DNA from: a candidate division WOR-3 bacterium
GTDB lineage: Bacteria; Hydrothermota; UBA3072; B12-G15
Length of the DNA: 54,123 nucleotides
Reading direction: 5' to 3'
Assembly: GCA_965649055.1 (NCBI GenBank)
Contig: CBFGJG010000001.1
Span: 1 to 54,123, forward strand
Notes under the pieces: model-generated
Seen by the model: the letters and a program-made list of their open reading frames with translations, nothing else
The model's database searches: none
Told to the model about the DNA's origin: nothing
Translations under genes and position numbers: made by a program
In this document: positions 1-54,123 of the stretch, piece after piece
Numbering within the stretch: position 1 is the first letter of the stretch
How the letters are laid out: every line of letters starts with the position of its first letter

Positions 1-1
1 T

Positions 2-29
2 GAGGATTGCCCTCCCCCGGGCAATCCTC
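2..29. terminator. GC-rich inverted repeat, likely intrinsic terminator of a gene outside the window
   Basis: Perfect 11-bp stem GAGGATTGCCC (2-12) / GGGCAATCCTC (19-29) with a 6-nt loop, in AT-rich DNA. The U-tract is weak. Confidence 0.6.
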
Positions 30-144
30 TCTTCATTCATTACCCCTATCTTCACTATCTTAACTGTACCACCATGTGCATGATCTTTTCCAAAATTTAT
101 TATTTTTCCCTTTACAAATCAAGCATAATGATTTATTTTTATAT

Positions 145-738
145 ATGTTCAATAATCTGTATTTATATTTTATCTTTTCATTAAATAATTGTATATTAGA
201 AGAAGCTAAAACTTTATTACCTGATTCATTGTTCATAATAAACTATGCTTTTACAAAGGATAATGAATATTTATTCATAATATTAGGAAAAGAGAAATCA
301 GAATTCGGACAAAGAATAGGTTTGTTCAAGGTGAAAGAAAAAATAAAGCTGCTATGGATTGATAGGAATAGGAATTATAATCCATGGAAAATAATCCTTA
401 AAGATATAGATGGTGATTCGGTTGATGAATTATTACTTGGTGTCTATAAAAAAACAAAATTCTATCCTTTATTTGAAAGAAGAATCTTTGTCTATAAATT
501 CAAAAATGAGGAGATATTTCCATTATGGCTTGGTTCAAGACTTTCATCGCCACTTATTGACTTCGAAATTTTTGATATAGAAAATGACGGTAAATATGAG
601 ATTCTTTCACTCGAAAGAAAGAAAGATGGAAGTAAAAAAATTTCTATCTATAAATGGAATGGAAAATCATTAGAATTTTATATGTTATTTAAAGAAGATG
701 CTGAAACATTAATTAATCTAAAAAACAGGGAGGAATAA
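145..738 (+). CDS. Conserved hypothetical exported protein with DxDGD (FG-GAP-like) motifs, partner of the DUF3160 gene
   Basis: NPWKI..DIDGD..DELLLGVYK and PLWLGSRLS motifs. The start was moved from 76 to ATG 145, which lies 5 nt after TTTACA-N17-TATTTT. TAATG coupling to the next gene. Confidence 0.6.
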   Translation: MFNNLYLYFIFSLNNCILEEAKTLLPDSLFIINYAFTKDNEYLFIILGKEKSEFGQRIGLFKVKEKIKLLWIDRNRNYNPWKIILKDIDGDSVDELLLGVYKKTKFYPLFERRIFVYKFKNEEIFPLWLGSRLSSPLIDFEIFDIENDGKYEILSLERKKDGSKKISIYKWNGKSLEFYMLFKEDAETLINLKNREE

Positions 739-2999
739 TGAATAGATTTATTCTTATCTTTATCTTTTTAAATCTTTTAATTTTCCCGCAGAAACAATTA
801 ACACAGGAAGATTTGAAAAATAAAGACCTCCAGGAATTGTATCTTATGCGAAATGAAATATACGCAAGATACGGAAGACCCTTTAAGACACACGAACTTC
901 ATAAATACTTTATTTCGAAAAAATGGTACAGGGTTGATACAACATTCACAGAATCAAGACTAAATGATATAGAAAGGAAAAATGCTGAACTTATAAGGAA
1001 GATGGAACTGGAACTTATGAAAGAAAATTATATAAAAAAAGATAATAAGGATATGATAAATTTCAGGAATATTATAAACAGATGGCAATTTGGTGAATTC
1101 TCGAAGGATGAGATAAAGATGTTAAGCGAAAACGGTTTCATTGTTTATCCATCAGACTATGAACAATTTTTCTTTATCTATGATGATAATGCGTATAAAG
1201 GAATAGCAAGCTTTATAACCACAGATGTGATATTACAGCTCTATCATATCTTCTTTGATTTTACTTTAAGAAATGTTGAAAGGGATAAATTATTTCCTTT
1301 ATTGAAAAAACTAACGGAAGAAATGATTCTTGTCACAAAAAATTTATACAAAAATACAAAGAATGAGAGGATAAAAAAAGCAGCATTATTAAATCTTGCT
1401 TACTTCTCAGTTCCTTACTATTTCTTAACAGGTGATAAAAACTTCATTGAACCTTATGTAAAGGATATCGTTTTAAAAGAAATAGAAAGATGCGAATCAC
1501 ATTCGGGAAGGTTTATTTCTTCAATATTCAATCATATTTTTGATTACGCTCAATTCATTCCAAGAGGACATTACACAAGGGAAGAGGTGTTAAAGAGATT
1601 CTTCCTTGCTATGATGTGGTATGGAACAAATTCATTCAATACAGAAGATGAGATTCAACTCATTCAATCACTAATAATAACAAAACAACTTTATGAAGGA
1701 AGGATGATTGATATATGGAAGAAGATATATGAGATAACAGAATTCTTTTCCGGTTCATCTGATGACCTTTCACCTTTCGATTATATGGTTATCATTGAAA
1801 GGATGTGGAATAAAATACCTGATTATAATTCATTCTCTGATGATAAAATTTTAAAGAAGATAAAAGAAGATATAAAAATTTCTTCAAGAAAAAGAAAGAT
1901 TATAACATTTATGGAAGGTGAACCTTCAGGACCTGTATTCAGGTTTATGGGGCAGAGATACATACCGGATTCTGAGATATTACAGAGATTATCTAAATGG
2001 CCTGAAAGGCCTTTCCCAAAAGGGCTTGATGTTATGGCTGTTTTAGGTTCTGATGTTGCAAAAGATATACTTATGAATGAATATAAAGAACAGGAAAGAT
2101 GGAATGAGTATCCTTATAAACTTGATACACTGATAAATGAATTTAAAAAGATAAAAGAAGATGAATGGAGAAAGAATCTCTATTATAACTGGTTGTATTG
2201 TCTTAAATCTTTAATAAAATTAAGCAATGAATTCAGATATCCTTTCTTTATGAATAATGATGCCTGGAAATTAAAGAGTCTTAATACTTCACTTGCAAGC
2301 TGGACTGAATTAAGACATGATGTTGTTCTTTATGGGAAACAGTCCGTTGCAGAATGCGGTGATGGTGAAGAATGGATTCCGGAACCACCAAAGGGTTATG
2401 TTGAACCAAATGTTGAATTTTATAAAAGACTGAAAGAACTTATTGTTTCAACTAAAGAAGGATTATCAAAAAGGGAACTTTTGACAAAAAGGATAAGAGA
2501 GAAGTTTGATAGGTTTTATGAACTTGTTTCTTTCCTTGAAGATGTTTCAGTGAAAGAACTGAATAAGATTCCATTAACAAAAGAAGAATTTCAGAAAATC
2601 TTCGATATGGGTGGAACACTTGAGTATTTAACAACCACTGTTATAACAGATGATGAAGGTATATATAACTGGCACGAGATACAGAGTGATGCAGATAAAA
2701 GAATTCCTCTTATTGTTGATGTCCATACTTCACTGGACGAGGTGTTACAGGAAGCAGTTGGTAATGTGTTTGAGATTTATGTTGTTGTTGAGATAGACGG
2801 ATATCTTAAACTTGCAAGGGGTGGTGTCTTTTCGTATTATGAATTCACACATCCGGCATCTGACAGGTTGACAGATGAAAACTGGCAGAATATGATTGAT
2901 GAAGGTAAAACACCAAAGCTTCCACATTGGACTAATAGATTCATATCTTCAAAAAAACCACACAGATTATTTGAACCAAGATATATTGAAATGGAATAA
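738..2999 (+). CDS. YARHG-domain + DUF3160 family secreted protein
   Basis: Signal peptide; LMRNEIYARYGRPF (YARHG); DUF3160 motifs DYAQFIPRGHYT, FRFMGQRYIPDS, SWTELRHDVVLYGKQ, GYVEPN, GGVFSYYEF, RLTDENW. GGAGG RBS. Confidence 0.85.
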   Translation: MNRFILIFIFLNLLIFPQKQLTQEDLKNKDLQELYLMRNEIYARYGRPFKTHELHKYFISKKWYRVDTTFTESRLNDIERKNAELIRKMELELMKENYIKKDNKDMINFRNIINRWQFGEFSKDEIKMLSENGFIVYPSDYEQFFFIYDDNAYKGIASFITTDVILQLYHIFFDFTLRNVERDKLFPLLKKLTEEMILVTKNLYKNTKNERIKKAALLNLAYFSVPYYFLTGDKNFIEPYVKDIVLKEIERCESHSGRFISSIFNHIFDYAQFIPRGHYTREEVLKRFFLAMMWYGTNSFNTEDEIQLIQSLIITKQLYEGRMIDIWKKIYEITEFFSGSSDDLSPFDYMVIIERMWNKIPDYNSFSDDKILKKIKEDIKISSRKRKIITFMEGEPSGPVFRFMGQRYIPDSEILQRLSKWPERPFPKGLDVMAVLGSDVAKDILMNEYKEQERWNEYPYKLDTLINEFKKIKEDEWRKNLYYNWLYCLKSLIKLSNEFRYPFFMNNDAWKLKSLNTSLASWTELRHDVVLYGKQSVAECGDGEEWIPEPPKGYVEPNVEFYKRLKELIVSTKEGLSKRELLTKRIREKFDRFYELVSFLEDVSVKELNKIPLTKEEFQKIFDMGGTLEYLTTTVITDDEGIYNWHEIQSDADKRIPLIVDVHTSLDEVLQEAVGNVFEIYVVVEIDGYLKLARGGVFSYYEFTHPASDRLTDENWQNMIDEGKTPKLPHWTNRFISSKKPHRLFEPRYIEME

Positions 3000-3000
3000 A

Positions 3001-4137
3001 ATGAAAGACGAAATAATTTTTGTTGCATCCGACATTCCAAATATATTTAATAAATTTCTAAGGGATTACACAATCAAAAATGGGAAAAGTATAGAAAAAT
3101 CTTTATTATTAAGAGATGGAACTTTCCCGAAAATAAGATATGAGATATGTGCACTTTCAAATTCCTATTTTAAAACAATCCTTGAAGATGAACCTACGAT
3201 AGAAATACTTAAGAAGAATCTATTAAATCCAAAAGGAATGGATTGGATATTTGAACCTGATATATTTGATAAAGAACTTGGTTTTAGAGAAAAGGTTTTA
3301 AAGAAGGAAATTTATGATTTCTTTAAAGACCATATAAAATATATTGATGAAAATTATTCTGAAGATGGGAATAAATGGAAAGAAAAGATAGCAGGACTTC
3401 ATATACATGAAAAGGCTAAAAAATTTAAAAATGAACTGGATCTTATCTCCTCTATTAAAGTATTAAAAATAGACAAGGTAGTTGTCTTCCCATGTTTTTT
3501 CTATATTAATAGTTTGCTTGAAAGATGTTTTATAGAAAGGGCACATTTGCAGGGTTTGAGAAATTTTCTAAAGCAACAGTATTTATATAATGACGCTTTA
3601 ATAATATCTCCAGCATCTTACTTTAAAAAATCCATTTTAATACCTTTAGCGGAAGATGGAAATGCTCTGGGAAACGAAATGATTTTAAACCATTCTATAG
3701 CACACGAAATTGCACATTCCCTAACAGACAGAATAAAATTATCCTTCCCCTTATTTGATTCGGGTGAAGAGATTTTTAATTATTACGAACACCAGATTAT
3801 TACAGATATAATATCAGTAAAATTAATGAATAGTATAGAAAAAATACCTGAAGATGTTATAAAATATTTTGATGAAATTGATTTTGTAAAAATGATTGAT
3901 TATATGAAATATATTATAAGATTAAATAAAAAATTTTTAGAAATTAAAGATAGAAAAGAAAAGAAATTGCTGAAGGAGGAAATTATAAATGTTTCATTGG
4001 AATTTTTCAAAATTATAAGGTTTAAAAAGACAACTATATTTCTATATAACTTCTTTAAAGATTACATAAAGGATGTTTATTATGCAAGATGGTATAAAGA
4101 AATAATTAAAAATGAATTACCAAAAAGGAGATTTTGA
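3001..4137 (+). CDS. Hypothetical protein with HEXXH motif (putative zinc metallopeptidase)
   Basis: IAHEIAHSL motif with a downstream EHQ. Start at ATG 3001, directly after the upstream stop, rather than at 2896. Confidence 0.5.
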
Positions 4138-4574
4138 TGGGATATAAAAAAATTAAGATGAACAAAACCAAAAAGATTGCACTCGTAGCACATGATAACA
4201 GGAAGAAGGAATTACTTGAATGGGCTAAATTTAATAAGGAGACATTGAAAAATCATATTTTATTTGCAACAGGGACAACCGGGAGATTGATAAAAGAAGA
4301 AACCGGGCTTGATGTAAAATTGTTCAAAAGTGGTCCACTTGGGGGTGACCAGCAGATTGGTGCAAAGATAGCAGAAGGCGAGATTGATTTTTTGATATTT
4401 TTGTGGGACCCTATGTCACCACTTCCACATGATGTTGATGTTAAGGCTCTTTTGAGATTATCTGTTTTATGGAATATACCCGTTGCGTGTAATCGCTCAA
4501 CAGCAGATTTTTTAATATCTTCCCCATTAATGAAAGAAGAATATGAAAGGATTATACCCGACTTTGAAAGATAG
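4137..4574 (+). CDS. mgsA: Methylglyoxal synthase
   Basis: [47 protein letters not shown]. Confidence 0.97.
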
Positions 4575-4575
4575 A

Positions 4576-4989
4576 CTATCGGTGATACGGATGGTTATTC
4601 AGGATTGAAAATGCCCTGAAAATCTGTTCATAAAGCAAAACCCTTGCCAAATCATGTGGAAATGTCAACCTTGATAATGATAATATAAAATCTGCCTTCT
4701 TCTTCTCTTCATCATTAAAACCATCTTCATCTGCAATAAAAAATCTTATCGTTGAATACTTAACAAGTGATTTTTCAATGAATTTTGTAAATTCCATTGT
4801 ATCAAATTCCTTACCATTCTCATCAAGAAGAACTGTGTATCCTTTTTCAAGCAAGACTTTACTCAGCAACTCCCTTGATATCTCCCTCTCCTTTATATTC
4901 ACCCATTTTAAAGACATCTTTCTATAATGTTCTGCCATCTTCTTAACTTCCATATATTTTATCTTACCGACAGCAATAATCTCAATCAT
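4576..4989 (-). CDS. rlmH: 23S rRNA (pseudouridine1915-N3)-methyltransferase
   Basis: IIAVGK start, LDENGK, LSLSRLTFPHDLARVLLYEQIFRA, HPYH C-terminus. Confidence 0.93.
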   Translation of the reverse strand: MIEIIAVGKIKYMEVKKMAEHYRKMSLKWVNIKEREISRELLSKVLLEKGYTVLLDENGKEFDTMEFTKFIEKSLVKYSTIRFFIADEDGFNDEEKKKADFILSLSRLTFPHDLARVLLYEQIFRAFSILNNHPYHR

Positions 4990-5687
4990 TTCACCTCACT
5001 TTTCCATTCTTGGTGCCTGACACAAAATGTGGAAAAGTAGACTTTAAAGGTTTTTTCAAATGCCTTCTTCACTATTTCTTTGAATTCTTCAAGTTCTACT
5101 TTCCTTCCTGCTGCCTCTTTTATTGTTATCATACCCTGGCTCTTAGGAAAAGGCTCTTCCGGTTCATCAAGCATACAGGTTCCCTGTTGAAGACATACAT
5201 CCCTTCTCCTTGCCTGTGCAGAACCTATAAGTTTTTTTCCCTTGTAAGATAATTCATATATTGATATATCATCAAAACATAAATCACTTGTTGTGCTTCC
5301 TCTGCTTTCAGCCCTTTCTACCTTAATCCCGAGCATTTCAAATGCCTTCTTAAATCCTTCCGAGATTTTTTTATAAGATTCAAGTATTGTCCCACCAATC
5401 AATGGATTATCCCTTTTAAAACATATTGAATATGTGAAATCATTTGAATGTATCACTGCACGACCACCTGTTGGTCTTTTAACATAAGGATAACCTTTCT
5501 CATTCAGTTTTAAAACCCACTCAGGAATCTCCTGATTATGCCCAAGGGTTATTGAAGGTGGAGAAAAATTAAAGAATCTTAAAATTGTAATATCTTTATC
5601 CTTTATATAATCCATCAATTCTTCATCAAAATTCATATTGTAAACCGGGTCTTTAAATCCGGTATCTACAAAGAACCATTTGTTCAT
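4986..5687 (-). CDS. Lipoate-protein ligase family protein (LipM-like octanoyltransferase)
   Basis: NMNFDE, SITLG.NQ, KRPTGGRAVIH, KKLIGSAQ. No C-terminal LplA domain. Confidence 0.85.
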   Translation of the reverse strand: MNKWFFVDTGFKDPVYNMNFDEELMDYIKDKDITILRFFNFSPPSITLGHNQEIPEWVLKLNEKGYPYVKRPTGGRAVIHSNDFTYSICFKRDNPLIGGTILESYKKISEGFKKAFEMLGIKVERAESRGSTTSDLCFDDISIYELSYKGKKLIGSAQARRRDVCLQQGTCMLDEPEEPFPKSQGMITIKEAAGRKVELEEFKEIVKKAFEKTFKVYFSTFCVRHQEWKSEVK

Positions 5688-6322
5688 TAGAATATGAATC
5701 TAAAGAGGCGAAGTATAGAATCCCAAAGGAATGTTAATCTACCTATAAGAAGAGAAAGACGTGCCATAACTGTATATCCAAATGATGCACCCATTGCTAT
5801 CATTATAAAAACAATTCCTATGTTAGCACCAGCCCCAAGGAATCCTTTATGTTCCCTTGAAAAGAAGAAGTATAATAATGTTGTCAAAACACCAAATATT
5901 ATGATTATATTATTTATAGATTCCCATAAATTTCCTGTCCATAAAGATAATAAAGTAGCCTTGACCTGTGGAATGATGAAACCGTGAACACCACCTGTCA
6001 AGACTAAACCTGAACCAATACCCACTGTGAATGCAATTGACCATCTGCTTATCCAGGAAATCTTAGGAAACCATCTTGTTAACATAAGGACACCAAAGAA
6101 TAATGGAATAATAAGCCATACTGCACCTGGTTGCCTTGCAGCAATTGGTTGGATAACCATCTGTTTCACTTCAAAATGCCATATATATATAAGCCAGTAT
6201 GCAGCTGAATATCCCACATACAAATGTTCTGCAAATTTGTAAACAGGATTATCACCATATAAAAATGAAAGTATTGCTATTGTTAAACCACAAGCTATCC
6301 AGATTCCAATTACTTCCATCAT
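5687..6322 (-). CDS. Uncharacterised polytopic membrane protein, cassette subunit D (copy 2)
   Basis: Multiple TM helices; DNPVYKFAEHL, FFFSREHKG, MIAMGASFGYTVMARLSLLIGR. Paralog of 8869-9507. Confidence 0.8.
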   Translation of the reverse strand: MMEVIGIWIACGLTIAILSFLYGDNPVYKFAEHLYVGYSAAYWLIYIWHFEVKQMVIQPIAARQPGAVWLIIPLFFGVLMLTRWFPKISWISRWSIAFTVGIGSGLVLTGGVHGFIIPQVKATLLSLWTGNLWESINNIIIIFGVLTTLLYFFFSREHKGFLGAGANIGIVFIMIAMGASFGYTVMARLSLLIGRLTFLWDSILRLFRFIF

Positions 6323-7140
6323 TTTTTCCCCTTCCTTCTTAAAACAAAGAATGATATATTCCCAATCAATATGAATAATATTATCATAAGATGTGCATAT
6401 GTCTGTGATGCCATACCAACAAGACCTGAACCAGGGAATTCTATAAGTGTTTCATATTCAGCCGCACCTTTAAGACCACCAATAAGACCAACTATCTGAC
6501 CTGCCTGGAGATATGGATACTGCTCTGCTGCCATAACTGCTGTAACACCAAGTATTATCTTCTGTTTAAACCTGGTTCCAACATACTGAATCCAGTAATC
6601 ACCCATAACACCAGCTTCAAGACCTACCAAAACACCGATGTTATCATAATTCTTTATCTCATTCATAATAGGAAGTGAATCAAGTGGTTTACCGCCTAAA
6701 TCTGTAAAGAAAACCTTCTTTATATCTATACCCATCCTTAACATCACCGCTACATCACCGGGTCTATAACCTAAATTCACATAATCAACACCGTAAACTT
6801 TATTGAATTCTCTCGCAACCTCTTCAAGCCCCTGTGCACCAATCGGAACACCGAGTGGCCAGAAGTTTATAAGGACAACCTTCAAACCTTTCTTGAAGCA
6901 ATGCCTTAATATTGCTTTAAGCATTGGTTGCAATTCAGGCATAGATGCTGCATCATAATCTATGGATATCATTACAGCAGAACCTTTTGGTAGTTCATCT
7001 ATCGCCCTGTAAGCGCTCTTTACCTCTTCAGAAATTTTAACTGTTACTTTCAGATTAAATATAATAGGAATCAGAACAACAATACCAATAAGTAAAAATA
7101 TGTATCTTCTATCTATCTTTGTTAGTTTTTCCCATATCAT
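6319..7140 (-). CDS. Uncharacterised membrane-anchored alpha/beta-domain protein, subunit C (copy 2)
   Basis: IDRRYIF, MPEL.PM, GGLKGAAEYE, N- and C-terminal TM helices. Paralog of 9507-10358. Confidence 0.8.
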   Translation of the reverse strand: MIWEKLTKIDRRYIFLLIGIVVLIPIIFNLKVTVKISEEVKSAYRAIDELPKGSAVMISIDYDAASMPELQPMLKAILRHCFKKGLKVVLINFWPLGVPIGAQGLEEVAREFNKVYGVDYVNLGYRPGDVAVMLRMGIDIKKVFFTDLGGKPLDSLPIMNEIKNYDNIGVLVGLEAGVMGDYWIQYVGTRFKQKIILGVTAVMAAEQYPYLQAGQIVGLIGGLKGAAEYETLIEFPGSGLVGMASQTYAHLMIILFILIGNISFFVLRRKGKK

Positions 7141-7769
7141 GATAGATAAGTCCTTTCAATACCAAGTATCAACCTCAATGACATTGATATTGCTCCAAGT
7201 GCTATTCCAATCCTTATACCCCTTGCAGGCCCAAGTTGAAGGACATTTAAAATCCAGTCTGTTAAAGGTGTTATACCGGGAATACTTGAACCATACGGGA
7301 TTCTTCCAAGCATCACTATAACCGCTGTGATTAAAAGTAATGTTGCTATAAAATTCCTTGCCCTGAATGCCCTGTATGAAGCTGAAGCAACAAAGAAAGC
7401 AAGCAATGCAAACATCGTTGATTGTAAAGGAACAAGTATGTAATCGTAAAGATACCTGAAACTCGTTCCTTCTTTGAATGCATCACCAAATTTAACTTCT
7501 GATATTATCCCTGTAATTAGACAGGCAAAAAAACCAACATAGAAAACAAAACTGAACCAGAAACCTTTTTCCCTTCTCGCTATTTTTCTGTAATGGAACC
7601 TTAAAAGAGAATCAACACCAATGAGCATTGAGAAACCAAGTATAATTGAATACCATATTAAGGAATCATCCTGTAATTTACCAAAAGGTGGATGTGGAAT
7701 AAAGAAAGTTATAACGATAATTACACCTGTTACGAATGTTATTAAAAGCGGCAATCTTCGCTGTAACAT
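7137..7769 (-). CDS. Uncharacterised polytopic membrane protein, subunit B (copy 2)
   Basis: STMFALLAFFVASASYRAFRARN, RGIRIG, ILGIERTYL. Start at 7769 by TAATG coupling. Paralog of 10358-10975. Confidence 0.8.
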   Translation of the reverse strand: MLQRRLPLLITFVTGVIIVITFFIPHPPFGKLQDDSLIWYSIILGFSMLIGVDSLLRFHYRKIARREKGFWFSFVFYVGFFACLITGIISEVKFGDAFKEGTSFRYLYDYILVPLQSTMFALLAFFVASASYRAFRARNFIATLLLITAVIVMLGRIPYGSSIPGITPLTDWILNVLQLGPARGIRIGIALGAISMSLRLILGIERTYLS

Positions 7770-8872
7770 TATAACCACCCCATAAATGTTTCAAATATAT
7801 TCACAAATGCTGAATTACCAGTTAAGTTCATTATATTTGCAATGGTTGCAAATATTACCCCAAGACCAATAAATATCATAATAAACATTTTTCCATAATC
7901 AGAGCCTTTCACAGAACCCAGCATAACAGGTTCCCTTCCTATATATGAAGATGCTGCAAGTGTCTCTTCACCTATAAGGACATAATCACAAGCTGCAATA
8001 AAGAATGGAAGTTGTGTAGCAGCAGTTGTTCCTGCAATCTGAATAGCACCGACTGAATGACCTGTTTCTGCAAGTATAAGTGATTCTGCATAGAAGTATC
8101 CCTGTAAGAACACTGCACCAGGATTTTCCCTGATCATAAGGCCATCAACACCTGCAGTGTATCCAAATTGTTCGTATGTTAGATAAACTATATTCTTCTC
8201 GTTGAAATTATCAATCTTACCAACCTCTGCATATGCCTGCTTAACTGTTTCAGAAGATGCTGCCATAACTATCGGATCGTAGTTTGTAACTATGATAGGG
8301 GTATCGTATTCTGCTACCTTTGAAGACACCCTTCTTAAAATTGTTAATGCTGCAAGTGTCCCTGCATCTGTTATACCTGAAAGACCGTGTATAAAGAAAG
8401 TTGGTTTACCCATCTCTGTTGACCTTCCAACTGCTTCATCTATAGCATCAAGTGCCGGGATCTTTCTTATAAAAAGCCCCTCCGGATTCTTTCGGGCAAG
8501 CTGTATAAACCATATAACAAGACCTGAAAATATTATAAGAAATATAAGGACAGATGTCCTTGTTGTATCATACCATTGAGCCTTTGCTGAAACAGGTCCT
8601 GTATACAATACCAATGTTGTATCTTCAAACTGGAGCTCCACCTTGTAAAGATATTCCTTTGAATTTTTAACACCATCGTCTACATATTTATAGAGTGTCC
8701 TTGAAAGAATACCGATAAATTCAAATGTTGTATCTTCAGGTGAATTTCTGTAAACCAGACCGTTTTTGAGTTCTTTGTCAATCCCAAAGACTTCAATCGT
8801 AATACTACCACCACCATCATTCGGTGTATCATAGGATTTTATACTTAAAGAAAGTATTAAAAAAATCATCAT
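7769..8872 (-). CDS. FN3-like + DUF6754-like membrane protein, subunit A (copy 2)
   Basis: DTPNDGGG, EAVGRSTEMGKP, FYAESLILAETG, QLPFFIAACDY..IGEE. Start at 8872 by ATGA overlap. Confidence 0.8.
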   Translation of the reverse strand: MMIFLILSLSIKSYDTPNDGGGSITIEVFGIDKELKNGLVYRNSPEDTTFEFIGILSRTLYKYVDDGVKNSKEYLYKVELQFEDTTLVLYTGPVSAKAQWYDTTRTSVLIFLIIFSGLVIWFIQLARKNPEGLFIRKIPALDAIDEAVGRSTEMGKPTFFIHGLSGITDAGTLAALTILRRVSSKVAEYDTPIIVTNYDPIVMAASSETVKQAYAEVGKIDNFNEKNIVYLTYEQFGYTAGVDGLMIRENPGAVFLQGYFYAESLILAETGHSVGAIQIAGTTAATQLPFFIAACDYVLIGEETLAASSYIGREPVMLGSVKGSDYGKMFIMIFIGLGVIFATIANIMNLTGNSAFVNIFETFMGWL

Positions 8873-9507
8873 TTTATTATCCCGAGCCAATCATGCAGTA
8901 AGAACTGCATCCTACCAATCAATAAAGATACACGGGCCATAACCGTATACCCGAACGAAGCACCAAATGCAATCATAATATAAATAATTCCAACCCTTGC
9001 TGACTTTCCAAGTGCACCCTTATGTTCCCTCGAAAAATAGAAGAAGATAAGCGTAGTAAGGACACCAATAAATAGAACAAGAGAACTGAACCCTATAAGA
9101 AGAGAAGCAAAATTGCTCCTTGTGAGAATAGTCCCTTTAACCTGTTCAAATATATAGTATTCAAAACTTAGTGGAACACCTAATCCAGCACCTGTTCCAA
9201 TGTATATAGAAATTGGTATCCTTATAAGGAAAGAATGCCTCTTTGAGAAAATAAAAAACATTAAAAGACCTATTAAAATAGGAATTATAAGGAAAAACCT
9301 GTAAGGACTTGTCCCATCAACTATTGGTTTCCATATTTTACCTATGACAGAATTATACCATAATATTGTTGTTGTATAACCAACACCAATACCCATAAAC
9401 AGATGTTCTGCAAACTTATAGAATGGATTATCTTTATAAAGAAATGAATATATGAATAATGTCAAGATAGCTGCTATCCAGACCCAGATATCATTTGATA
9501 TATGCAT
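8869..9507 (-). CDS. Uncharacterised polytopic membrane protein, subunit D (copy 1)
   Basis: DNPFYKFAEHL, FFYFSREHKG, MIAFGASFGYTVMARVSLLIGR. Confidence 0.8.
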   Translation of the reverse strand: MHISNDIWVWIAAILTLFIYSFLYKDNPFYKFAEHLFMGIGVGYTTTILWYNSVIGKIWKPIVDGTSPYRFFLIIPILIGLLMFFIFSKRHSFLIRIPISIYIGTGAGLGVPLSFEYYIFEQVKGTILTRSNFASLLIGFSSLVLFIGVLTTLIFFYFSREHKGALGKSARVGIIYIMIAFGASFGYTVMARVSLLIGRMQFLLHDWLGIIK

Positions 9508-10358
9508 TATTTCACCTTCTTTCTCCTTACAACAAAGTAAGAAAGATTACCAAGTATAACTATCAGTATTATGTATATGTGAACGAAAGATTGTGCATCC
9601 ATTCCTATTGTTGCCTCCATCCTGCCCGTAGTTATACCATTATCTTTAAGAAGCTTCTCATATTCTGCAGCACCTTTAAGACCGCCAAGCATTCCTACAA
9701 GTTGACCTGTCTGTAACAATGGATAGTATTGTGCCGCAGATACTGCAGTTGTTCCAGAACCAATACGGGCACCATACCTCTGGTATGCATATGCAATCCA
9801 GGATTCAGTAAGAGCGGAACCTGCAAGGTCAATAACAACACCAATATTTTTGTAGTTATCAACCATTTTATTCAAAGGTAGAGTATCAAGTTTATTACCA
9901 TAGTAATCGTATTCAAATGTCTTATTTATCGATTCACCTATTTTTAAAATCACAAGTGAAACACCCGGGACATATCCCAAAAATATATAATCTTTTCCAT
10001 AAATAACATCCGGAAAATCAGGTAAAACTATTTCAAGTGCACGGACAGCCATACCGACATATGCAGCATAAAGACCACCGTGTAAGTATACTGGTATTTT
10101 CTTTGCAAAACAATGCCTTAATATTGCTGTAGCCATGGGTAAAAGTTCCGGCATAGTTGATGGGTCAAAATCAGTAACAAGATAAACTGCTTTTCCAGTT
10201 CCTTGAAGATTATCTACGTAATCATAAAGATTCTTAACAGGTGGAGTAATAGTTGTAGGCATTCCAACAGGAAAAAGCAGAGGAACAATTACAACAATCG
10301 CAACAGTAAGGTATATCCATCTTCTATCGATTTTAAGTAGCCACTCAAAGAATTTCAT
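9507..10358 (-). CDS. Uncharacterised membrane-anchored protein, subunit C (copy 1)
   Basis: IDRRWIY, MPELLPM, GTTAVSA, GMLGGLKGAAEYE, GMDAQS then a TM helix. Confidence 0.8.
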   Translation of the reverse strand: MKFFEWLLKIDRRWIYLTVAIVVIVPLLFPVGMPTTITPPVKNLYDYVDNLQGTGKAVYLVTDFDPSTMPELLPMATAILRHCFAKKIPVYLHGGLYAAYVGMAVRALEIVLPDFPDVIYGKDYIFLGYVPGVSLVILKIGESINKTFEYDYYGNKLDTLPLNKMVDNYKNIGVVIDLAGSALTESWIAYAYQRYGARIGSGTTAVSAAQYYPLLQTGQLVGMLGGLKGAAEYEKLLKDNGITTGRMEATIGMDAQSFVHIYIILIVILGNLSYFVVRRKKVK

Positions 10359-10975
10359 CAGTCACCTCCACCAAGATATGTCCTTTCTATTCCAAGTATT
10401 ATCTTTAAAGATGTGGCAATCATACCGAGACCAACACCTATTCTTATACCCCTCTGTGCAGCCATATTGGGATAATTCAATATCCATTCTACAAAATCAG
10501 GTAATTTTGAATATATATAAGGTGCTACAGATACCCTTCCAAGCATAACTATGGTTGCTGCAATTAGAAGTAATGTAGCCTCAAGGTTCCTTGCCCTGAA
10601 TGCCCTGAACGCAGCAGAAGCCATATAGAATGCAAGGAGTGAAAACATTGTTGCCTGGAGTTGTGCATACACATACACATACATCTGGTTAAAGAGATAA
10701 CCTTTTTTTGTAACAATACCTAAAATTGCCATGAATAAAAATGCAATAATTGCAACTATTGAAGCCCACCATCCTTCCCTTTTTCTTCTTATCTTATTTG
10801 TGTGATACATAACAAAACTTCTTAATGATAATATATAAAAGAATATTCCTATTATTATTAACCAATCGAGGACAACATTATAGAATTTTGTTGACAAAGG
10901 ATGTGGTATAAAATACTGAATTATCATTATAATACCACCAGTAAATGCCAGTACTAAAGGAAGTGTTCTTCTCAT
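10358..10975 (-). CDS. Uncharacterised polytopic membrane protein, subunit B (copy 1)
   Basis: ATMFSLLAFYMASAAFRAFRARN, QRGIRIG, ILGIERTYLG. GGAGG RBS. Confidence 0.8.
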   Translation of the reverse strand: MRRTLPLVLAFTGGIIMIIQYFIPHPLSTKFYNVVLDWLIIIGIFFYILSLRSFVMYHTNKIRRKREGWWASIVAIIAFLFMAILGIVTKKGYLFNQMYVYVYAQLQATMFSLLAFYMASAAFRAFRARNLEATLLLIAATIVMLGRVSVAPYIYSKLPDFVEWILNYPNMAAQRGIRIGVGLGMIATSLKIILGIERTYLGGGD

Positions 10976-10982
10976 TATCCTC

Positions 10983-12074
10983 CTATAATGTCTTGAAAAT
11001 ATTTATAATTATATTCCAGTTGAATGTAATGGCAAGAAAAGAACCAACAAAAATCAAAACAGCTAATGCTACCTTTCCTAAATCCTGTGCCTTTAAAGAA
11101 CCAACAAGTTTTGGTTCCCTTGAAAGATAGGCACTCGCAGCATAAAGTTCTTCACCCATAATTGTATAATCGCATGCAGCAACAAAGAAAGGTAATTGTG
11201 AAACCGCATCAGTTCCAGCTATCTGTATTGCACCTGTCATATTACCTGTCTCTGCAAGGAGCAGTGATTCAGCATAGAACATACCTATGAATAGATTCGT
11301 AGCCGGTTTTTCCCTCACCATAATTCCATCAACACCTGCCGCATATGCGAATTGTGCATCTGTCAAGAAGAATACATTTTCTCTTTTAAATGCATCGGGT
11401 CTTCCTGCCTCAGTGTATGCCTCTTTTACAACCTCCTGTGCAACTATAGTTACAATGGGGTCGTAATTTGGGACTATTAAAGGGGTTTCATATTCGGCTG
11501 ATTTCTTCGCAACTGGCTTTAAGATATTTAAAGAAGCAAGTGTTGCAACATCCGATGCACCTGATAGTCCCGGAACATACAATATTGGTTTTCCCATCTC
11601 AGTTGCCCTTCCAACTGCCTCTTCAAGATGGTCAAGACCTGCTATCCTTCTTATGAACAGAACATTCCCTCTTGCCTTCTGTGTAAAATATAGAAGTAGG
11701 AAAATATATATTAAAAGTGCAATAAAAGTATTAATCTTGTTCATCTTAAATAACTGGGGATAACATTTTGCTGGCTGTGATTCTATGGAAAAATCGGAAT
11801 AATTATTGTTTATATCAAGGCACCTAATCTTAAAAATATAATTTACATTATTCTTAAGACCATCCGCTTTATATGTTTCAGAACCTTTGGGGACATAATC
11901 GAGTATTTCAAATGAATCCATTCCTTCTTCCTTATAAAAAATCTCATAACCTGCGAGTGATTCGCTCTCAACCTTATCCCATTCAATAATAATATTTCCA
12001 CCACCATCATTAGGAACATCGTGTGCCCTAACATTGAAAGGTGGGTATATTGAGAATAGTAAAATAACTAACAT
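10983..12074 (-). CDS. Fibronectin type III + DUF6754-like membrane protein, subunit A (copy 1)
   Basis: PPFNVRA.DVPNDGGG, FN3 pattern (W..GY.I.Y..GL..Y.F.I), EAVGRATEMGKP, FYAESLLLAETG, QLPFFVAACDY. Confidence 0.82.
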   Translation of the reverse strand: MLVILLFSIYPPFNVRAHDVPNDGGGNIIIEWDKVESESLAGYEIFYKEEGMDSFEILDYVPKGSETYKADGLKNNVNYIFKIRCLDINNNYSDFSIESQPAKCYPQLFKMNKINTFIALLIYIFLLLYFTQKARGNVLFIRRIAGLDHLEEAVGRATEMGKPILYVPGLSGASDVATLASLNILKPVAKKSAEYETPLIVPNYDPIVTIVAQEVVKEAYTEAGRPDAFKRENVFFLTDAQFAYAAGVDGIMVREKPATNLFIGMFYAESLLLAETGNMTGAIQIAGTDAVSQLPFFVAACDYTIMGEELYAASAYLSREPKLVGSLKAQDLGKVALAVLIFVGSFLAITFNWNIIINIFKTL

Positions 12075-12080
12075 AGTCTT

Positions 12081-12172
12081 TATTTAAATGAAGGTTCAAT
12101 TTTTGTCAAGTTTTTTTTGAAAAAATTTTTAAAATTTTTTATCATTGACTTTTTATATTTTCTTTTTATTTT
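12081..12172. promoter_or_regulatory. Divergent sigma70-type promoters, apparently leaderless
   Basis: Minus strand: TTGACA at 12109-12104, 35 nt upstream of ATG 12074, with a weak -10. Plus strand: TTGACT(12145-50)-N16-TATTTT(12167-72)-N6-ATG 12179. No SD on either. Confidence 0.6.
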
Positions 12173-12178
12173 ATCTAT

Positions 12179-13489
12179 ATGCTTTTTATAATTTCTTTTT
12201 ATCCTGTTTTTTATGAAAATGGGATTTATAGATACATAAGAACTATTGAGAATGAAAATATTCCATATTCTTATGGTGTTGATATTGATTTTTACTCAGA
12301 AGATTCCTATAACAAAACTGGGATTATATTCAGAGTTGATACAATAAAAAGATTTACAATTGGCAACCAGTTATTAATTAACCAGAACGATTTCGGATTA
12401 AACTTCTTCCCGCTTGTTTCAGCAGGTAATGGTAAAGTTTTTCCGGATACAAAATGGAAAGGGAAATTGTATGGGGCAATTTATGATGGTTCTATATTCT
12501 ATAAAAATAAAAGATTTTTTGTTCTCCTCGGGAATACCCATATAAAATACACGACTGCACCTATAAATTCTCCAATCCTCTCAAATAATATACCTCCTTT
12601 ACCATTATTATTCTATAATGTAAAAATATGGAAGATGAATATTTCACATCTCATTTCAAATCTCGGTCTTTATAAGGGAACAAGGCTTGACCCAAGTCTA
12701 AATCCATATGATTCTATAAGTATACACAGATACTTAATGATACACAGATTTGAATTTAATTTTGATAAGATAGGTATTGGCTTAACAGAGATAGGGATAA
12801 TGGGAAGGGATGGTGGGATTGATTTTTATCTTTTTAATCCAATCGGAATAATCTATGAACATCAATTTAACTTTAGCGAAAACACCAATATAATGTGGAA
12901 CTTTGATCTTCATCTTCTTTATAAAAATCTTTACTTCTATTCAAACCTTTTTATAGATGATTTCCAGTATGAGTATGACCCATGGAATGAACCTAATCAT
13001 ATTGGCTTAAATACCGGGATAATCGGAAAGATAAATAGAAAATTATATACCCATATTGAATACAATATTTTTACAAGATGGGTATATGGACATTTCCTTG
13101 TATATCAGAGATACATATACAACGGGTATTCACTTGGGATTGACAATTCATCTGATTTTGACGAATTATCAGGGAGATTAATTTATAAGGGAGAAAAGGA
13201 AAATTATTATCTTACATTAAAATATAGAAGAAAAGGGGAAACAAATCCTGAGACACCCTGGCCGGTAACATACGATGATAGTATCGACACATTGAAATTC
13301 CCTGATAATAATTTTCTTTCTGGTAATGTTAAAAAAAGATATGTTTTTAATGTTGGAATGCAAAAATGTCTTAACATGTTTTACATAAATTTAGAGACAG
13401 GATTTATATATGAAGAGAAATGGAATCCTGTTATTAATGTTAGTTTAATTTCAAACTTAAAATTTAAAGATTGGAGAGGATATGAATAA
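12179..13489 (+). CDS. Outer-membrane beta-barrel protein, capsule assembly Wzi-like
   Basis: SPILSNN.PP, HRFEF, IGLTE, F.IDD pattern and alternating aromatic strands typical of the Wzi family. Confidence 0.6.
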   Translation: MLFIISFYPVFYENGIYRYIRTIENENIPYSYGVDIDFYSEDSYNKTGIIFRVDTIKRFTIGNQLLINQNDFGLNFFPLVSAGNGKVFPDTKWKGKLYGAIYDGSIFYKNKRFFVLLGNTHIKYTTAPINSPILSNNIPPLPLLFYNVKIWKMNISHLISNLGLYKGTRLDPSLNPYDSISIHRYLMIHRFEFNFDKIGIGLTEIGIMGRDGGIDFYLFNPIGIIYEHQFNFSENTNIMWNFDLHLLYKNLYFYSNLFIDDFQYEYDPWNEPNHIGLNTGIIGKINRKLYTHIEYNIFTRWVYGHFLVYQRYIYNGYSLGIDNSSDFDELSGRLIYKGEKENYYLTLKYRRKGETNPETPWPVTYDDSIDTLKFPDNNFLSGNVKKRYVFNVGMQKCLNMFYINLETGFIYEEKWNPVINVSLISNLKFKDWRGYE

Positions 13490-14561
13490 TGTAAAAACAT
13501 TTTTTGTGGAGAATGTTGATGATTTCCTTAAACCTGATGATAAGGAAATACTTGGAATAACAAAAACCTTCAAACTTTATTTAACCAAAAATGATGAAGT
13601 AATAAAGGTGAAAGGTTTTGATAATGAAGGAAGGGCAACATATGTGAAAGGATTAACGATATTATCAGTCCTTGCAGGCGAAGCAGAAGAAGAAATTTTT
13701 GTCTATGGAGATCAACCTATAGGTGATGAGAATGATAAAATTTATTATAAAATAAAAGAGGATAAAGAAAGAATATTGCTTTCTACATTTAGGAATGGAG
13801 AAAGGCTTGAAGAATGGGAGAGATTATACAATGAAAAAGGTGAAGTGAAAGAAGACACTCACAGGTTTTCAATGATAAATGCGGAGATAAAACTTGAATA
13901 TAGATATAATGAAGATGGTAAGATGACCGAATCAATACTTTATGACCTTGATGGAACTCCTGAAAGAATTGATGAATTCATATATGAAGATAAAAAATTA
14001 AAGAAGATAATTGTAAAACTTCAGGGATATGAAACATTATATCCTTCAACGATGAAAGAATTTATTTATGAGAATGGAAAACTCAAGAATGAAAGGGAAT
14101 ATATCTATCCTGATAGACTCATAAGGGAGACAATATTTGAATACGATAATGAACTTATCACTTTAAGAAAGGAACATAGATTTCTTCCTGTAAGTGTTTT
14201 TTCCTATTTTAAATTCACATATAATAAAGATAAAAAAATAACAAAAGAAGAATTTTTTGAAAATGACAACCTCGTTTATACAAAAAATTATATTTATGAT
14301 GAAAAAGGTAGAAACATCACACAGGAATTAAAAGACAATGGTGAAATACTTCAGGGAATGATGGAATATAGATACAAAGATCTTGAACCTAAGAAAACAA
14401 GGCTGAATGAATTTTTGAAAGAGAGATTTTATCTTGATTTTTTTGAGAGTGGTTTAGTTGAATCCGAAAAGGGATTTACAAAATCTCAGAGTGGTGACTT
14501 TGAGTATGAACTTTTTTATGATTATGACGACGAAGGAAGATTAAAAAGAATTCACAGATAG
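13482..14561 (+). CDS. YD/RHS-like beta-hairpin repeat protein
   Basis: Repeated Y.YxxxG units (YNEKGE, YNEDGK, YENGK, YDEKGR, YDDEGR). No signal peptide and no RHS core DPxG. Confidence 0.55.
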   Translation: MNNVKTFFVENVDDFLKPDDKEILGITKTFKLYLTKNDEVIKVKGFDNEGRATYVKGLTILSVLAGEAEEEIFVYGDQPIGDENDKIYYKIKEDKERILLSTFRNGERLEEWERLYNEKGEVKEDTHRFSMINAEIKLEYRYNEDGKMTESILYDLDGTPERIDEFIYEDKKLKKIIVKLQGYETLYPSTMKEFIYENGKLKNEREYIYPDRLIRETIFEYDNELITLRKEHRFLPVSVFSYFKFTYNKDKKITKEEFFENDNLVYTKNYIYDEKGRNITQELKDNGEILQGMMEYRYKDLEPKKTRLNEFLKERFYLDFFESGLVESEKGFTKSQSGDFEYELFYDYDDEGRLKRIHR

Positions 14562-14569
14562 GAGGTTGT

Positions 14570-15025
14570 ATGAGTATTCTGGATAATGTTATTATTTTTT
14601 CATCATTAACAGAAGAAGAAAAAGAAAAAATTCTTTCAATTGCTGAAGAAAGAAAATTCAGGGCTGAAGATAAGATATTCAATGAAGGTGATGCAGGCGA
14701 CGGATTCTATGTTATAAAAAATGGAAGGGTAAGAATAAGCATATTCCTTCCCGATGTTGGTGAAGAATTACTTTCTCTACTAAAAGAAGGAAATCACTTT
14801 GGTGAGATGGCTATAATTGAAGATAAACCACGTTCAGCCTCTGCTATTGCTGATACAGAGACAACTTGTATTTTCTTCAACAAAGAGAAATTTATATCTA
14901 TAATGAAAGAAGATAAGAATATTGAAAACAAGATTTTATGGGAATTTGTCAAAGAATTTTCTTTCAGACTAAGGAAAACAGATAAGAAGCTTAAAGAGAT
15001 ACTACTACTTATTAAAACACTTTGA
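14570..15025 (+). CDS. Cyclic nucleotide-binding domain protein (no HTH)
   Basis: IFNEGD.GD.FYVI..G.V and FGEMAII...PRSASA. GGAGG RBS. Confidence 0.9.
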   Translation: MSILDNVIIFSSLTEEEKEKILSIAEERKFRAEDKIFNEGDAGDGFYVIKNGRVRISIFLPDVGEELLSLLKEGNHFGEMAIIEDKPRSASAIADTETTCIFFNKEKFISIMKEDKNIENKILWEFVKEFSFRLRKTDKKLKEILLLIKTL

Positions 15026-15880
15026 TATTGTTATCCTGTGGGTTAAAGGAAAATCCTCCTCATAATCCATCATAATAGCATAATAAAATTTAAGGTTTTT
15101 CAGATTAAAGCCCGAACCAAAAGATATTCCCCCTTTTTTAATACCAAAAAGAAAATCTACCATATCCTTATACGATATATTAATACCGAGTAGTGATGAT
15201 AATCCATAATCGTCCAAGATAAAATCAAAACAAGGCATTATTGTAAAATGATTTTTGTTAATTTTTAAAGATGAACCAAATTTAAGAGATGGATTTATTT
15301 TATCCCTGTTGTCTTTCCATAAAATCAAAGATGATGTTATATCCCTGAATGTTATACCAAATCTCAAATTATTCTTAATATAAAGTAAACCAAAATCAAT
15401 TCCACCTCCTATACCTCTTTCACCCATCAAATTCTCGTAAAATATTTTTAAATTCATACCATAATAAAGATTACTTAAGTTCTTTGAAATATTAAAAATA
15501 AATATATTCTGGAAAGCACTCTTATATATTATCTTTGAAGTATCAAGATACTCACCATCATCAAGTTCTCCATTACCATTAATGTCAATTAGTGCGTTCC
15601 TTGTATCAGGGATACCTGTTATTATATGATTGAACAAAAGAAATCCAAAACCATTGTTTTCCCTCTTCAGTGATCCTTTTACTGTGAATATATTACCAAG
15701 ACCACTGAAGATGTATCCACCATCTATTCCCAAAGATGTCATATTAAAAGATGAATATGCAGGATTATCAAATGATGAATTCGGTATGGATGAGGAGACA
15801 CCTGATAAGGCAAAATTTTTGGCATCAATTATCAGGTTCTGATAATCACCGGCAAAAACAGAGAATAGGAGAAAAATCAC
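15005..15880 (-). CDS. PorV/PorQ-like (UPF0164-type) outer-membrane beta-barrel
   Basis: A..ALSG..NPA, G.NLK, GGGIDFG, THRITIS C-terminus. Internal DINGNGELD Ca-binding-like loop. Confidence 0.6.
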   Translation of the reverse strand: MIFLLFSVFAGDYQNLIIDAKNFALSGVSSSIPNSSFDNPAYSSFNMTSLGIDGGYIFSGLGNIFTVKGSLKRENNGFGFLLFNHIITGIPDTRNALIDINGNGELDDGEYLDTSKIIYKSAFQNIFIFNISKNLSNLYYGMNLKIFYENLMGERGIGGGIDFGLLYIKNNLRFGITFRDITSSLILWKDNRDKINPSLKFGSSLKINKNHFTIMPCFDFILDDYGLSSLLGINISYKDMVDFLFGIKKGGISFGSGFNLKNLKFYYAIMMDYEEDFPLTHRITISKCFNK

Positions 15881-17886
15881 TTCTCACTTTCCTGTTCCTT
15901 CTTCCTCTCCTGTATTATTCTCTGTGCTATTTCCTGTGGAACTTCTTCATAACCTATCAATTTCTGTGTGAATGTTCCCTTTCCCTGTGTTATTGAACGT
16001 AAAGAGTTTGAGTATTTAAACATTTCTGCTTCGGGAACCTGAGCAATTATCTTCTGGAATTTACCAACTTTTTCAGTTCCAAGTATCTTTCCCCTCTTTG
16101 AATTAAGGTCTCCTATAACATCACCCATAAACTCATCCGGAACAAATACCTCAACCTGAAGTATAGGTTCAAGAAGGACCGGCTTTGCATTCTCCATTGC
16201 TGATTTAAATGCCATTGATGCTGCAATCTTGAACGCTATATCAGATGAATCAACGGGATGGAAAGAACCATAGAAACAGGTAACTTTAAGGTCAATAACA
16301 GGATATCCTGCAAGATAACCCTGTTCACATGCTTCCCTAACACCCTTCTCAACAGAAGGAATATATTTTGAAGGAATAACCCCACCAACTATCTCATCAA
16401 CGAATTCAAATCCTCCACCTCTTTTTAATGGTTCAAGCCTTAGCCAGCAATCACCATATTGTCCATGACCACCTGTCTGTTTCTTGTATTTCCCTTGTGC
16501 CTCTGATTTAGCCCTTATTGTCTCTCTGTAATGTATCCTTGGTCTCTCCTGCTCAACCTCAACACCAAATTTTCTTTTCAATTTATTTATAATGCTATCA
16601 AGATGCTGTTCACCAAGACCATGAATAAGTGTCTGTTTTGTTTCATTGTCATAAGTATGTGAGAAAGTCGGATCTTCATCATGGAGTTTTGAAAGTGAAC
16701 TTAATACCTTACCTTCATCACCTTTACTTTTCGGGATTATTGCAACTGTAATGATAGGTTCTGGGAAATTCAGTATACCTTCAACTTTAAAATCTGTATC
16801 AGGGCTTACCAGTGTATCAAGTGTTTTTGTTTCTTTAAGTTTAACAAGTGCACCAATCCCGCCTTCCTTCAATTCCATTATTTCGGTCCTCTCTTTTCCT
16901 TTCAACATAAAAATCTGGTTTATCTTCTCATCTTTCCCGGTTGTCTTGTTCTTTAAATTATTTCCTGAAGATATATTCCCTTTAAATACCCTTACAAGGT
17001 TTAAAGTCCCAACATGCGGTTCAACAACGGTCTTAAAAATAAATGATACAGTTCCGTTTTTATCTATTGAATTATAGAATTTTGTCTCGTTCGGTGAAAC
17101 AAATATCTCCTTCATATAATTAACAATCTCGTTTATACCAACAAGCTCATATGCCTCGCATGCAAAAACAGGAAATATTTTACATTCTTTATATCCTTCT
17201 TTTATAGCCTTTGAGAGTTCTTCATCAGAAATTTTTTCTTCGTTTATGAATTTTTCCATCAGTTTTTCATTCGTCTCTGAAACTGCTTCAATAAGTCTTG
17301 AACGATATTCTTCAGCTTCTGACTTAAAGTTCCCCAAATCTATTTCTTTTTCTTTATATGCCTTCATTTTTAAAAGGTCAACTATCCCTTTAAATTGTGG
17401 ACCTTCTCCCATAGGGATTATTAAAGGAACAACACCATCACCTATCTCTTTTTTAGCATCTTCGTAGCATCCCCAGAAATCCGAACCTTCCTTTCCAATC
17501 TTATTTATTATTAAAGAGAAAGGAATATTTCTTTCCCTTGCGTAATTTATAACTTTTTCAGTAACAAACTGAATACCTGAAATACTATCAAGGAATACTA
17601 TTATGTTATCCGCAACAGACAATCCAGATAATGTGTCACCAAAGAAATCCATATTTCCGGGTGTATCAATGTAGTTAAAGGTTATTCCATTGTATTCAAA
17701 ACTTACAACCTTCAAACTCATAGAGATTCTTTTATTAATCTCTTCTTCTTCGTAATCAAGGAATGAGTTTCCTTCGTCAACCTTGCCAAATCTGTTATTC
17801 AAACCAACTTTATAAACTATTGCATCTGCAAATGTTGTCTTACCTGTTCCTGTATGTCCTGCGACACATATATTCCTAAAGTTCAT
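15877..17886 (-). CDS. fusA: Elongation factor G paralog (EF-G2-like)
   Basis: GHTGTGKTT, DTPG, GLGEQHL, YRETI, KKQTGGHGQYG, GSFHPVDSSDIAF, LLEPI. G2, G3 and G4 motifs are degenerate. Confidence 0.93.
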   Translation of the reverse strand: MNFRNICVAGHTGTGKTTFADAIVYKVGLNNRFGKVDEGNSFLDYEEEEINKRISMSLKVVSFEYNGITFNYIDTPGNMDFFGDTLSGLSVADNIIVFLDSISGIQFVTEKVINYARERNIPFSLIINKIGKEGSDFWGCYEDAKKEIGDGVVPLIIPMGEGPQFKGIVDLLKMKAYKEKEIDLGNFKSEAEEYRSRLIEAVSETNEKLMEKFINEEKISDEELSKAIKEGYKECKIFPVFACEAYELVGINEIVNYMKEIFVSPNETKFYNSIDKNGTVSFIFKTVVEPHVGTLNLVRVFKGNISSGNNLKNKTTGKDEKINQIFMLKGKERTEIMELKEGGIGALVKLKETKTLDTLVSPDTDFKVEGILNFPEPIITVAIIPKSKGDEGKVLSSLSKLHDEDPTFSHTYDNETKQTLIHGLGEQHLDSIINKLKRKFGVEVEQERPRIHYRETIRAKSEAQGKYKKQTGGHGQYGDCWLRLEPLKRGGGFEFVDEIVGGVIPSKYIPSVEKGVREACEQGYLAGYPVIDLKVTCFYGSFHPVDSSDIAFKIAASMAFKSAMENAKPVLLEPILQVEVFVPDEFMGDVIGDLNSKRGKILGTEKVGKFQKIIAQVPEAEMFKYSNSLRSITQGKGTFTQKLIGYEEVPQEIAQRIIQERKKEQESEK

Positions 17887-17958
17887 AAAATCCTCCTCTA
17901 AATTTTTTTATGAATATATCTTATTTTTTAATCTTGTCAAATGGAAATTAAGAAGAAT

Positions 17959-18429
17959 TTAAAACTCTTTAATCCCGCCAAGGGCTTTCCAGTATCCATC
18001 TTCTTTTACAAACCTTATCTCAAAAGAACTTCTTGAACCATTTAACTTAATTCCGCTTGCATAAACAAATGCTGAATCTTCTCCAACCTTATCACCTGTA
18101 ATGAATGTATTACCTTTTTTAAAGAAGCTGTATGTCAAAAGCCATCCTGAAACCACAATTTTTCTAATATTTTCATCTTCTATCTTTCTCGGTTTCTGAT
18201 AATACTTCTTGAATATCTCAATAATAGCCTTTCTTTCTGTATTCACAGCAACAATTTTTTTCAAAACATCCTGATTTTCCTCTTCGAGTGCTTTAATCAT
18301 AACCTCTGCTATCTTTACAGGTTCAGTATCTCTGTCAATTTTTACACCATATGCTTCGAACGAATCATATTTTGTCTTCTTCCCGCAAGACAAGATTATT
18401 AAAATGAAAAAAAATAAATATTTCTTCAT
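17959..18429 (-). CDS. Hypothetical lipoprotein (NTF2-like/DUF4878-like)
   Basis: MKKYLFFFILIILSC lipobox; C-terminal FVKEDGYWK. Confidence 0.65.
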   Translation of the reverse strand: MKKYLFFFILIILSCGKKTKYDSFEAYGVKIDRDTEPVKIAEVMIKALEEENQDVLKKIVAVNTERKAIIEIFKKYYQKPRKIEDENIRKIVVSGWLLTYSFFKKGNTFITGDKVGEDSAFVYASGIKLNGSRSSFEIRFVKEDGYWKALGGIKEF

Positions 18430-18435
18430 ATTTTT

Positions 18436-18507
18436 ATTATCTTAAAAAAAATAAAAAAGTCAATTAAAATCCAAATTACTTGACATTTTTATCTTTAAAA
18501 TTATTTT
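18436..18507. promoter_or_regulatory. Divergent leaderless sigma70-type promoters
   Basis: Minus strand: TTGACT(18463-58)-N16-GATAAT-N6-ATG 18429. Plus strand: TTGACA(18480-85)-N16-TATTTT-N6-ATG 18514. Confidence 0.65.
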
Positions 18508-18513
18508 TATTTA

Positions 18514-21500
18514 ATGGTTGCCGATTTTAAAAATTTAATAAAATTTTCTGAGGGGAAAACTTCGATTATTTATTATTCAAACGATAATCCTGAAATATTA
18601 TACAAAACAGGAGCTATTGAATATAAAGGAATCCTGAAAAGCCAGTATCATATTTTAAAAGATTTAAATTCAAAATTTTACCCTATAGTGTATGATTGGT
18701 TTGAAGATGATAAACATTGTGGATACACGATTGAAAGGATCAGGTATCCTGATATCAATAAATGGGCTATGAATGTTAATGAGAGTGAAAGATTAAAATT
18801 AATAAAAATAGTTTTGATAAACATACTCGAAGGATTGAATATATTGCATAAAAAAGGAATAGTTCATGGTGATTTGAAGCCTTCTCATATATTTGTCGGA
18901 GATGATCTGAATATTAAGATTATTGACCCTTCTATTGACAATGAACTTATAACACCTGAATATGCGGCTCCGGAAGTTTTTTCAGGGGAGATTGATTTTT
19001 CATCAGACATTTACTCATTAGGCTTGATATTCTATGAGGTATTAACTTCTGATTATTCATTTAAAGATATAAGGGAAAGAAATAAAAGAAAAATTACACT
19101 AAAGAATTACCTTGTCCCAAAAGAGATTAAAAATGTTATAAATAAGATGGTTGAATCTGATAGAAATAAAAGATATAAGGATATTGATAGTATCATTTCG
19201 GATTTGCTTAATCTTTCAATGACGATTGAACCCAAGTTTATAAATCATTTTGTCGGTCGCCAGAAAGAAATAGATTTCTTTAAAAATGTATTATCGGAAG
19301 AAGAAAACTTTTTATTCTTCGTTTCTGGTCCACGTGGAATAGGAAAAACCACATTAATGAAAAGGCTTGATGTTATCGCAAAAGAAATGGGCTTCCATAC
19401 AGGATTTATAAATGATATAGATGAAATTGATTTAAAAGATTCTAAAATTATTTTCATAGATGAGGTAAACATAGATGATATAAAGGAATATCTAAAAATA
19501 AAGTCAGACTGCCTGAAACTGAACAGGGTATCCCTTGTTATTTCTTCTCTGGAAGAATTGAAGATTTCGTCAGAAATAAAAGCCTACTATTTCAATCTTC
19601 AGCCATTATCAACAGAAGAAATAAAAAGTATTATAAGTTATAGCTTTAAGGACATATCAGGACTCCATGAAATTTCAGAATTTATCTTGAATATGAGTGG
19701 CGGAATACCTTTTTATACGAATTCCATATTAAATTTTCTATGTGATAACAAGTATATTTATTTTGAAAATAATTCCTGGAATGCTATTATTCCATACGAG
19801 TTAAGATATGACATAATTTCCGACCTGAGAAGGACATTTGAAGAAGAAGCAATTTACCTTTTAAAGTGCCTTTCTTGTTTTGAAGATTATATGCCTTATA
19901 ATATTGTTGAGTTAATTTCGAAAGATTATATTGTTATTTTAAAAAAATTAGTTAGTTTTAATTATATCTATATCTCAAAGAATAAAATAAGGTTCAGGTC
20001 TGGATTAATTAAAGAAGAGATAATTCGTATAACAGAAGAAGAAATCAAAAAATTGGTTTCAGATACAGTTTTGAAAAATAAAGAATTATTACCACCCGAA
20101 ATTGTCTTTGACTTCGCTATGAAAAATTATGATTATAATACTGCAAGAAAAACTTTATTAATTATGATAAAAAGAAACATAATGAATGAAAAGTTATCAA
20201 TCATAAAAAAGATAAAGAATTATCTTTCAGTAAAAGATGATCTTGTTCTAAAGATATTACTTGGATTTTTACAGGAAAGAACAGGTATAAATCAGGATGC
20301 AATAAAAACCTATCAGGAAATTATTAAAAATCTCGTAAAAAATGATTATTTTATTTTCAGGATAGGTGTGAACAAAAGGAAAATCGGTGATTTGAAGGAT
20401 GCAAGAGCTATATTTGAAGAACTCTTAATTAAAGATGCCCCATTTAAACAGCGTTTAATGTATGAATATGGAAGGATATTGATTTCTGAAAAAAGATACA
20501 ATGATGTCCTTTCGATTATAAACAATCTAAGTGGAAAAATACCTGAAATAAGATTTCTTGAAGCAATAATATACTTTGAAAAAAATGAATACAAAAAATC
20601 TCTTGAAATACTTGATGAATTTCTCTCTGAAATAATAGATGAAAGTTTAGAGGGAGCAATATATTCTTTAAAAGGTAATATCTATCACAAACTTAAGGAT
20701 TATCAAACCGCTATAAAAGAATATGAAAAGGGACTGGAAATATATAAAAAATTACAGGATAGGATGAATGAAGCAATAAACAGATTTAATCTTGGAAATG
20801 TATATATGTGTATTGACAGTTACGATAGGGCAATTGAAGAGATAGAGAAGGCATATTTAATAGTTAAAGGTTCAAACAATAAACAACTTGAAAAGAAATA
20901 TATCCTTTTACTTTCAACACTTTATTTAAGAAAAGGTAATCTTAAATATGCAATGGATATTCTGAATAAATTTTGCGAAAAGTATAACTTCAAGGATATA
21001 GATATAATAAAAAAGGAGTTTTATCTATCTCTTTTTACTGGAAATTTCTTAAATGCTGAAAGTTTAATAAATGAAATAACAGATGAAGAAAGGAATGCTT
21101 TAAAAGGTTATCTTTCGTTCTTCAAATGTGAATTTGACAAGGCAATCGAATGTTTTAATAATGTGATTCGCAAGAAAGATGACAGAGAAATATTGATGAT
21201 GTTATCATTATGTTATTTTTTCAATGATAGATTTACAAAAAGTAAAAATATTGTAGATAAAATAAAGAAAGAAGAAACAGGTTCTTTATTTGAAAAGGCT
21301 CAATTTTATATGATTTATGGATTATACGAAAGAGATTATCTGAAAAAGGCAAAGGAGTTATTGAAAGAGATAGGTGCTTATATAATTCTCGGTGAATGTG
21401 AAATGCTTGAAGGTTATTTGCTGATAAAAGAGAATAAAATAAAAGAAGGATTTGAACTAATCCTTAAATCACAGGAAACATTTAGAAAGAATTATGCTTA

Positions 21501-23013
21501 TGGATATCTTTACTGGTCTATTTCAATAACAAACTCATTAATAAAAACCCTGAATAAGAATAATCTTTATAATGAAATAGTCAGGATGTTAGAAAATCTG
21601 TTATCTTTGATTGACAAAAACGACCTTTATGGGTTCATAGAGATAATAAAGAACTTTTTCGGTGCTGAACGTGGTGCAATTATTTTAAAAAAAGATAGAG
21701 TTTATGGGAAAGATATGGACGAAATTACTTTAAATGATTTGAATGAAATTTCAAAAAGCGCTATAAAACTTGCTGAAAAAGGTGAGATTTTACTATCCTA
21801 TAACGCCGGTGAAGACGAAAGATTTATGGATAAAAGGTCTGTTTTCCTGAATAAGATAAAATCAATACTATGTGTTCCCATATTTTCTCGTGATAAGATA
21901 AAAGGAATACTTTATCTTGATTCAACAATAAATAAAAACCTTTTCACGGAAGAAGACAAAGACTTCCTTTTAACCATTGGAAGGTTTCTTGGAATCTTAC
22001 TTGATAAAGGTGAAGTTTATTTAAATCTTAAAGATAAGGTTGAAAAGTTTGACAGATTTATGAGCACAGACTTTTCATTCTATGGTATGGTTGGTATTTC
22101 AAGGAGTATGAAAAATATCTTTGAAAAAGTGAGGGAAATAGCACAATTGGAAATGAATGTCCTTATAACAGGTGAAACAGGAACTGGTAAAAATATGCTT
22201 GCAGAGATAATACATAAATTGAGTAAAAGAAAAAATGAAAAATTTGTAGTCGTAGAATGCACAACAATACCACATGAACTTTTTGAAAGTGAACTTTTTG
22301 GTCATATTAAAGGTTCTTTCACCGGTGCAACATCGGATAAGATCGGTCTTTGTGAAACCGCTAACAGAGGAACACTATTTCTTGACGAGATAGGAGATAT
22401 ACCTTTGAATATTCAATCCAAACTATTAAGGCTTATAGAACAGGGTGAGATAAGAAGTGTTGGTGATGTAAAATGGAAGAAGGTTGACACAAGGATAATA
22501 TGCGCAACAAATAAGGAACTTGAAAGCGCTGTCACATTCAAAGAATTCCGGGCAGACCTGTATTACAGGTTGAAACAGGTAGAGATACACATACCACCCT
22601 TGAGGGAAAGGATAGAAGATATCCCATTAATTATAGAAGAAAGAATAAAGATAATAAATGAAAAATTCGGCAAGAAAATTAAAGGTGTAAAAGAAGATTG
22701 TTTAAAACTCCTGTCAGAATACCCATTCCCTGGAAATGTAAGGGAATTGATAAACATCATTGATTCTATATGCGCTATAAAAAGAGCCGGTTATATCGAA
22801 ATAGAAGATATTATAGATAGACCCGAGTTGAACATATATATAAAAAATGGATTGGACATAAAAAAACAAAATATAGAAAAAAGGATAAAAATAATAATTA
22901 ATACATTACAAAAAACAGGGTGGAATTACAAGAAAACAGCAGAAATAATAAACATATCAGAAAGACACCTCTTCAGACTATTAAAAAAATATAATATCAA
23001 AAAACAAAAATAA
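18514..23013 (+). CDS. Multidomain sigma54-dependent activator: Ser/Thr (pseudo)kinase + P-loop ATPase + TPR + GAF + AAA+ sigma54 domain + Fis HTH
   Basis: HGDLKPSHI, YAAPE, SDIYSLG; FVGRQKE, GPRGIGKT, IFIDE; TPR array; SILCVP...LYLDS (GAF); GETGTGK, ESELFGH.KGSFTGA, LFLDEIG, FRADLYYRL, PGNVREL; C-terminal HTH. Confidence 0.92.
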   Translation: MVADFKNLIKFSEGKTSIIYYSNDNPEILYKTGAIEYKGILKSQYHILKDLNSKFYPIVYDWFEDDKHCGYTIERIRYPDINKWAMNVNESERLKLIKIVLINILEGLNILHKKGIVHGDLKPSHIFVGDDLNIKIIDPSIDNELITPEYAAPEVFSGEIDFSSDIYSLGLIFYEVLTSDYSFKDIRERNKRKITLKNYLVPKEIKNVINKMVESDRNKRYKDIDSIISDLLNLSMTIEPKFINHFVGRQKEIDFFKNVLSEEENFLFFVSGPRGIGKTTLMKRLDVIAKEMGFHTGFINDIDEIDLKDSKIIFIDEVNIDDIKEYLKIKSDCLKLNRVSLVISSLEELKISSEIKAYYFNLQPLSTEEIKSIISYSFKDISGLHEISEFILNMSGGIPFYTNSILNFLCDNKYIYFENNSWNAIIPYELRYDIISDLRRTFEEEAIYLLKCLSCFEDYMPYNIVELISKDYIVILKKLVSFNYIYISKNKIRFRSGLIKEEIIRITEEEIKKLVSDTVLKNKELLPPEIVFDFAMKNYDYNTARKTLLIMIKRNIMNEKLSIIKKIKNYLSVKDDLVLKILLGFLQERTGINQDAIKTYQEIIKNLVKNDYFIFRIGVNKRKIGDLKDARAIFEELLIKDAPFKQRLMYEYGRILISEKRYNDVLSIINNLSGKIPEIRFLEAIIYFEKNEYKKSLEILDEFLSEIIDESLEGAIYSLKGNIYHKLKDYQTAIKEYEKGLEIYKKLQDRMNEAINRFNLGNVYMCIDSYDRAIEEIEKAYLIVKGSNNKQLEKKYILLLSTLYLRKGNLKYAMDILNKFCEKYNFKDIDIIKKEFYLSLFTGNFLNAESLINEITDEERNALKGYLSFFKCEFDKAIECFNNVIRKKDDREILMMLSLCYFFNDRFTKSKNIVDKIKKEETGSLFEKAQFYMIYGLYERDYLKKAKELLKEIGAYIILGECEMLEGYLLIKENKIKEGFELILKSQETFRKNYAYGYLYWSISITNSLIKTLNKNNLYNEIVRMLENLLSLIDKNDLYGFIEIIKNFFGAERGAIILKKDRVYGKDMDEITLNDLNEISKSAIKLAEKGEILLSYNAGEDERFMDKRSVFLNKIKSILCVPIFSRDKIKGILYLDSTINKNLFTEEDKDFLLTIGRFLGILLDKGEVYLNLKDKVEKFDRFMSTDFSFYGMVGISRSMKNIFEKVREIAQLEMNVLITGETGTGKNMLAEIIHKLSKRKNEKFVVVECTTIPHELFESELFGHIKGSFTGATSDKIGLCETANRGTLFLDEIGDIPLNIQSKLLRLIEQGEIRSVGDVKWKKVDTRIICATNKELESAVTFKEFRADLYYRLKQVEIHIPPLRERIEDIPLIIEERIKIINEKFGKKIKGVKEDCLKLLSEYPFPGNVRELINIIDSICAIKRAGYIEIEDIIDRPELNIYIKNGLDIKKQNIEKRIKIIINTLQKTGWNYKKTAEIINISERHLFRLLKKYNIKKQK

Positions 23014-23015
23014 AA

Positions 23016-23105
23016 ATGTCAGTATGTCAGTAAATGTCATTTTTATAATATACTCAAAATGAATTTTTTATCTAAAAATGTCAGTAATGTCATATGAATG
23101 TCAGT
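23016..23105 (+). repeat. Six ATGTCA(GT) direct repeats in two clusters of three; candidate enhancer (UAS)
   Basis: ATGTCA at 23016, 23024, 23034, 23078, 23087 and 23098. Both clusters begin TAAAAATGTCAGTA, 62 nt apart. Confidence 0.75.
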
Positions 23106-23142
23106 GATTTTTGAAAGGTTGTATTCTTTAATATTCCTTAAT

Positions 23143-23155
23143 AATCAATAACTTA
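23143..23155 (+). promoter_or_regulatory. IHF binding consensus
   Basis: AATCAATAACTTA matches WATCAANNNNTTR exactly and lies between the repeats and the putative promoter. Confidence 0.6.
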
Positions 23156-23161
23156 GAAATC

Positions 23162-23177
23162 GGGAACGATTTTTTTA
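23162..23177 (+). promoter_or_regulatory. Candidate degenerate sigma54 -24/-12 promoter
   Basis: GGGAACGATTTTTTTA versus consensus TGGCACGRNNNTTGCW. The -24 element is good; the -12 GC is replaced by TT. Confidence 0.35.
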
Positions 23178-23201
23178 TTGTATTATTAAAAAGGAGGAAT
23201 T

Positions 23202-23381
23202 ATGTGGTTTTTATATGTTTTTGTATTGTTTTTTAATATGTTGTTTCCGAGTAAGTTTATTGGGAAGCATGTTATTAGGAATGACATAGAAAGTGGATAC
23301 ATATGTGGTGGACCCGGTGATGTTACTACGAATGAAGGAGGACCCTATGATGAAGACCCTGAATTACCGGAACTTCCTTAA
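23202..23381 (+). CDS. 59-aa secreted-type peptide (absent from the ORF track)
   Basis: AAGGAGG RBS 4 nt before the ATG. Translation: MWFLYVFVLFFNMLFPSKFIGKHVIRNDIESGYICGGPGDVTTNEGGPYDEDPELPELP*. Confidence 0.75.
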   Translation: MWFLYVFVLFFNMLFPSKFIGKHVIRNDIESGYICGGPGDVTTNEGGPYDEDPELPELP

Positions 23382-23553
23382 AAAAGTCCGTCTTATAAAG
23401 GTTGAATTATTTGATGGCAGGGTGTTCTTTGCCGAGATGATTGACAGAAATTGTATGGGATATGAATTTAAACTGATAGATAAAACACCACCTGAATACA
23501 TTATAATAAATGAAGATGCAATAAAATCCCTTGAGGACCTCGGCTTTGTATAA
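23347..23553 (+). CDS. 68-aa small protein, Sm/Hfq-like fold candidate
   Basis: AAGGAGG at 23335-41 precedes ATG 23347. IKVELFDGRVFFAEMID resembles Sm1 and YIIINEDAIKSLE resembles Sm2. Confidence 0.55.
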   Translation: MMKTLNYRNFLKKVRLIKVELFDGRVFFAEMIDRNCMGYEFKLIDKTPPEYIIINEDAIKSLEDLGFV

Positions 23554-23568
23554 ACTCCCTTTTTGGTT

Positions 23569-23590
23569 GTGGGGCAGGAAACTGCCCCAC
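23569..23590 (+). terminator. Intrinsic terminator-like hairpin closing the peptide operon
   Basis: GTGGGGCAG-GAAA-CTGCCCCAC, a 9-bp stem with a GNRA loop, followed by TTATT. Confidence 0.75.
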
Positions 23591-23644
23591 TTATTACTTA
23601 AAATAAAACTTGACTGGAATAATTTTTTATATATGATTAATTTA

Positions 23645-25069
23645 ATGGAAGTAAAAGATAAAAAAGATAGTTCATTGTTAATAGACATAATTTTAAAAAG
23701 TATCCCAAAACATGGTATTAATGAAAAATTTTCCCTTTTGTTTAATATCTTGAATTTTAAAAGATGTATAGTTATTATTCACTCGGTTATAGATGATAAA
23801 ATAGATACATTTTATTTTTCAAAACACGGTGAAGAAAAATGGCTTGATTTAAGTCCGCAGGATTTAAAAGAGATTCTAAGGTTTAAAAATGTTTTCGTTA
23901 AGAAATCCACCCTTCCAATCCTTCCTTTTGATTATACTTATATATATAATAATGTTGTTGAAAACGACAAAGAAATCATTATAATTTGTGAATGTGATGA
24001 ACGTGAAAAAGGATACGATGATGATATTAAAATCCTTGAATTTTTCTCAACATGCTACTCATCTATTCTGAAAAAGTTAAGGCTTGAATTAACAGAGCAA
24101 TCACATAAAAGTATTATTGATTCTATAAGGGAGGGAATCGTTGCAATAAGGGATGGGATTGTACTTATGAAAAACAAATTGGGTGAAGAAATTATTAGCA
24201 ATTTTCCGGAAATATTGCATGAAAATTTTTATGGTGAAAGGATATTAAATTTGTTCGTTAAAGATGAACTGAGAAGCATACACTATGAAAGAAAAAGAGT
24301 AAATGACGTTGATATCTTGATATTTGAAGATATAACAGAAAAGTCAAAAATGATGAATTCCGTAATAAAGATGAAAAATTTTCATATACTCGGTGAACTT
24401 ACAGCGGGTGTTGCTCATGAGATAAATAACCCGTTACAGATTATCCTTGGTCTTTCTCAACTTATTGATATCTCAGGTAAAAACCTCGATGATGAGACCA
24501 AAAAATATATAGATATGATTAAAGATTCATCAATAAGGATAAAAAAGGTTGTAGAGTTCCTATCTTCATATATGGAACACACAAAATTAATAAAGGAAGA
24601 CAGATTGTTCAGGATTTCAAAATCTATAAAGTCTGCTTATGATGCTGTATTCAACCTTGAGAATATGCTCGGGATTAATCTCTCATACAATATAATTGAT
24701 GATTTTGTTGTGAATGGTGATTTACACAAGGTTGTGATAGCGATTGAGAATTTAATTTTAAATAGTTTTGATGCAATAAAAGCAAAAGGCGGTGAAGGTC
24801 ATATATTAATAAGAAGTTTTATTGAAAAAAACAAAGGAATCGTTGAGGTTGAAGATGATGGAATAGGGATAAAAGAAGAAGTGATACCGAAGATTTTTGA
24901 TACATTTTTCACCACAAAGAAAAATGGAACTGGATTGGGTCTTGGAATAGTTAGAAGAGTGATGCTTATGCATAAAGGTGATGTTAAACTTTTAAAAACT
25001 GGTGGAGGGAAGACCATATTCAGATTAACTTTCCCTATAGAATATGAAGAAAAAAGTGTTAATAATTGA
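23645..25069 (+). CDS. Cytoplasmic sensor histidine kinase (NtrB-like)
   Basis: H-box GVAHEINNPL, NLILNS, EDDGIGI, IFDTFFTTK, GTGLGL. Start moved to ATG 23645, 7 nt after TTGACT-N16-TATGAT. Confidence 0.9.
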   Translation: MEVKDKKDSSLLIDIILKSIPKHGINEKFSLLFNILNFKRCIVIIHSVIDDKIDTFYFSKHGEEKWLDLSPQDLKEILRFKNVFVKKSTLPILPFDYTYIYNNVVENDKEIIIICECDEREKGYDDDIKILEFFSTCYSSILKKLRLELTEQSHKSIIDSIREGIVAIRDGIVLMKNKLGEEIISNFPEILHENFYGERILNLFVKDELRSIHYERKRVNDVDILIFEDITEKSKMMNSVIKMKNFHILGELTAGVAHEINNPLQIILGLSQLIDISGKNLDDETKKYIDMIKDSSIRIKKVVEFLSSYMEHTKLIKEDRLFRISKSIKSAYDAVFNLENMLGINLSYNIIDDFVVNGDLHKVVIAIENLILNSFDAIKAKGGEGHILIRSFIEKNKGIVEVEDDGIGIKEEVIPKIFDTFFTTKKNGTGLGLGIVRRVMLMHKGDVKLLKTGGGKTIFRLTFPIEYEEKSVNN

Positions 25070-25394
25070 TGATGAAGAAATAATATGCCATTTTTTAAAT
25101 AAACTTCTAAATATGCTTGGATGTGAAGTTATTATTGCAAATGACGGGGAAAAGGCAATTGAGATATTAAAAAAAGAAAGGTTTGATATTATATTCCTTG
25201 ATGTAAGGATTCCAAAGATTGGTGGATACGAGATATTCAATACACTTGATGAAGATTTAAAAAAGAAGGTTGTCATTTTCTCAGGTGATGTATTAAGCCC
25301 TGAACTTTATCAATTTATTAGCGATAATAACATTAAACTTCTTAAAAAACCAGCAACATTTGACGAGATAAAAGAAATAGTAGAGAAATTTTAG
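25044..25394 (+). CDS. Single-domain response regulator (receiver)
   Basis: VLIIDDE, IFLDVRIP..GG, SG, KP. Confidence 0.92.
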   Translation: MKKKVLIIDDEEIICHFLNKLLNMLGCEVIIANDGEKAIEILKKERFDIIFLDVRIPKIGGYEIFNTLDEDLKKKVVIFSGDVLSPELYQFISDNNIKLLKKPATFDEIKEIVEKF

Positions 25395-26880
25395 ATTATT
25401 CTTATCAAGTGTCTTTCTTATTTTTGAAACAAGTTCCTTTATAGAGAAAGGTTTCTGAATAATAGATAGATTTTCTTCAAATATGAAATTTCTGTTTATA
25501 TAATTTTTAGTGTATCCACTTATAAATAGAACAGGAATATTCATATTTCTTTCCTTTAATTCTTCATAAAGCTGTTTTCCGTTCATCTTGGGGAGTATCA
25601 AATCAGTAACAAGCAAAATCTATTTTAATTTCTGATTTAATAATAAGATTAAGAGCTTCCTCACAATTATCAATTGTAATAACACTATACCCATAGTATG
25701 ATAAACCATTCTTCAGTATCTCCCTATAATTTTTATCATCCTCAACAATCAATATGGTTTCATTACCTTCTATATCAGATGTTTTTTCATATTCTCCAGG
25801 TTCTTCAACAATTTTATCTGTTGATGGTATATAAATCTTGAAGGTTGTCCCTTTCCCTATTTCGCTGTACACATTTATAAAACCTTTATGTTGATGAACA
25901 ATACCATGGACAATAGAAAGGCCAAGACCTGTTCCGTCCTTCTTGGTCGTAAAAAATGGGTCAAATACCTTGCTTAAATCCTCTTTCTTTATACCATATC
26001 CAGTATCTGTAACAGATATCATACAATAATCACCCAATTCACCTTCTGGATGTTTTGAAAAATAATCTTTTCCAAGTTTTACCTGTTCTGTTTCAATAAT
26101 AAGTGTTCCACCATCGGGCATCGCATCCTTTGCATTTGAACAAAGATTTATGATACACTGCTCAATTCCAGAAGGGTCCGCTTCAACATAATATTTCAGT
26201 TTATTATCAGGATAGAACTCTATGTTTATTTTATTTCCGAGAACCCTTGACAGTAACTTCAGTGTTTCATTAATTAACTTATTTATATCAACATTTATTT
26301 TATTCACCTCTTTCTTTCTTGCGAATTGGAAAAGGCTATTTAATATGTTTGCGCATCTTTCACACAATTTTACTATATTTAAAATTTCTTCTTTTGGGTT
26401 TCCTCCCATATCCATCTCTTTCAATGCTATTTCTGCAAATCCCATTATACCACCAATTATATTATTCACATCATGACACATCCCTGATGCAAGCAGACCC
26501 AATGCTTCGAGTTTCTGGACATCCTTTAGTTTTTTCAATAATTCACCATTAATCTCCCTTTTTTCCTCCTGTAATGTTATATCCTTCAATTGAACAATTG
26601 AATATTCTTTATCTTCAAATGAAAATGGGATAACGGTTAAAAGCATCTTTCTTTTACCATATTTTGGAATATCTAATTCTATATAATGATTCTCAATCTC
26701 ATCATAAATTAAACTATTCAAAGATTCAATATCAAGGGATTCTAAGTTCTTAGCTTCTTCAAAAAAATCAAAGAAATTTTTATTAGCATAAATAATATTA
26801 TTTCCTTCATCTTTCTCCACCACAAATACAATCTCAGGTAGATTGGAGAATATCTCTTTTAAGAACGATAGATTATCCAT
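25293..26880 (-). pseudogene. Hybrid PAS-histidine kinase-receiver (CckA-like) with a frameshift in the receiver domain
   Basis: GMCHDVNN, NLCSNAKDAM, DTGYG, GTGLGLS and ILIVEDD lie in one frame. The receiver continues as LVTDLILPKMNG...SGY...KPF in another frame. Removing one T from the run at 25615-25618 restores IDLLVTD. Confidence 0.8.
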
Positions 26881-27076
26881 TTATGGAATATATGCAAAAA
26901 CAGATAAAAGTCAATAGATTAATCAGGGTCAGTCATAAACTTTCAACTTTGGATTTTACAATCTAAGATTCAGATTTTGTTATAAAAATTCTGTATAAAG
27001 ATTATATGTTAATCCGGTGTTTTAGAATCTTTAAAGTATTATTGACAATTTTTATTTAATTTATTATAAATCTTAT

Positions 27077-28531
27077 ATGTTTTTTATAATCACTTCCATA
27101 TTCATAATTTCACCTGATACTATCGCAAATCCAAATGACGAGATTGTGATTTTTTTTGAAGAGAATGTATCAAATTTTTATATCCTTCTTGATGGGATTA
27201 AGATTTCGGGTGAATTAACAGATGAGTATTTCTATTATGAACCTTTAGAACCATTCAAAGAAGGAAGACATATATTAACTATAATCTCTGATAATGATAC
27301 AATAATATATTATTTCAATGTTTTTTCAGAATATGAAGGAGGTAATATAAATAGTCTTAATATAGGTTTTGGTTTTCTTTATAACACAGAAGCAGATACA
27401 GCATTTTATCCGGTTTATAAGGAAGGGAAATATCTAATCTATAATCTTGATTTTGATATTTATCTTGGTGGATTCAATTTTTCTGGAAGTCTGATAAAAG
27501 ACCCTGAATACTATTATTCTTTATATGGAGTATTGAATATTAAGAATAAATTTATTGATACAGAAATAGGTATTATCTCACCGATTTTTGAAGAGATAAC
27601 ATTGTATGGTTTAACAGGAATTGGTGGTCTTCTGGAATTAAAGATGAAAAAAATTTCATTCTCACCTTTATATCTTTATTCTTTTGAAAAAGATACATTG
27701 ATAAGTGAATATAAAAGGATAATATTTGGCTTAAGGCTATCAATTGATAGTATTTTCTCGGCAACAATATTGAAAGGTTATGATGATACGACCGGTATTG
27801 AAGGAATACCACTATTCTTTCCACAGGAAGGAAATATAATCTCGTGCTATCTCGGAATTCCTTTCAAGATAACACCTTATTTTATTCTTTCATATTCAAC
27901 TGGCTCTTCAAACAGATTTGATACATTAAATTCAAATGGTTTATCGTGCGAGTTAGGTTTGAAGAAAAAAAATAGCGAATTATTCTTCAGGTTCACTGAT
28001 TCTTTGTTTATTCCAATTGGTAATCCTTTCCTTGAAAAAGGATATTCAGCCACATTATCAACGGATTTTGAGATTAAAAAATTCCTTTTCTCAATAAATA
28101 CAAATTTATATCCAGATTTTAATGATATTAAATCTTCAAGATTCAACGGAATCATAAGCCTATCAAAGGATATAAAACCTTTTAATATAAATCTTTCTAT
28201 ATCACATTCAGAGGATAATTATTACAATTCAAAAATCACTTCTTTCTCAAATGCTCTTTCATATCGTTCATCATTCTTTTTTCTATCAGCAAATATTGCT
28301 TACTCAACAAGTGATACAACAGGCTATGTTTCTGTCTCTACAAACAATTCTTTTTCATTTCATCCTTTTTATATAAATCTTAATTTACAATATTCAAATA
28401 AAAGATATAATTACCATGTGAGCACACTGATTAATATATCTGATACTGGTTTAAACATTGATATTGGAGGATTTTATGAAGATGGAAAACATCAGGAATC
28501 TTACAGATTTAATTTATCAAGATATTTTTAA
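27077..28531 (+). CDS. Hypothetical outer-membrane beta-barrel protein with N-terminal Ig-like domain
   Basis: Amphipathic beta pattern, C-terminal YRFNLSRYF beta-signal, N-terminal EGRHILTI Ig-like motif. Preceded by TTGACA-N17-TATAAA-N6-ATG. Confidence 0.55.
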   Translation: MFFIITSIFIISPDTIANPNDEIVIFFEENVSNFYILLDGIKISGELTDEYFYYEPLEPFKEGRHILTIISDNDTIIYYFNVFSEYEGGNINSLNIGFGFLYNTEADTAFYPVYKEGKYLIYNLDFDIYLGGFNFSGSLIKDPEYYYSLYGVLNIKNKFIDTEIGIISPIFEEITLYGLTGIGGLLELKMKKISFSPLYLYSFEKDTLISEYKRIIFGLRLSIDSIFSATILKGYDDTTGIEGIPLFFPQEGNIISCYLGIPFKITPYFILSYSTGSSNRFDTLNSNGLSCELGLKKKNSELFFRFTDSLFIPIGNPFLEKGYSATLSTDFEIKKFLFSINTNLYPDFNDIKSSRFNGIISLSKDIKPFNINLSISHSEDNYYNSKITSFSNALSYRSSFFFLSANIAYSTSDTTGYVSVSTNNSFSFHPFYINLNLQYSNKRYNYHVSTLINISDTGLNIDIGGFYEDGKHQESYRFNLSRYF

Positions 28532-28532
28532 T

Positions 28533-28560
28533 GGAACTTTTTTTTACCTCCTTTATCTAA
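28533..28560 (+). promoter_or_regulatory. ECF sigma (RpoE/AlgU-type) promoter
   Basis: GGAACTT-N16-TCTAA, upstream of an operon that encodes an ECF sigma factor. Confidence 0.75.
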
Positions 28561-28579
28561 ATACAAAAAAGGAGGTATT

Positions 28580-29425
28580 ATGAGATGGTTTATGCTGGTT
28601 TTGGTTTTTGTTATGATGTTTGGTTGTGCAAGGGTCACCGATGAACAGGCTATTGAAGATGCTATAACCACTGATTTTAAGGATTACTTTGAAGCAGATG
28701 ATAACTACGGGAAACCTGAGGGTGATACACTTGCAGATAAATCTATTGGTAAAGGATATCTCTATGTTATATGGTGGAGAGAGGTAAAAAATTTCTCAAG
28801 GGATGTCAATGCAACAGTTGTAGGTGATAGTGCGTTTGTTGAGGTCGATATTTCACATAGTGGAATTCTGCACAGGTATCCATTCAATACAATCCCGCCT
28901 GAAACACTGTATGATATTCCTAAAAATTTTTCGGATAATGGTAAAAGATATGCAATCTTCAAGAAGATAGGTGACCCCGATGTTCACAATGGATGGGTCC
29001 TAACAGATATAACCTATAAAAAGATAGTCTCAACAAATGAACCTTCATTTAAGATTGATTCTGTCCGGTTTGAAATGATTGATGGTTCCCAGTCGTGGAC
29101 AATCACAGACCCACTTGCATTTATGAAGAAAGACTCTTTGATGAAACTTCCGAAGGGAACAAAACTTGAAGTTTATGTATTCACAAGCCCTGCAACAGAG
29201 AGTGTGGTTGTATTTATGCATGTTATGGCTAACCAGAGACACCACAGATACAGGATAAGGGAAAACACAAACAATACTTTCTTCGGTTATTGCTGGACAA
29301 CACCAAGGAGCGGTGTTTACAGGTTCGGGATAGATGCAATGACATACGGAACTATATTTGAAGATGACACTACATTGTATCCTTACAAAGCAGAGGCATG
29401 GATAATACCATATGTTTCGGAGTAA
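28580..29425 (+). CDS. Hypothetical lipoprotein
   Basis: AAGGAGGT RBS; MRWFMLVLVFVMMFGC lipobox. Confidence 0.75.
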   Translation: MRWFMLVLVFVMMFGCARVTDEQAIEDAITTDFKDYFEADDNYGKPEGDTLADKSIGKGYLYVIWWREVKNFSRDVNATVVGDSAFVEVDISHSGILHRYPFNTIPPETLYDIPKNFSDNGKRYAIFKKIGDPDVHNGWVLTDITYKKIVSTNEPSFKIDSVRFEMIDGSQSWTITDPLAFMKKDSLMKLPKGTKLEVYVFTSPATESVVVFMHVMANQRHHRYRIRENTNNTFFGYCWTTPRSGVYRFGIDAMTYGTIFEDDTTLYPYKAEAWIIPYVSE

Positions 29426-29924
29426 AGGAGGGGGTAAACCCCCTCCTCCTTTTGAGGAGATTGTGAAGATGTATTCTGAAAGGGTCTTTAAACTTATATA
29501 CTCAAAGGTGAACAATTATGATGATGCTATGGACTTAACACAGGATGTTTTCTACAATGCATATAGAGCTTATAAAAAATTCCGTGGTGATTCAGATATA
29601 TTTACCTGGCTTTACAGGATAGCGGTGAATAGAACCAACAGGTTTCTTAAAATGAATAAGATAATATATATGGAAGAAATTCCTGAAACGATATCATACG
29701 AAGACCCTGAGGAATTTGTTATAAATGAAGAAAGAAAAGAGAAATTAAAAAATGCAATAGATATGCTTGAACCTCATCACAGGGAAATAATATTCCTAAG
29801 ATACTATGATGAACTTGATTATGATAAAATCTCTGAAATACTTGGAATACCTGTGGGAACTGTAAAATCAAGGCTTGCAAGGGCAAAGGAAGAGATTTTA
29901 AAAATTATAGGGGATAGCATATGA
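29412..29924 (+). CDS. ECF RNA polymerase sigma factor (start may be 29469)
   Basis: DAMDLTQDVF, FTWLYRIAVN, ISEILGIPVGTVKSRLARA. Confidence 0.93.
   Translation: MFRSKGGGKPPPPFEEIVKMYSERVFKLIYSKVNNYDDAMDLTQDVFYNAYRAYKKFRGDSDIFTWLYRIAVNRTNRFLKMNKIIYMEEIPETISYEDPEEFVINEERKEKLKNAIDMLEPHHREIIFLRYYDELDYDKISEILGIPVGTVKSRLARAKEEILKIIGDSI
29427..29459 (+). terminator. Terminator-like hairpin with an alternative SD-sequestering hairpin
   Basis: GGAGGGGG-TAAA-CCCCCTCC followed by TCCTTTT. Alternative pairing: CTCCTC(29443-48) with GAGGAG(29454-59). Confidence 0.55.
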
Positions 29925-30481
29925 GAGAAGAAAAATTTAGGAAATTTATAAGGGAAATATTTGATGAAAAAGAAACACCCGAAAATCTTGATAGGAAGAT
30001 AATGGGTTATATAAATCATAAAAGATATATAAGGAATATGACGATATCCATTGCAGCATCTTTAATTATCGTTATTCTCATGGTGTTCTTTTTCTCACCC
30101 AAAAATATAAAAATAACAGAGGAAAAGATAAAAATAGAAAACAGGATAGTTAAAAAACAGGAAGAGATAAAAAATACCAATGACAGCCTTTTCAAAAAGA
30201 AGGAGATTGTAAAAAAGAACGATGAAAAGAATAAAGAATTCTATGTCGTATTCCCCAAGGATGAAGATATCATTGAAGAAGCAGGTGGACTTGTTTTTTA
30301 TATCCGGGGTGATATAAACAAGATAAAATATGAGATAGATGGTGAAATTTTTGAGAAGGTTATATCAGATGAAGAAGGAACGATTGTTATACCAACCGTT
30401 CTTGAAGAGGGGACGCACATCTTAAAAATTCATTATCCTTATGAGACAGAGATTATGTTTTATAGTGTTGGTGAGGTGTAA
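29921..30481 (+). CDS. Putative single-pass anti-sigma factor with C-terminal Ig-like domain
   Basis: ATGA overlap with the sigma gene; short cytoplasmic N-terminus (P..L..KI), one TM helix (SIAASLII) and a periplasmic domain. Confidence 0.7.
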   Translation: MREEKFRKFIREIFDEKETPENLDRKIMGYINHKRYIRNMTISIAASLIIVILMVFFFSPKNIKITEEKIKIENRIVKKQEEIKNTNDSLFKKKEIVKKNDEKNKEFYVVFPKDEDIIEEAGGLVFYIRGDINKIKYEIDGEIFEKVISDEEGTIVIPTVLEEGTHILKIHYPYETEIMFYSVGEV

Positions 30482-31999
30482 ATGTTATTATTACTATTTT
30501 CACTGAATATAATAGTTTCACCGGAGCCTATAAAATGTATGTTAAACAATCCTGTAAGTATTGAGATAAAGGTAATTGATGAAAACAATAATACTGTTCA
30601 GGCAAAGATTAATTTATCTATTTCACCTCAATCGCTGGGAAAATTAGAAGGTTTCACATTCATACCTGAAAAAGAAGGTAAAGGTGTTTTAAATGTTGTT
30701 GCAGAATACAATGGTAAATTTGAAAAGAAATTAGTATTTATATCTGTTGAAGATACTGTGTTTGAGATAAAAAAGATAATACCCGATTTTGTTATACTTA
30801 ATGCCGGGGATAATGTATATTTTAAGACAACAGGTGGTAATGTATCAGTATGGAAGGTTGTTCCTCAGAATATTGGTGATATTGATAATAACGGGAATTT
30901 TAGGGCAAAAGAAGAAGGAAAGGGAAGGATTGTAGCAATATTTGATGATGGTTCAGTTTTGAGTGCAAGGATTATTATAGGAAAAGATGAAGAAAAGATA
31001 AAGATTTTACCTTCTTTTGTGAAGCTGAATATTGGTGAGAGATTCATATTCAGAACAGAAAAAACAATAAACAATGTTGTCTGGAGTGTAATACCAGATG
31101 ATCTTGGAAGGATAGAAAATAATGGTGAATTTTTTGCAGAGAAATCTGGAAGGGGAATGATATTAGTAAAAGGTGAGATTAACGGGAAGAAGGTTCTGGG
31201 AAAAAGTATTATCGTTGTTAAAGGAGAATTGTCAGCATCTATATTTCCCAAAAAGGTATTTTTAAAACCTGAAGAGAGAGCAAAGTTTACATTAAAAGAC
31301 CAGAACGGTAATGAGATAAAACCAATAAAATGGAAGGTTATACCTGAAAGAATGGGTAATATAAATGATGGTGTTTTTACTCCATCTGTTAATATGGGTA
31401 GAGGTAAGATTGTTGCACTACTTGACAAAAAATACAAACAAAGGGTCCTTTATGCCGATTTTGTGATAACACCGGATAAAGCAATTGGAATAATTTTAAG
31501 ACCAAGATTCCATAAGATAAATATTGATGAAAAAATACAATTTTATGTTGATTTCATAAACACAGAAAATATACCTGTAAGATTTGAAGTATATCCAAAT
31601 GATTTAGGTGAGATAAATTCAGCAGGTATATTCACACCTAAAAGGAATGGTTCAGGTGTAATAATTGCAAGACCAATAAATGCTCCAACTGTAAAGCCTT
31701 CAACTGCATTTGTGATTGTAGGAGATTTGGAAAACCTTGAGATAACACCCAAATTCATAGATGTATATGAGAATGGAGAAGTAAAATTCAATATAACTTC
31801 ACAAATCCCGGAAGATGCCGAAATACTATGGATTGTCCAACCACAGGGAATTGGTAGTATAACAAAGGACGGATACTTTAAGGTTGGGAAACTACCACAG
31901 AATCAGAATGAATTATATCTAAAGATTATAGCAATAGCGCATAAAAGGCTACAGATATTATCTTACGGGATTTCAATAGTAAGGGTAAGAAGAAGATAG
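30482..31999 (+). CDS. Exported protein with tandem Ig-like (Big_2-like) repeats
   Basis: About six repeats of I.P....W.V.P..[LIM]G.I...G.F.....G.G.I. Confidence 0.75.
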   Translation: MLLLLFSLNIIVSPEPIKCMLNNPVSIEIKVIDENNNTVQAKINLSISPQSLGKLEGFTFIPEKEGKGVLNVVAEYNGKFEKKLVFISVEDTVFEIKKIIPDFVILNAGDNVYFKTTGGNVSVWKVVPQNIGDIDNNGNFRAKEEGKGRIVAIFDDGSVLSARIIIGKDEEKIKILPSFVKLNIGERFIFRTEKTINNVVWSVIPDDLGRIENNGEFFAEKSGRGMILVKGEINGKKVLGKSIIVVKGELSASIFPKKVFLKPEERAKFTLKDQNGNEIKPIKWKVIPERMGNINDGVFTPSVNMGRGKIVALLDKKYKQRVLYADFVITPDKAIGIILRPRFHKINIDEKIQFYVDFINTENIPVRFEVYPNDLGEINSAGIFTPKRNGSGVIIARPINAPTVKPSTAFVIVGDLENLEITPKFIDVYENGEVKFNITSQIPEDAEILWIVQPQGIGSITKDGYFKVGKLPQNQNELYLKIIAIAHKRLQILSYGISIVRVRRR

Positions 32000-32008
32000 C
32001 AGTCTATT

Positions 32009-35000
32009 CTATTTTAATTTTATTATTTTCAATGTCTTTTTAAAATCCCCTGCTTTAAATTCCATAAAATATAAACCTGCCGGTAAGATTTTACCTTTTT
32101 CACCTTCTCCATCCCATATAATCGTTCCCTTTTTCATCTCATTTTTATTGAATTCTTTTACAATCCTTCCTGTTATATCAAAGATTTTTAATGAGGCATT
32201 TGTATTCTGTGGTATATTCATTGTTAAAACAAACTTATTCATACCTATGTTTGAATTTATAGAAAATTCAATTCTTTCTTTATTTTCATCAATCCCAACA
32301 TAATTATTCAGATTCCCGACTTCAATTGAAAGAAGTTTAGGCTCTGTTCCTGATTTTGTATTTTTCCTTTTAAATAAAACTTTTAATCTAATCTCATTGT
32401 ATGTTGTAAAATCATTTATATTAGATAGTGAAACAACAACATCTTGTGCTTGAGAATATATCCCTGTTGAATTGTTGGGGATAATATTATCAGGAATCAA
32501 TTCCCAGTTTTCTCCATTCTTATATTGAACCTGAATACCTATTGAATCTTCTCCTGATGATTTTTTTAATATTATATCGCCCCAGTTTGTCCTTTCATAG
32601 ACTTTCTTTATTTCATCAAATTTTATTGAAGAAGTTATTAAATTTCCTTCATTATTCGCAGGTTGATACTGGTCTGTGAGTAATATATTATCAACTGCAC
32701 AGGCAAATCCCCAGTGTGATGAAGCGGTGCTATCGCTGTAAAACCATGAGAACATCATTGAATCAGCAGGGAGCTCTGATGTCAAATCTATAATTTCTGA
32801 ATCTGCATTACTTGTCGTATAAACCATCTTATCTATCCAGTTTCCCCAAACATTATTAGTTTTCTTCCTTATCTTAAACCTTAATTTCTCTCCTTGCTGA
32901 TAAACCCTGAATCCGTAATAATATTTTATCTTTAATATCCCTTTAACACTACCTGTATATATAGGTTTTGTCCTTATCTCTTCATTATAGTTAATTACAT
33001 TAATACCTGCATCATCATCCGAATAGAATGCATAATAGTTCCCATAATCAGGTGGAGTGTATGAGCCAATATCGGTAGTTGTTCCAACGGTCCATTGATA
33101 AGAATCATTATTTCCATTTATCACAGACCAACCCTGTGGAACTGAACCTGATTCAAAATTTTCATTTAATAATGTATCTGTCAATGTTTGGGAAGAATAG
33201 CCAAGAATAATAGTATCCCCTTTAAGAACGGTCCCATTAAAGATATCATAAGAAAATTGTTTATTCTTACATTTAAACCATGAACATGTTCCTGGTGTAA
33301 GTGTTGTATCAATTGTGATAGATATGATATCCGAAAAACTACACCATAAATTTGAACCTGTATCTTTCGCCTTTATTTTTATCCAGTATGTCCTGCTGGT
33401 AAGAAGATTGTATGGAAATATAAAATTAATAGTATCTCCACTTTGATATTGTGTCGTTATAAAACTATCAGGTGTTGAAAAATTATACAAAGTATCCCAA
33501 TAGACTCCATAAATTATATTGTCATTTTGTGGATCTATAGAATAAAATGATATAGTAGGTCTTAAATCAGGAATCTTAACAAAATTAAAAGGCTTTATAA
33601 TCTCTGGTTTTGAAGCAATACCAAAATCACCCACAATTGCATATCCTTCATAAGGTCTATAATTATGTTTAGTAACAGTAACCCATAATGTATCACCAAT
33701 ATTTGAAGGTGTTATATTGAATGTGATATTTCCATCGTTGTCTGTGAAACCAACAAGGTGAATCTTTGGTATTTGTGTCGGAAGATATAAACACACAGTT
33801 GCATTACTCAATGGCGTTGTCCCATCTTTCTTTCTTACACTAACTATGAAATTAACATTAGTTGGTGAAACATATTCGCTATGCGTAACAATCATCGTAT
33901 CAGGAATATCAGTCCTTAAATCAAGAGAAGCATCCCCGAATATATGCCAGGTTTCAAGCATCTCAAGGTCTCCTGTCTGTTCATACATATACATAGAGCC
34001 ATTGAAACACAATCCACCTATAGTTGTTGTATTTTCCCTTTTAAGAAGTCCCATTGCATGGTTCTGTGATACAGTTGGTGGAACCCAAGATTGAGTTACT
34101 GATGCAGCATAAACACCTATTGCACCTTTTGGAGCAGTTGTTGTCCCTGCCCACATCCATGATTCTGCACAGCAGGTTGCGACTGCATCAAAATCACCAC
34201 TTAAACAGGCACAGAGATAAAGAAAAGGGAGCATATTTGTATTATTAAGATTATTCACATCTGTAACATCAAACCAGAATGCAGTGATTGTTCCAAAACC
34301 TGTCTCATTTCCATGCCCAATATGGTTTAATATACTCCTTCCATTATTTAATGCGTTCGTTATCATAGCATCGGTTCCCCAAGGTTCATAAACCTTTGTC
34401 ATTTCAGTATAGGTGTATCCAAGCAATGTATCTTTAAGCCAGTTTGCCCTTGTTGAATCCTGTGGGGTTCCTTCATTTGAAGCAGTTAAAATACCTTTAT
34501 GATACCAGTCCCAGTTTGAACCCATCGGTGGGTTTCTTTCATAATTTACAGTTCTAAAAATCTGTTTATCGATGTTTGTTTCTGAACTACCGGAAAACCT
34601 GCTTATGAATACATCTGGATAATTGTCTGAACCAGCTAAATATCCATAAACAGGGTCACAGGTTTCATCGTAAGAACCTGAAATAGTCGATACGAGATTT
34701 GCCTCACCAACAAGTAAAACCCAAGTAAGACCATCCGTATTGTATTTATTCTGTATCTTTGTCTTTATATTTGCAGATGTATTCCCAATCGTTGAAACAC
34801 TGCATATTTCAACATCAATCCCTTTCTTCATTTTCCATTGAACAAAATCCTTGAAGTTATCATAGTATGCATCAGCTGTGATTATAAGCATCTTACCCGG
34901 TGTATCATTAAGAAAAGGATATTTCTGTTTATAGTATGGAAAGTTAATGAAAAAATTCTCATATATTTCTGTAAATTCCCTTGATATCTTGTTATCCTTT

Positions 35001-35566
35001 CTTTTCAAGATATTTTCACCACCTTTTCCATCTTCGTAAATCTCAATCAAAGCATACTTCAAAACAATAAGTTCATTACTGATGTTATTATATTTGAAAG
35101 GTTGAACCTTTAATGTTATTCCTCTAAAATCCCTCATTATAAATTCCTTTGATAAATCAAAGAAATTATCAGGATAAAATCTATCTTCATCATAAATCTT
35201 ATCAAAAATATAAGGTATTGTATCAGGATTAACATTCCTTTTAAGGTTCCCTTTTGAAGAAATAATAGTTGGTATATTCAGTGTTTCCGTGTTAATCTCA
35301 AGAACCCTTAATTTCATCTTTGAATCATCAGGTATTATTAGACTTCTCGAGATATGAGGTAAATCAGGGAGTCCTTCTATAAGTAATGGGATACCACCTT
35401 CAAAAGATATTTTTGAATATTCTTTTCCATCAAGAATAATCTTTTCTATATCGTATTCATCAATTTGAAATTTCAATGTTATGCTTGTTCCTTTTTCATT
35501 TAAAATTTCGAAATTTGCAGCATAAAGGTAAAAACCTGTAATAAAAAACAAAAAAAAGATTCTCAT
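32009..35566 (-). CDS. Gingipain-like C25 cysteine peptidase with propeptide, Ig/adhesin-like domains and a T9SS/FlgD-type C-terminal tail
   Basis: GLPDLP and RDFRG propeptide, WKMKKG, LLVGE, catalytic NHIGHG and CACLSG, IFGDASL; tail KIFDITGR..WDG..GLYF. Confidence 0.88.
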   Translation of the reverse strand: MRIFFLFFITGFYLYAANFEILNEKGTSITLKFQIDEYDIEKIILDGKEYSKISFEGGIPLLIEGLPDLPHISRSLIIPDDSKMKLRVLEINTETLNIPTIISSKGNLKRNVNPDTIPYIFDKIYDEDRFYPDNFFDLSKEFIMRDFRGITLKVQPFKYNNISNELIVLKYALIEIYEDGKGGENILKRKDNKISREFTEIYENFFINFPYYKQKYPFLNDTPGKMLIITADAYYDNFKDFVQWKMKKGIDVEICSVSTIGNTSANIKTKIQNKYNTDGLTWVLLVGEANLVSTISGSYDETCDPVYGYLAGSDNYPDVFISRFSGSSETNIDKQIFRTVNYERNPPMGSNWDWYHKGILTASNEGTPQDSTRANWLKDTLLGYTYTEMTKVYEPWGTDAMITNALNNGRSILNHIGHGNETGFGTITAFWFDVTDVNNLNNTNMLPFLYLCACLSGDFDAVATCCAESWMWAGTTTAPKGAIGVYAASVTQSWVPPTVSQNHAMGLLKRENTTTIGGLCFNGSMYMYEQTGDLEMLETWHIFGDASLDLRTDIPDTMIVTHSEYVSPTNVNFIVSVRKKDGTTPLSNATVCLYLPTQIPKIHLVGFTDNDGNITFNITPSNIGDTLWVTVTKHNYRPYEGYAIVGDFGIASKPEIIKPFNFVKIPDLRPTISFYSIDPQNDNIIYGVYWDTLYNFSTPDSFITTQYQSGDTINFIFPYNLLTSRTYWIKIKAKDTGSNLWCSFSDIISITIDTTLTPGTCSWFKCKNKQFSYDIFNGTVLKGDTIILGYSSQTLTDTLLNENFESGSVPQGWSVINGNNDSYQWTVGTTTDIGSYTPPDYGNYYAFYSDDDAGINVINYNEEIRTKPIYTGSVKGILKIKYYYGFRVYQQGEKLRFKIRKKTNNVWGNWIDKMVYTTSNADSEIIDLTSELPADSMMFSWFYSDSTASSHWGFACAVDNILLTDQYQPANNEGNLITSSIKFDEIKKVYERTNWGDIILKKSSGEDSIGIQVQYKNGENWELIPDNIIPNNSTGIYSQAQDVVVSLSNINDFTTYNEIRLKVLFKRKNTKSGTEPKLLSIEVGNLNNYVGIDENKERIEFSINSNIGMNKFVLTMNIPQNTNASLKIFDITGRIVKEFNKNEMKKGTIIWDGEGEKGKILPAGLYFMEFKAGDFKKTLKIIKLK

Positions 35567-35658
35567 AAATCCTCCATTTTTATCTTGTTAAAAGATTAAA
35601 CTTTTCGATTATAAATTATAATCAAATTAAATCAATAAAAATTTAAAAAAAAGATAAT

Positions 35659-38600
35659 TCAGATACCCGATTTTAACCTAAATATCCAATTTTCAGAACG
35701 AAGTTTTTTAAAGATACTTTCTGCTTTACTTATATAATTATAAGATATGTCTTTTTCGCCCTTTTTATTTAACATTTCAGAATAATAGAAAAAACATTTT
35801 GCTAATTCAAAAGGAATATTTAACTCTTCGAAAATTTTTATTGCGTCTTTAAATCTTCTCTCCGAAATTTCCAAATCTTTTCTTTCCATAGCAATCCTTG
35901 CCTGCAAAAGAATTGCTTCAGCCGTTCCCTTTTTTGAATTTAATTCTTTTGAATAGTTTAATGTCTCATTTGCGTAATTTGTTGCAAGAGAAATATTATC
36001 TTCAAGTAAGTATAATTCTGCAAGTGATTTAAAAACCCTGCAGAGAATTTCTTTAGCCTTGATTTCTTTACTTATACTTTCAGCTTCTTTTAAATTTTTT
36101 CTTGCCTCTTCGTAATCTTTCTTTTCTAAGAATAAACTTCCTATATTAGAAAGACAGACAGCTTTACCGTATAAATTCCCTATTTCTTCGAAAATCTTAA
36201 GTGCCTTTAAAAAATACTCGAGAGCAATAGAGTGATCTCCAAATGCGACATATACCTCTCCAATATGAGATAAAGTAAATGCTTCTCCATATCTATCTTT
36301 TATTTCTGAAAATATCTGAACAGGTTTTTTATAATATTCAAGTGCGACATTATAATCACCAAATTCCAAATATACGCTTCCAATATGAACAAGGCTATAA
36401 GCCTTTCCTTGAATATCACCGACCTCTTCCTGAATCCTTAAAGAACTTTTAAAATATTCAAGTGCCTTTGAGTAATCGGAAAACATATTGTATACATATC
36501 CAATTCTATTTAGATTTACAGCTTGCCCTTTTAAATCACCAATCTCTTCCCTGATCTTCAGTGACTCATTATAATATTCAAGTGCAGTTTTGTAATCTCC
36601 CTGCAATGTGTATATTACACCAATACTGTTCAGATTATAAGCTTGATAATATTTTGCACCTAATTCCTCCTGTATCTTCAAAGACTCTTTAAAATATTCA
36701 AGAGCCTTTGAGTAATCTCCAATATTTCTGTAAGCGACCCCAAGATTATTAAGGCTTATTGACTGATTTTTTTTATCTCCAATTTCTTCCTGTAATCTTA
36801 GAGACTCTTTCCAGAAATCAAAAGCCTTATATGTATCTCCTGTAATAAGATATACATAACCAATATTGTTAAGTGAAACTGCTTCACCTTCTTTATCATC
36901 TATTTCTTTATAAAGAGAAAGTGCTTCTTTTGAAGAATTTAACATATCTTCATGTTTGTTTAGAAAACCATAAATTTCCGACATTTCGATAAGGCAATCA
37001 GCTTCTAATTTTTTATCTTCAATTTGTCTTGAAATTTCAAGTCCTTTTTTGATTTCTTTTAATGCCTCTTCACTTCTTCCGAACAAGTTTAAAATCTCGG
37101 ATTTTTCTTTAATACATTCAACTAAATTTTGGTTATCCCCAATCTCTCCTGCACAATTTATTGCTCTATTGTACAGTTCAAGAGCCTGTTTATTCAGATA
37201 TCCATCTTTTGCTTTTTTAGCTGACTTCATTGAGTATATTAGTGCTTTTCCCCAGTTTTCTGCAATATAGTATTGTTGCGACAATAATTCTGAAAATTCA
37301 TCTATCCGTTCAAAAAAAAGATCTTCAATACATTCTCCTACTTTGTTATGTAATTCTTTTCTTTTCTTTTTCAATAAAGTATTATAGGCAACTTCATGAA
37401 CAAGCGGGTGTTTAAAAATATATTCAAAGTCTGGTTCCCTTCTACCCTGAAAAATAAATTCGAATTCTTCGAGTTTTGCAATATAGATAGTCAATGTTAG
37501 TTCTTCAATACCTGAGATGTATTCCAAAATTTTCAGATTGAAGTTTTTCCCTATTACAGAAGCCATTTGAAGAATTTCTCTAATATCTGGATGCAACCTA
37601 TCCATTCTTGAGTTTATAACAGCCTGTATTGTATCGGGAATAAAAATCGTCGATAGATTTTCAATATCTGAAGATACTTTCCAGACACCTTCTTCAAATA
37701 CTAAAATACCATTATCTATAAAGTTTCTTAATATCTCCTCAAGGTAAAATGGATTTCCATCAGCTTTTTTTATAATATTATCTTTCAATTCTTCTGGAAT
37801 CCCTGGAATATTTAATAGATTGAAAGTAAGCCTGGTGGATGATTCTTTATCAAGAGGATTTAGAGTAATTTCTTGAAAATTTTCTCCCATCTTAATTTTT
37901 AAATCTTCTATTGTCTTCCAGTAATCTTTTTCTTTTTCAACCCTTGAAAGACCTATAAAAAACAAAGAGAAATCCATATTTGAACTTAGGATAAAATCAA
38001 TAAGTTCTAAAGAGATAGGATCAAGCCAGTGATAATCTTCTATAACAATGATTAATGGTTTTATTCTTGATAGTTTAGCGAATAACTTTCTAATATTCAA
38101 AAAAATTTGGAATTTTAATTCTTTGGGTTCAATATATTTAAAGATGTCTCCCCATTCATCAGAGAAATCAACTGAAAAAAGATAACCAATATACGGCACA
38201 ATATTTCTGTAATCATTAGGGAATAAATCCATCATCTTTTTCTTTAATTTTTCTTTTATTTTATTTTTACTATCTTCACGGCCTATTGAAAAAATTTTCT
38301 CTAAAATTTGTATAAAAGGAACATAACTCATAGTCTCGCTATAAGATAAACCATTACCGATTAGGATGTTTAAATGCAATCCATTTTTTATAATCCAGTT
38401 TTTTGTCTCTTCCCATAAACGGGATTTTCCTATACCTGCATCTCCAAGAATGAAAATACACTGAAAATATTTATTTTTTTTACCGCTTAAACAAAAATCT
38501 TTTATTTTCTTTTTGAGTGTTTCTAATTCCTTTTCCCTTCCTACCAAAGGTGAGGAAAGTCCTTTTATACCCCTTTTGGGATCTGGCTTTTCTTTTATTT

Positions 38601-39174
38601 TTATCGGTTTAAAAATTTTTACAGGTTCTTGAATACCTTTTAATGAAACTTGCGGTAATGCCTCGTATTCAAATAGGTATCTTGTGCTCCTAAAAATATT
38701 TTCGGGAACAATAATTTCATTTTTTTTAGCGATATCCTTAAGCCTTGAGGCAAGATTCACACTATCTCCCATCACAGTGAACTCTTTCTTTTCAACAGAA
38801 CCAACTTCACCAACAAATACAATACCACTATTTATACCGATATGCAGTCCGATGTCAACATTGATTTTAAGTCTCTCTTTTAACTTTTCATTTATTTCAG
38901 GTATTACTTTCATCATTTCGAGAGAAGCCTTTATTGCCCTTTAAGGATCATCTTCGTGGTTGAAGGGATGCCCAAAAAGAGCCATAACAAGGTCTCCTTC
39001 GTATTTGTGTATAGTCCCTCCGTTTTTAACAATAAATTTATTCAAATGTTCAAAACATATGTTTACAACATCGCTTACTTCCTCCGGGTCAAGATGTAAA
39101 GATAGTGCTGTAAAACCTGATAGATCTGCGAAAAGAATAGTTAATAATCTTCTTTCCTCAATATTCTTTATCAT
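35659..39174 (-). pseudogene. Class III adenylate/guanylate cyclase + STAND-type ATPase + TPR protein interrupted by an in-frame stop
   Basis: LFADLSGFT, KYEGD, HEDDP*RAI (TAA at 38943-38941), HIGINSG, GDSVNLASRL, LVGREKE, GDAGIGKS, IEDYHW, GNPFYLEE, TPR array. Both ORF halves are in the same frame. Confidence 0.88.
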
Positions 39175-39224
39175 AGAAAAATATTATAAAATTATATATA
39201 AATGTCAATAATATTGAGTTTTGA

Positions 39225-39902
39225 TTAAATGATTAATAGTTTCTCTATTGATTTTATTTCTGAAATCTTTCCATCTTTTTTAATGAGTAGTCCACCTGTA
39301 TCACTTATACCTTCTATTTGTCCCTCAATCGTTGTTCCATCATCCATTTTTATCATTGCATTTTCTCCTTTTCCCTTCATCCTTTTTAGAAACATATTTT
39401 TTATATCACCATAATTTGATATTGTAAATAATTTTTCAATTATCGATACACATAGTTCTTCCGTATTAATATTTTCTTTTTTTATTTCATATATTGTAGT
39501 TAAAGTATTTCTGATATCTTCCGGGAAATCAGATATTCTGTTATTACAATTAACACCAATCCCTATCAGATTTTTTTCTCCTATATTTTCAATCAGTATT
39601 CCTGCTATCTTCTTTCCATTAAATAAGATATCGTTTGGCCAGAGTATTTCAGTGTGTATACCTATCTCATTAAGTGATTCTACTATACTTAAAGGAACTA
39701 ACATCGAAAGATATGGATTATTCCATTCAATTACGAATGTAAAGTACAATCCACCTTCAGGGGAATAAAATCTTCTTCCGTGCCTTCCTTTTCCGTTTTC
39801 CTGTTCTTTTGCAATAATTATTGCCGGTGAAACAATAGAATTAATATGTAATTTAGCATATTCCTGTGTTGAATTTATTTTTTGGAATCTTATAATGTTC
39901 AA
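39225..39902 (-). CDS. birA: Biotin-[acetyl-CoA carboxylase] ligase (no HTH)
   Basis: STQ, Q..GKGRHGR, WPND, KKIAGILIE, GIGVN. TTG start after GGAGG, overlapping the polA stop. Confidence 0.9.
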   Translation of the reverse strand: MNIIRFQKINSTQEYAKLHINSIVSPAIIIAKEQENGKGRHGRRFYSPEGGLYFTFVIEWNNPYLSMLVPLSIVESLNEIGIHTEILWPNDILFNGKKIAGILIENIGEKNLIGIGVNCNNRISDFPEDIRNTLTTIYEIKKENINTEELCVSIIEKLFTISNYGDIKNMFLKRMKGKGENAMIKMDDGTTIEGQIEGISDTGGLLIKKDGKISEIKSIEKLLII

Positions 39903-42355
39903 TGTGCCTCCGCCCAATTTCTTCCAAAATTTACTTCCACAGTGATTGGAACATTTAATTTTACAACGTTTTCCATAATTTCTTTAATATTTTTAGAAAC
40001 TTTTTCTTTTTCTTCAGTTTTAACTTCAAATAAAAGTTCATCGTGAATCTGAAGAATCATCCTTGTTTTATAATTTTTAAGAAATTCATCTATTTCTATC
40101 ATAGCAATCTTTATTATATCTGCTGCAGTTCCTTGAATAGGTGTGTTAATTGCAATCCTTTTTCCATATTCCTCCATACTTTTCGTCAATAATTCAGGTA
40201 TTTCTCTTTTTCTATCAAACAGTGTTTTGACATATCCGTTTTCCCTTGCAAATTCAATAATATCTTTTATCCATACTTCAACGCCTTTGAATTGTTTAAA
40301 GTAATTATCAATAAAGAAACCTGCTTCTTCCGGTGTAATATTTAATTCTTTTGAAAGACCGTAAGGGCTCATTCCGTATATAAGACCAAAATTAACAACC
40401 TTTGCAATCCTTCTCATCTCTTCTGTAATTTCCGGTGGGTTACCAAAAATAACCTGCGCTGTCTCTCTGTGGATATCCCTTCCTTCATTGAATGCCTTGA
40501 TAAGATTCTTATCCATGGAAAAATGAGCAAGTATCCTTAATTCAATCTGTGAATAATCACACGACATAATAATATATCCATCTTCCGCAATCAAAGCCTT
40601 TCTTATTTCCTTACCCAAAGGTGTTCTTATCGGTAAAGTTTGCAGATTGGGCTCACTTGCTGTTATCCGCCCTGTTGCTGCTACGGTCTGATTGAATGTG
40701 CAGTGAATTCTGCCTGTTTTCGGGTCAACAAGTTTTGGTAAGGCATCTGCGTATGAGCTCCTTATTTTTTCAAGCTCTCTGTAATCCAGCAATATTTTTG
40801 CAATCTCATGTTCTTTTGAGAGTGCTTCAAGTGTTTCAAAATCTGTAGAAAAATGGCTCTTAGCCTTTTTTACAGGTTTTATCTTCAATTTTTCAAAAAG
40901 AATATAAGATAATTGTTTGGGAGATCGAATATTAAATCTTTCTCCAGCAATCTCAAAAATCCTTTCTTCCATTTTTCTTAACTGGTTACAGATATTATTT
41001 GATAACTCATTCAGGAAGTTAATATCAAATTTTATTCCGTAATTTTCCATTTTATAAAGAACCCTGGATAATGGTAACTCTATCTGTCTATAAAGATTTA
41101 ACATATTTTTTTCCTCGATTTCTTTCATTAGTTTATCAGACTCCTTTATTGAAATTGAGGTTGCAATCTTGTATGATTCCTCATCTTCATTTAATGCAGT
41201 TCCTGTCCTTTTAGAAATTATTTTTAAAATACCGTGGGATTTCTCATTTGGGAAAAGGAGATAGTCGATAATTCCCAAGTCTATTATATTTTTTTCAGGA
41301 TAAAATCCAAGATTGATAGAAATAAATTTTATATCATCTGTTATTATCTCAGAACATCTTTCAATTTTATCCTTAACAGCATCTTTATCAATAACCTGAA
41401 CAAAGTTCCCATCAGATATGAAAAATTTTCCATTAAAATAACTTACTCCTAATCTATTACCTGAGACATCTCCTTCTTTTACCGATATCTTTTCCTCCAT
41501 TCCCATTTCTTTTATAAACGAGAAAAATTCAAGTTCAACAAATATTTTTTTCAGAACATCATAATTTTTTTCTTTCAATCTTGTTTCATTTAAATCAATA
41601 TTTAAAGGAATTTCATTCATCTTGATAAGTCTATAATTTCTTCTTATTAATTCGGAGTTTTCGGTTAAAATCCTTCTTATATCTTCATTTTTATTTTTGT
41701 CAATATTTTCGATTATCTTTTCAATATCACCAAATTCATTTATTAAAGATAAAGCGTTCTTCTTTCCTATTCCTTTAACACTTATTATATTGTCGCTCTG
41801 ATCGCCTACCAGTGAAAGAAAAGAAGGTAAAAATTCTGGTTTTACACCAAATTTCTCCAGCACTACTTTTTCGTCAATCCATTCAGCACCTTTTGAATGC
41901 ATATTCAAGACTTTTATATTATCGCTTATAGCCTGCATAATATCTTTATCAAAAGTAAATATTATAACATCTAATCCTTCTCTTTCACCTTTTTTTGCAA
42001 GTGTATAAATCACATCGTCTGCTTCATAACCTTCAACTTCGATAATTTTTATCCCCAATCCATCCGTTATTTTTTTTATATATGGTATCTGCAGAGACAG
42101 CTCATCAGGCATCTTTTTTCTCTTTGCTTTATATTCTTTGTATTCCATATGTCTTATTGTTGGTTTTGGCAGGTCAAAAGAACAGACTGCATATTCGGGT
42201 TTAATTTCATTTAATACTTTTATGACACTTCGAGTAAAACCATAAACACCGGATGTATTAAATCCTTTTGAATTCCTTAAAGGATTATTTATAAATGCGT
42301 AAAAAGACCTATAAGCAAGGGAAGAACCATCAATAAGAAGAAGTTTCTCTTTCAT
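39899..42355 (-). CDS. polA: DNA polymerase I
   Basis: 5'-3' exonuclease (LIDGSS..YR, GYEADD, LVGD.SDN); polymerase motifs TGR, DYSQIELR, AKVVNFG..YG, NTPIQG, QIHDEL. The 3'-5' exonuclease region is short and degenerate. Confidence 0.97.
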   Translation of the reverse strand: MKEKLLLIDGSSLAYRSFYAFINNPLRNSKGFNTSGVYGFTRSVIKVLNEIKPEYAVCSFDLPKPTIRHMEYKEYKAKRKKMPDELSLQIPYIKKITDGLGIKIIEVEGYEADDVIYTLAKKGEREGLDVIIFTFDKDIMQAISDNIKVLNMHSKGAEWIDEKVVLEKFGVKPEFLPSFLSLVGDQSDNIISVKGIGKKNALSLINEFGDIEKIIENIDKNKNEDIRRILTENSELIRRNYRLIKMNEIPLNIDLNETRLKEKNYDVLKKIFVELEFFSFIKEMGMEEKISVKEGDVSGNRLGVSYFNGKFFISDGNFVQVIDKDAVKDKIERCSEIITDDIKFISINLGFYPEKNIIDLGIIDYLLFPNEKSHGILKIISKRTGTALNEDEESYKIATSISIKESDKLMKEIEEKNMLNLYRQIELPLSRVLYKMENYGIKFDINFLNELSNNICNQLRKMEERIFEIAGERFNIRSPKQLSYILFEKLKIKPVKKAKSHFSTDFETLEALSKEHEIAKILLDYRELEKIRSSYADALPKLVDPKTGRIHCTFNQTVAATGRITASEPNLQTLPIRTPLGKEIRKALIAEDGYIIMSCDYSQIELRILAHFSMDKNLIKAFNEGRDIHRETAQVIFGNPPEITEEMRRIAKVVNFGLIYGMSPYGLSKELNITPEEAGFFIDNYFKQFKGVEVWIKDIIEFARENGYVKTLFDRKREIPELLTKSMEEYGKRIAINTPIQGTAADIIKIAMIEIDEFLKNYKTRMILQIHDELLFEVKTEEKEKVSKNIKEIMENVVKLNVPITVEVNFGRNWAEAH

Positions 42356-42834
42356 TGTTTATATCCTATTTTTCTTAAGAATTCCTTCCTTTCTTTTATA
42401 TCATTTTCGTTTTCTATTCCCACCGGTGAACCACCATCAAGGACACCAATGATTCCCCTTTTTTCTCCATCTTCAAGAACAATAATATCAACAGGATTGG
42501 CTGTAGCACAGAAAATACTGCACACTTCATCACAATCTTTTATCTTCTTTAAGACATTTATCGGATATGCATTTCTCATTATTATAACAAATGAATGACC
42601 TGCACCTATTGAAAATGCATTTTTAACTGCAAGCTCTTCAAACTCAAAATCGTTACCGGTATGTCTTACAAGCCTTTTTCCTGATGATTCACAGAATGCA
42701 ATACCGAATTTTATTCCTGGAACCGTTGTTATAAGTATCTCGCTTAAGTCCTCTACTGTTTTTATAAAATGTGATTGCCCTATTATTACATTAGCATTTT
42801 CAGGTTTCTCGATTGAAACTATCTTTATTTCCAT
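42352..42834 (-). CDS. Adenosine-specific kinase family protein (DUF355/PAE2307-like)
   Basis: NVIIGQSHFIKTVED, FCESSG, GAGH, FCATANP, GVLDG, FLRKIGYK. GGAGGT RBS before ATG 42834. Confidence 0.88.
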   Translation of the reverse strand: MEIKIVSIEKPENANVIIGQSHFIKTVEDLSEILITTVPGIKFGIAFCESSGKRLVRHTGNDFEFEELAVKNAFSIGAGHSFVIIMRNAYPINVLKKIKDCDEVCSIFCATANPVDIIVLEDGEKRGIIGVLDGGSPVGIENENDIKERKEFLRKIGYKQ

Positions 42835-42842
42835 AATACCTC

Positions 42843-45314
42843 CTATTTTAATATTAATATTTTTTTTATCCATTTATTCTGAGAAGATGTGTAATGGACA
42901 AAATAAATACCGGTATTTAGATTTGTTTTGTCAATAATGTTCCCGGTTTCTCTAATATTTATATCTCTGACCTTTCTACCTGAAATATCGAAATATTTCA
43001 AATTTATATCGTAAAGAACATTCGATGCCTCTGTCAAAAATATTACATCACCTTTTGATACATTTGAATAGAGGTAATGTGGTGGTAGTAGATTCGAGTC
43101 TTTAAGATTAAAATAAAATTCAAAATCTTTGTTATAGTTCCAACATTTTAAATTTAATACGATTAAAATTGAATCATAATCGGTTTCCTTAACAAATAAA
43201 TTTGTCTTTATTGAGTATAAAGAAGATGTTCCCAGCTCATCTATAAAAAATTCAGATGAATCAAATTCTCCAGAATCGTTAACATTTAATTTAATTGAAA
43301 TATTTTTAACATTAAATTTCGAAGTATTTTTTATATTAAAGGACAGTCGATTTATATTATTTTTATAAAGATAGAATGTGTCGGATTCAACTTTGAATTC
43401 AGGAATATTCAATTTAAGTAAAATTGTGTCATATGTCGAAAAACTATCTGAAATAAATGATAATTCTATAAAAACAGAATCTTCAGTAGAATAAAAGATT
43501 GTTTTTATCGTAGTATCATTGAATGGTCTTATTGAATCAAAGAAGAAAGAATCTATTTCAAAATTTATATTCTGTGTAAAAGGATTCAAAAGTAAATAAC
43601 CATTTAAAAAAGTTTGGTTCCCATAATTTTTAATGTTGATGATCAATGTGTCGTATGAAACATTAAATGATTGCGTTTTTATGAAAACACCATCAGGTAT
43701 AAGTTTTAAGCCTGAGAATATAGGAATATGATTTAATGTTGAAGATATAAAGTAATTCACATACCCAGTGTCGAAATTATCAAAACTTATATCAATCTTT
43801 CCGGTTCCTGAATCAAATTGAAACAAGTAATTCTGTTCAAATCCAATCTTAAAAGGTATACTACCAGTTTTATCTTCAACAACAAGATTCAATGTGCAGG
43901 TTTTAGGGAAAAATTTAGGTATATTCGAATAAATGGGTATCTCCGTTCCATCCCTTATTCTTATTAAAGGGTCACCAAATAGGTTATATTCCTTGAAATA
44001 CTGTTTTGTCATTGAAACCATTCCAAAATACTGTAAGAATAGTATCCTTGCAGAATCTACAACATTACCTATTATTTCCTGCCTTTTATACAGGTCTATT
44101 ATTCTTTTCTGTAAAATATCATCTTCATCCCAGTAGGAATATGTTGACGCACCAAATGTAAAAGCAGAGCCTTTTGATTTTCTTCTCAACAGTGCTTCTG
44201 TGAAACACTCAGGATAAGAAAAATTCCCTGTTTTGCAGGCAAAGTTTAAAATAATCGGATATTTGAAATTTTTTTCAATTTTATTAAAATCCGTGATTGA
44301 AAAATTAGGACCAAGCCATCCAATTTCTGAACCATGACCTGAATAAACAATTATATTTCTTCCATATGTAAATGCTGAATCAATGGGTGTCCCGGTTTTA
44401 TAATATCCCCATAAAGAATCGCATACATATCCTCTATTTCTTAATGTATCCATAGAATATTTATGTGTTTGTTCAACTAACTGGTGATACCATAAGTCAG
44501 TGGTTGAGACAAAATAGCCTTTGTTTAAATAGCTATCCTGTGATGTCTCAAATTCAATTATCTTATCAATAAAATTCTCAAGCTCAACTGTATCATTCAC
44601 ACTTATCCTGCCGACAATTCTATCAGGAATAAAACCAGTATCAGAGACTCCGTAAAATAAATCAGTATAAATTATAGTATTGTCATAATCACCCATTGTG
44701 ATATAAGTTTTTACATTTGAAGTATCACCAATTATTAAGACATAATCAGGGTCTTTTAAAATAATGAGATCTCTTATTGTTATAGTATCTGTTGAAGGTT
44801 GAACTATCACAGTATCAATTTGGTAACCCTGTAGCTTCCTGAAGATCATATGTTTTTTTAATTTATTTAAGAACGGTTCATTAAGTATATACAAGACTTT
44901 ATTGTCTTGTTTTTTGAAAGTAAATCTTTTTAATGGACTGATATTTATAACTTCAGGGTATAACAGAATGTTTTTATAAGGATTATACCTGTGCGTATAT
45001 ATTTCAAGAAGATAAATATCTTTTTTGTTCCTTCTTCCTATTTTTTTAATATCGTAAATTTTTTCAGGAAAAAAGATATCTTTTTTGTATGTTTCGGAAA
45101 TTATGAAATTCATACTTTTTCCATCTTTTCTTACAGGAAATTGTTTCGGAAATATTTTATCTTTTAAAAGTGAATCCCTGTATACGATGTCTATTTTTAT
45201 TCCCGTAGTATCCTCAATAAAAAACCTTAATACTGGTAATTCAGGTTCTCCAGGAACATTTAGTTTTGTAATTGTGTCAGGAAAAATATAGTAGGATAAA
45301 ACCATAAAAAGCAT
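42843..45314 (-). CDS. Second C25 (gingipain-family) peptidase with T9SS-like tail
   Basis: PGEPELP, VLIIGD, VGRIS, YSGHG, FACKTG, YNLFGDP; tail YFDISGR..GIYF..KKILILK. Confidence 0.82.
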   Translation of the reverse strand: MLFMVLSYYIFPDTITKLNVPGEPELPVLRFFIEDTTGIKIDIVYRDSLLKDKIFPKQFPVRKDGKSMNFIISETYKKDIFFPEKIYDIKKIGRRNKKDIYLLEIYTHRYNPYKNILLYPEVINISPLKRFTFKKQDNKVLYILNEPFLNKLKKHMIFRKLQGYQIDTVIVQPSTDTITIRDLIILKDPDYVLIIGDTSNVKTYITMGDYDNTIIYTDLFYGVSDTGFIPDRIVGRISVNDTVELENFIDKIIEFETSQDSYLNKGYFVSTTDLWYHQLVEQTHKYSMDTLRNRGYVCDSLWGYYKTGTPIDSAFTYGRNIIVYSGHGSEIGWLGPNFSITDFNKIEKNFKYPIILNFACKTGNFSYPECFTEALLRRKSKGSAFTFGASTYSYWDEDDILQKRIIDLYKRQEIIGNVVDSARILFLQYFGMVSMTKQYFKEYNLFGDPLIRIRDGTEIPIYSNIPKFFPKTCTLNLVVEDKTGSIPFKIGFEQNYLFQFDSGTGKIDISFDNFDTGYVNYFISSTLNHIPIFSGLKLIPDGVFIKTQSFNVSYDTLIINIKNYGNQTFLNGYLLLNPFTQNINFEIDSFFFDSIRPFNDTTIKTIFYSTEDSVFIELSFISDSFSTYDTILLKLNIPEFKVESDTFYLYKNNINRLSFNIKNTSKFNVKNISIKLNVNDSGEFDSSEFFIDELGTSSLYSIKTNLFVKETDYDSILIVLNLKCWNYNKDFEFYFNLKDSNLLPPHYLYSNVSKGDVIFLTEASNVLYDINLKYFDISGRKVRDINIRETGNIIDKTNLNTGIYFVHYTSSQNKWIKKILILK

Positions 45315-46367
45315 CTATTCTTCTCCTTTCTTATCTTCAAGAATTCCTCTTAATTGTCCGCATGCTGCGAGTATATCTTTTCCTTTGCTCCACCTAACAG
45401 TTATAGCGGGTGATAAAGGATAAAGTATTTTTATGAATCTGTCAACATCTTCTTCATCTGGTGTTTTAAATTCAGAAGATTCAATACTATTGTATGGAAT
45501 TATGTTAACTTTTGAAGGAATGGACCTTGCAATCTCTGCAAGTTTAATTGCATCCATCATACTATCGTTAAATCCTTTAAATAGAACATACTCAAATGTT
45601 ATCCTCATGCCTTTTTTAAATGTATAATATTTTAATGACTCAAGAACATTTTTTAAATTGTATATTTTGTTTACTGGCATAATCTGGTTTCTTTTCTCAT
45701 CATCCGGTGCATTGATTGAGAATGCAAGTTTATACTGATATGGTTCTTCTGAAAATTTGTATATATTCTTAGTTATTCCGGATGTTGATACAGTTATCTT
45801 TCTTGCTCCAACACCTATATCCCTGTTAATAATCCTTAAAGCGTAAATAACTTCATCATAATTCAAAAAAGGCTCACCCATACCCATAAGAACAACATTT
45901 GTTATCCTATCTTTAATTATTTTCTGAACAGAAATAACCTGTTCAGCAATCTCATAAAATTTAAGATTTCTTTTAAATCCAATCTTTCCGGTAGCGCAAA
46001 AGACACATCCAAGAGGACAGCCAACCTGTGTTGAGATGCAAACAGTTCTTCTATCTTCGTCAGGAATAAATACACTCTCTATTCTTTCTTTATCTTCAAG
46101 TTCAAAAAGGAATTTAATGGAACCATCCTTTGATTCCATCTTGCTGATTAATTTCATTTCAGAGATATAAAATTTATCCTTTAATTTATTTCTTTCTTCT
46201 TTACCTATGTCAGACATTGTTTCAAAATCATTTACACCTTTTTGCCATAACCATCTGTATATCTGATTTCCCCTGTATTTCTTCTGGGACATTTTTTCCA
46301 TAAGCTCTTTCAGGTCTTCAAGTCTGATTGATTTTATATTTATTCTACCTTCAGATATTCCTTCCAT
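45315..46367 (-). CDS. rlmN: Dual-specificity RNA methyltransferase RlmN
   Basis: CISTQVGCPLGCVFCATG, MGMGEP, ITVSTSG, AACGQL. Confidence 0.96.
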   Translation of the reverse strand: MEGISEGRINIKSIRLEDLKELMEKMSQKKYRGNQIYRWLWQKGVNDFETMSDIGKEERNKLKDKFYISEMKLISKMESKDGSIKFLFELEDKERIESVFIPDEDRRTVCISTQVGCPLGCVFCATGKIGFKRNLKFYEIAEQVISVQKIIKDRITNVVLMGMGEPFLNYDEVIYALRIINRDIGVGARKITVSTSGITKNIYKFSEEPYQYKLAFSINAPDDEKRNQIMPVNKIYNLKNVLESLKYYTFKKGMRITFEYVLFKGFNDSMMDAIKLAEIARSIPSKVNIIPYNSIESSEFKTPDEEDVDRFIKILYPLSPAITVRWSKGKDILAACGQLRGILEDKKGEE

Positions 46368-46723
46368 TTTAAAACCTTCTTTTCACCAATTCCTTTTATA
46401 TTTTTTAACTCATCAAGGCTATTAAATCTGATAACTTTATCTCTATATTCAATTATTTTCTTCGCAGTTGCAGGTCCTATTCCAGGAACTTGTAAAAGTT
46501 CTTCCATTGTTGCAGAATTTAAATCAATTGGGAAAATATTTATATTTTCTTCAATCTCTAATTCTTCAAATCTTTCCTTAGGTATAAACATCCTGACACC
46601 TGAGCTTAATATGATTATAAATGCGACAAAATATATAATCTTTCTTTCATCAGATGTAAAGTAGTTATTTAAATTTAATCCCCGCAAATATCCTCCAGTA
46701 ATTATCGAGATTATATATACCAC
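46340..46723 (-). CDS. comEA: ComEA-like helix-hairpin-helix DNA-binding membrane protein (start may be TTG 46687)
   Basis: FT..E + TM helix; IDLNSAT.EEL..VPGIGPATAKKI..YR; IKGIGEK. Confidence 0.8.
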   Translation of the reverse strand: MVYIISIITGGYLRGLNLNNYFTSDERKIIYFVAFIIILSSGVRMFIPKERFEELEIEENINIFPIDLNSATMEELLQVPGIGPATAKKIIEYRDKVIRFNSLDELKNIKGIGEKKVLKWKEYLKVE

Positions 46724-47588
46724 CTATAAAAGGGACATACCTTCCACCCCAGATAATAAAAATACCCAAAAAACCTTTTAAAATTCTAAAATCAGTTGAA
46801 TTATTACATAACAATCTTGTTGTAAAGAATCTGTTTTTTAAACTATAATAAATAGATATACCTATCTTATTATCATAAATATAAAATTCAGAGTTTCGAA
46901 TGTTAAAATAAAAGAAAGGATTGTTTCTTATAAACCCTGTCTTAAAATAATAATATCCATATAGCAATTCAAAAGATGTAGTAGGATAAAAATGATAATC
47001 GCTTTTAAACCAGAAATCATAAAAAGGTAGTAAATCATAAGAGTATCTGAAAGATAGAAAACAAATATCTGAAAAGAGAATTACCTCAAAAAGATCTTTC
47101 CCAAGAGTGAGTCTTTTTTTATCCACTTGTAAAAACATACCGGAAAATATTGATTTTCTGTAGCCTCCTGTAAATCCAATAAAGAATTTTTCAGAAGGGA
47201 CAATAACATCAATGTTTGAAAATACATTAAATGAATCTTTATATCCTGAAAATCCAATTTCAAAGATTGAGGAGATTTTTTCAAGAATAAATCTGTTTTT
47301 TGAAATAAAAAAGGGGTTCATAGTTTCCCCGATAAACCTTAATTCCCCGTAAAATTTATCAAAATTATATTTTAAAGACTCATTCAGGAATTTTTTTCTG
47401 ATATAAATTCCGTACATATAATTCCCGTTCATCTTTGAAAAATTTACTATATCGAGATTATTACCAATTCCTATTTCAAGTTCAAAGTATCTTTCTCTTT
47501 TAAAATAAACATCTTCAACCTTAATTCCTGGTGGTTTAAATTCAGGTATAAATTTATCTTCCTCTATACAAAGAATAAAAAATATCAT
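46665..47588 (-). CDS. Hypothetical protein, probable outer-membrane beta-barrel
   Basis: Aromatic/Gly-rich beta pattern; C-terminal IFAGIKFK. Confidence 0.45.
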   Translation of the reverse strand: MIFFILCIEEDKFIPEFKPPGIKVEDVYFKRERYFELEIGIGNNLDIVNFSKMNGNYMYGIYIRKKFLNESLKYNFDKFYGELRFIGETMNPFFISKNRFILEKISSIFEIGFSGYKDSFNVFSNIDVIVPSEKFFIGFTGGYRKSIFSGMFLQVDKKRLTLGKDLFEVILFSDICFLSFRYSYDLLPFYDFWFKSDYHFYPTTSFELLYGYYYFKTGFIRNNPFFYFNIRNSEFYIYDNKIGISIYYSLKNRFFTTRLLCNNSTDFRILKGFLGIFIIWGGRYVPFIGGIYNLDNYWRIFAGIKFK

Positions 47589-48580
47589 AGGATTTTCTTA
47601 ATATTTTCTGAAAAGGGCTTTGTTATTATTCCTTTTTCACACACTATTCCTGTTAAAAGTTCATTAGGTGTTACATCAAATACGGGATTTTTTACCTTTA
47701 CATTTAAGGGTGCAATCCTTATTCCTTTTATCTCCGTTATTTCCTTCTCATCCCTTTCTTCAATAGGTATTGAATTACCATCTTTCATATTCTTATCAAA
47801 TGTTGTTGTTGGTGCAACTGTATAGAAAGGAACATTGAAATATTTTGAAATAATAGCTAGACCAAAAGTCCCGATTTTATTTGCAAAATCACCATTCATC
47901 GTAATCCTGTCTGCACCAACAAATACTGCATCTATTTTCTCCCTTTCGAAGGTTATTGCTATTGCATTGTCTGCAATCAGAGTGACATCAACGCCATTTT
48001 TTTTAAGTTCCCAAGCAGTCAATCTCGCGCCCTGAAGAAAAGGCCTTGTTTCTGGTGCGAATACCTTTATTTTTTTACCCATTTCCTTTGCCTTATAAAA
48101 AACAGCAAGTGCCGTTCCGATACCTCCGGTTGCAAGGGCACCTGCATTACATATAGTGAAACATTTTGCTCCATCTTTTATAAGTTCCGCACCAAATACT
48201 CCAAGTTTATCACAGATATTTCTATCTTCATCGTGGATTTTAATTGCCTCATTCAAAATTAATTCTTTATCAAAATTTTCCCTTACAATTTTTTCCATCC
48301 TTTCAAGGGCATAGAAAAGGTTATAAGCAGTGGGTCTTGAAGACCTCAAAAGTTTTATATCTTCAATGGTTTTTTCTTTATCCCCTTTCAATGCCGACAA
48401 TGCAACACCGTAAGCAGCAAGTATTCCTATTGCTGGTGCTCCTCTTATTGCCATAGATTTTATCGCATTGTAAACATCCTCGACTGTTTTAAGTTCAATG
48501 TATACTTCTTTTAAAGGTAATTCCCTCTGGTCTATTATTCTAACTTTACCATTTTCCCAACTGATTGTTTTAAATTCCAC
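47585..48580 (-). CDS. mtnA: S-methyl-5-thioribose-1-phosphate isomerase
   Basis: IDQRELP, IRGAPAIG, RPTA.NL, CNAGALAT, ETRPFLQGARLTAWE, GADRI, ANKIGT, NPVFDVTP. Confidence 0.96.
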   Translation of the reverse strand: MEFKTISWENGKVRIIDQRELPLKEVYIELKTVEDVYNAIKSMAIRGAPAIGILAAYGVALSALKGDKEKTIEDIKLLRSSRPTAYNLFYALERMEKIVRENFDKELILNEAIKIHDEDRNICDKLGVFGAELIKDGAKCFTICNAGALATGGIGTALAVFYKAKEMGKKIKVFAPETRPFLQGARLTAWELKKNGVDVTLIADNAIAITFEREKIDAVFVGADRITMNGDFANKIGTFGLAIISKYFNVPFYTVAPTTTFDKNMKDGNSIPIEERDEKEITEIKGIRIAPLNVKVKNPVFDVTPNELLTGIVCEKGIITKPFSENIKKIL

Positions 48581-49164
48581 AGATACTCCTTTGCTGTTTT
48601 TTCATCATAATCAATACCTGTTTTCTTAAAGACATTAAGTAACTTTTCCAAAGGTATCCCTATAACATTTGCTATGCTCCCCTTTATTCTTTCAATCAGT
48701 TTTATACCAGTTCCCTGAACAGCATATGCACCTGCCTTATCCATAGGTTCGTCTGTTTCAATGTATTTCTGTATTTCTTCATCAGTATAATATTTGAATT
48801 TTACAAAACTTTTATCATATTCTCCTATTCTTGTCTTATCTTTTATTAATGTGAAGCCAGAAAATACGATATGTTCCCTGTTATTTAGTTTTTTCAACAA
48901 TTGAAAAGCATTCATTCTATCTTTCGGTTTTCCAAGTATTTCGTTATCAATAAACACAATAGTGTCAAATCCTATTCCGTGCTCACCATCCTTTAAAACC
49001 TTTCTTATCTTTGATTCAGAATTAAATAAAACCGTTGTTATTGGATCATCAAATACAACTTCTTCTGTTTCTTCTTTTCTTATTATAAAATCAATTCCTA
49101 ATTTTTTGAAAATCTCAATCCTTCTTGGTGAAGTTGAGGCAAGAACTATTCTATTATTTATCAT
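48535..49164 (-). CDS. maf: Maf-family nucleoside triphosphate pyrophosphatase (YhdE-type)
   Basis: LASTSPRR, DTIV, LGKP, DKAGAYAVQG, NVIGIP. Confidence 0.93.
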   Translation of the reverse strand: MINNRIVLASTSPRRIEIFKKLGIDFIIRKEETEEVVFDDPITTVLFNSESKIRKVLKDGEHGIGFDTIVFIDNEILGKPKDRMNAFQLLKKLNNREHIVFSGFTLIKDKTRIGEYDKSFVKFKYYTDEEIQKYIETDEPMDKAGAYAVQGTGIKLIERIKGSIANVIGIPLEKLLNVFKKTGIDYDEKTAKEYLWNLKQSVGKMVKLE

Positions 49165-49210
49165 ATTCTATTTATAATACTTATATTTTAAAAATCAAGT
49201 GTAAATATGT

Positions 49211-49238
49211 GAAACATTTTTTTAAAAATTCCATCTAA
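49211..49238 (+). promoter_or_regulatory. Second ECF-type promoter
   Basis: GAAACAT-N16-TCTAA, with the same spacing as 28533-28560. Confidence 0.6.
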
Positions 49239-49258
49239 CCTGAAAAAAAGGAGGTTTT

Positions 49259-49630
49259 ATGGAAGGTGTCTTGATTTTTTTAATACCTATAGTTGCACTT
49301 TTAATACCTGTATTTGCACTTTACTTTAATTTTAAAAAGGAAGCGTTAAAAAGGCAGGAAAGGATGAAGGCGATCGAGAAAGGCGTTGAATTACCACCAG
49401 AAAATTTAATCCCTGTTGTTAAGAAAAGCTGGCTTGACTATCTCAGGACAAGCATAATTTTTCTGTCTTTTGGTATAGGATTTATTCTTACCTATTTTGT
49501 TTTTAATCTGAATTTTGCAAATATGAAGAACTTGGTAATTACGACCTTGGCTATAGGTGTTGTAAATCTACTATTAGGTCTGGGCTTTTTGGCTTATTCA
49601 TTGATATTTAAAAGATATGGGAAGGGATGA
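49259..49630 (+). CDS. Small three-TM membrane protein (DUF6249-like)
   Basis: TM - RQERMKAIEKG - TM (GIG) - TM (GLG). AAGGAGG RBS. Confidence 0.7.
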   Translation: MEGVLIFLIPIVALLIPVFALYFNFKKEALKRQERMKAIEKGVELPPENLIPVVKKSWLDYLRTSIIFLSFGIGFILTYFVFNLNFANMKNLVITTLAIGVVNLLLGLGFLAYSLIFKRYGKG

Positions 49631-49632
49631 TT

Positions 49633-50190
49633 TTATTGGTGGTAGAGTTTATTTTTATAAATATACTCTGCCACCCCTTCTTTTACAAGGTGTTTTATCT
49701 CTTTGCCTTCTCTTATCCTCTGCCTTATCTCTGACGATGATATTTCGATTGTTCTTGTATTGATTTTTATCATTCCCTCAATAATGTCGCCTGGACTACA
49801 TTTTCTTTTTATAACTATAACCTTGCATATTTTTAGAATATTTTCCCATTCTTTCCATTTCTTGAAATCTTTGAGGTTATCTTCTCCAATTATAAATCCT
49901 AAATCATCATATATATCTTTATAGTATCTTATAGTATCAATTGTATAGGATATTCCACCCTTTTTTATTTCAAAATCACTAACATCAAAATAATCATTTC
50001 CCTCTATTGAAATTCTTATCATATTAATTCTATGCTCGGGTTCTGCTATTACTTTACCTTCCTTGAAAGGTGAGACCTTTGCTGGTATGAAAATAATCTT
50101 TTTAACAGGAAGAAAATCTTTTATATCAATCAGAGGGATTATATGCCCTAAATGAATTGGATCAAATGATCCACCGAAAAGACAGATCAT
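49633..50190 (-). CDS. nadD: Nicotinate-nucleotide adenylyltransferase
   Basis: FGGSFDPIHLGH, SPFK, SYTIDT, IIGED, ISSSEIR. Confidence 0.95.
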   Translation of the reverse strand: MICLFGGSFDPIHLGHIIPLIDIKDFLPVKKIIFIPAKVSPFKEGKVIAEPEHRINMIRISIEGNDYFDVSDFEIKKGGISYTIDTIRYYKDIYDDLGFIIGEDNLKDFKKWKEWENILKICKVIVIKRKCSPGDIIEGMIKINTRTIEISSSEIRQRIREGKEIKHLVKEGVAEYIYKNKLYHQ

Positions 50191-50891
50191 TTTAATTTAC
50201 TCATTCTCTTTTCAATTTCTTTTTTGTATTTTTCACTAACCTTTAAGAATGTTTCCTTTGCCTTCTCTTTATCCTTTAATTTCAGATAACAATCCCCAAG
50301 AGTAATAAGTGCCTGGTCTTTTAATTCATTATCTTTTGCAATTATTTCATTCAGGTAAATGATAGCAGAAGCATATTTACCCATCCTGTAATATAATTTT
50401 GCAATCTGAAATTCTTTAAGATTTAGTTTTTCATTCAGTCTTTTCTTACCTTCAAGAGCTATTTTAGTAGAATCTGAAGCAGGAAATCTTAATATAAACA
50501 TATCGTATGCCTCAAGTGCTTTTTTTGTCAGATCTTGATCCCTTTGTATTATTGGTGACAATTTCTCAAGTGATTGTGCCTTTCTTAAATATGCCATTTC
50601 AAGAAAATCGCTCCCCGGAAAATTATTTATGAGGAAATTAAATTCTGATAATGCATTTTCATAATCTTTCATCCTATAATATGATTCTGCTATATAGAAT
50701 TGTGAATCATCAATATACTGACTACCATGATGATTGTTAAAAAAAGCTTGGAAATGGTCTATTGCCTTTTTATATTTCTTATTCTCAAATAAAGAATATG
50801 CCCTTTTAAATTCTTCTTCTGCTGATAATCTTTCTATAATTACTTTTTTTGAACAACCGAGAAGAAGAAAAACCAAGAAAAAATATCTCAA
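50187..50891 (-). CDS. bamD: Outer membrane protein assembly factor BamD
   Basis: LLGC lipobox, TPRs, QRDQ..T..A, FP.S, KEFQIAKLYYR.G.Y.SAI.Y. Confidence 0.85.
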   Translation of the reverse strand: MRYFFLVFLLLGCSKKVIIERLSAEEEFKRAYSLFENKKYKKAIDHFQAFFNNHHGSQYIDDSQFYIAESYYRMKDYENALSEFNFLINNFPGSDFLEMAYLRKAQSLEKLSPIIQRDQDLTKKALEAYDMFILRFPASDSTKIALEGKKRLNEKLNLKEFQIAKLYYRMGKYASAIIYLNEIIAKDNELKDQALITLGDCYLKLKDKEKAKETFLKVSEKYKKEIEKRMSKLK

Positions 50892-50892
50892 A

Positions 50893-51750
50893 TTATCCTC
50901 CTTGCATCTTGCATAATTTTATCCTTTCCTGTGCCTTTCTTAAAAGCGGACTATTTGAGAAAGGATTAAGTTCGATTACTTTCAGATAGTATTTTACTGC
51001 TTCAGAATAATCTTCATTAAGATAACAAATATTACCCATATAAAAATTTGCTTTATCCTGTAAAACTTCTGGTAAACCAATACCTATTGTTTCAAGCAGA
51101 TATATGCTTGCAGAATCGGCATCCCCTTTCTCATAATATTTAACTCCTATATAGTATGCGAGTTTTCCTATCTCGTATTTCAATCTCCAGTTCCATTTCC
51201 ATTCACCTGCTTTTAATATATTATAAGCCCTTATCGTATCACCAAGTTTTTCAAATGACTTTGATAGATTTATACGGGTATTAACATCTGATGAGTCATA
51301 CATTAACCATTTTTCAAAATATTCTGTAGCTTTAAGATACTGCTTATTACCATAAAAATATTCACCAAGAAATTTGTAATCCGATATTTCAAGCAAGGTT
51401 GAATCCATTTCATTAATGGTATTTATAAACTCAACTAATAAAGCTTTCCTTCCAAGGTTCAATGATTTCTTCTTATATTTAACAAGCATATCAAGGATTT
51501 CATTTTTTCTGTTTGGGAATCTTTGAACTGCATCCTTCGAAATTTTGAGCACATCGATAGGATCGTCCATCCTGTAATAGATTTCCATTTTTAGCATAGT
51601 TGATTCATATGTCGAATCACCTTCAAGAACAGCAAGTGCTTTAAGTGGTTCCATTTTTTTCAAAAATGTCTGTGCAAGTGTTATTTTATCCTGCTTTGAG
51701 CAGTTTATGTTAATTAGGATTAGAAAAAATAAAATTTTATAATTTTTCAA
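50893..51750 (-). CDS. TPR-repeat lipoprotein
   Basis: Signal peptide ending ININC; several TPR motifs. Confidence 0.7.
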   Translation of the reverse strand: MKNYKILFFLILININCSKQDKITLAQTFLKKMEPLKALAVLEGDSTYESTMLKMEIYYRMDDPIDVLKISKDAVQRFPNRKNEILDMLVKYKKKSLNLGRKALLVEFINTINEMDSTLLEISDYKFLGEYFYGNKQYLKATEYFEKWLMYDSSDVNTRINLSKSFEKLGDTIRAYNILKAGEWKWNWRLKYEIGKLAYYIGVKYYEKGDADSASIYLLETIGIGLPEVLQDKANFYMGNICYLNEDYSEAVKYYLKVIELNPFSNSPLLRKAQERIKLCKMQGG

Positions 51751-52555
51751 TAATCTTTGTTACTATCTTTGTTAGTTTAGGTTCAGCTGATTCTGCTGCT
51801 TTTAATATTTTTATGTGGTTCACAGGTTCAATTGCATCAGGTAATCCCATATCCGTAACAACTGCTATACCAATCACCTTCATATCCATATGTCTTGCAA
51901 CAATAACTTCTGGAACAGTAGACATTCCAACAGCATCAGCACCAAAAAATCTCATCATCCTGTATTCTGCTGCCGTTTCAAGGTTGGGTCCGGGAACACC
52001 TATATAAACACCTTTCCTTATGGGAATTCCGCATTCGATAGCAGTCCTTTCTGTGAGTTCAACAAGTTCCTTGTCATAAGTGTTATACATATCCGGGAAT
52101 CTCGGACCAATTTTTTCATCGTTTTCACCCCTTAAAGGGTTTTCAGGGAAGAAATTTATATGGTCTGTTATTATCATCAGGTCACCCTGTTTAAATTGAG
52201 GGTTAAGTCCTCCGCAGGCATTTGATTCAATAAGTATATTTACTCCAAGGAATTTCATAACCCTTATTGGAAAGGTTACCTCTTTCATTGAATAACCTTC
52301 ATAATAATGGAATCTTCCTTGCATTGCAACAACAAATTTACCACTAACCTCTCCAAGGACAAGCTGACCTTTATGACCAAGAACAGTGGATATCGGGAAG
52401 TTGGGAATTTCTTTATATGGAATCTCTATCCTTTTTTCTATTTTCTTCGCAAAATTCCCAAGCCCGGTTCCAAGAATAATACCTATCTTTGGTTTCTTCT
52501 TTGTATACTTTTCAATAAATTTGACGGACTCATTAATCTTCTCTAAAAGTTCCAT
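51737..52555 (-). CDS. punA: Purine nucleoside phosphorylase (trimeric PNP/MTAP family)
   Basis: GIILGTGLG, GH.G, QGRFHYYEG, NACGG, DHIN, GPNLET.AE, GADAVGMSTVPE. Confidence 0.92.
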   Translation of the reverse strand: MELLEKINESVKFIEKYTKKKPKIGIILGTGLGNFAKKIEKRIEIPYKEIPNFPISTVLGHKGQLVLGEVSGKFVVAMQGRFHYYEGYSMKEVTFPIRVMKFLGVNILIESNACGGLNPQFKQGDLMIITDHINFFPENPLRGENDEKIGPRFPDMYNTYDKELVELTERTAIECGIPIRKGVYIGVPGPNLETAAEYRMMRFFGADAVGMSTVPEVIVARHMDMKVIGIAVVTDMGLPDAIEPVNHIKILKAAESAEPKLTKIVTKIIEKL

Positions 52556-52568
52556 CTATTCCTCCTTT

Positions 52569-53099
52569 TTATGGTTTGTCGTAGAATAGGTCTCCTATAC
52601 TTTTATAACCTTCCTGTGTTTTCTTTTTTACTTTTGCATCCACTTCCTGTTCTGCCATTTCAATCTCATGGAGCATCCTCAGCTGTGACTGCAAATATCC
52701 TCTAAGCTGAGCAATAAATGTATCTCTTTGTGTTCTTAATGCCGAAATCTGTCTTTCTAAATCCTGGATTTCTTTTCTTGCCTTATTAATCATCTCTTCT
52801 GCCTGTATCTGTGCATTCTTCACAATAAGTTCTGCTTCTTTCTCTGCATTTTTTCTTAATTCATCCGTAGTCTTCTGTGCACTTAAAAGTGTATCCTGCA
52901 ATGTTTTTTCCATTCTTCTATAATCTTCTATCTTTGCATCAAGTTCTTTATTTTGCTCTCGAAGGGTATTATTTTCCCTGCTCAAATCCTCCATCTCTTT
53001 AGCAACCATTTCAAGGAATATATCCACTTCATGTTTGTCATAACCCTTCATTACTCTCTTAAATTCCTGCTTTCTAATATCAAGTGGAGTTAGTTTCAT
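52569..53099 (-). CDS. divIVA: DivIVA-domain coiled-coil protein
   Basis: MKLTPLDIRKQEF...GYD..EVD.FL, then a coiled coil with TLLSAQ..A..EA..I..A. GAGGAGG RBS. Confidence 0.88.
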   Translation of the reverse strand: MKLTPLDIRKQEFKRVMKGYDKHEVDIFLEMVAKEMEDLSRENNTLREQNKELDAKIEDYRRMEKTLQDTLLSAQKTTDELRKNAEKEAELIVKNAQIQAEEMINKARKEIQDLERQISALRTQRDTFIAQLRGYLQSQLRMLHEIEMAEQEVDAKVKKKTQEGYKSIGDLFYDKP

Positions 53100-53176
53100 A
53101 ACCCCCTCCTCTTTAAATTTTTATTAGATTTCATAAATAAATATTGTTAGAAAAAAATATAAAGTCAAGTGAAAAT

Positions 53177-54123
53177 TCATTTTTGGTTAATTTTTATAAG
53201 CTTAAAGATTTTTCCTTTTACCATTCCAAAGTATATTCCATCTTTCAGGTCTTCACCTATTTTTGAACATATGTATTCACCATATTTTATTCCCGATAGA
53301 CTATAAACAGACATTTTTTCATCCTTCATTCCGTCAATGCTTAGTTTCCCAGAGAATATGAATACAGAGTTAGATTTTTCTTCTTTTTCTTCAAAGATTC
53401 CTACCTGCCCATCTGCCATAACTCTTTGTGCATAGATGTCAGTGTCGAAATAACGATTGTCTTCCCATACAATATAAACACAACTCTCACGATTAACCAT
53501 TGAATAAATATTCTCGTCACCTGAGAGAAATGTTATTCTATTTCCATTTGTGTTCCACATTATATTTCCATAATCGTCAACCTTCTGTGCATATATATCA
53601 AAGTCCATTCCGGAACGATAATCTCCCCATGCAATATAAGGATTTTTTGAAGCATCGGTTAACACAATAGGGTTAACCTGATTATTAACTGCATTACAAA
53701 TAACCTTTCCATTGTTTGTCCAGTATTTATTCCCATTAATATCTATCCTTTGTGTATAGATATCAAAATCAGAAAGTCTTTTATCCATCCATACAATAAA
53801 GATGTTATCATTACCCCATGAAGAAATATAAGGCTTAATCTGATTACTGTCTGCATTACAAATAGGTATTCCATTCAATGTCCATAGTGAATTTCCTGAT
53901 AAATCTATTCTTTGTGCGTATATATCTTTTCCGGTATATTGATTTCTGCTATCTTCCCATACTGCTATACCACCACCTGAACAATCACTTACAAATTTAA
54001 AATTATCTTCAGGACCTGGAATATCACATACAGGGATACCGTATTCACTCCATACAATATAACCATTATTATCAATCCTTTGAGCATATAAATCTCCGTT
54101 TGTATCAAAACGGTAATCTCTGT
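53177..54123 (-). CDS. Secreted beta-propeller-like repeat protein with T9SS-like tail (5' end outside the window)
   Basis: The frame is open to the window edge. Five W.D.R....D[IL]Y[AT]Q[RK][IV]...G...W repeats; tail VYSLSG..GIYF..KLIKI. Confidence 0.8.
   Translation of the reverse strand, partial: RDYRFDTNGDLYAQRIDNNGYIVWSEYGIPVCDIPGPEDNFKFVSDCSGGGIAVWEDSRNQYTGKDIYAQRIDLSGNSLWTLNGIPICNADSNQIKPYISSWGNDNIFIVWMDKRLSDFDIYTQRIDINGNKYWTNNGKVICNAVNNQVNPIVLTDASKNPYIAWGDYRSGMDFDIYAQKVDDYGNIMWNTNGNRITFLSGDENIYSMVNRESCVYIVWEDNRYFDTDIYAQRVMADGQVGIFEEKEEKSNSVFIFSGKLSIDGMKDEKMSVYSLSGIKYGEYICSKIGEDLKDGIYFGMVKGKIFKLIKINQK

Follow-up and report, generated by a model that had tools for sequence, protein, structure and literature searches.

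Two tandem sets of four membrane-protein genes (A-B-C-D, followed by a second A-B-C-D) lie in the window, the 54,123-nucleotide stretch of DNA from a candidate division WOR-3 bacterium analyzed here. The interpretation that we favor, with about even confidence, is that each set likely encodes a complex of its own, powered by a shared actin-fold ATPase encoded on contig C8 of the same genome, and that these complexes are ATP-driven importers of amino acids or short peptides, of a new type. The eight open reading frames run from position 12074 to 5687 on the minus strand as two intact cassettes in the same order, and two further genes follow them:

A1, 10983..12074, minus strand, 363 aa: Pfam DUF6754 6e-114 and fn3 3e-4; predicted outer FN3 domain, TM segment, predicted cytoplasmic DUF6754 domain, TM segment; subfamily I (Asp289 after AGT).
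B1, 10358..10975, minus strand, 205 aa: predicted 6 TM, N-terminus inside; conserved S120, R124, R127, R175 and E197.
C1, 9507..10358, minus strand, 283 aa: TM segment, predicted outer six-stranded alpha/beta (Rossmann-like) domain, TM segment; invariant E71, Q219, E234, H260 and N271.
D1, 8869..9507, minus strand, 212 aa: six long helices, N-terminus predicted outside; conserved S21, N27, E34, Q122, S159, T188 and R192.
A2, 7769..8890, minus strand, 373 aa from TTG 8890, likelier 367 aa from ATG 8872: Pfam DUF6754 2e-104; subfamily II (Thr in place of Asp289).
B2, 7137..7778, minus strand, 213 aa, likelier start ATG 7769: 45% identity to B1.
C2, 6319..7140, minus strand, 273 aa: 44% identity to C1.
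D2, 5687..6322, minus strand, 211 aa: 46% identity to D1.
Lipoate-ligase A/B catalytic-domain protein, 4986..5687, minus strand, coupled to D2: Pfam LplA-B_cat 2e-27.
rlmH-type SPOUT methyltransferase, 4576..4989, minus strand, operon tail: Pfam SPOUT_MTase 7e-35.

The rlmH-type gene is outside the system, and the lipoate-ligase-like gene is a recurring neighbor, found after D in 7 of 96 loci, and not a fixed part. An earlier sequence-only reading had described intact, diverged and mostly translationally coupled tandem cassettes, and the junctions bear this out. A1 and B1 are separated by 7 nt, and all the other junctions overlap (B1-C1 and C1-D1 by 1 nt, D1-A2 by 22, A2-B2 by 10, B2-C2 and C2-D2 by 4, D2 and the lipoate-ligase-like gene by 1, and that gene and rlmH by 4). 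ATG 8872 is the likelier start of A2 given its ATGA overlap with the D1 stop, and ATG 7769 that of B2 given a TAATG junction; with these starts the D1-A2 and A2-B2 junctions are coupled too. Each of the six motifs quoted in that reading occurs once per copy. A scan of the sequence for promoters and terminators gave chance-level results (37 versus 37.8 and 6 versus 4.3, respectively).

The module is widespread. A1 and A2 score 380 and 349 bits against a Pfam gathering cut-off of 27 and are thus full members of DUF6754 (PF20539), a family without a function whose scope includes neither B, C and D, for which no Pfam or NCBIfam family was found above cut-off, nor the ATPase unit. Across many phyla, 123 complete cassettes share the A-B-C-D order, of which 121 come from 96 loci and 2 from the window (two duplicate loci were removed before neighbors and cassettes were counted, and incomplete cassettes before trees were built). 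Tree distances of the subunits correlate at r 0.74-0.79, values inflated by kinship. The module, as scored by D, is present in 136 of 151 sampled genomes of its own phylum and also in metagenome-assembled genomes (MAGs) titled Zixibacteria, Ignavibacteria, Poribacteria, Planctomycetota, Armatimonadota and others, and 1,161 clusters (50% identity) match A at E<=1e-30. The open-access literature yielded no description of the gene set, DUF6754 or PF13941, and nothing on this system under "glutamate mutase L"/GlmL (for GlmL, judged by the titles of the matches listed) or ASKHA membrane transporters, in agreement with the earlier view of a conserved module lacking a functional description.

The neighborhood check suggested with that view points to a partner. 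The commonest neighbors in the 96 loci are a GlmL-like ATPase (19), c1, a barrel-sandwich/KOW protein (17), and the small protein c4 (10). In the source genome these lie in trans on contig C8, in the order gcvPB-c4-GlmL-c1, and in a second phylum they form one operon with the module, A-B-C-D-(k0)-c4-GlmL-c1, and in 21 of 39 genomes there no more than about 12 kb separates c1 from A. Fusions of GlmL with c1 also occur. c1 itself shows a weak NusG/KOW match in the PDB and a weak lipoyl/RnfC-type barrel-sandwich match (RnfC_N E 0.006). The ATPase, about 600 aa long with a C-terminal extension, matches PF13941 and Hydantoinase_A and carries ATDCGSTTTK, DIGGATTD and GSGG, which we take to be the phosphate-1, phosphate-2 and adenosine motifs of ASKHA (actin/Hsp70/sugar kinase) ATPases; judged by these motifs it is an ASKHA ATPase with its nucleotide motifs intact. 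The general forms DxG..TTK, DIGG.TTD and GSGG are 75-100% conserved in 34 ATPases, a count that leaves out the divergent paralogue loci L131-L137. A further neighbor cluster, c5, labeled "ABC ATPase" (9 loci), is a mixed family, with oligopeptide-type members beside D only in L113/L115 and L096.

Subunit A is predicted to consist of a variable outer domain and a highly conserved cytoplasmic alpha/beta domain, and C is predicted to follow the same TM-alpha/beta-TM plan but facing outward, while B and D are each predicted to cross the membrane six times in opposite orientations. The earlier statement that conserved charged residues lie in or next to TM segments stands in part: conserved polar residues of B, C and D are found within or adjacent to helices, but the invariant charged residues of A and C are mostly in soluble alpha/beta domains, outside the TM helices. 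AlphaFold2 models of C1 (pLDDT 93, pTM 0.88) and D1 (pLDDT 92, pTM 0.67) were used in fold searches. For C, Foldseek found nothing at E<=0.001, and structure comparison returned generic alpha/beta folds only, the best of them (MT0777; VIA Z 9.5, rmsd 3.7, 140 aligned) level with domains of TrkA and dehydrogenases; for D, every Foldseek match had E>=1.2 and the best Z was 5.0 (rmsd 3.8, 63 aligned), and these blanks for C and D exclude no family. PDB sequence searches with A found FN3 matches only, PDB profile searches with A, B, D and the ATPase found nothing to E 10, and in the ESM Atlas A matched only DUF6754 clusters. Prediction of a complex of A (DUF part), B, C and D gave 0.76, 0.76 and 0.82 for partner D, compared with 0.00 for unrelated partners and 0.62 for a control in which C was replaced; with such a control these values count neither for nor against a complex. 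C-D fusions with a linker helix occur (P0121, P0142, P0173 and P0182); direct fusions lacking it (P0122, P0130 and P0136) do not fit the predicted topology and were excluded as probable cases of a lost stop codon. Pseudo-symmetry, with A related to C and B to D in inverted orientation, is only a hypothesis: hhalign detected no homology for either pair (probabilities 0.6-2%), although the opening three strand-helix units of A can be aligned in register with those of C (p 0.09).

On the importer reading, C and the outer domain of A would collect the substrate, B and D would form the passage through the membrane, and the ATPase and its partner would dock on the cytoplasmic domain of A and drive a conformational cycle. 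The ATPase might remodel the module as the related B12-enzyme reactivases remodel their targets; the reactivases are described as remodeling their partners at the expense of ATP via a swiveling domain and subunit swap (PMC7674605).

The call of amino acids or peptides as substrate draws on the distribution of the system. The genus g4 is the only one without D (0/15 genomes); HisD and IlvD are present in 3/3 g4 genomes tested and absent from 13/13 carriers tested, from 6 families. The g4 enzymes HisD, TrpE, AroA, PheA, TrpA, AroQ, AroB and IlvD have no match in the source genome, and the same eight are unmatched in G052, a genome from a carrier sister genus of which 1.37 of about 1.6 Mb (86%) was read, except for a weak AroA match (E 7e-5). 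G052 retains LeuA/C/D, and its syntenic site holds another gene. This contrast between loss and prototrophy is one lineage and one evolutionary event, for which three of the 15 g4 genomes and one of five sister genera were sampled. In addition, all 68 of the OppA-less genomes (68/151) carry D, and three genomes that are 96-98% complete and contain 3 cassettes apiece have no OppA, OPT, POT, APC, NSS, AGCS, SBP_bac_3 or DAACS matches, though they still carry LIV-type binding proteins and SSS symporters. Opp ABC genes are interleaved with the operon in L113, and oppD/F lie downstream of it in L096, which makes two independent cases of linkage. The source genome itself already has 3 OppA, 1 OPT, 1 APC and an NSS match, and carriers of the system include a Ca. 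Anammoxibacter MAG and Poribacteria with genomes of 5-6 Mb, which are probably not auxotrophs. According to a report on the cultured WOR-3 strain sy37 (PMC12285271), this strain has "few ATP-binding cassette transporters" and does not grow when polypeptone or casamino acids replace yeast extract. The growth result would count against the substrate call if sy37 carries the system.

The same ATPase-coupled machine might do another job, such as importing another class of solute, export, envelope assembly or service as an actin-fold scaffold at the membrane in the manner of MreB-MreCD, PilM-PilNO or the Hsp70-Tim44 import motor, and we regard this as rather unlikely. The linkage evidence is neutral on substrate. 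The outer region of A varies from 28 to about 1000 residues, with FN3 domains, PQQ-like propellers or nothing recognized, B and D accept large outer insertions, and lone A genes exist, all of which suits a surface or envelope role no less than substrate capture. No substrate-binding family was recognized in C or in the outer domains of A. However, one would not expect a scaffold with a housekeeping role to come in 1-6 diverged copies that carry subfamily-specific residues, nor to vanish whole in the sole genus with amino-acid synthesis genes.

A stand-alone ion-coupled transporter or membrane enzyme working without an ATPase, which the sequence-only reading had suggested, is improbable. It is right that the eight proteins contain no Walker A, CxxCxxC or CxxCH motif, and the cassette is often distant from the ATPase genes, as it is here; the polar residues in and beside the helices of B, C and D would also suit such a protein. 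The missing ATPase, however, is encoded on C8, has intact motifs, is co-operonic with the module in many lineages together with its partner, and belongs to a unit with near-perfect co-occurrence. In the phylum of the source (151 genomes), DUF6754 and c1 occur together in 131 genomes, DUF6754 alone in 4, c1 alone in 1 and neither in 15; in the second phylum (201 genomes) the pair occurs in 39, DUF6754 alone in 1 and neither in 161. Overall, c1 is missing in 5 of 175 DUF6754-positive genomes and DUF6754 in 1 of 171 c1-positive genomes, all of them drafts.

The two copies have long been separate. By BLASTP the pairs are 43% (A, E 5e-104), 45% (B, 1e-56), 44% (C, 1e-74) and 46% (D, 2e-51) identical, the longest blastn piece is 521 nt at 68%, and the rest of the 2.08-Mb genome holds no further cassette copy by BLASTP. 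They fall in two old subfamilies (AU p=1e-7), marked in A by the aspartate or threonine after AGT, which rules out a recent local duplication; the duplication is ancient and inherited, not peculiar to the source genome. The earlier note had suggested either a hetero-octamer or two specificities. Because either old subfamily also occurs alone, parallel modules of different specificity on one common ATPase fit better than an obligate assembly of subfamilies I and II into one hetero-octamer, which we consider quite improbable. Of 27 multi-cassette loci, 22 do contain both subfamilies together, a pattern that would also be expected of mixed complexes, and the tandem order is preserved in relatives of the same family, order and class. 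Against this, 5 of the 27 loci have subfamily I only, and single-match genomes are common (6/6 of family f28, 5 genomes of f31, and 40/40 in the second phylum, mostly subfamily II by motif), these being drafts in which matches are not copy numbers. DUF6754 and D give 1 to 6 matches per genome, while c1 gives a single match in 114 of 132 genomes. By analogy with group II ECF transporters, in which one soluble ATPase unit serves several interchangeable membrane modules, copies 1 and 2 may differ in specificity and share a motor.

A role in cofactor service, that is, B12-mutase reactivation, cobalamin handling, or support of lipoate metabolism or glycine cleavage, is very improbable. The ATPase is a member of PF13941 MutL (Pfam 3e-129) with intact ASKHA motifs, and the known proteins nearest to it are GlmL/MutL, described as a mutase-reactivating chaperone (PMC4682846), Or-4 and the diol/glycerol dehydratase reactivases; c1 adds its lipoyl-type match, gcvPB lies upstream of the ATPase genes here and in kin, and the lipoate-ligase-like gene recurs after D. 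Yet the ATPase is under all three GlmL cut-offs (NF040745, 241/475; NF040744, 224/600; TIGR01319, 178/204), is tied to a membrane module and has no B12 mutase gene beside it or found in the 94% complete source genome, where B12-binding gave one weak match only. Glutamate mutase E (PF06368) is above cut-off in none of five genomes; PF09043 and PF16552 (0/5) are weak negatives, since no control matched. Mutase reactivation is thus largely refuted. Dependence on glycine cleavage is rejected, as 13 of the 15 g4 genomes, which are without the system, retain GcvP, and the Gcv and ligase neighbors are missing from the 20 loci of the second phylum.

Least probable of all is a transmembrane signaling device with the actin-fold protein as sensor or regulator, for which Mlc acting with PtsG is a precedent. 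The gene directly upstream of the cassette in L039 does encode a divergent GlmL paralogue joined to a GntR-type helix-turn-helix, and L137 has a similar fusion, but these sit in a minor paralogue clade and more plausibly represent a regulator that evolved from the system, the main ATPase having no DNA-binding domain and being 70-74% identical between families.

Among known systems, ECF group II and ABC importers resemble the proposed importer in logic, one ATPase unit serving several modules, but its motor is actin-fold (PF13941, not ABC_tran), no ABC ATPase is involved, and A-D show no BPD_transp, EcfT or S-component family match. Rnf/Nqr shares a surface likeness, with two predicted 6-TM subunits of opposite orientation, outer and inner anchored domains and a soluble barrel-sandwich subunit (c1 here); unlike in Rnf/Nqr, Fe-S and heme motifs are absent from the module, conserved Cys residues are lacking in B and D (B1 and D1 have no Cys at all), and there is no family match. 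MreB-MreCD, PilM-PilNO and Hsp70-Tim44 likewise pair an ASKHA protein with membrane partners, but A-D have no sequence match to those partners and occur in several diverged copies. We know of no characterized solute transporter driven by an actin-fold ATPase.

We therefore propose, tentatively and with somewhat less than even confidence, a third class of primary active importers, distinct from the ABC/ECF and P-type systems. It would combine an actin-fold ATPase derived from B12 reactivases with interchangeable four-subunit modules, which may be pseudo-symmetric and bear one Rossmann-like domain on either face, and would be a main amino-acid or peptide route in auxotrophic WOR-3 bacteria and many uncultured lineages, with subfamilies I and II, split by the aspartate of A, taking different substrates. 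The tandem offers a ready test pair, two subfamilies with one motor in a single genome. If true, the proposal would correct a widespread "glutamate mutase L" mislabel and would account for the nutrition of auxotrophs that have small genomes and few known transporters.

The sequence-only reading had placed two diverged copies of a four-gene membrane cassette, A-B-C-D, in tandem, and the eight minus-strand open reading frames were found at the positions it gave. All six of the motifs it quoted occur once in each copy, and its claim that ATPase, Fe-S and heme motifs are missing holds for Walker A, CxxCxxC and CxxCH in the eight proteins. Copy 1 (A1-D1) and copy 2 (A2-D2) are 43-46% identical in each gene pair, the gene junctions are overlaps or a 7-nt gap, and the run extends into a lipoate-ligase-like gene and rlmH. 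No further cassette copy was found in the 2.08-Mb genome (94% complete). Records of close C homologues carry the names WOR-3 and TA06, and the phylum is accordingly called WOR-3 here.

Features of the window
5687..12074, minus strand: the tandem, A1-D1 and A2-D2
12179-13489, plus strand: divergent gene, relative of Wzi-like outer-membrane proteins; such genes flank cassettes in 5 other loci
15005-15880, minus strand: PorV/PorQ-like gene (weak NCBIfam matches)
18514-23013, plus strand: 1499-aa protein that we take to combine kinase, NTPase, TPR, GAF and sigma-54 activator domains in a single chain
32009-35566 and 42843-45314, minus strand: two large secreted proteins, presumably resembling gingipain-type peptidases with sorting tails; together with the PorV/PorQ-like gene, they are in keeping with protein scavenging

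The A-B-C-D order is kept in 121 complete cassettes from 96 homologous loci (98 minus 2 duplicates), among which extra C genes and lone A genes also exist. A without adjoining B-C-D is seen in L053, L058, L090, L192 and L193, and an additional A in L037, L038, L050 and L069; A may be exchangeable by itself. Within the WOR-3 phylum, 135 of 151 genomes have DUF6754 and 136 have D, with 1-6 matches per genome, and one genus, g4, is the only one without D (0/15 genomes). Record titles of other loci, in the best 80 of 593, name Zixibacteria, Ignavibacteria, Poribacteria, Fermentibacteria, Edwardsbacteria, Eisenbacteria, Planctomycetota and Armatimonadota.

A combines an FN3 domain with DUF6754; for B, C and D, no Pfam or NCBIfam match reached the cut-off. 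From alignment-averaged hydropathy and the positive-inside rule, A is predicted to have a 200-residue cytoplasmic domain flanked by two transmembrane segments (TMs), C an outer domain flanked by two TMs, B six TMs with its N-terminus inside, and D an outside N-terminus with five TMs, where the structure model predicts six long helices. The AlphaFold2 model of C (pLDDT 93) predicts a six-stranded alpha/beta domain with a helix on either side. Natural variants agree with the predicted topology, since large inserts of B and D lie in predicted outer loops, the outer loop of one B (L060:1255-2598) contains a C-like domain, and four C-D fusions contain a linker helix. The outer loop of D has inserts of 200-400 aa in homologues P0127-P0189, and FG-GAP repeats lie within one B (L095:9791-11569). 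Conservation is highest in A (mean column identity 62% versus 32-39% for the other subunits), whose invariant charged residues are in the cytoplasmic domain and whose outer region varies from 28 to about 1000 residues. A and C are predicted to face opposite ways, as are B and D, which points to an inverted pseudo-symmetric architecture, offered only as a hypothesis because A-C and B-D homology was not detected.

The commonest neighbours among the 96 loci, which were selected for similarity to A and are in part related to one another, are a 600-aa PF13941 (GlmL/MutL-like) protein in 19 loci and proteins of two clusters, c1 (375 aa) in 17 and c4 (120 aa) in 10, usually arranged as c4-GlmL-c1-A-B-C-D. 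In the window's genome the ATPase is encoded in trans: gcvPB-c4-GlmL-c1 is on contig C8, and contig C44 has a homologue of k0, a small membrane protein. A second phylum (centred on genome G151) has the operon A-B-C-D-k0-c4-GlmL-c1, seen in 16/20 fetched loci, 16 of the 20 having been selected for c1 near A; in an unbiased count, c1 lies within about 12 kb of A in 21/39 genomes. Between D and k0, loci L178-L180, L182, L183 and L191 have one to five related membrane proteins of 220-390 aa (cluster k7, 20 copies across 6 loci; no Pfam family). In L113:740-14200 (near-identical in L115), genes of an oligopeptide ABC system are interspersed among c4-GlmL and c1-A-B-C-D within a single run, and D is followed by oppD/F-like genes at L096:12734-15293.

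The presence of DUF6754 and that of c1 coincide almost perfectly: both occur in 131 of 151 WOR-3 genomes, DUF6754 only in 4, c1 only in 1 and neither in 15, and the second phylum has both in 39 of 201, DUF6754 only in 1 and neither in 161; these counts carry no p-value because kin are not independent. PF13941 is absent from the three g4 genomes tested. The GlmL-like ATPase has intact nucleotide motifs and scores below GlmL cut-offs, and glutamate mutase was not found in the 5 genomes examined. Cluster c1, with weak matches to barrel-sandwich and KOW domains, gives a single match in 114/132 genomes and is fused with a GlmL paralogue in two. These single-chain GlmL-c1 fusions (L131:7516-10521 and L132:7760-10612; 1001 and 950 aa) belong to the divergent paralogue clade and have no cassette nearby. 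At L039:10083-13218 and L137:3004-6196, an N-terminal GntR-type helix-turn-helix is fused to a divergent GlmL paralogue, with a shortened c1 behind it. In L039 the fusion lies directly upstream of the tandem cassette; it is possibly a regulator derived from the ATPase unit. At L129:9743-11173 and L130:7130-9916, gcvPB stands apart from gcvT-gcvH-gcvPA, which is on another contig. Dependence on glycine cleavage, which the gcv neighbourhood might imply, is ruled out because GcvP persists in 13/15 g4 genomes. A, B, C and D would assemble as one complex with the ATPase unit docked on A, and an ATP-driven cycle could resemble that of reactivases (PMC7674605).

Among 123 concatenated cassettes, the deepest split of the tree separates the two window copies. 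With IQ-TREE (26 rows), subfamily I, the copy-1 kind, is one side of a branch with SH-aLRT 96, and a tree uniting both window copies is rejected (p-AU 1e-7, 26 rows); the root is placed by midpoint only. Subunit by subunit, copy 1 is nearest to relatives' copy 1 and copy 2 to relatives' copy 2. The tandem is a pair of old paralogues passed on by inheritance. The sharpest marker is Asp289 of A, present in 83/83 subfamily I versus 1/40 subfamily II cassettes, and the remaining markers lie in the inner domain of A and the outer domain of C. Both types stand together in 22/27 multi-cassette loci, as complexes mixing the two subfamilies would lead one to expect; however, each type also occurs alone, with type I only in five of these loci, and the second phylum has one match in 40/40 positive genomes, of type II in 20 of 21 motifs read. 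Therefore, two parallel modules with one common motor are the better reading and mixed complexes the less probable one, and we consider an ATPase-coupled machine with parallel modules very probable.

Such a machine might take up amino acids or peptides, a proposal that we regard as evenly balanced. Carriers of the system should then depend on external amino acids. HisD and IlvD are absent from 13/13 carriers (6 families) and present in 3/3 g4 genomes (controls matched 14/14), and amino-acid synthesis genes are far more numerous in g4 than in other WOR-3 lineages tested, with a his/trp/aro block upstream of exbB (L196:9626-18992) and a leu/ilv block adjoining ppdK (L197:5100-10128). HisD, TrpE, AroA, PheA, TrpA, AroQ, AroB, LeuA and IlvD had no match in the window's genome. 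G052, a carrier that belongs to a sister genus and has the same tandem, was read over 1.37 of about 1.6 Mb. HisD, TrpE, PheA, DAHP synthase, TrpA, TrpB, AroQ, AroB and IlvD were not found there, and some of these absences may be unread sequence, since clear orthologues were obtained for 5/7 control genes, with RecJ matching distantly and IlvE not at all. G052 has LeuA/C/D, and a different gene occupies the syntenic site. Known importers should also often be missing from carriers. OppA is missing in 68/151 genomes, all 68 with D; g4 has 3-6 OppA matches, the five sister genera 2-3, and OPT is found in 0/7 g4 versus 5/5 sister-genus genomes. Eight tested transporter families are missing from three near-complete genomes, each with three cassettes, which retain LIV-type binding proteins and SSS symporters.

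Against an amino-acid or peptide substrate, the contrast between loss and synthesis is one loss event, the window's genome has other peptide transporters, and organisms that we take to be prototrophs carry the system. A further point against such import is that polypeptone or casamino acids alone gave no growth of strain sy37 (PMC12285271). An NSS-family match on contig C2 of the window's genome (25143-26544) is split across frames of 55 and 495 aa, by frameshift or assembly error.

By the tests run, the system belongs to no characterised transporter family. No mention of DUF6754 or PF13941 was found in the open-access literature searched, and the system is real and conserved, with no description found there. 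The interest of the tandem lies in the machine to which it belongs, rather than in the duplication.

Follow-up and report, generated by a model that had tools for sequence, protein, structure and literature searches.

A lineage-restricted sigma-54 cassette of candidate division WOR-3 that pairs a giant activator with a putative precursor peptide and an Sm-like protein

The 54,123-nucleotide window (the whole stretch of DNA analyzed here) comes from an uncultured WOR-3-type bacterium and contains a real and undescribed gene cassette. Our best explanation of the whole, to which we assign about an even chance of being right, is a sigma-54 cassette in which an activator drives an operon of a precursor peptide and an Sm-like protein. 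The C-terminal HTH of the activator would bind two clusters of three ATGTCA repeats just past its own stop codon. Switched on by its sensor modules, the activator would remodel sigma-54 RNA polymerase at GGGAACG-N4-TTTTA, and this promoter would serve an operon of two genes, for a precursor peptide of 59 aa and an Sm-like barrel of 68 aa, with a hairpin as its terminator. The hydrophobic N-terminal leader would take the peptide to or across the inner membrane, and the fast-evolving C-terminal part would most likely be released as a small extracytoplasmic signal peptide. Its receptor could be the STAND-TPR region of the activator or the neighboring PAS histidine kinase. The features are collected in Table 1.

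Table 1. Features of the cassette and its surroundings (positions in the window; domain spans in residues).
Feature	Position	Strand	Evidence or remark
1499-aa enhancer-binding protein	18514-23013	+	Pfam domain matches; 16 homologs aligned; HTH comparison
Activator domain spans	kinase-like ~1-230; STAND P-loop NTPase ~246-540; TPR array ~540-1020; GAF ~1036-1161; sigma-54 AAA+ 1193-1434; HTH ~1455-1495
Distal candidate activator site, 3 direct ATGTCA(GT) repeats	23016-23039	+	begins 3 nt past activator stop codon
Proximal candidate activator site, 3 direct ATGTCA repeats	23078-23103	+	offset -103 to -123 from ATG
AATCAATAACTTA box, exact IHF consensus	23143-23155	+	ends 6 nt upstream of GGGAACG
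Putative sigma-54 promoter, genome's variant type, GGGAACG (23162-23168)-ATTT-TTTTA (23173-23177)	23162-23177	+	homologous position, right spacing
GGAGG ribosome-binding site	23193-23197	+	4 nt before ATG at 23202
59-aa precursor-type peptide ORF	23202-23381	+	unannotated family profile, leader selection test
68-aa Sm-like small beta-barrel protein	23347-23553	+	own GGAGG 5 nt upstream; structure model
GC hairpin, intrinsic-terminator-like, closes two-gene operon	23569-23590	+	9 bp, 7 GC pairs
Sigma-70-like promoter ahead of histidine kinase	23610-23637
Cytoplasmic sensor histidine kinase, HisKA + HATPase_c	23633-25069	+	conserved fourth cassette gene in relatives
Stand-alone receiver-domain protein, 116 aa	25044-25394	+	overlaps end of kinase gene

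The domain architecture of the activator is directly observed. Pfam matches along the reading frame (Pkinase at residues 45-222, 6e-21; ATPase_2/AAA_16 at 246-313, 1e-9/1e-8; TPR at 615-845; GAF at 1042-1161, 3e-8; Sigma54_activat at 1193-1359, 1e-65, with AAA_lid_14 also matched) bear out the kinase-ATPase-TPR-GAF-sigma54 fusion claimed in a preliminary description of this DNA. The other sequence features on its list are likewise all in place. The AAA+ loop reads GSFTGA and the HTH carries ISERHLFRLL. With regulators of the NifA/FhlA/NorR type the protein has in common a GAF domain, a sigma-54 AAA+ domain with a GAFTGA-type loop and a C-terminal HTH, and the NifA model aligns over residues 1036-1434; upstream sites and a -24/-12 promoter are predicted here as well. 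In contrast to these regulators, it has ~1030 extra N-terminal residues (kinase-like, STAND NTPase and TPR array), its equivalog scores all fall far below the cut-offs (309 versus 529 bits for NifA), and its target would be a peptide operon rather than a metabolic one. The N-terminal part recalls MalT-like STAND activators and kinase-STAND proteins such as PknK: behind a P-loop NTPase of the AAA_16/ATPase_2 type comes a sensor made of helical repeats, and the same chain carries the DNA-binding output; some database homologs of the activator have a TPR_MalT domain. Unlike the LuxR-type HTH of MalT-like proteins, the output is here a complete sigma-54 AAA+ activator, so that one chain holds two different ATPase switches.

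The cassette is lineage-restricted. Long matches to the activator were found in 19 of 40 relatives, all within two families of one order. Sixteen relatives' loci, from the same order as the host, include downstream sequence, and 13 of these have the activator, paired upstream sites, a sigma-54 promoter, GGAGG and a small peptide ORF together. Wherever the sequence continues, the Sm-like gene and then the PAS histidine kinase follow (12 of 12 loci). A search starting from the Sm-like gene found the peptide ORF upstream in 13 of 14 WOR-3 loci, the remaining one being cut by a contig end, and the activator upstream in all nine loci whose contigs reach far enough. The cassette was not found downstream of three paralogs in relatives, nor of the closest database homolog (48% identity). 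Judged by this comparison, the set of elements is a conserved cassette and not a chance arrangement.

All six ATGTCA repeats reported downstream of the activator were located (+ strand, starts at 23016, 23024, 23034, 23078, 23087 and 23098). The hexamer occurs 25 times on both strands of the window, comparable clusters number only two in the entire genome, including this one, and the repeats are non-random. In relatives, GTGACA-N4-TGTCAC palindromes lie at about -167 to -185 from the ATG, matching the distal repeats of the window, and at -105 to -122, matching the proximal ones; these two fixed offsets are at enhancer distance from the sigma-54 promoter in 14 of 14 loci. Five relatives' genomes have the palindrome almost exclusively in the cassette, two of them with one additional perfect site each. 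The recognition helix reads IS[RPK]RHL[YH]R in 12 relatives of the palindrome type, ISERHLFRL in the window, where it is paired with direct repeats, and ISRRSLQLK in three paralogs that lack the cassette. As far as these alignments go, the helix co-varies with site type across clades, and the adjacent activator probably binds the ATGTCA repeats.

The enhancer-promoter-operon layout of the preliminary description is conserved: 13 of 13 relatives have a strict sigma-54 promoter (TGG[AC][AC][CT]-N5-TTG[CT]) 40-70 nt before the peptide ATG, with sites at the two positions seen in the window. The window's own element, originally called partial, fails the strict pattern, with TTTTA at the -12 position versus TTGTA or TTGCA in relatives; its spacing is right, its position homologous, and the TTTTA variant recurs in the second element copy of this genome and ahead of its two pilin genes, whose orthologs in relatives are mostly preceded by promoters of the TGG-N9-TTG form. 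By count, the genome shows no enrichment of the TTTTA-type pattern (22 matches versus 21 in a reversed control; 6 versus 4 outside long open frames) and the strict pattern is failed; the promoter call therefore rests on positional homology. On that basis, the element corresponds to the canonical sigma-54 promoter of the relatives, in the form that this genome uses. The exact IHF consensus also stood in part: the match to WATCAANNNNTTR at 23143-23155 is present and abuts the -24 element, but is not significant on its own, as the consensus is not above chance in the window (8 occurrences versus 13 +/- 3.6 in shuffles). Four of 13 relatives have an identical or almost identical box at that offset, and two further sigma-54-type promoters in the host genome are preceded by ATCAATA at a comparable distance. 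The genome encodes rpoN and two HU/IHF-family proteins.

The hidden 59-aa ORF is a real gene, to judge from purifying selection on its leader and the hypervariability of its tail. For the leader, a dN/dS of 0.18 was obtained from 54 of 66 pairs; at 7 of the initial 20 codons all variation is synonymous, and GGAGG precedes the ORF in 14 of 14 loci. Its profile matches 82 database proteins, named solely "hypothetical protein", none of which has a Pfam domain. Precursors of 42-93 aa have a conserved hydrophobic leader and a hypervariable C-terminal tail: the main clade of 60 proteins has 57 distinct tails, Ser (45) or Cys (15) as the boundary residue, and a terminal Cys in 57, and another clade carries 1-4 tandem GGPNDGGG-type core repeats. 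Such a pattern of variation, a conserved leader with a hypervariable tail or tandem cores, is a signature of precursor peptides. The peptide of the window has MWFLYVFVLFFNMLF as its hydrophobic leader, then a middle region, Cys-35 and a tail that is acidic and rich in Pro; it is a singleton without close relatives for tail comparison. Export, processing and a signaling role are plausible predictions for the peptide. BamA is encoded and the cell is a diderm; therefore, Sec export alone would reach only the periplasm. The cassette itself contains no processing or export gene. AgrD precursors are likewise short, have a hydrophobic or amphipathic leader at the N-terminus and a Ser/Cys where the variable part begins, and, as in some clades here, end in an acidic tail that contains Pro. 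In contrast to AgrD, the main clade ends in Cys without a tail to cleave, the cassette kinase is cytoplasmic rather than of the membrane AgrC type, and no AgrB homolog was found. The genome, 93.8% complete, also yielded no peptidase C39.

The second ORF, from its likely start at 23347, overlaps the peptide ORF by 35 nt. Its product, described earlier as Sm-like, indeed models as a five-strand Sm/Hfq/WYL-like barrel, with a TM of about 0.6 to Hfq and DUF903 proteins (Foldseek) and Z of 6.4-7.0 to Hfq and 5.3-5.8 to WYL-domain regulators (VIA-align). The fold is common to Hfq/Sm/LSm and WYL small beta-barrels, but the model has no N-terminal helix, and Pfam Hfq gave only below-threshold matches in 3 of 12 family members. 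With 13 clusters among 1.84 billion representative proteins, the family is very small. Leader binding and RNA binding are both possible roles. The GC hairpin reported after the small ORFs was confirmed (dG -20.6 kcal/mol, z -3.55; 0 of 200 shuffles as stable). The PAS histidine kinase, absent from the preliminary reading, belongs to the cassette as well and is an alternative candidate receptor; a receiver gene follows it in the window and in one relative locus (L044), and in none of the other relatives' loci.

Several other readings have to be weighed against this model. In a closed autoinduction loop, the peptide would be exported, trimmed, reimported by an Opp-type permease and bound by the TPR/STAND region of the activator to yield more peptide, that is, RRNPP logic with a sigma-54 activator. 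A cytoplasmic TPR regulator directly upstream of a short precursor whose variable part is C-terminal, as in Phr, PapR and AimP, speaks for such a loop, as do three OppA-type binding proteins encoded in the genome and a STAND/TPR region that, within one genus, has diverged more than any other part of the activator (mean pairwise identity 0.53-0.72 versus 0.80-0.95 for GAF and AAA+). Low conservation of sensor regions is common, however, and not specific to this model, and the PAS kinase is a second candidate receptor. RRNPP systems (Rap-Phr, PlcR-PapR, NprR-NprX, AimR-AimP) place a TPR regulator beside a 40-90-aa precursor with a hydrophobic N-terminus and a variable C-terminal end, a likeness that extends to this cassette; they are, to our knowledge, essentially a feature of Bacillota and phages, whereas the present host is a diderm of another phylum and the output would be via sigma-54. 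The putative receptor shows no homology to those of RRNPP systems. The cassette lies outside that family and shares at most its logic; we regard closed autoinduction as a minor possibility. It also seems unlikely that the peptide is a secreted effector, for example a cyclized or modified antimicrobial-type product, made under the control of an activator that senses another cue. Precursors of modified peptides classically combine a conserved leader with a hypervariable core, the main-clade core from invariant Ser/Cys to terminal Cys suggests a ring, and one clade has multi-core repeats. Yet the conserved cassette has no modifying enzyme, transporter or immunity gene, and its conserved partners (activator, histidine kinase, receiver) are all regulatory; the sole nearby radical-SAM gene is convergent, occurs in 4 of the 7 loci from one genus and has the score of a generic activase only.

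Another reading, in analogy to the small membrane proteins of sigma-54-driven stress operons, makes the peptide an inner-membrane-anchored, N-out/C-in protein that would act with the Sm-like protein and the kinase as a membrane-state sensor or kinase modulator. The leader has no N-terminal positive charge and is hydrophobic from residue 2, followed by Lys-rich sequence, which also fits an unreleased anchor under the positive-inside rule; the peptide tails vary, whereas their cytoplasmic Sm-like partner hardly changes, and the two genes overlap or abut, suggesting coupled translation. We nonetheless think this quite unlikely, as the hydrophobic run of ~13-15 residues is short for a membrane span, and a hypervariable tail with changing core-repeat number is hard to explain for a cytoplasmic structural tail. 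Finally, some other regulator, and not the adjacent activator, could bind the repeats, adjacency reflecting shared history and not control. Some activator paralogs indeed lack the cassette, and the extra perfect palindrome in two relatives abuts the -35 box of a sigma-70-type, not a sigma-54, promoter. This is improbable, given that HTH and sites change together across clades and that the sites begin immediately past the activator gene, at enhancer distance in all 14 loci.

Taken together, the arrangement of a sigma-54 activator with its putative sites, a precursor-type peptide and an Sm-like protein looks like an undescribed peptide-signaling module, and a signaling loop is a plausible hypothesis for its function.

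In the relatives, as in the WOR-3 genome studied here, the giant activator gene belongs to a conserved cassette made up of the activator, paired upstream sites, a sigma-54 promoter, a peptide ORF, an Sm-like gene and a PAS histidine kinase gene. A search for the activator in 40 related genomes gave long matches in 19, all within two families of one order, whose public records are titled "candidate division WOR-3" or "Candidatus Stahlbacteria". Downstream DNA was taken for 18 loci, two of which stop inside the activator gene, leaving 16 informative. As the preliminary description had anticipated, a small ORF (42-68 aa, hydrophobic at the N-terminus and Gly-rich in its tail) lies downstream of the activator in 13 of these 16, and in all 12 loci with further sequence the next genes encode a 64-75-aa protein and, behind it, a PAS histidine kinase. 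Apart from the window, just one relative was seen to have a receiver gene after the kinase. The search from the Sm-like gene recovered 14 WOR-3 loci among 185,579 species genomes; the peptide ORF is found upstream in 13 of the 14, the remaining locus being cut by a contig end, and an activator is found upstream in all nine whose contigs are long enough. The three loci without the cassette (L040, L041 and L042, from genomes G023, G013 and G019) have queD/queE/queC-like genes following paralogous activators, and their genomes also contain a second activator copy, in fragmentary form. A metagenome scan with the closest activator homologue, P0084, returned its own contig, where the cassette is absent downstream. 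At the far end of the cassette, a convergent radical-SAM gene lies just past the kinase in four of seven loci of one genus (622-1458 of locus L031; also L035, L036 and L038); it scores weakly as an NrdG-type activase, with 36.8 bits where the cut-off is 131. In one relative (L032 5027-5173, the same as L046 5846-5992), a masked run (X) sits between the peptide and Sm-like genes, past an apparent duplicated Sm-like start.

Features of the activator locus, in coordinates of the window
Feature	Position	Strand	Remarks
EF-G-family GTPase paralogue	15877-17886	-	669 aa; upstream of activator, opposite strand
Protein with lipoprotein-like N-terminus	17959-18429	-	156 aa; also upstream of activator
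Activator ORF	18514-23013	+	1499 aa
Six ATGTCA repeats, two groups of three	starts 23016, 23024, 23034; 23078, 23087, 23098	+	directly past activator stop
IHF consensus WATCAANNNNTTR, exact	23143-23155	+	
Sigma-54 promoter GGGAACG-ATTT-TTTTA	23162-23177	+	position homologous to relatives' promoters
Ribosome-binding site GGAGG	23193-23197	+	
Peptide ORF	23202-23381	+	59 aa
Second ORF (Sm-like protein)	23347-23553	+	68 aa; 23347 a plausible start; own GGAGG 5 nt upstream
Terminator-like GC-rich hairpin	23569-23590	+	9 bp; dG -20.6 kcal/mol, z -3.55
Histidine kinase	23633-25069	+	
Receiver-domain protein	25044-25394	+	

The domain architecture of the activator was resolved with Pfam as a kinase domain at residues 45-222 (E 6.3e-21, with only Pkinase model positions 49-253 matched), a P-loop NTPase from residue 246 (ATPase_2 1.1e-9, AAA_16 1.2e-8), several TPR families across residues 615-845, a GAF domain at 1042-1161 and the sigma-54 interaction domain PF00158 at 1193-1359 (E 1.2e-65, with the lid also matched). 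The translation reads GSFTGA, a GAFTGA-type sequence, at the sigma-54-contacting loop. An alignment of 16 homologues shows no variation in Walker A, in the loop residues or in the GxxGxGKT of the NTPase. At the C-terminus, the IS.RHL.RL helix of the HTH is conserved, and PF02954 is matched on homologues. Full-length NCBIfam activator models reach residues 1494-1499, all of them far under equivalog cut-offs. With an AAA+ module carrying a GAFTGA-type loop, a C-terminal HTH, and rpoN plus a -24/-12 target, the protein is predicted to be an enhancer-binding protein, and the P-loop NTPase followed by a helical-repeat sensor array likewise places it, by its predicted domains, with the MalT-like STAND NTPases. 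The kinase-like motifs are HGDLKPSH and DPS, with both Asp residues invariant; since all 16 aligned homologues have His in place of the usual Asn of the catalytic loop, kinase activity is uncertain. Kinase-activator fusions have reportedly been noted in myxobacteria. The activator's domain combination occurs in other database proteins of 1600-1750 aa, titled only "sigma 54-interacting transcriptional regulator". In the available part of PMC8538405, kinase-activator fusions are unmentioned.

The host genome (2.08 Mb, 31.6% GC, 93.8% complete) has what such a circuit was expected to need: rpoN (132.8 bits) and two HU/IHF-family genes, the presence of which had been singled out for checking. It encodes seven clear sigma-54 activators.

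The paired sites upstream of the promoter differ in type between the window and its relatives. The window repeats start at -185, -177 and -167 and at -123, -114 and -103 relative to the peptide ATG, and ATGTCA occurs 25 times in the whole window on both strands. In the relatives the sites are GTGACA-N4-TGTCAC palindromes, two or three of them, at about -180 to -207 and -105 to -122, and in five relatives' genomes this palindrome is almost restricted to the cassette. The recognition helix is IS[RPK]RHL[YH]R in all 12 palindrome-type activators, ISERHLFRL in the window activator and ISRRSLQLK in the three cassette-less paralogues. Because the helix co-varies with the site type, and because of where the sites lie, we assign them to the adjacent activator and infer that it acts at the ATGTCA repeats. 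The repeats might otherwise have been a mobile element or an RNA gene; this was rejected, since the genome holds only two copies, both at enhancer distance from a promoter.

The sole other copy, at 46042-46205 of contig C12 of the same genome (L002 8043-8210; repeats 46042-46120), has about 80% identity to the element in the window and carries the promoter GGAATG-AAAT-TTTTA; it is probably a further target of the activator. It lies past mfd and upstream of a GAF gene with a DhaR-like N-terminus, truncated at the contig end, and a TTGACA-N17-TATGTT box stands between its promoter and the ATG. Two relatives from one genus each have a lone perfect GTGACATTTATGTCAC palindrome directly adjoining the -35 box of a TTGACA-N17-TATAAT promoter (L062 about 3082-3300, G008 contig C43; L063 about 3143-3360, G011 contig C14). 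Downstream come about 90 nt, then a GC hairpin and T-run, beside apt, and the unit looks like a small RNA gene. Rfam gave no match at E <= 0.1 in window positions 17800-26000 or in L002, L062 and L063.

The promoter of the peptide ORF had been called a partial -24/-12 element. In all 13 relatives, the strict pattern TGG[AC][AC][CT]-N5-TTG[CT] lies 40-70 nt upstream of the peptide ATG, and the window element is homologous to these sigma-54 promoters; the qualification "partial" holds at -12, where TTTTA stands. The window promoter fails the strict pattern but retains GGAACG and the 4-nt spacing to the T-run. Both pilin genes of the genome are preceded by AGGAACG-N4-TTTTA, while the orthologous pilin genes of relatives have TGG-N9-TTG in six of ten cases and the TTTTA form in one; none of the genome's 22 canonical promoter matches lies outside long open frames. 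We therefore read the window promoter as this genome's own -12 variant, on the strength of the second element copy, the pilin promoters and the confinement of canonical matches to frames. By count, the TTTTA pattern is not enriched (22 against 21 in a reversed control; 6 against 4 outside long frames). A canonical -12 displaced by 5 nt (TTGT, 23178-23181) was considered and rejected, as its spacing is wrong and such a TTGT is absent from the second element copy. Sigma-54-type promoters in this genome appear as [AG]GGAA[CT]G-N4-TTTT[AT]TAT, T replacing G/C at -12 and the first T of TGG often gone; besides the window, examples are at C13 21341 and 21861 (L068), C12 31779, C8 1551 and C3 25075. 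TTGC/TTGT is kept in the relatives' orthologous pilin and cassette promoters. There may have been a lineage-specific shift in sigma-54 -12 recognition.

The IHF consensus reported earlier is indeed exact, but the frequency of such matches in the window is not above chance. Four of 13 relatives have a near-identical IHF-type box at the offset seen in the window, and two other promoters of the TTTTA type in the genome are preceded by ATCAATA. We take the WATCAANNNNTTR box for a probable architectural or promoter-proximal element, with IHF binding putative. GGAGG is present in all 14 loci (the window and 13 relatives).

The small ORF hidden behind the activator proved to be a real gene. Across 12 distinct main-clade sequences, the leader has a dN/dS of 0.18 (54 of 66 pairs usable) and 7 of the first 20 codons vary purely synonymously, which argues for translation of the ORF and for selection on it. 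Run against 5.8 billion clusters, a profile built from 13 peptides retrieved 82 proteins, none with a Pfam domain and, where a name is given, named only "hypothetical protein". The main clade (60 of the 82) shares the leader MV[TA]LNILL[IV]LLGFINSLNKKPKNVDV.Q..GEVVL, followed by a tail of 5-16 residues that opens with Ser (45) or Cys (15) and ends in Cys in 57 of the 60 proteins; the 60 have 57 distinct tails. Other clades have one to four tandem GGPNDGGG.[IV]DE[IL]R units, or a conserved Cys, then Gly-rich and then acidic/Pro-rich tails, and the window peptide is of this last kind, the sole member of its type. A leader that is conserved, a C-terminal core that is hypervariable and core repeats that differ in number are typical of a processed precursor peptide; a candidate processing enzyme is absent from the cassette. 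The hydrophobic run, 13-15 residues from residue 2, has no positive charge and is followed by Lys; it may serve either as an unusual signal for export or as an N-out anchor.

The protein encoded next to the peptide deserves the label "Sm-like" for its modelled fold, not for family membership. The model (pLDDT 81.7) shows five strands forming a barrel, no helix and a disordered N-terminus. Its best Foldseek matches are DUF903 lipoproteins and Hfq (E about 0.01, TM about 0.6), and an all-against-representatives alignment gave Z of 6.4-7.0 for Hfq and 5.3-5.8 for WYL-domain regulators, a range that the tool calls middling. Profile matches are sub-threshold: Pfam Hfq on 3 of 12 members (E 0.08-0.2; 11.7-13 bits, under the 27-bit cut-off) and DUF6982 on 8 of 12. 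The family comprises 13 clusters among 1.84 billion representatives; a metagenome scan with the window protein found no relative, and Pfam and NCBIfam searches gave no family for either it or the window peptide. Since the protein is nearly invariant within a genus whose peptide tails differ, it would, if it binds the peptide at all, bind the leader. A distant homologue (29% identity; L060 5401-5592, in a record with the title candidate division TA06) is preceded by two ORFs, one of 953 aa whose C-terminal sequence is HTH-like and one of 478 aa, with no peptide ORF of at least 35 aa directly upstream.

We class the locus as an enhancer-dependent operon with an undescribed sensor and undescribed cargo. 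A bolder reading, which we consider unlikely, is that it encodes a pheromone circuit in a diderm uncultured phylum, in which the hypervariable peptide, possibly cyclised Ser/Cys-to-Cys, would be the ligand of the NLR-like STAND-TPR activator, which would in turn drive the gene of the peptide itself. Besides BamA, the genome encodes three binding proteins of the OppA type. In one genus, the STAND/TPR region varies more than any other part of the activator (0.53-0.72 mean pairwise identity against 0.80-0.95 for GAF/AAA+), a divergence compatible with a diversifying ligand and non-specific. Co-folding of the activator TPR residues 540-1020 (16-row alignment) with the peptide (13-row), run without controls, scored 0.01 against a mark of 0.32, which speaks neither for nor against binding. 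The adjoining histidine kinase is an equally placed candidate for the receptor. In the window, a terminator closes the two-gene operon and a separate sigma-70-like promoter precedes the kinase gene; in relatives, the gap ahead of the kinase gene is mostly 14-110 nt. The sigma-70-like element, TTGACT-16-TATGAT, in the stretch 23610-23647, ends 7 nt upstream of an in-frame kinase ATG (23645), which suggests a leaderless kinase transcript, and the gene on contig C12 has a similar box-to-ATG arrangement.

The preliminary description had placed it by analogy with RRNPP signalling, and membership of that family is not borne out: by the Pfam and NCBIfam matches listed, the candidate receptor is not homologous to Rap, NprR, PlcR, PrgX or AimR, the best 25 of 43 Pfam families containing only generic TPR families within a STAND activator and the best 25 of 60 NCBIfam matches naming no RRNPP-type receptor. 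Next to the activator lies a small candidate precursor with a hypervariable C-terminus, whose maturation into a signal is putative. The locus differs from Agr systems, the 93.8%-complete genome giving no match to PF04647 (the AgrB protease) at E <= 0.01, and from double-glycine-leader systems, with none to PF03412 (the peptidase C39 ABC exporter) at the same threshold. Among the literature matches listed, the parts available describe no system combining sigma-54, protein kinase, TPR and GAF, and no RRNPP system with sigma-54/RpoN; nothing was found on the Sigma54_activat and Pkinase combination or on DUF6982. The available portions likewise gave no ligand, target or peptide partner for kinase-STAND-TPR-GAF sigma-54 activators, and in them the claim that no peptide circuit built on an NLR-like sigma-54 activator had been described stands.

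To our knowledge, hardly any peptide signalling through cytoplasmic receptors has been described outside Bacillota and their phages. If the pheromone reading were true, RRNPP-style quorum sensing would have evolved independently, wired through sigma-54 and with many species "dialects". Giant kinase-STAND-TPR-GAF sigma-54 activators are common in databases. For them the locus supplies defined DNA sites, a target operon that is conserved and, as a candidate family of ligands, 82 unannotated peptides of leader-plus-hypervariable-core form, through which the function of this class becomes directly testable. Peptide products are also indicated for a phylum that, as far as we know, has hardly any cultured members.
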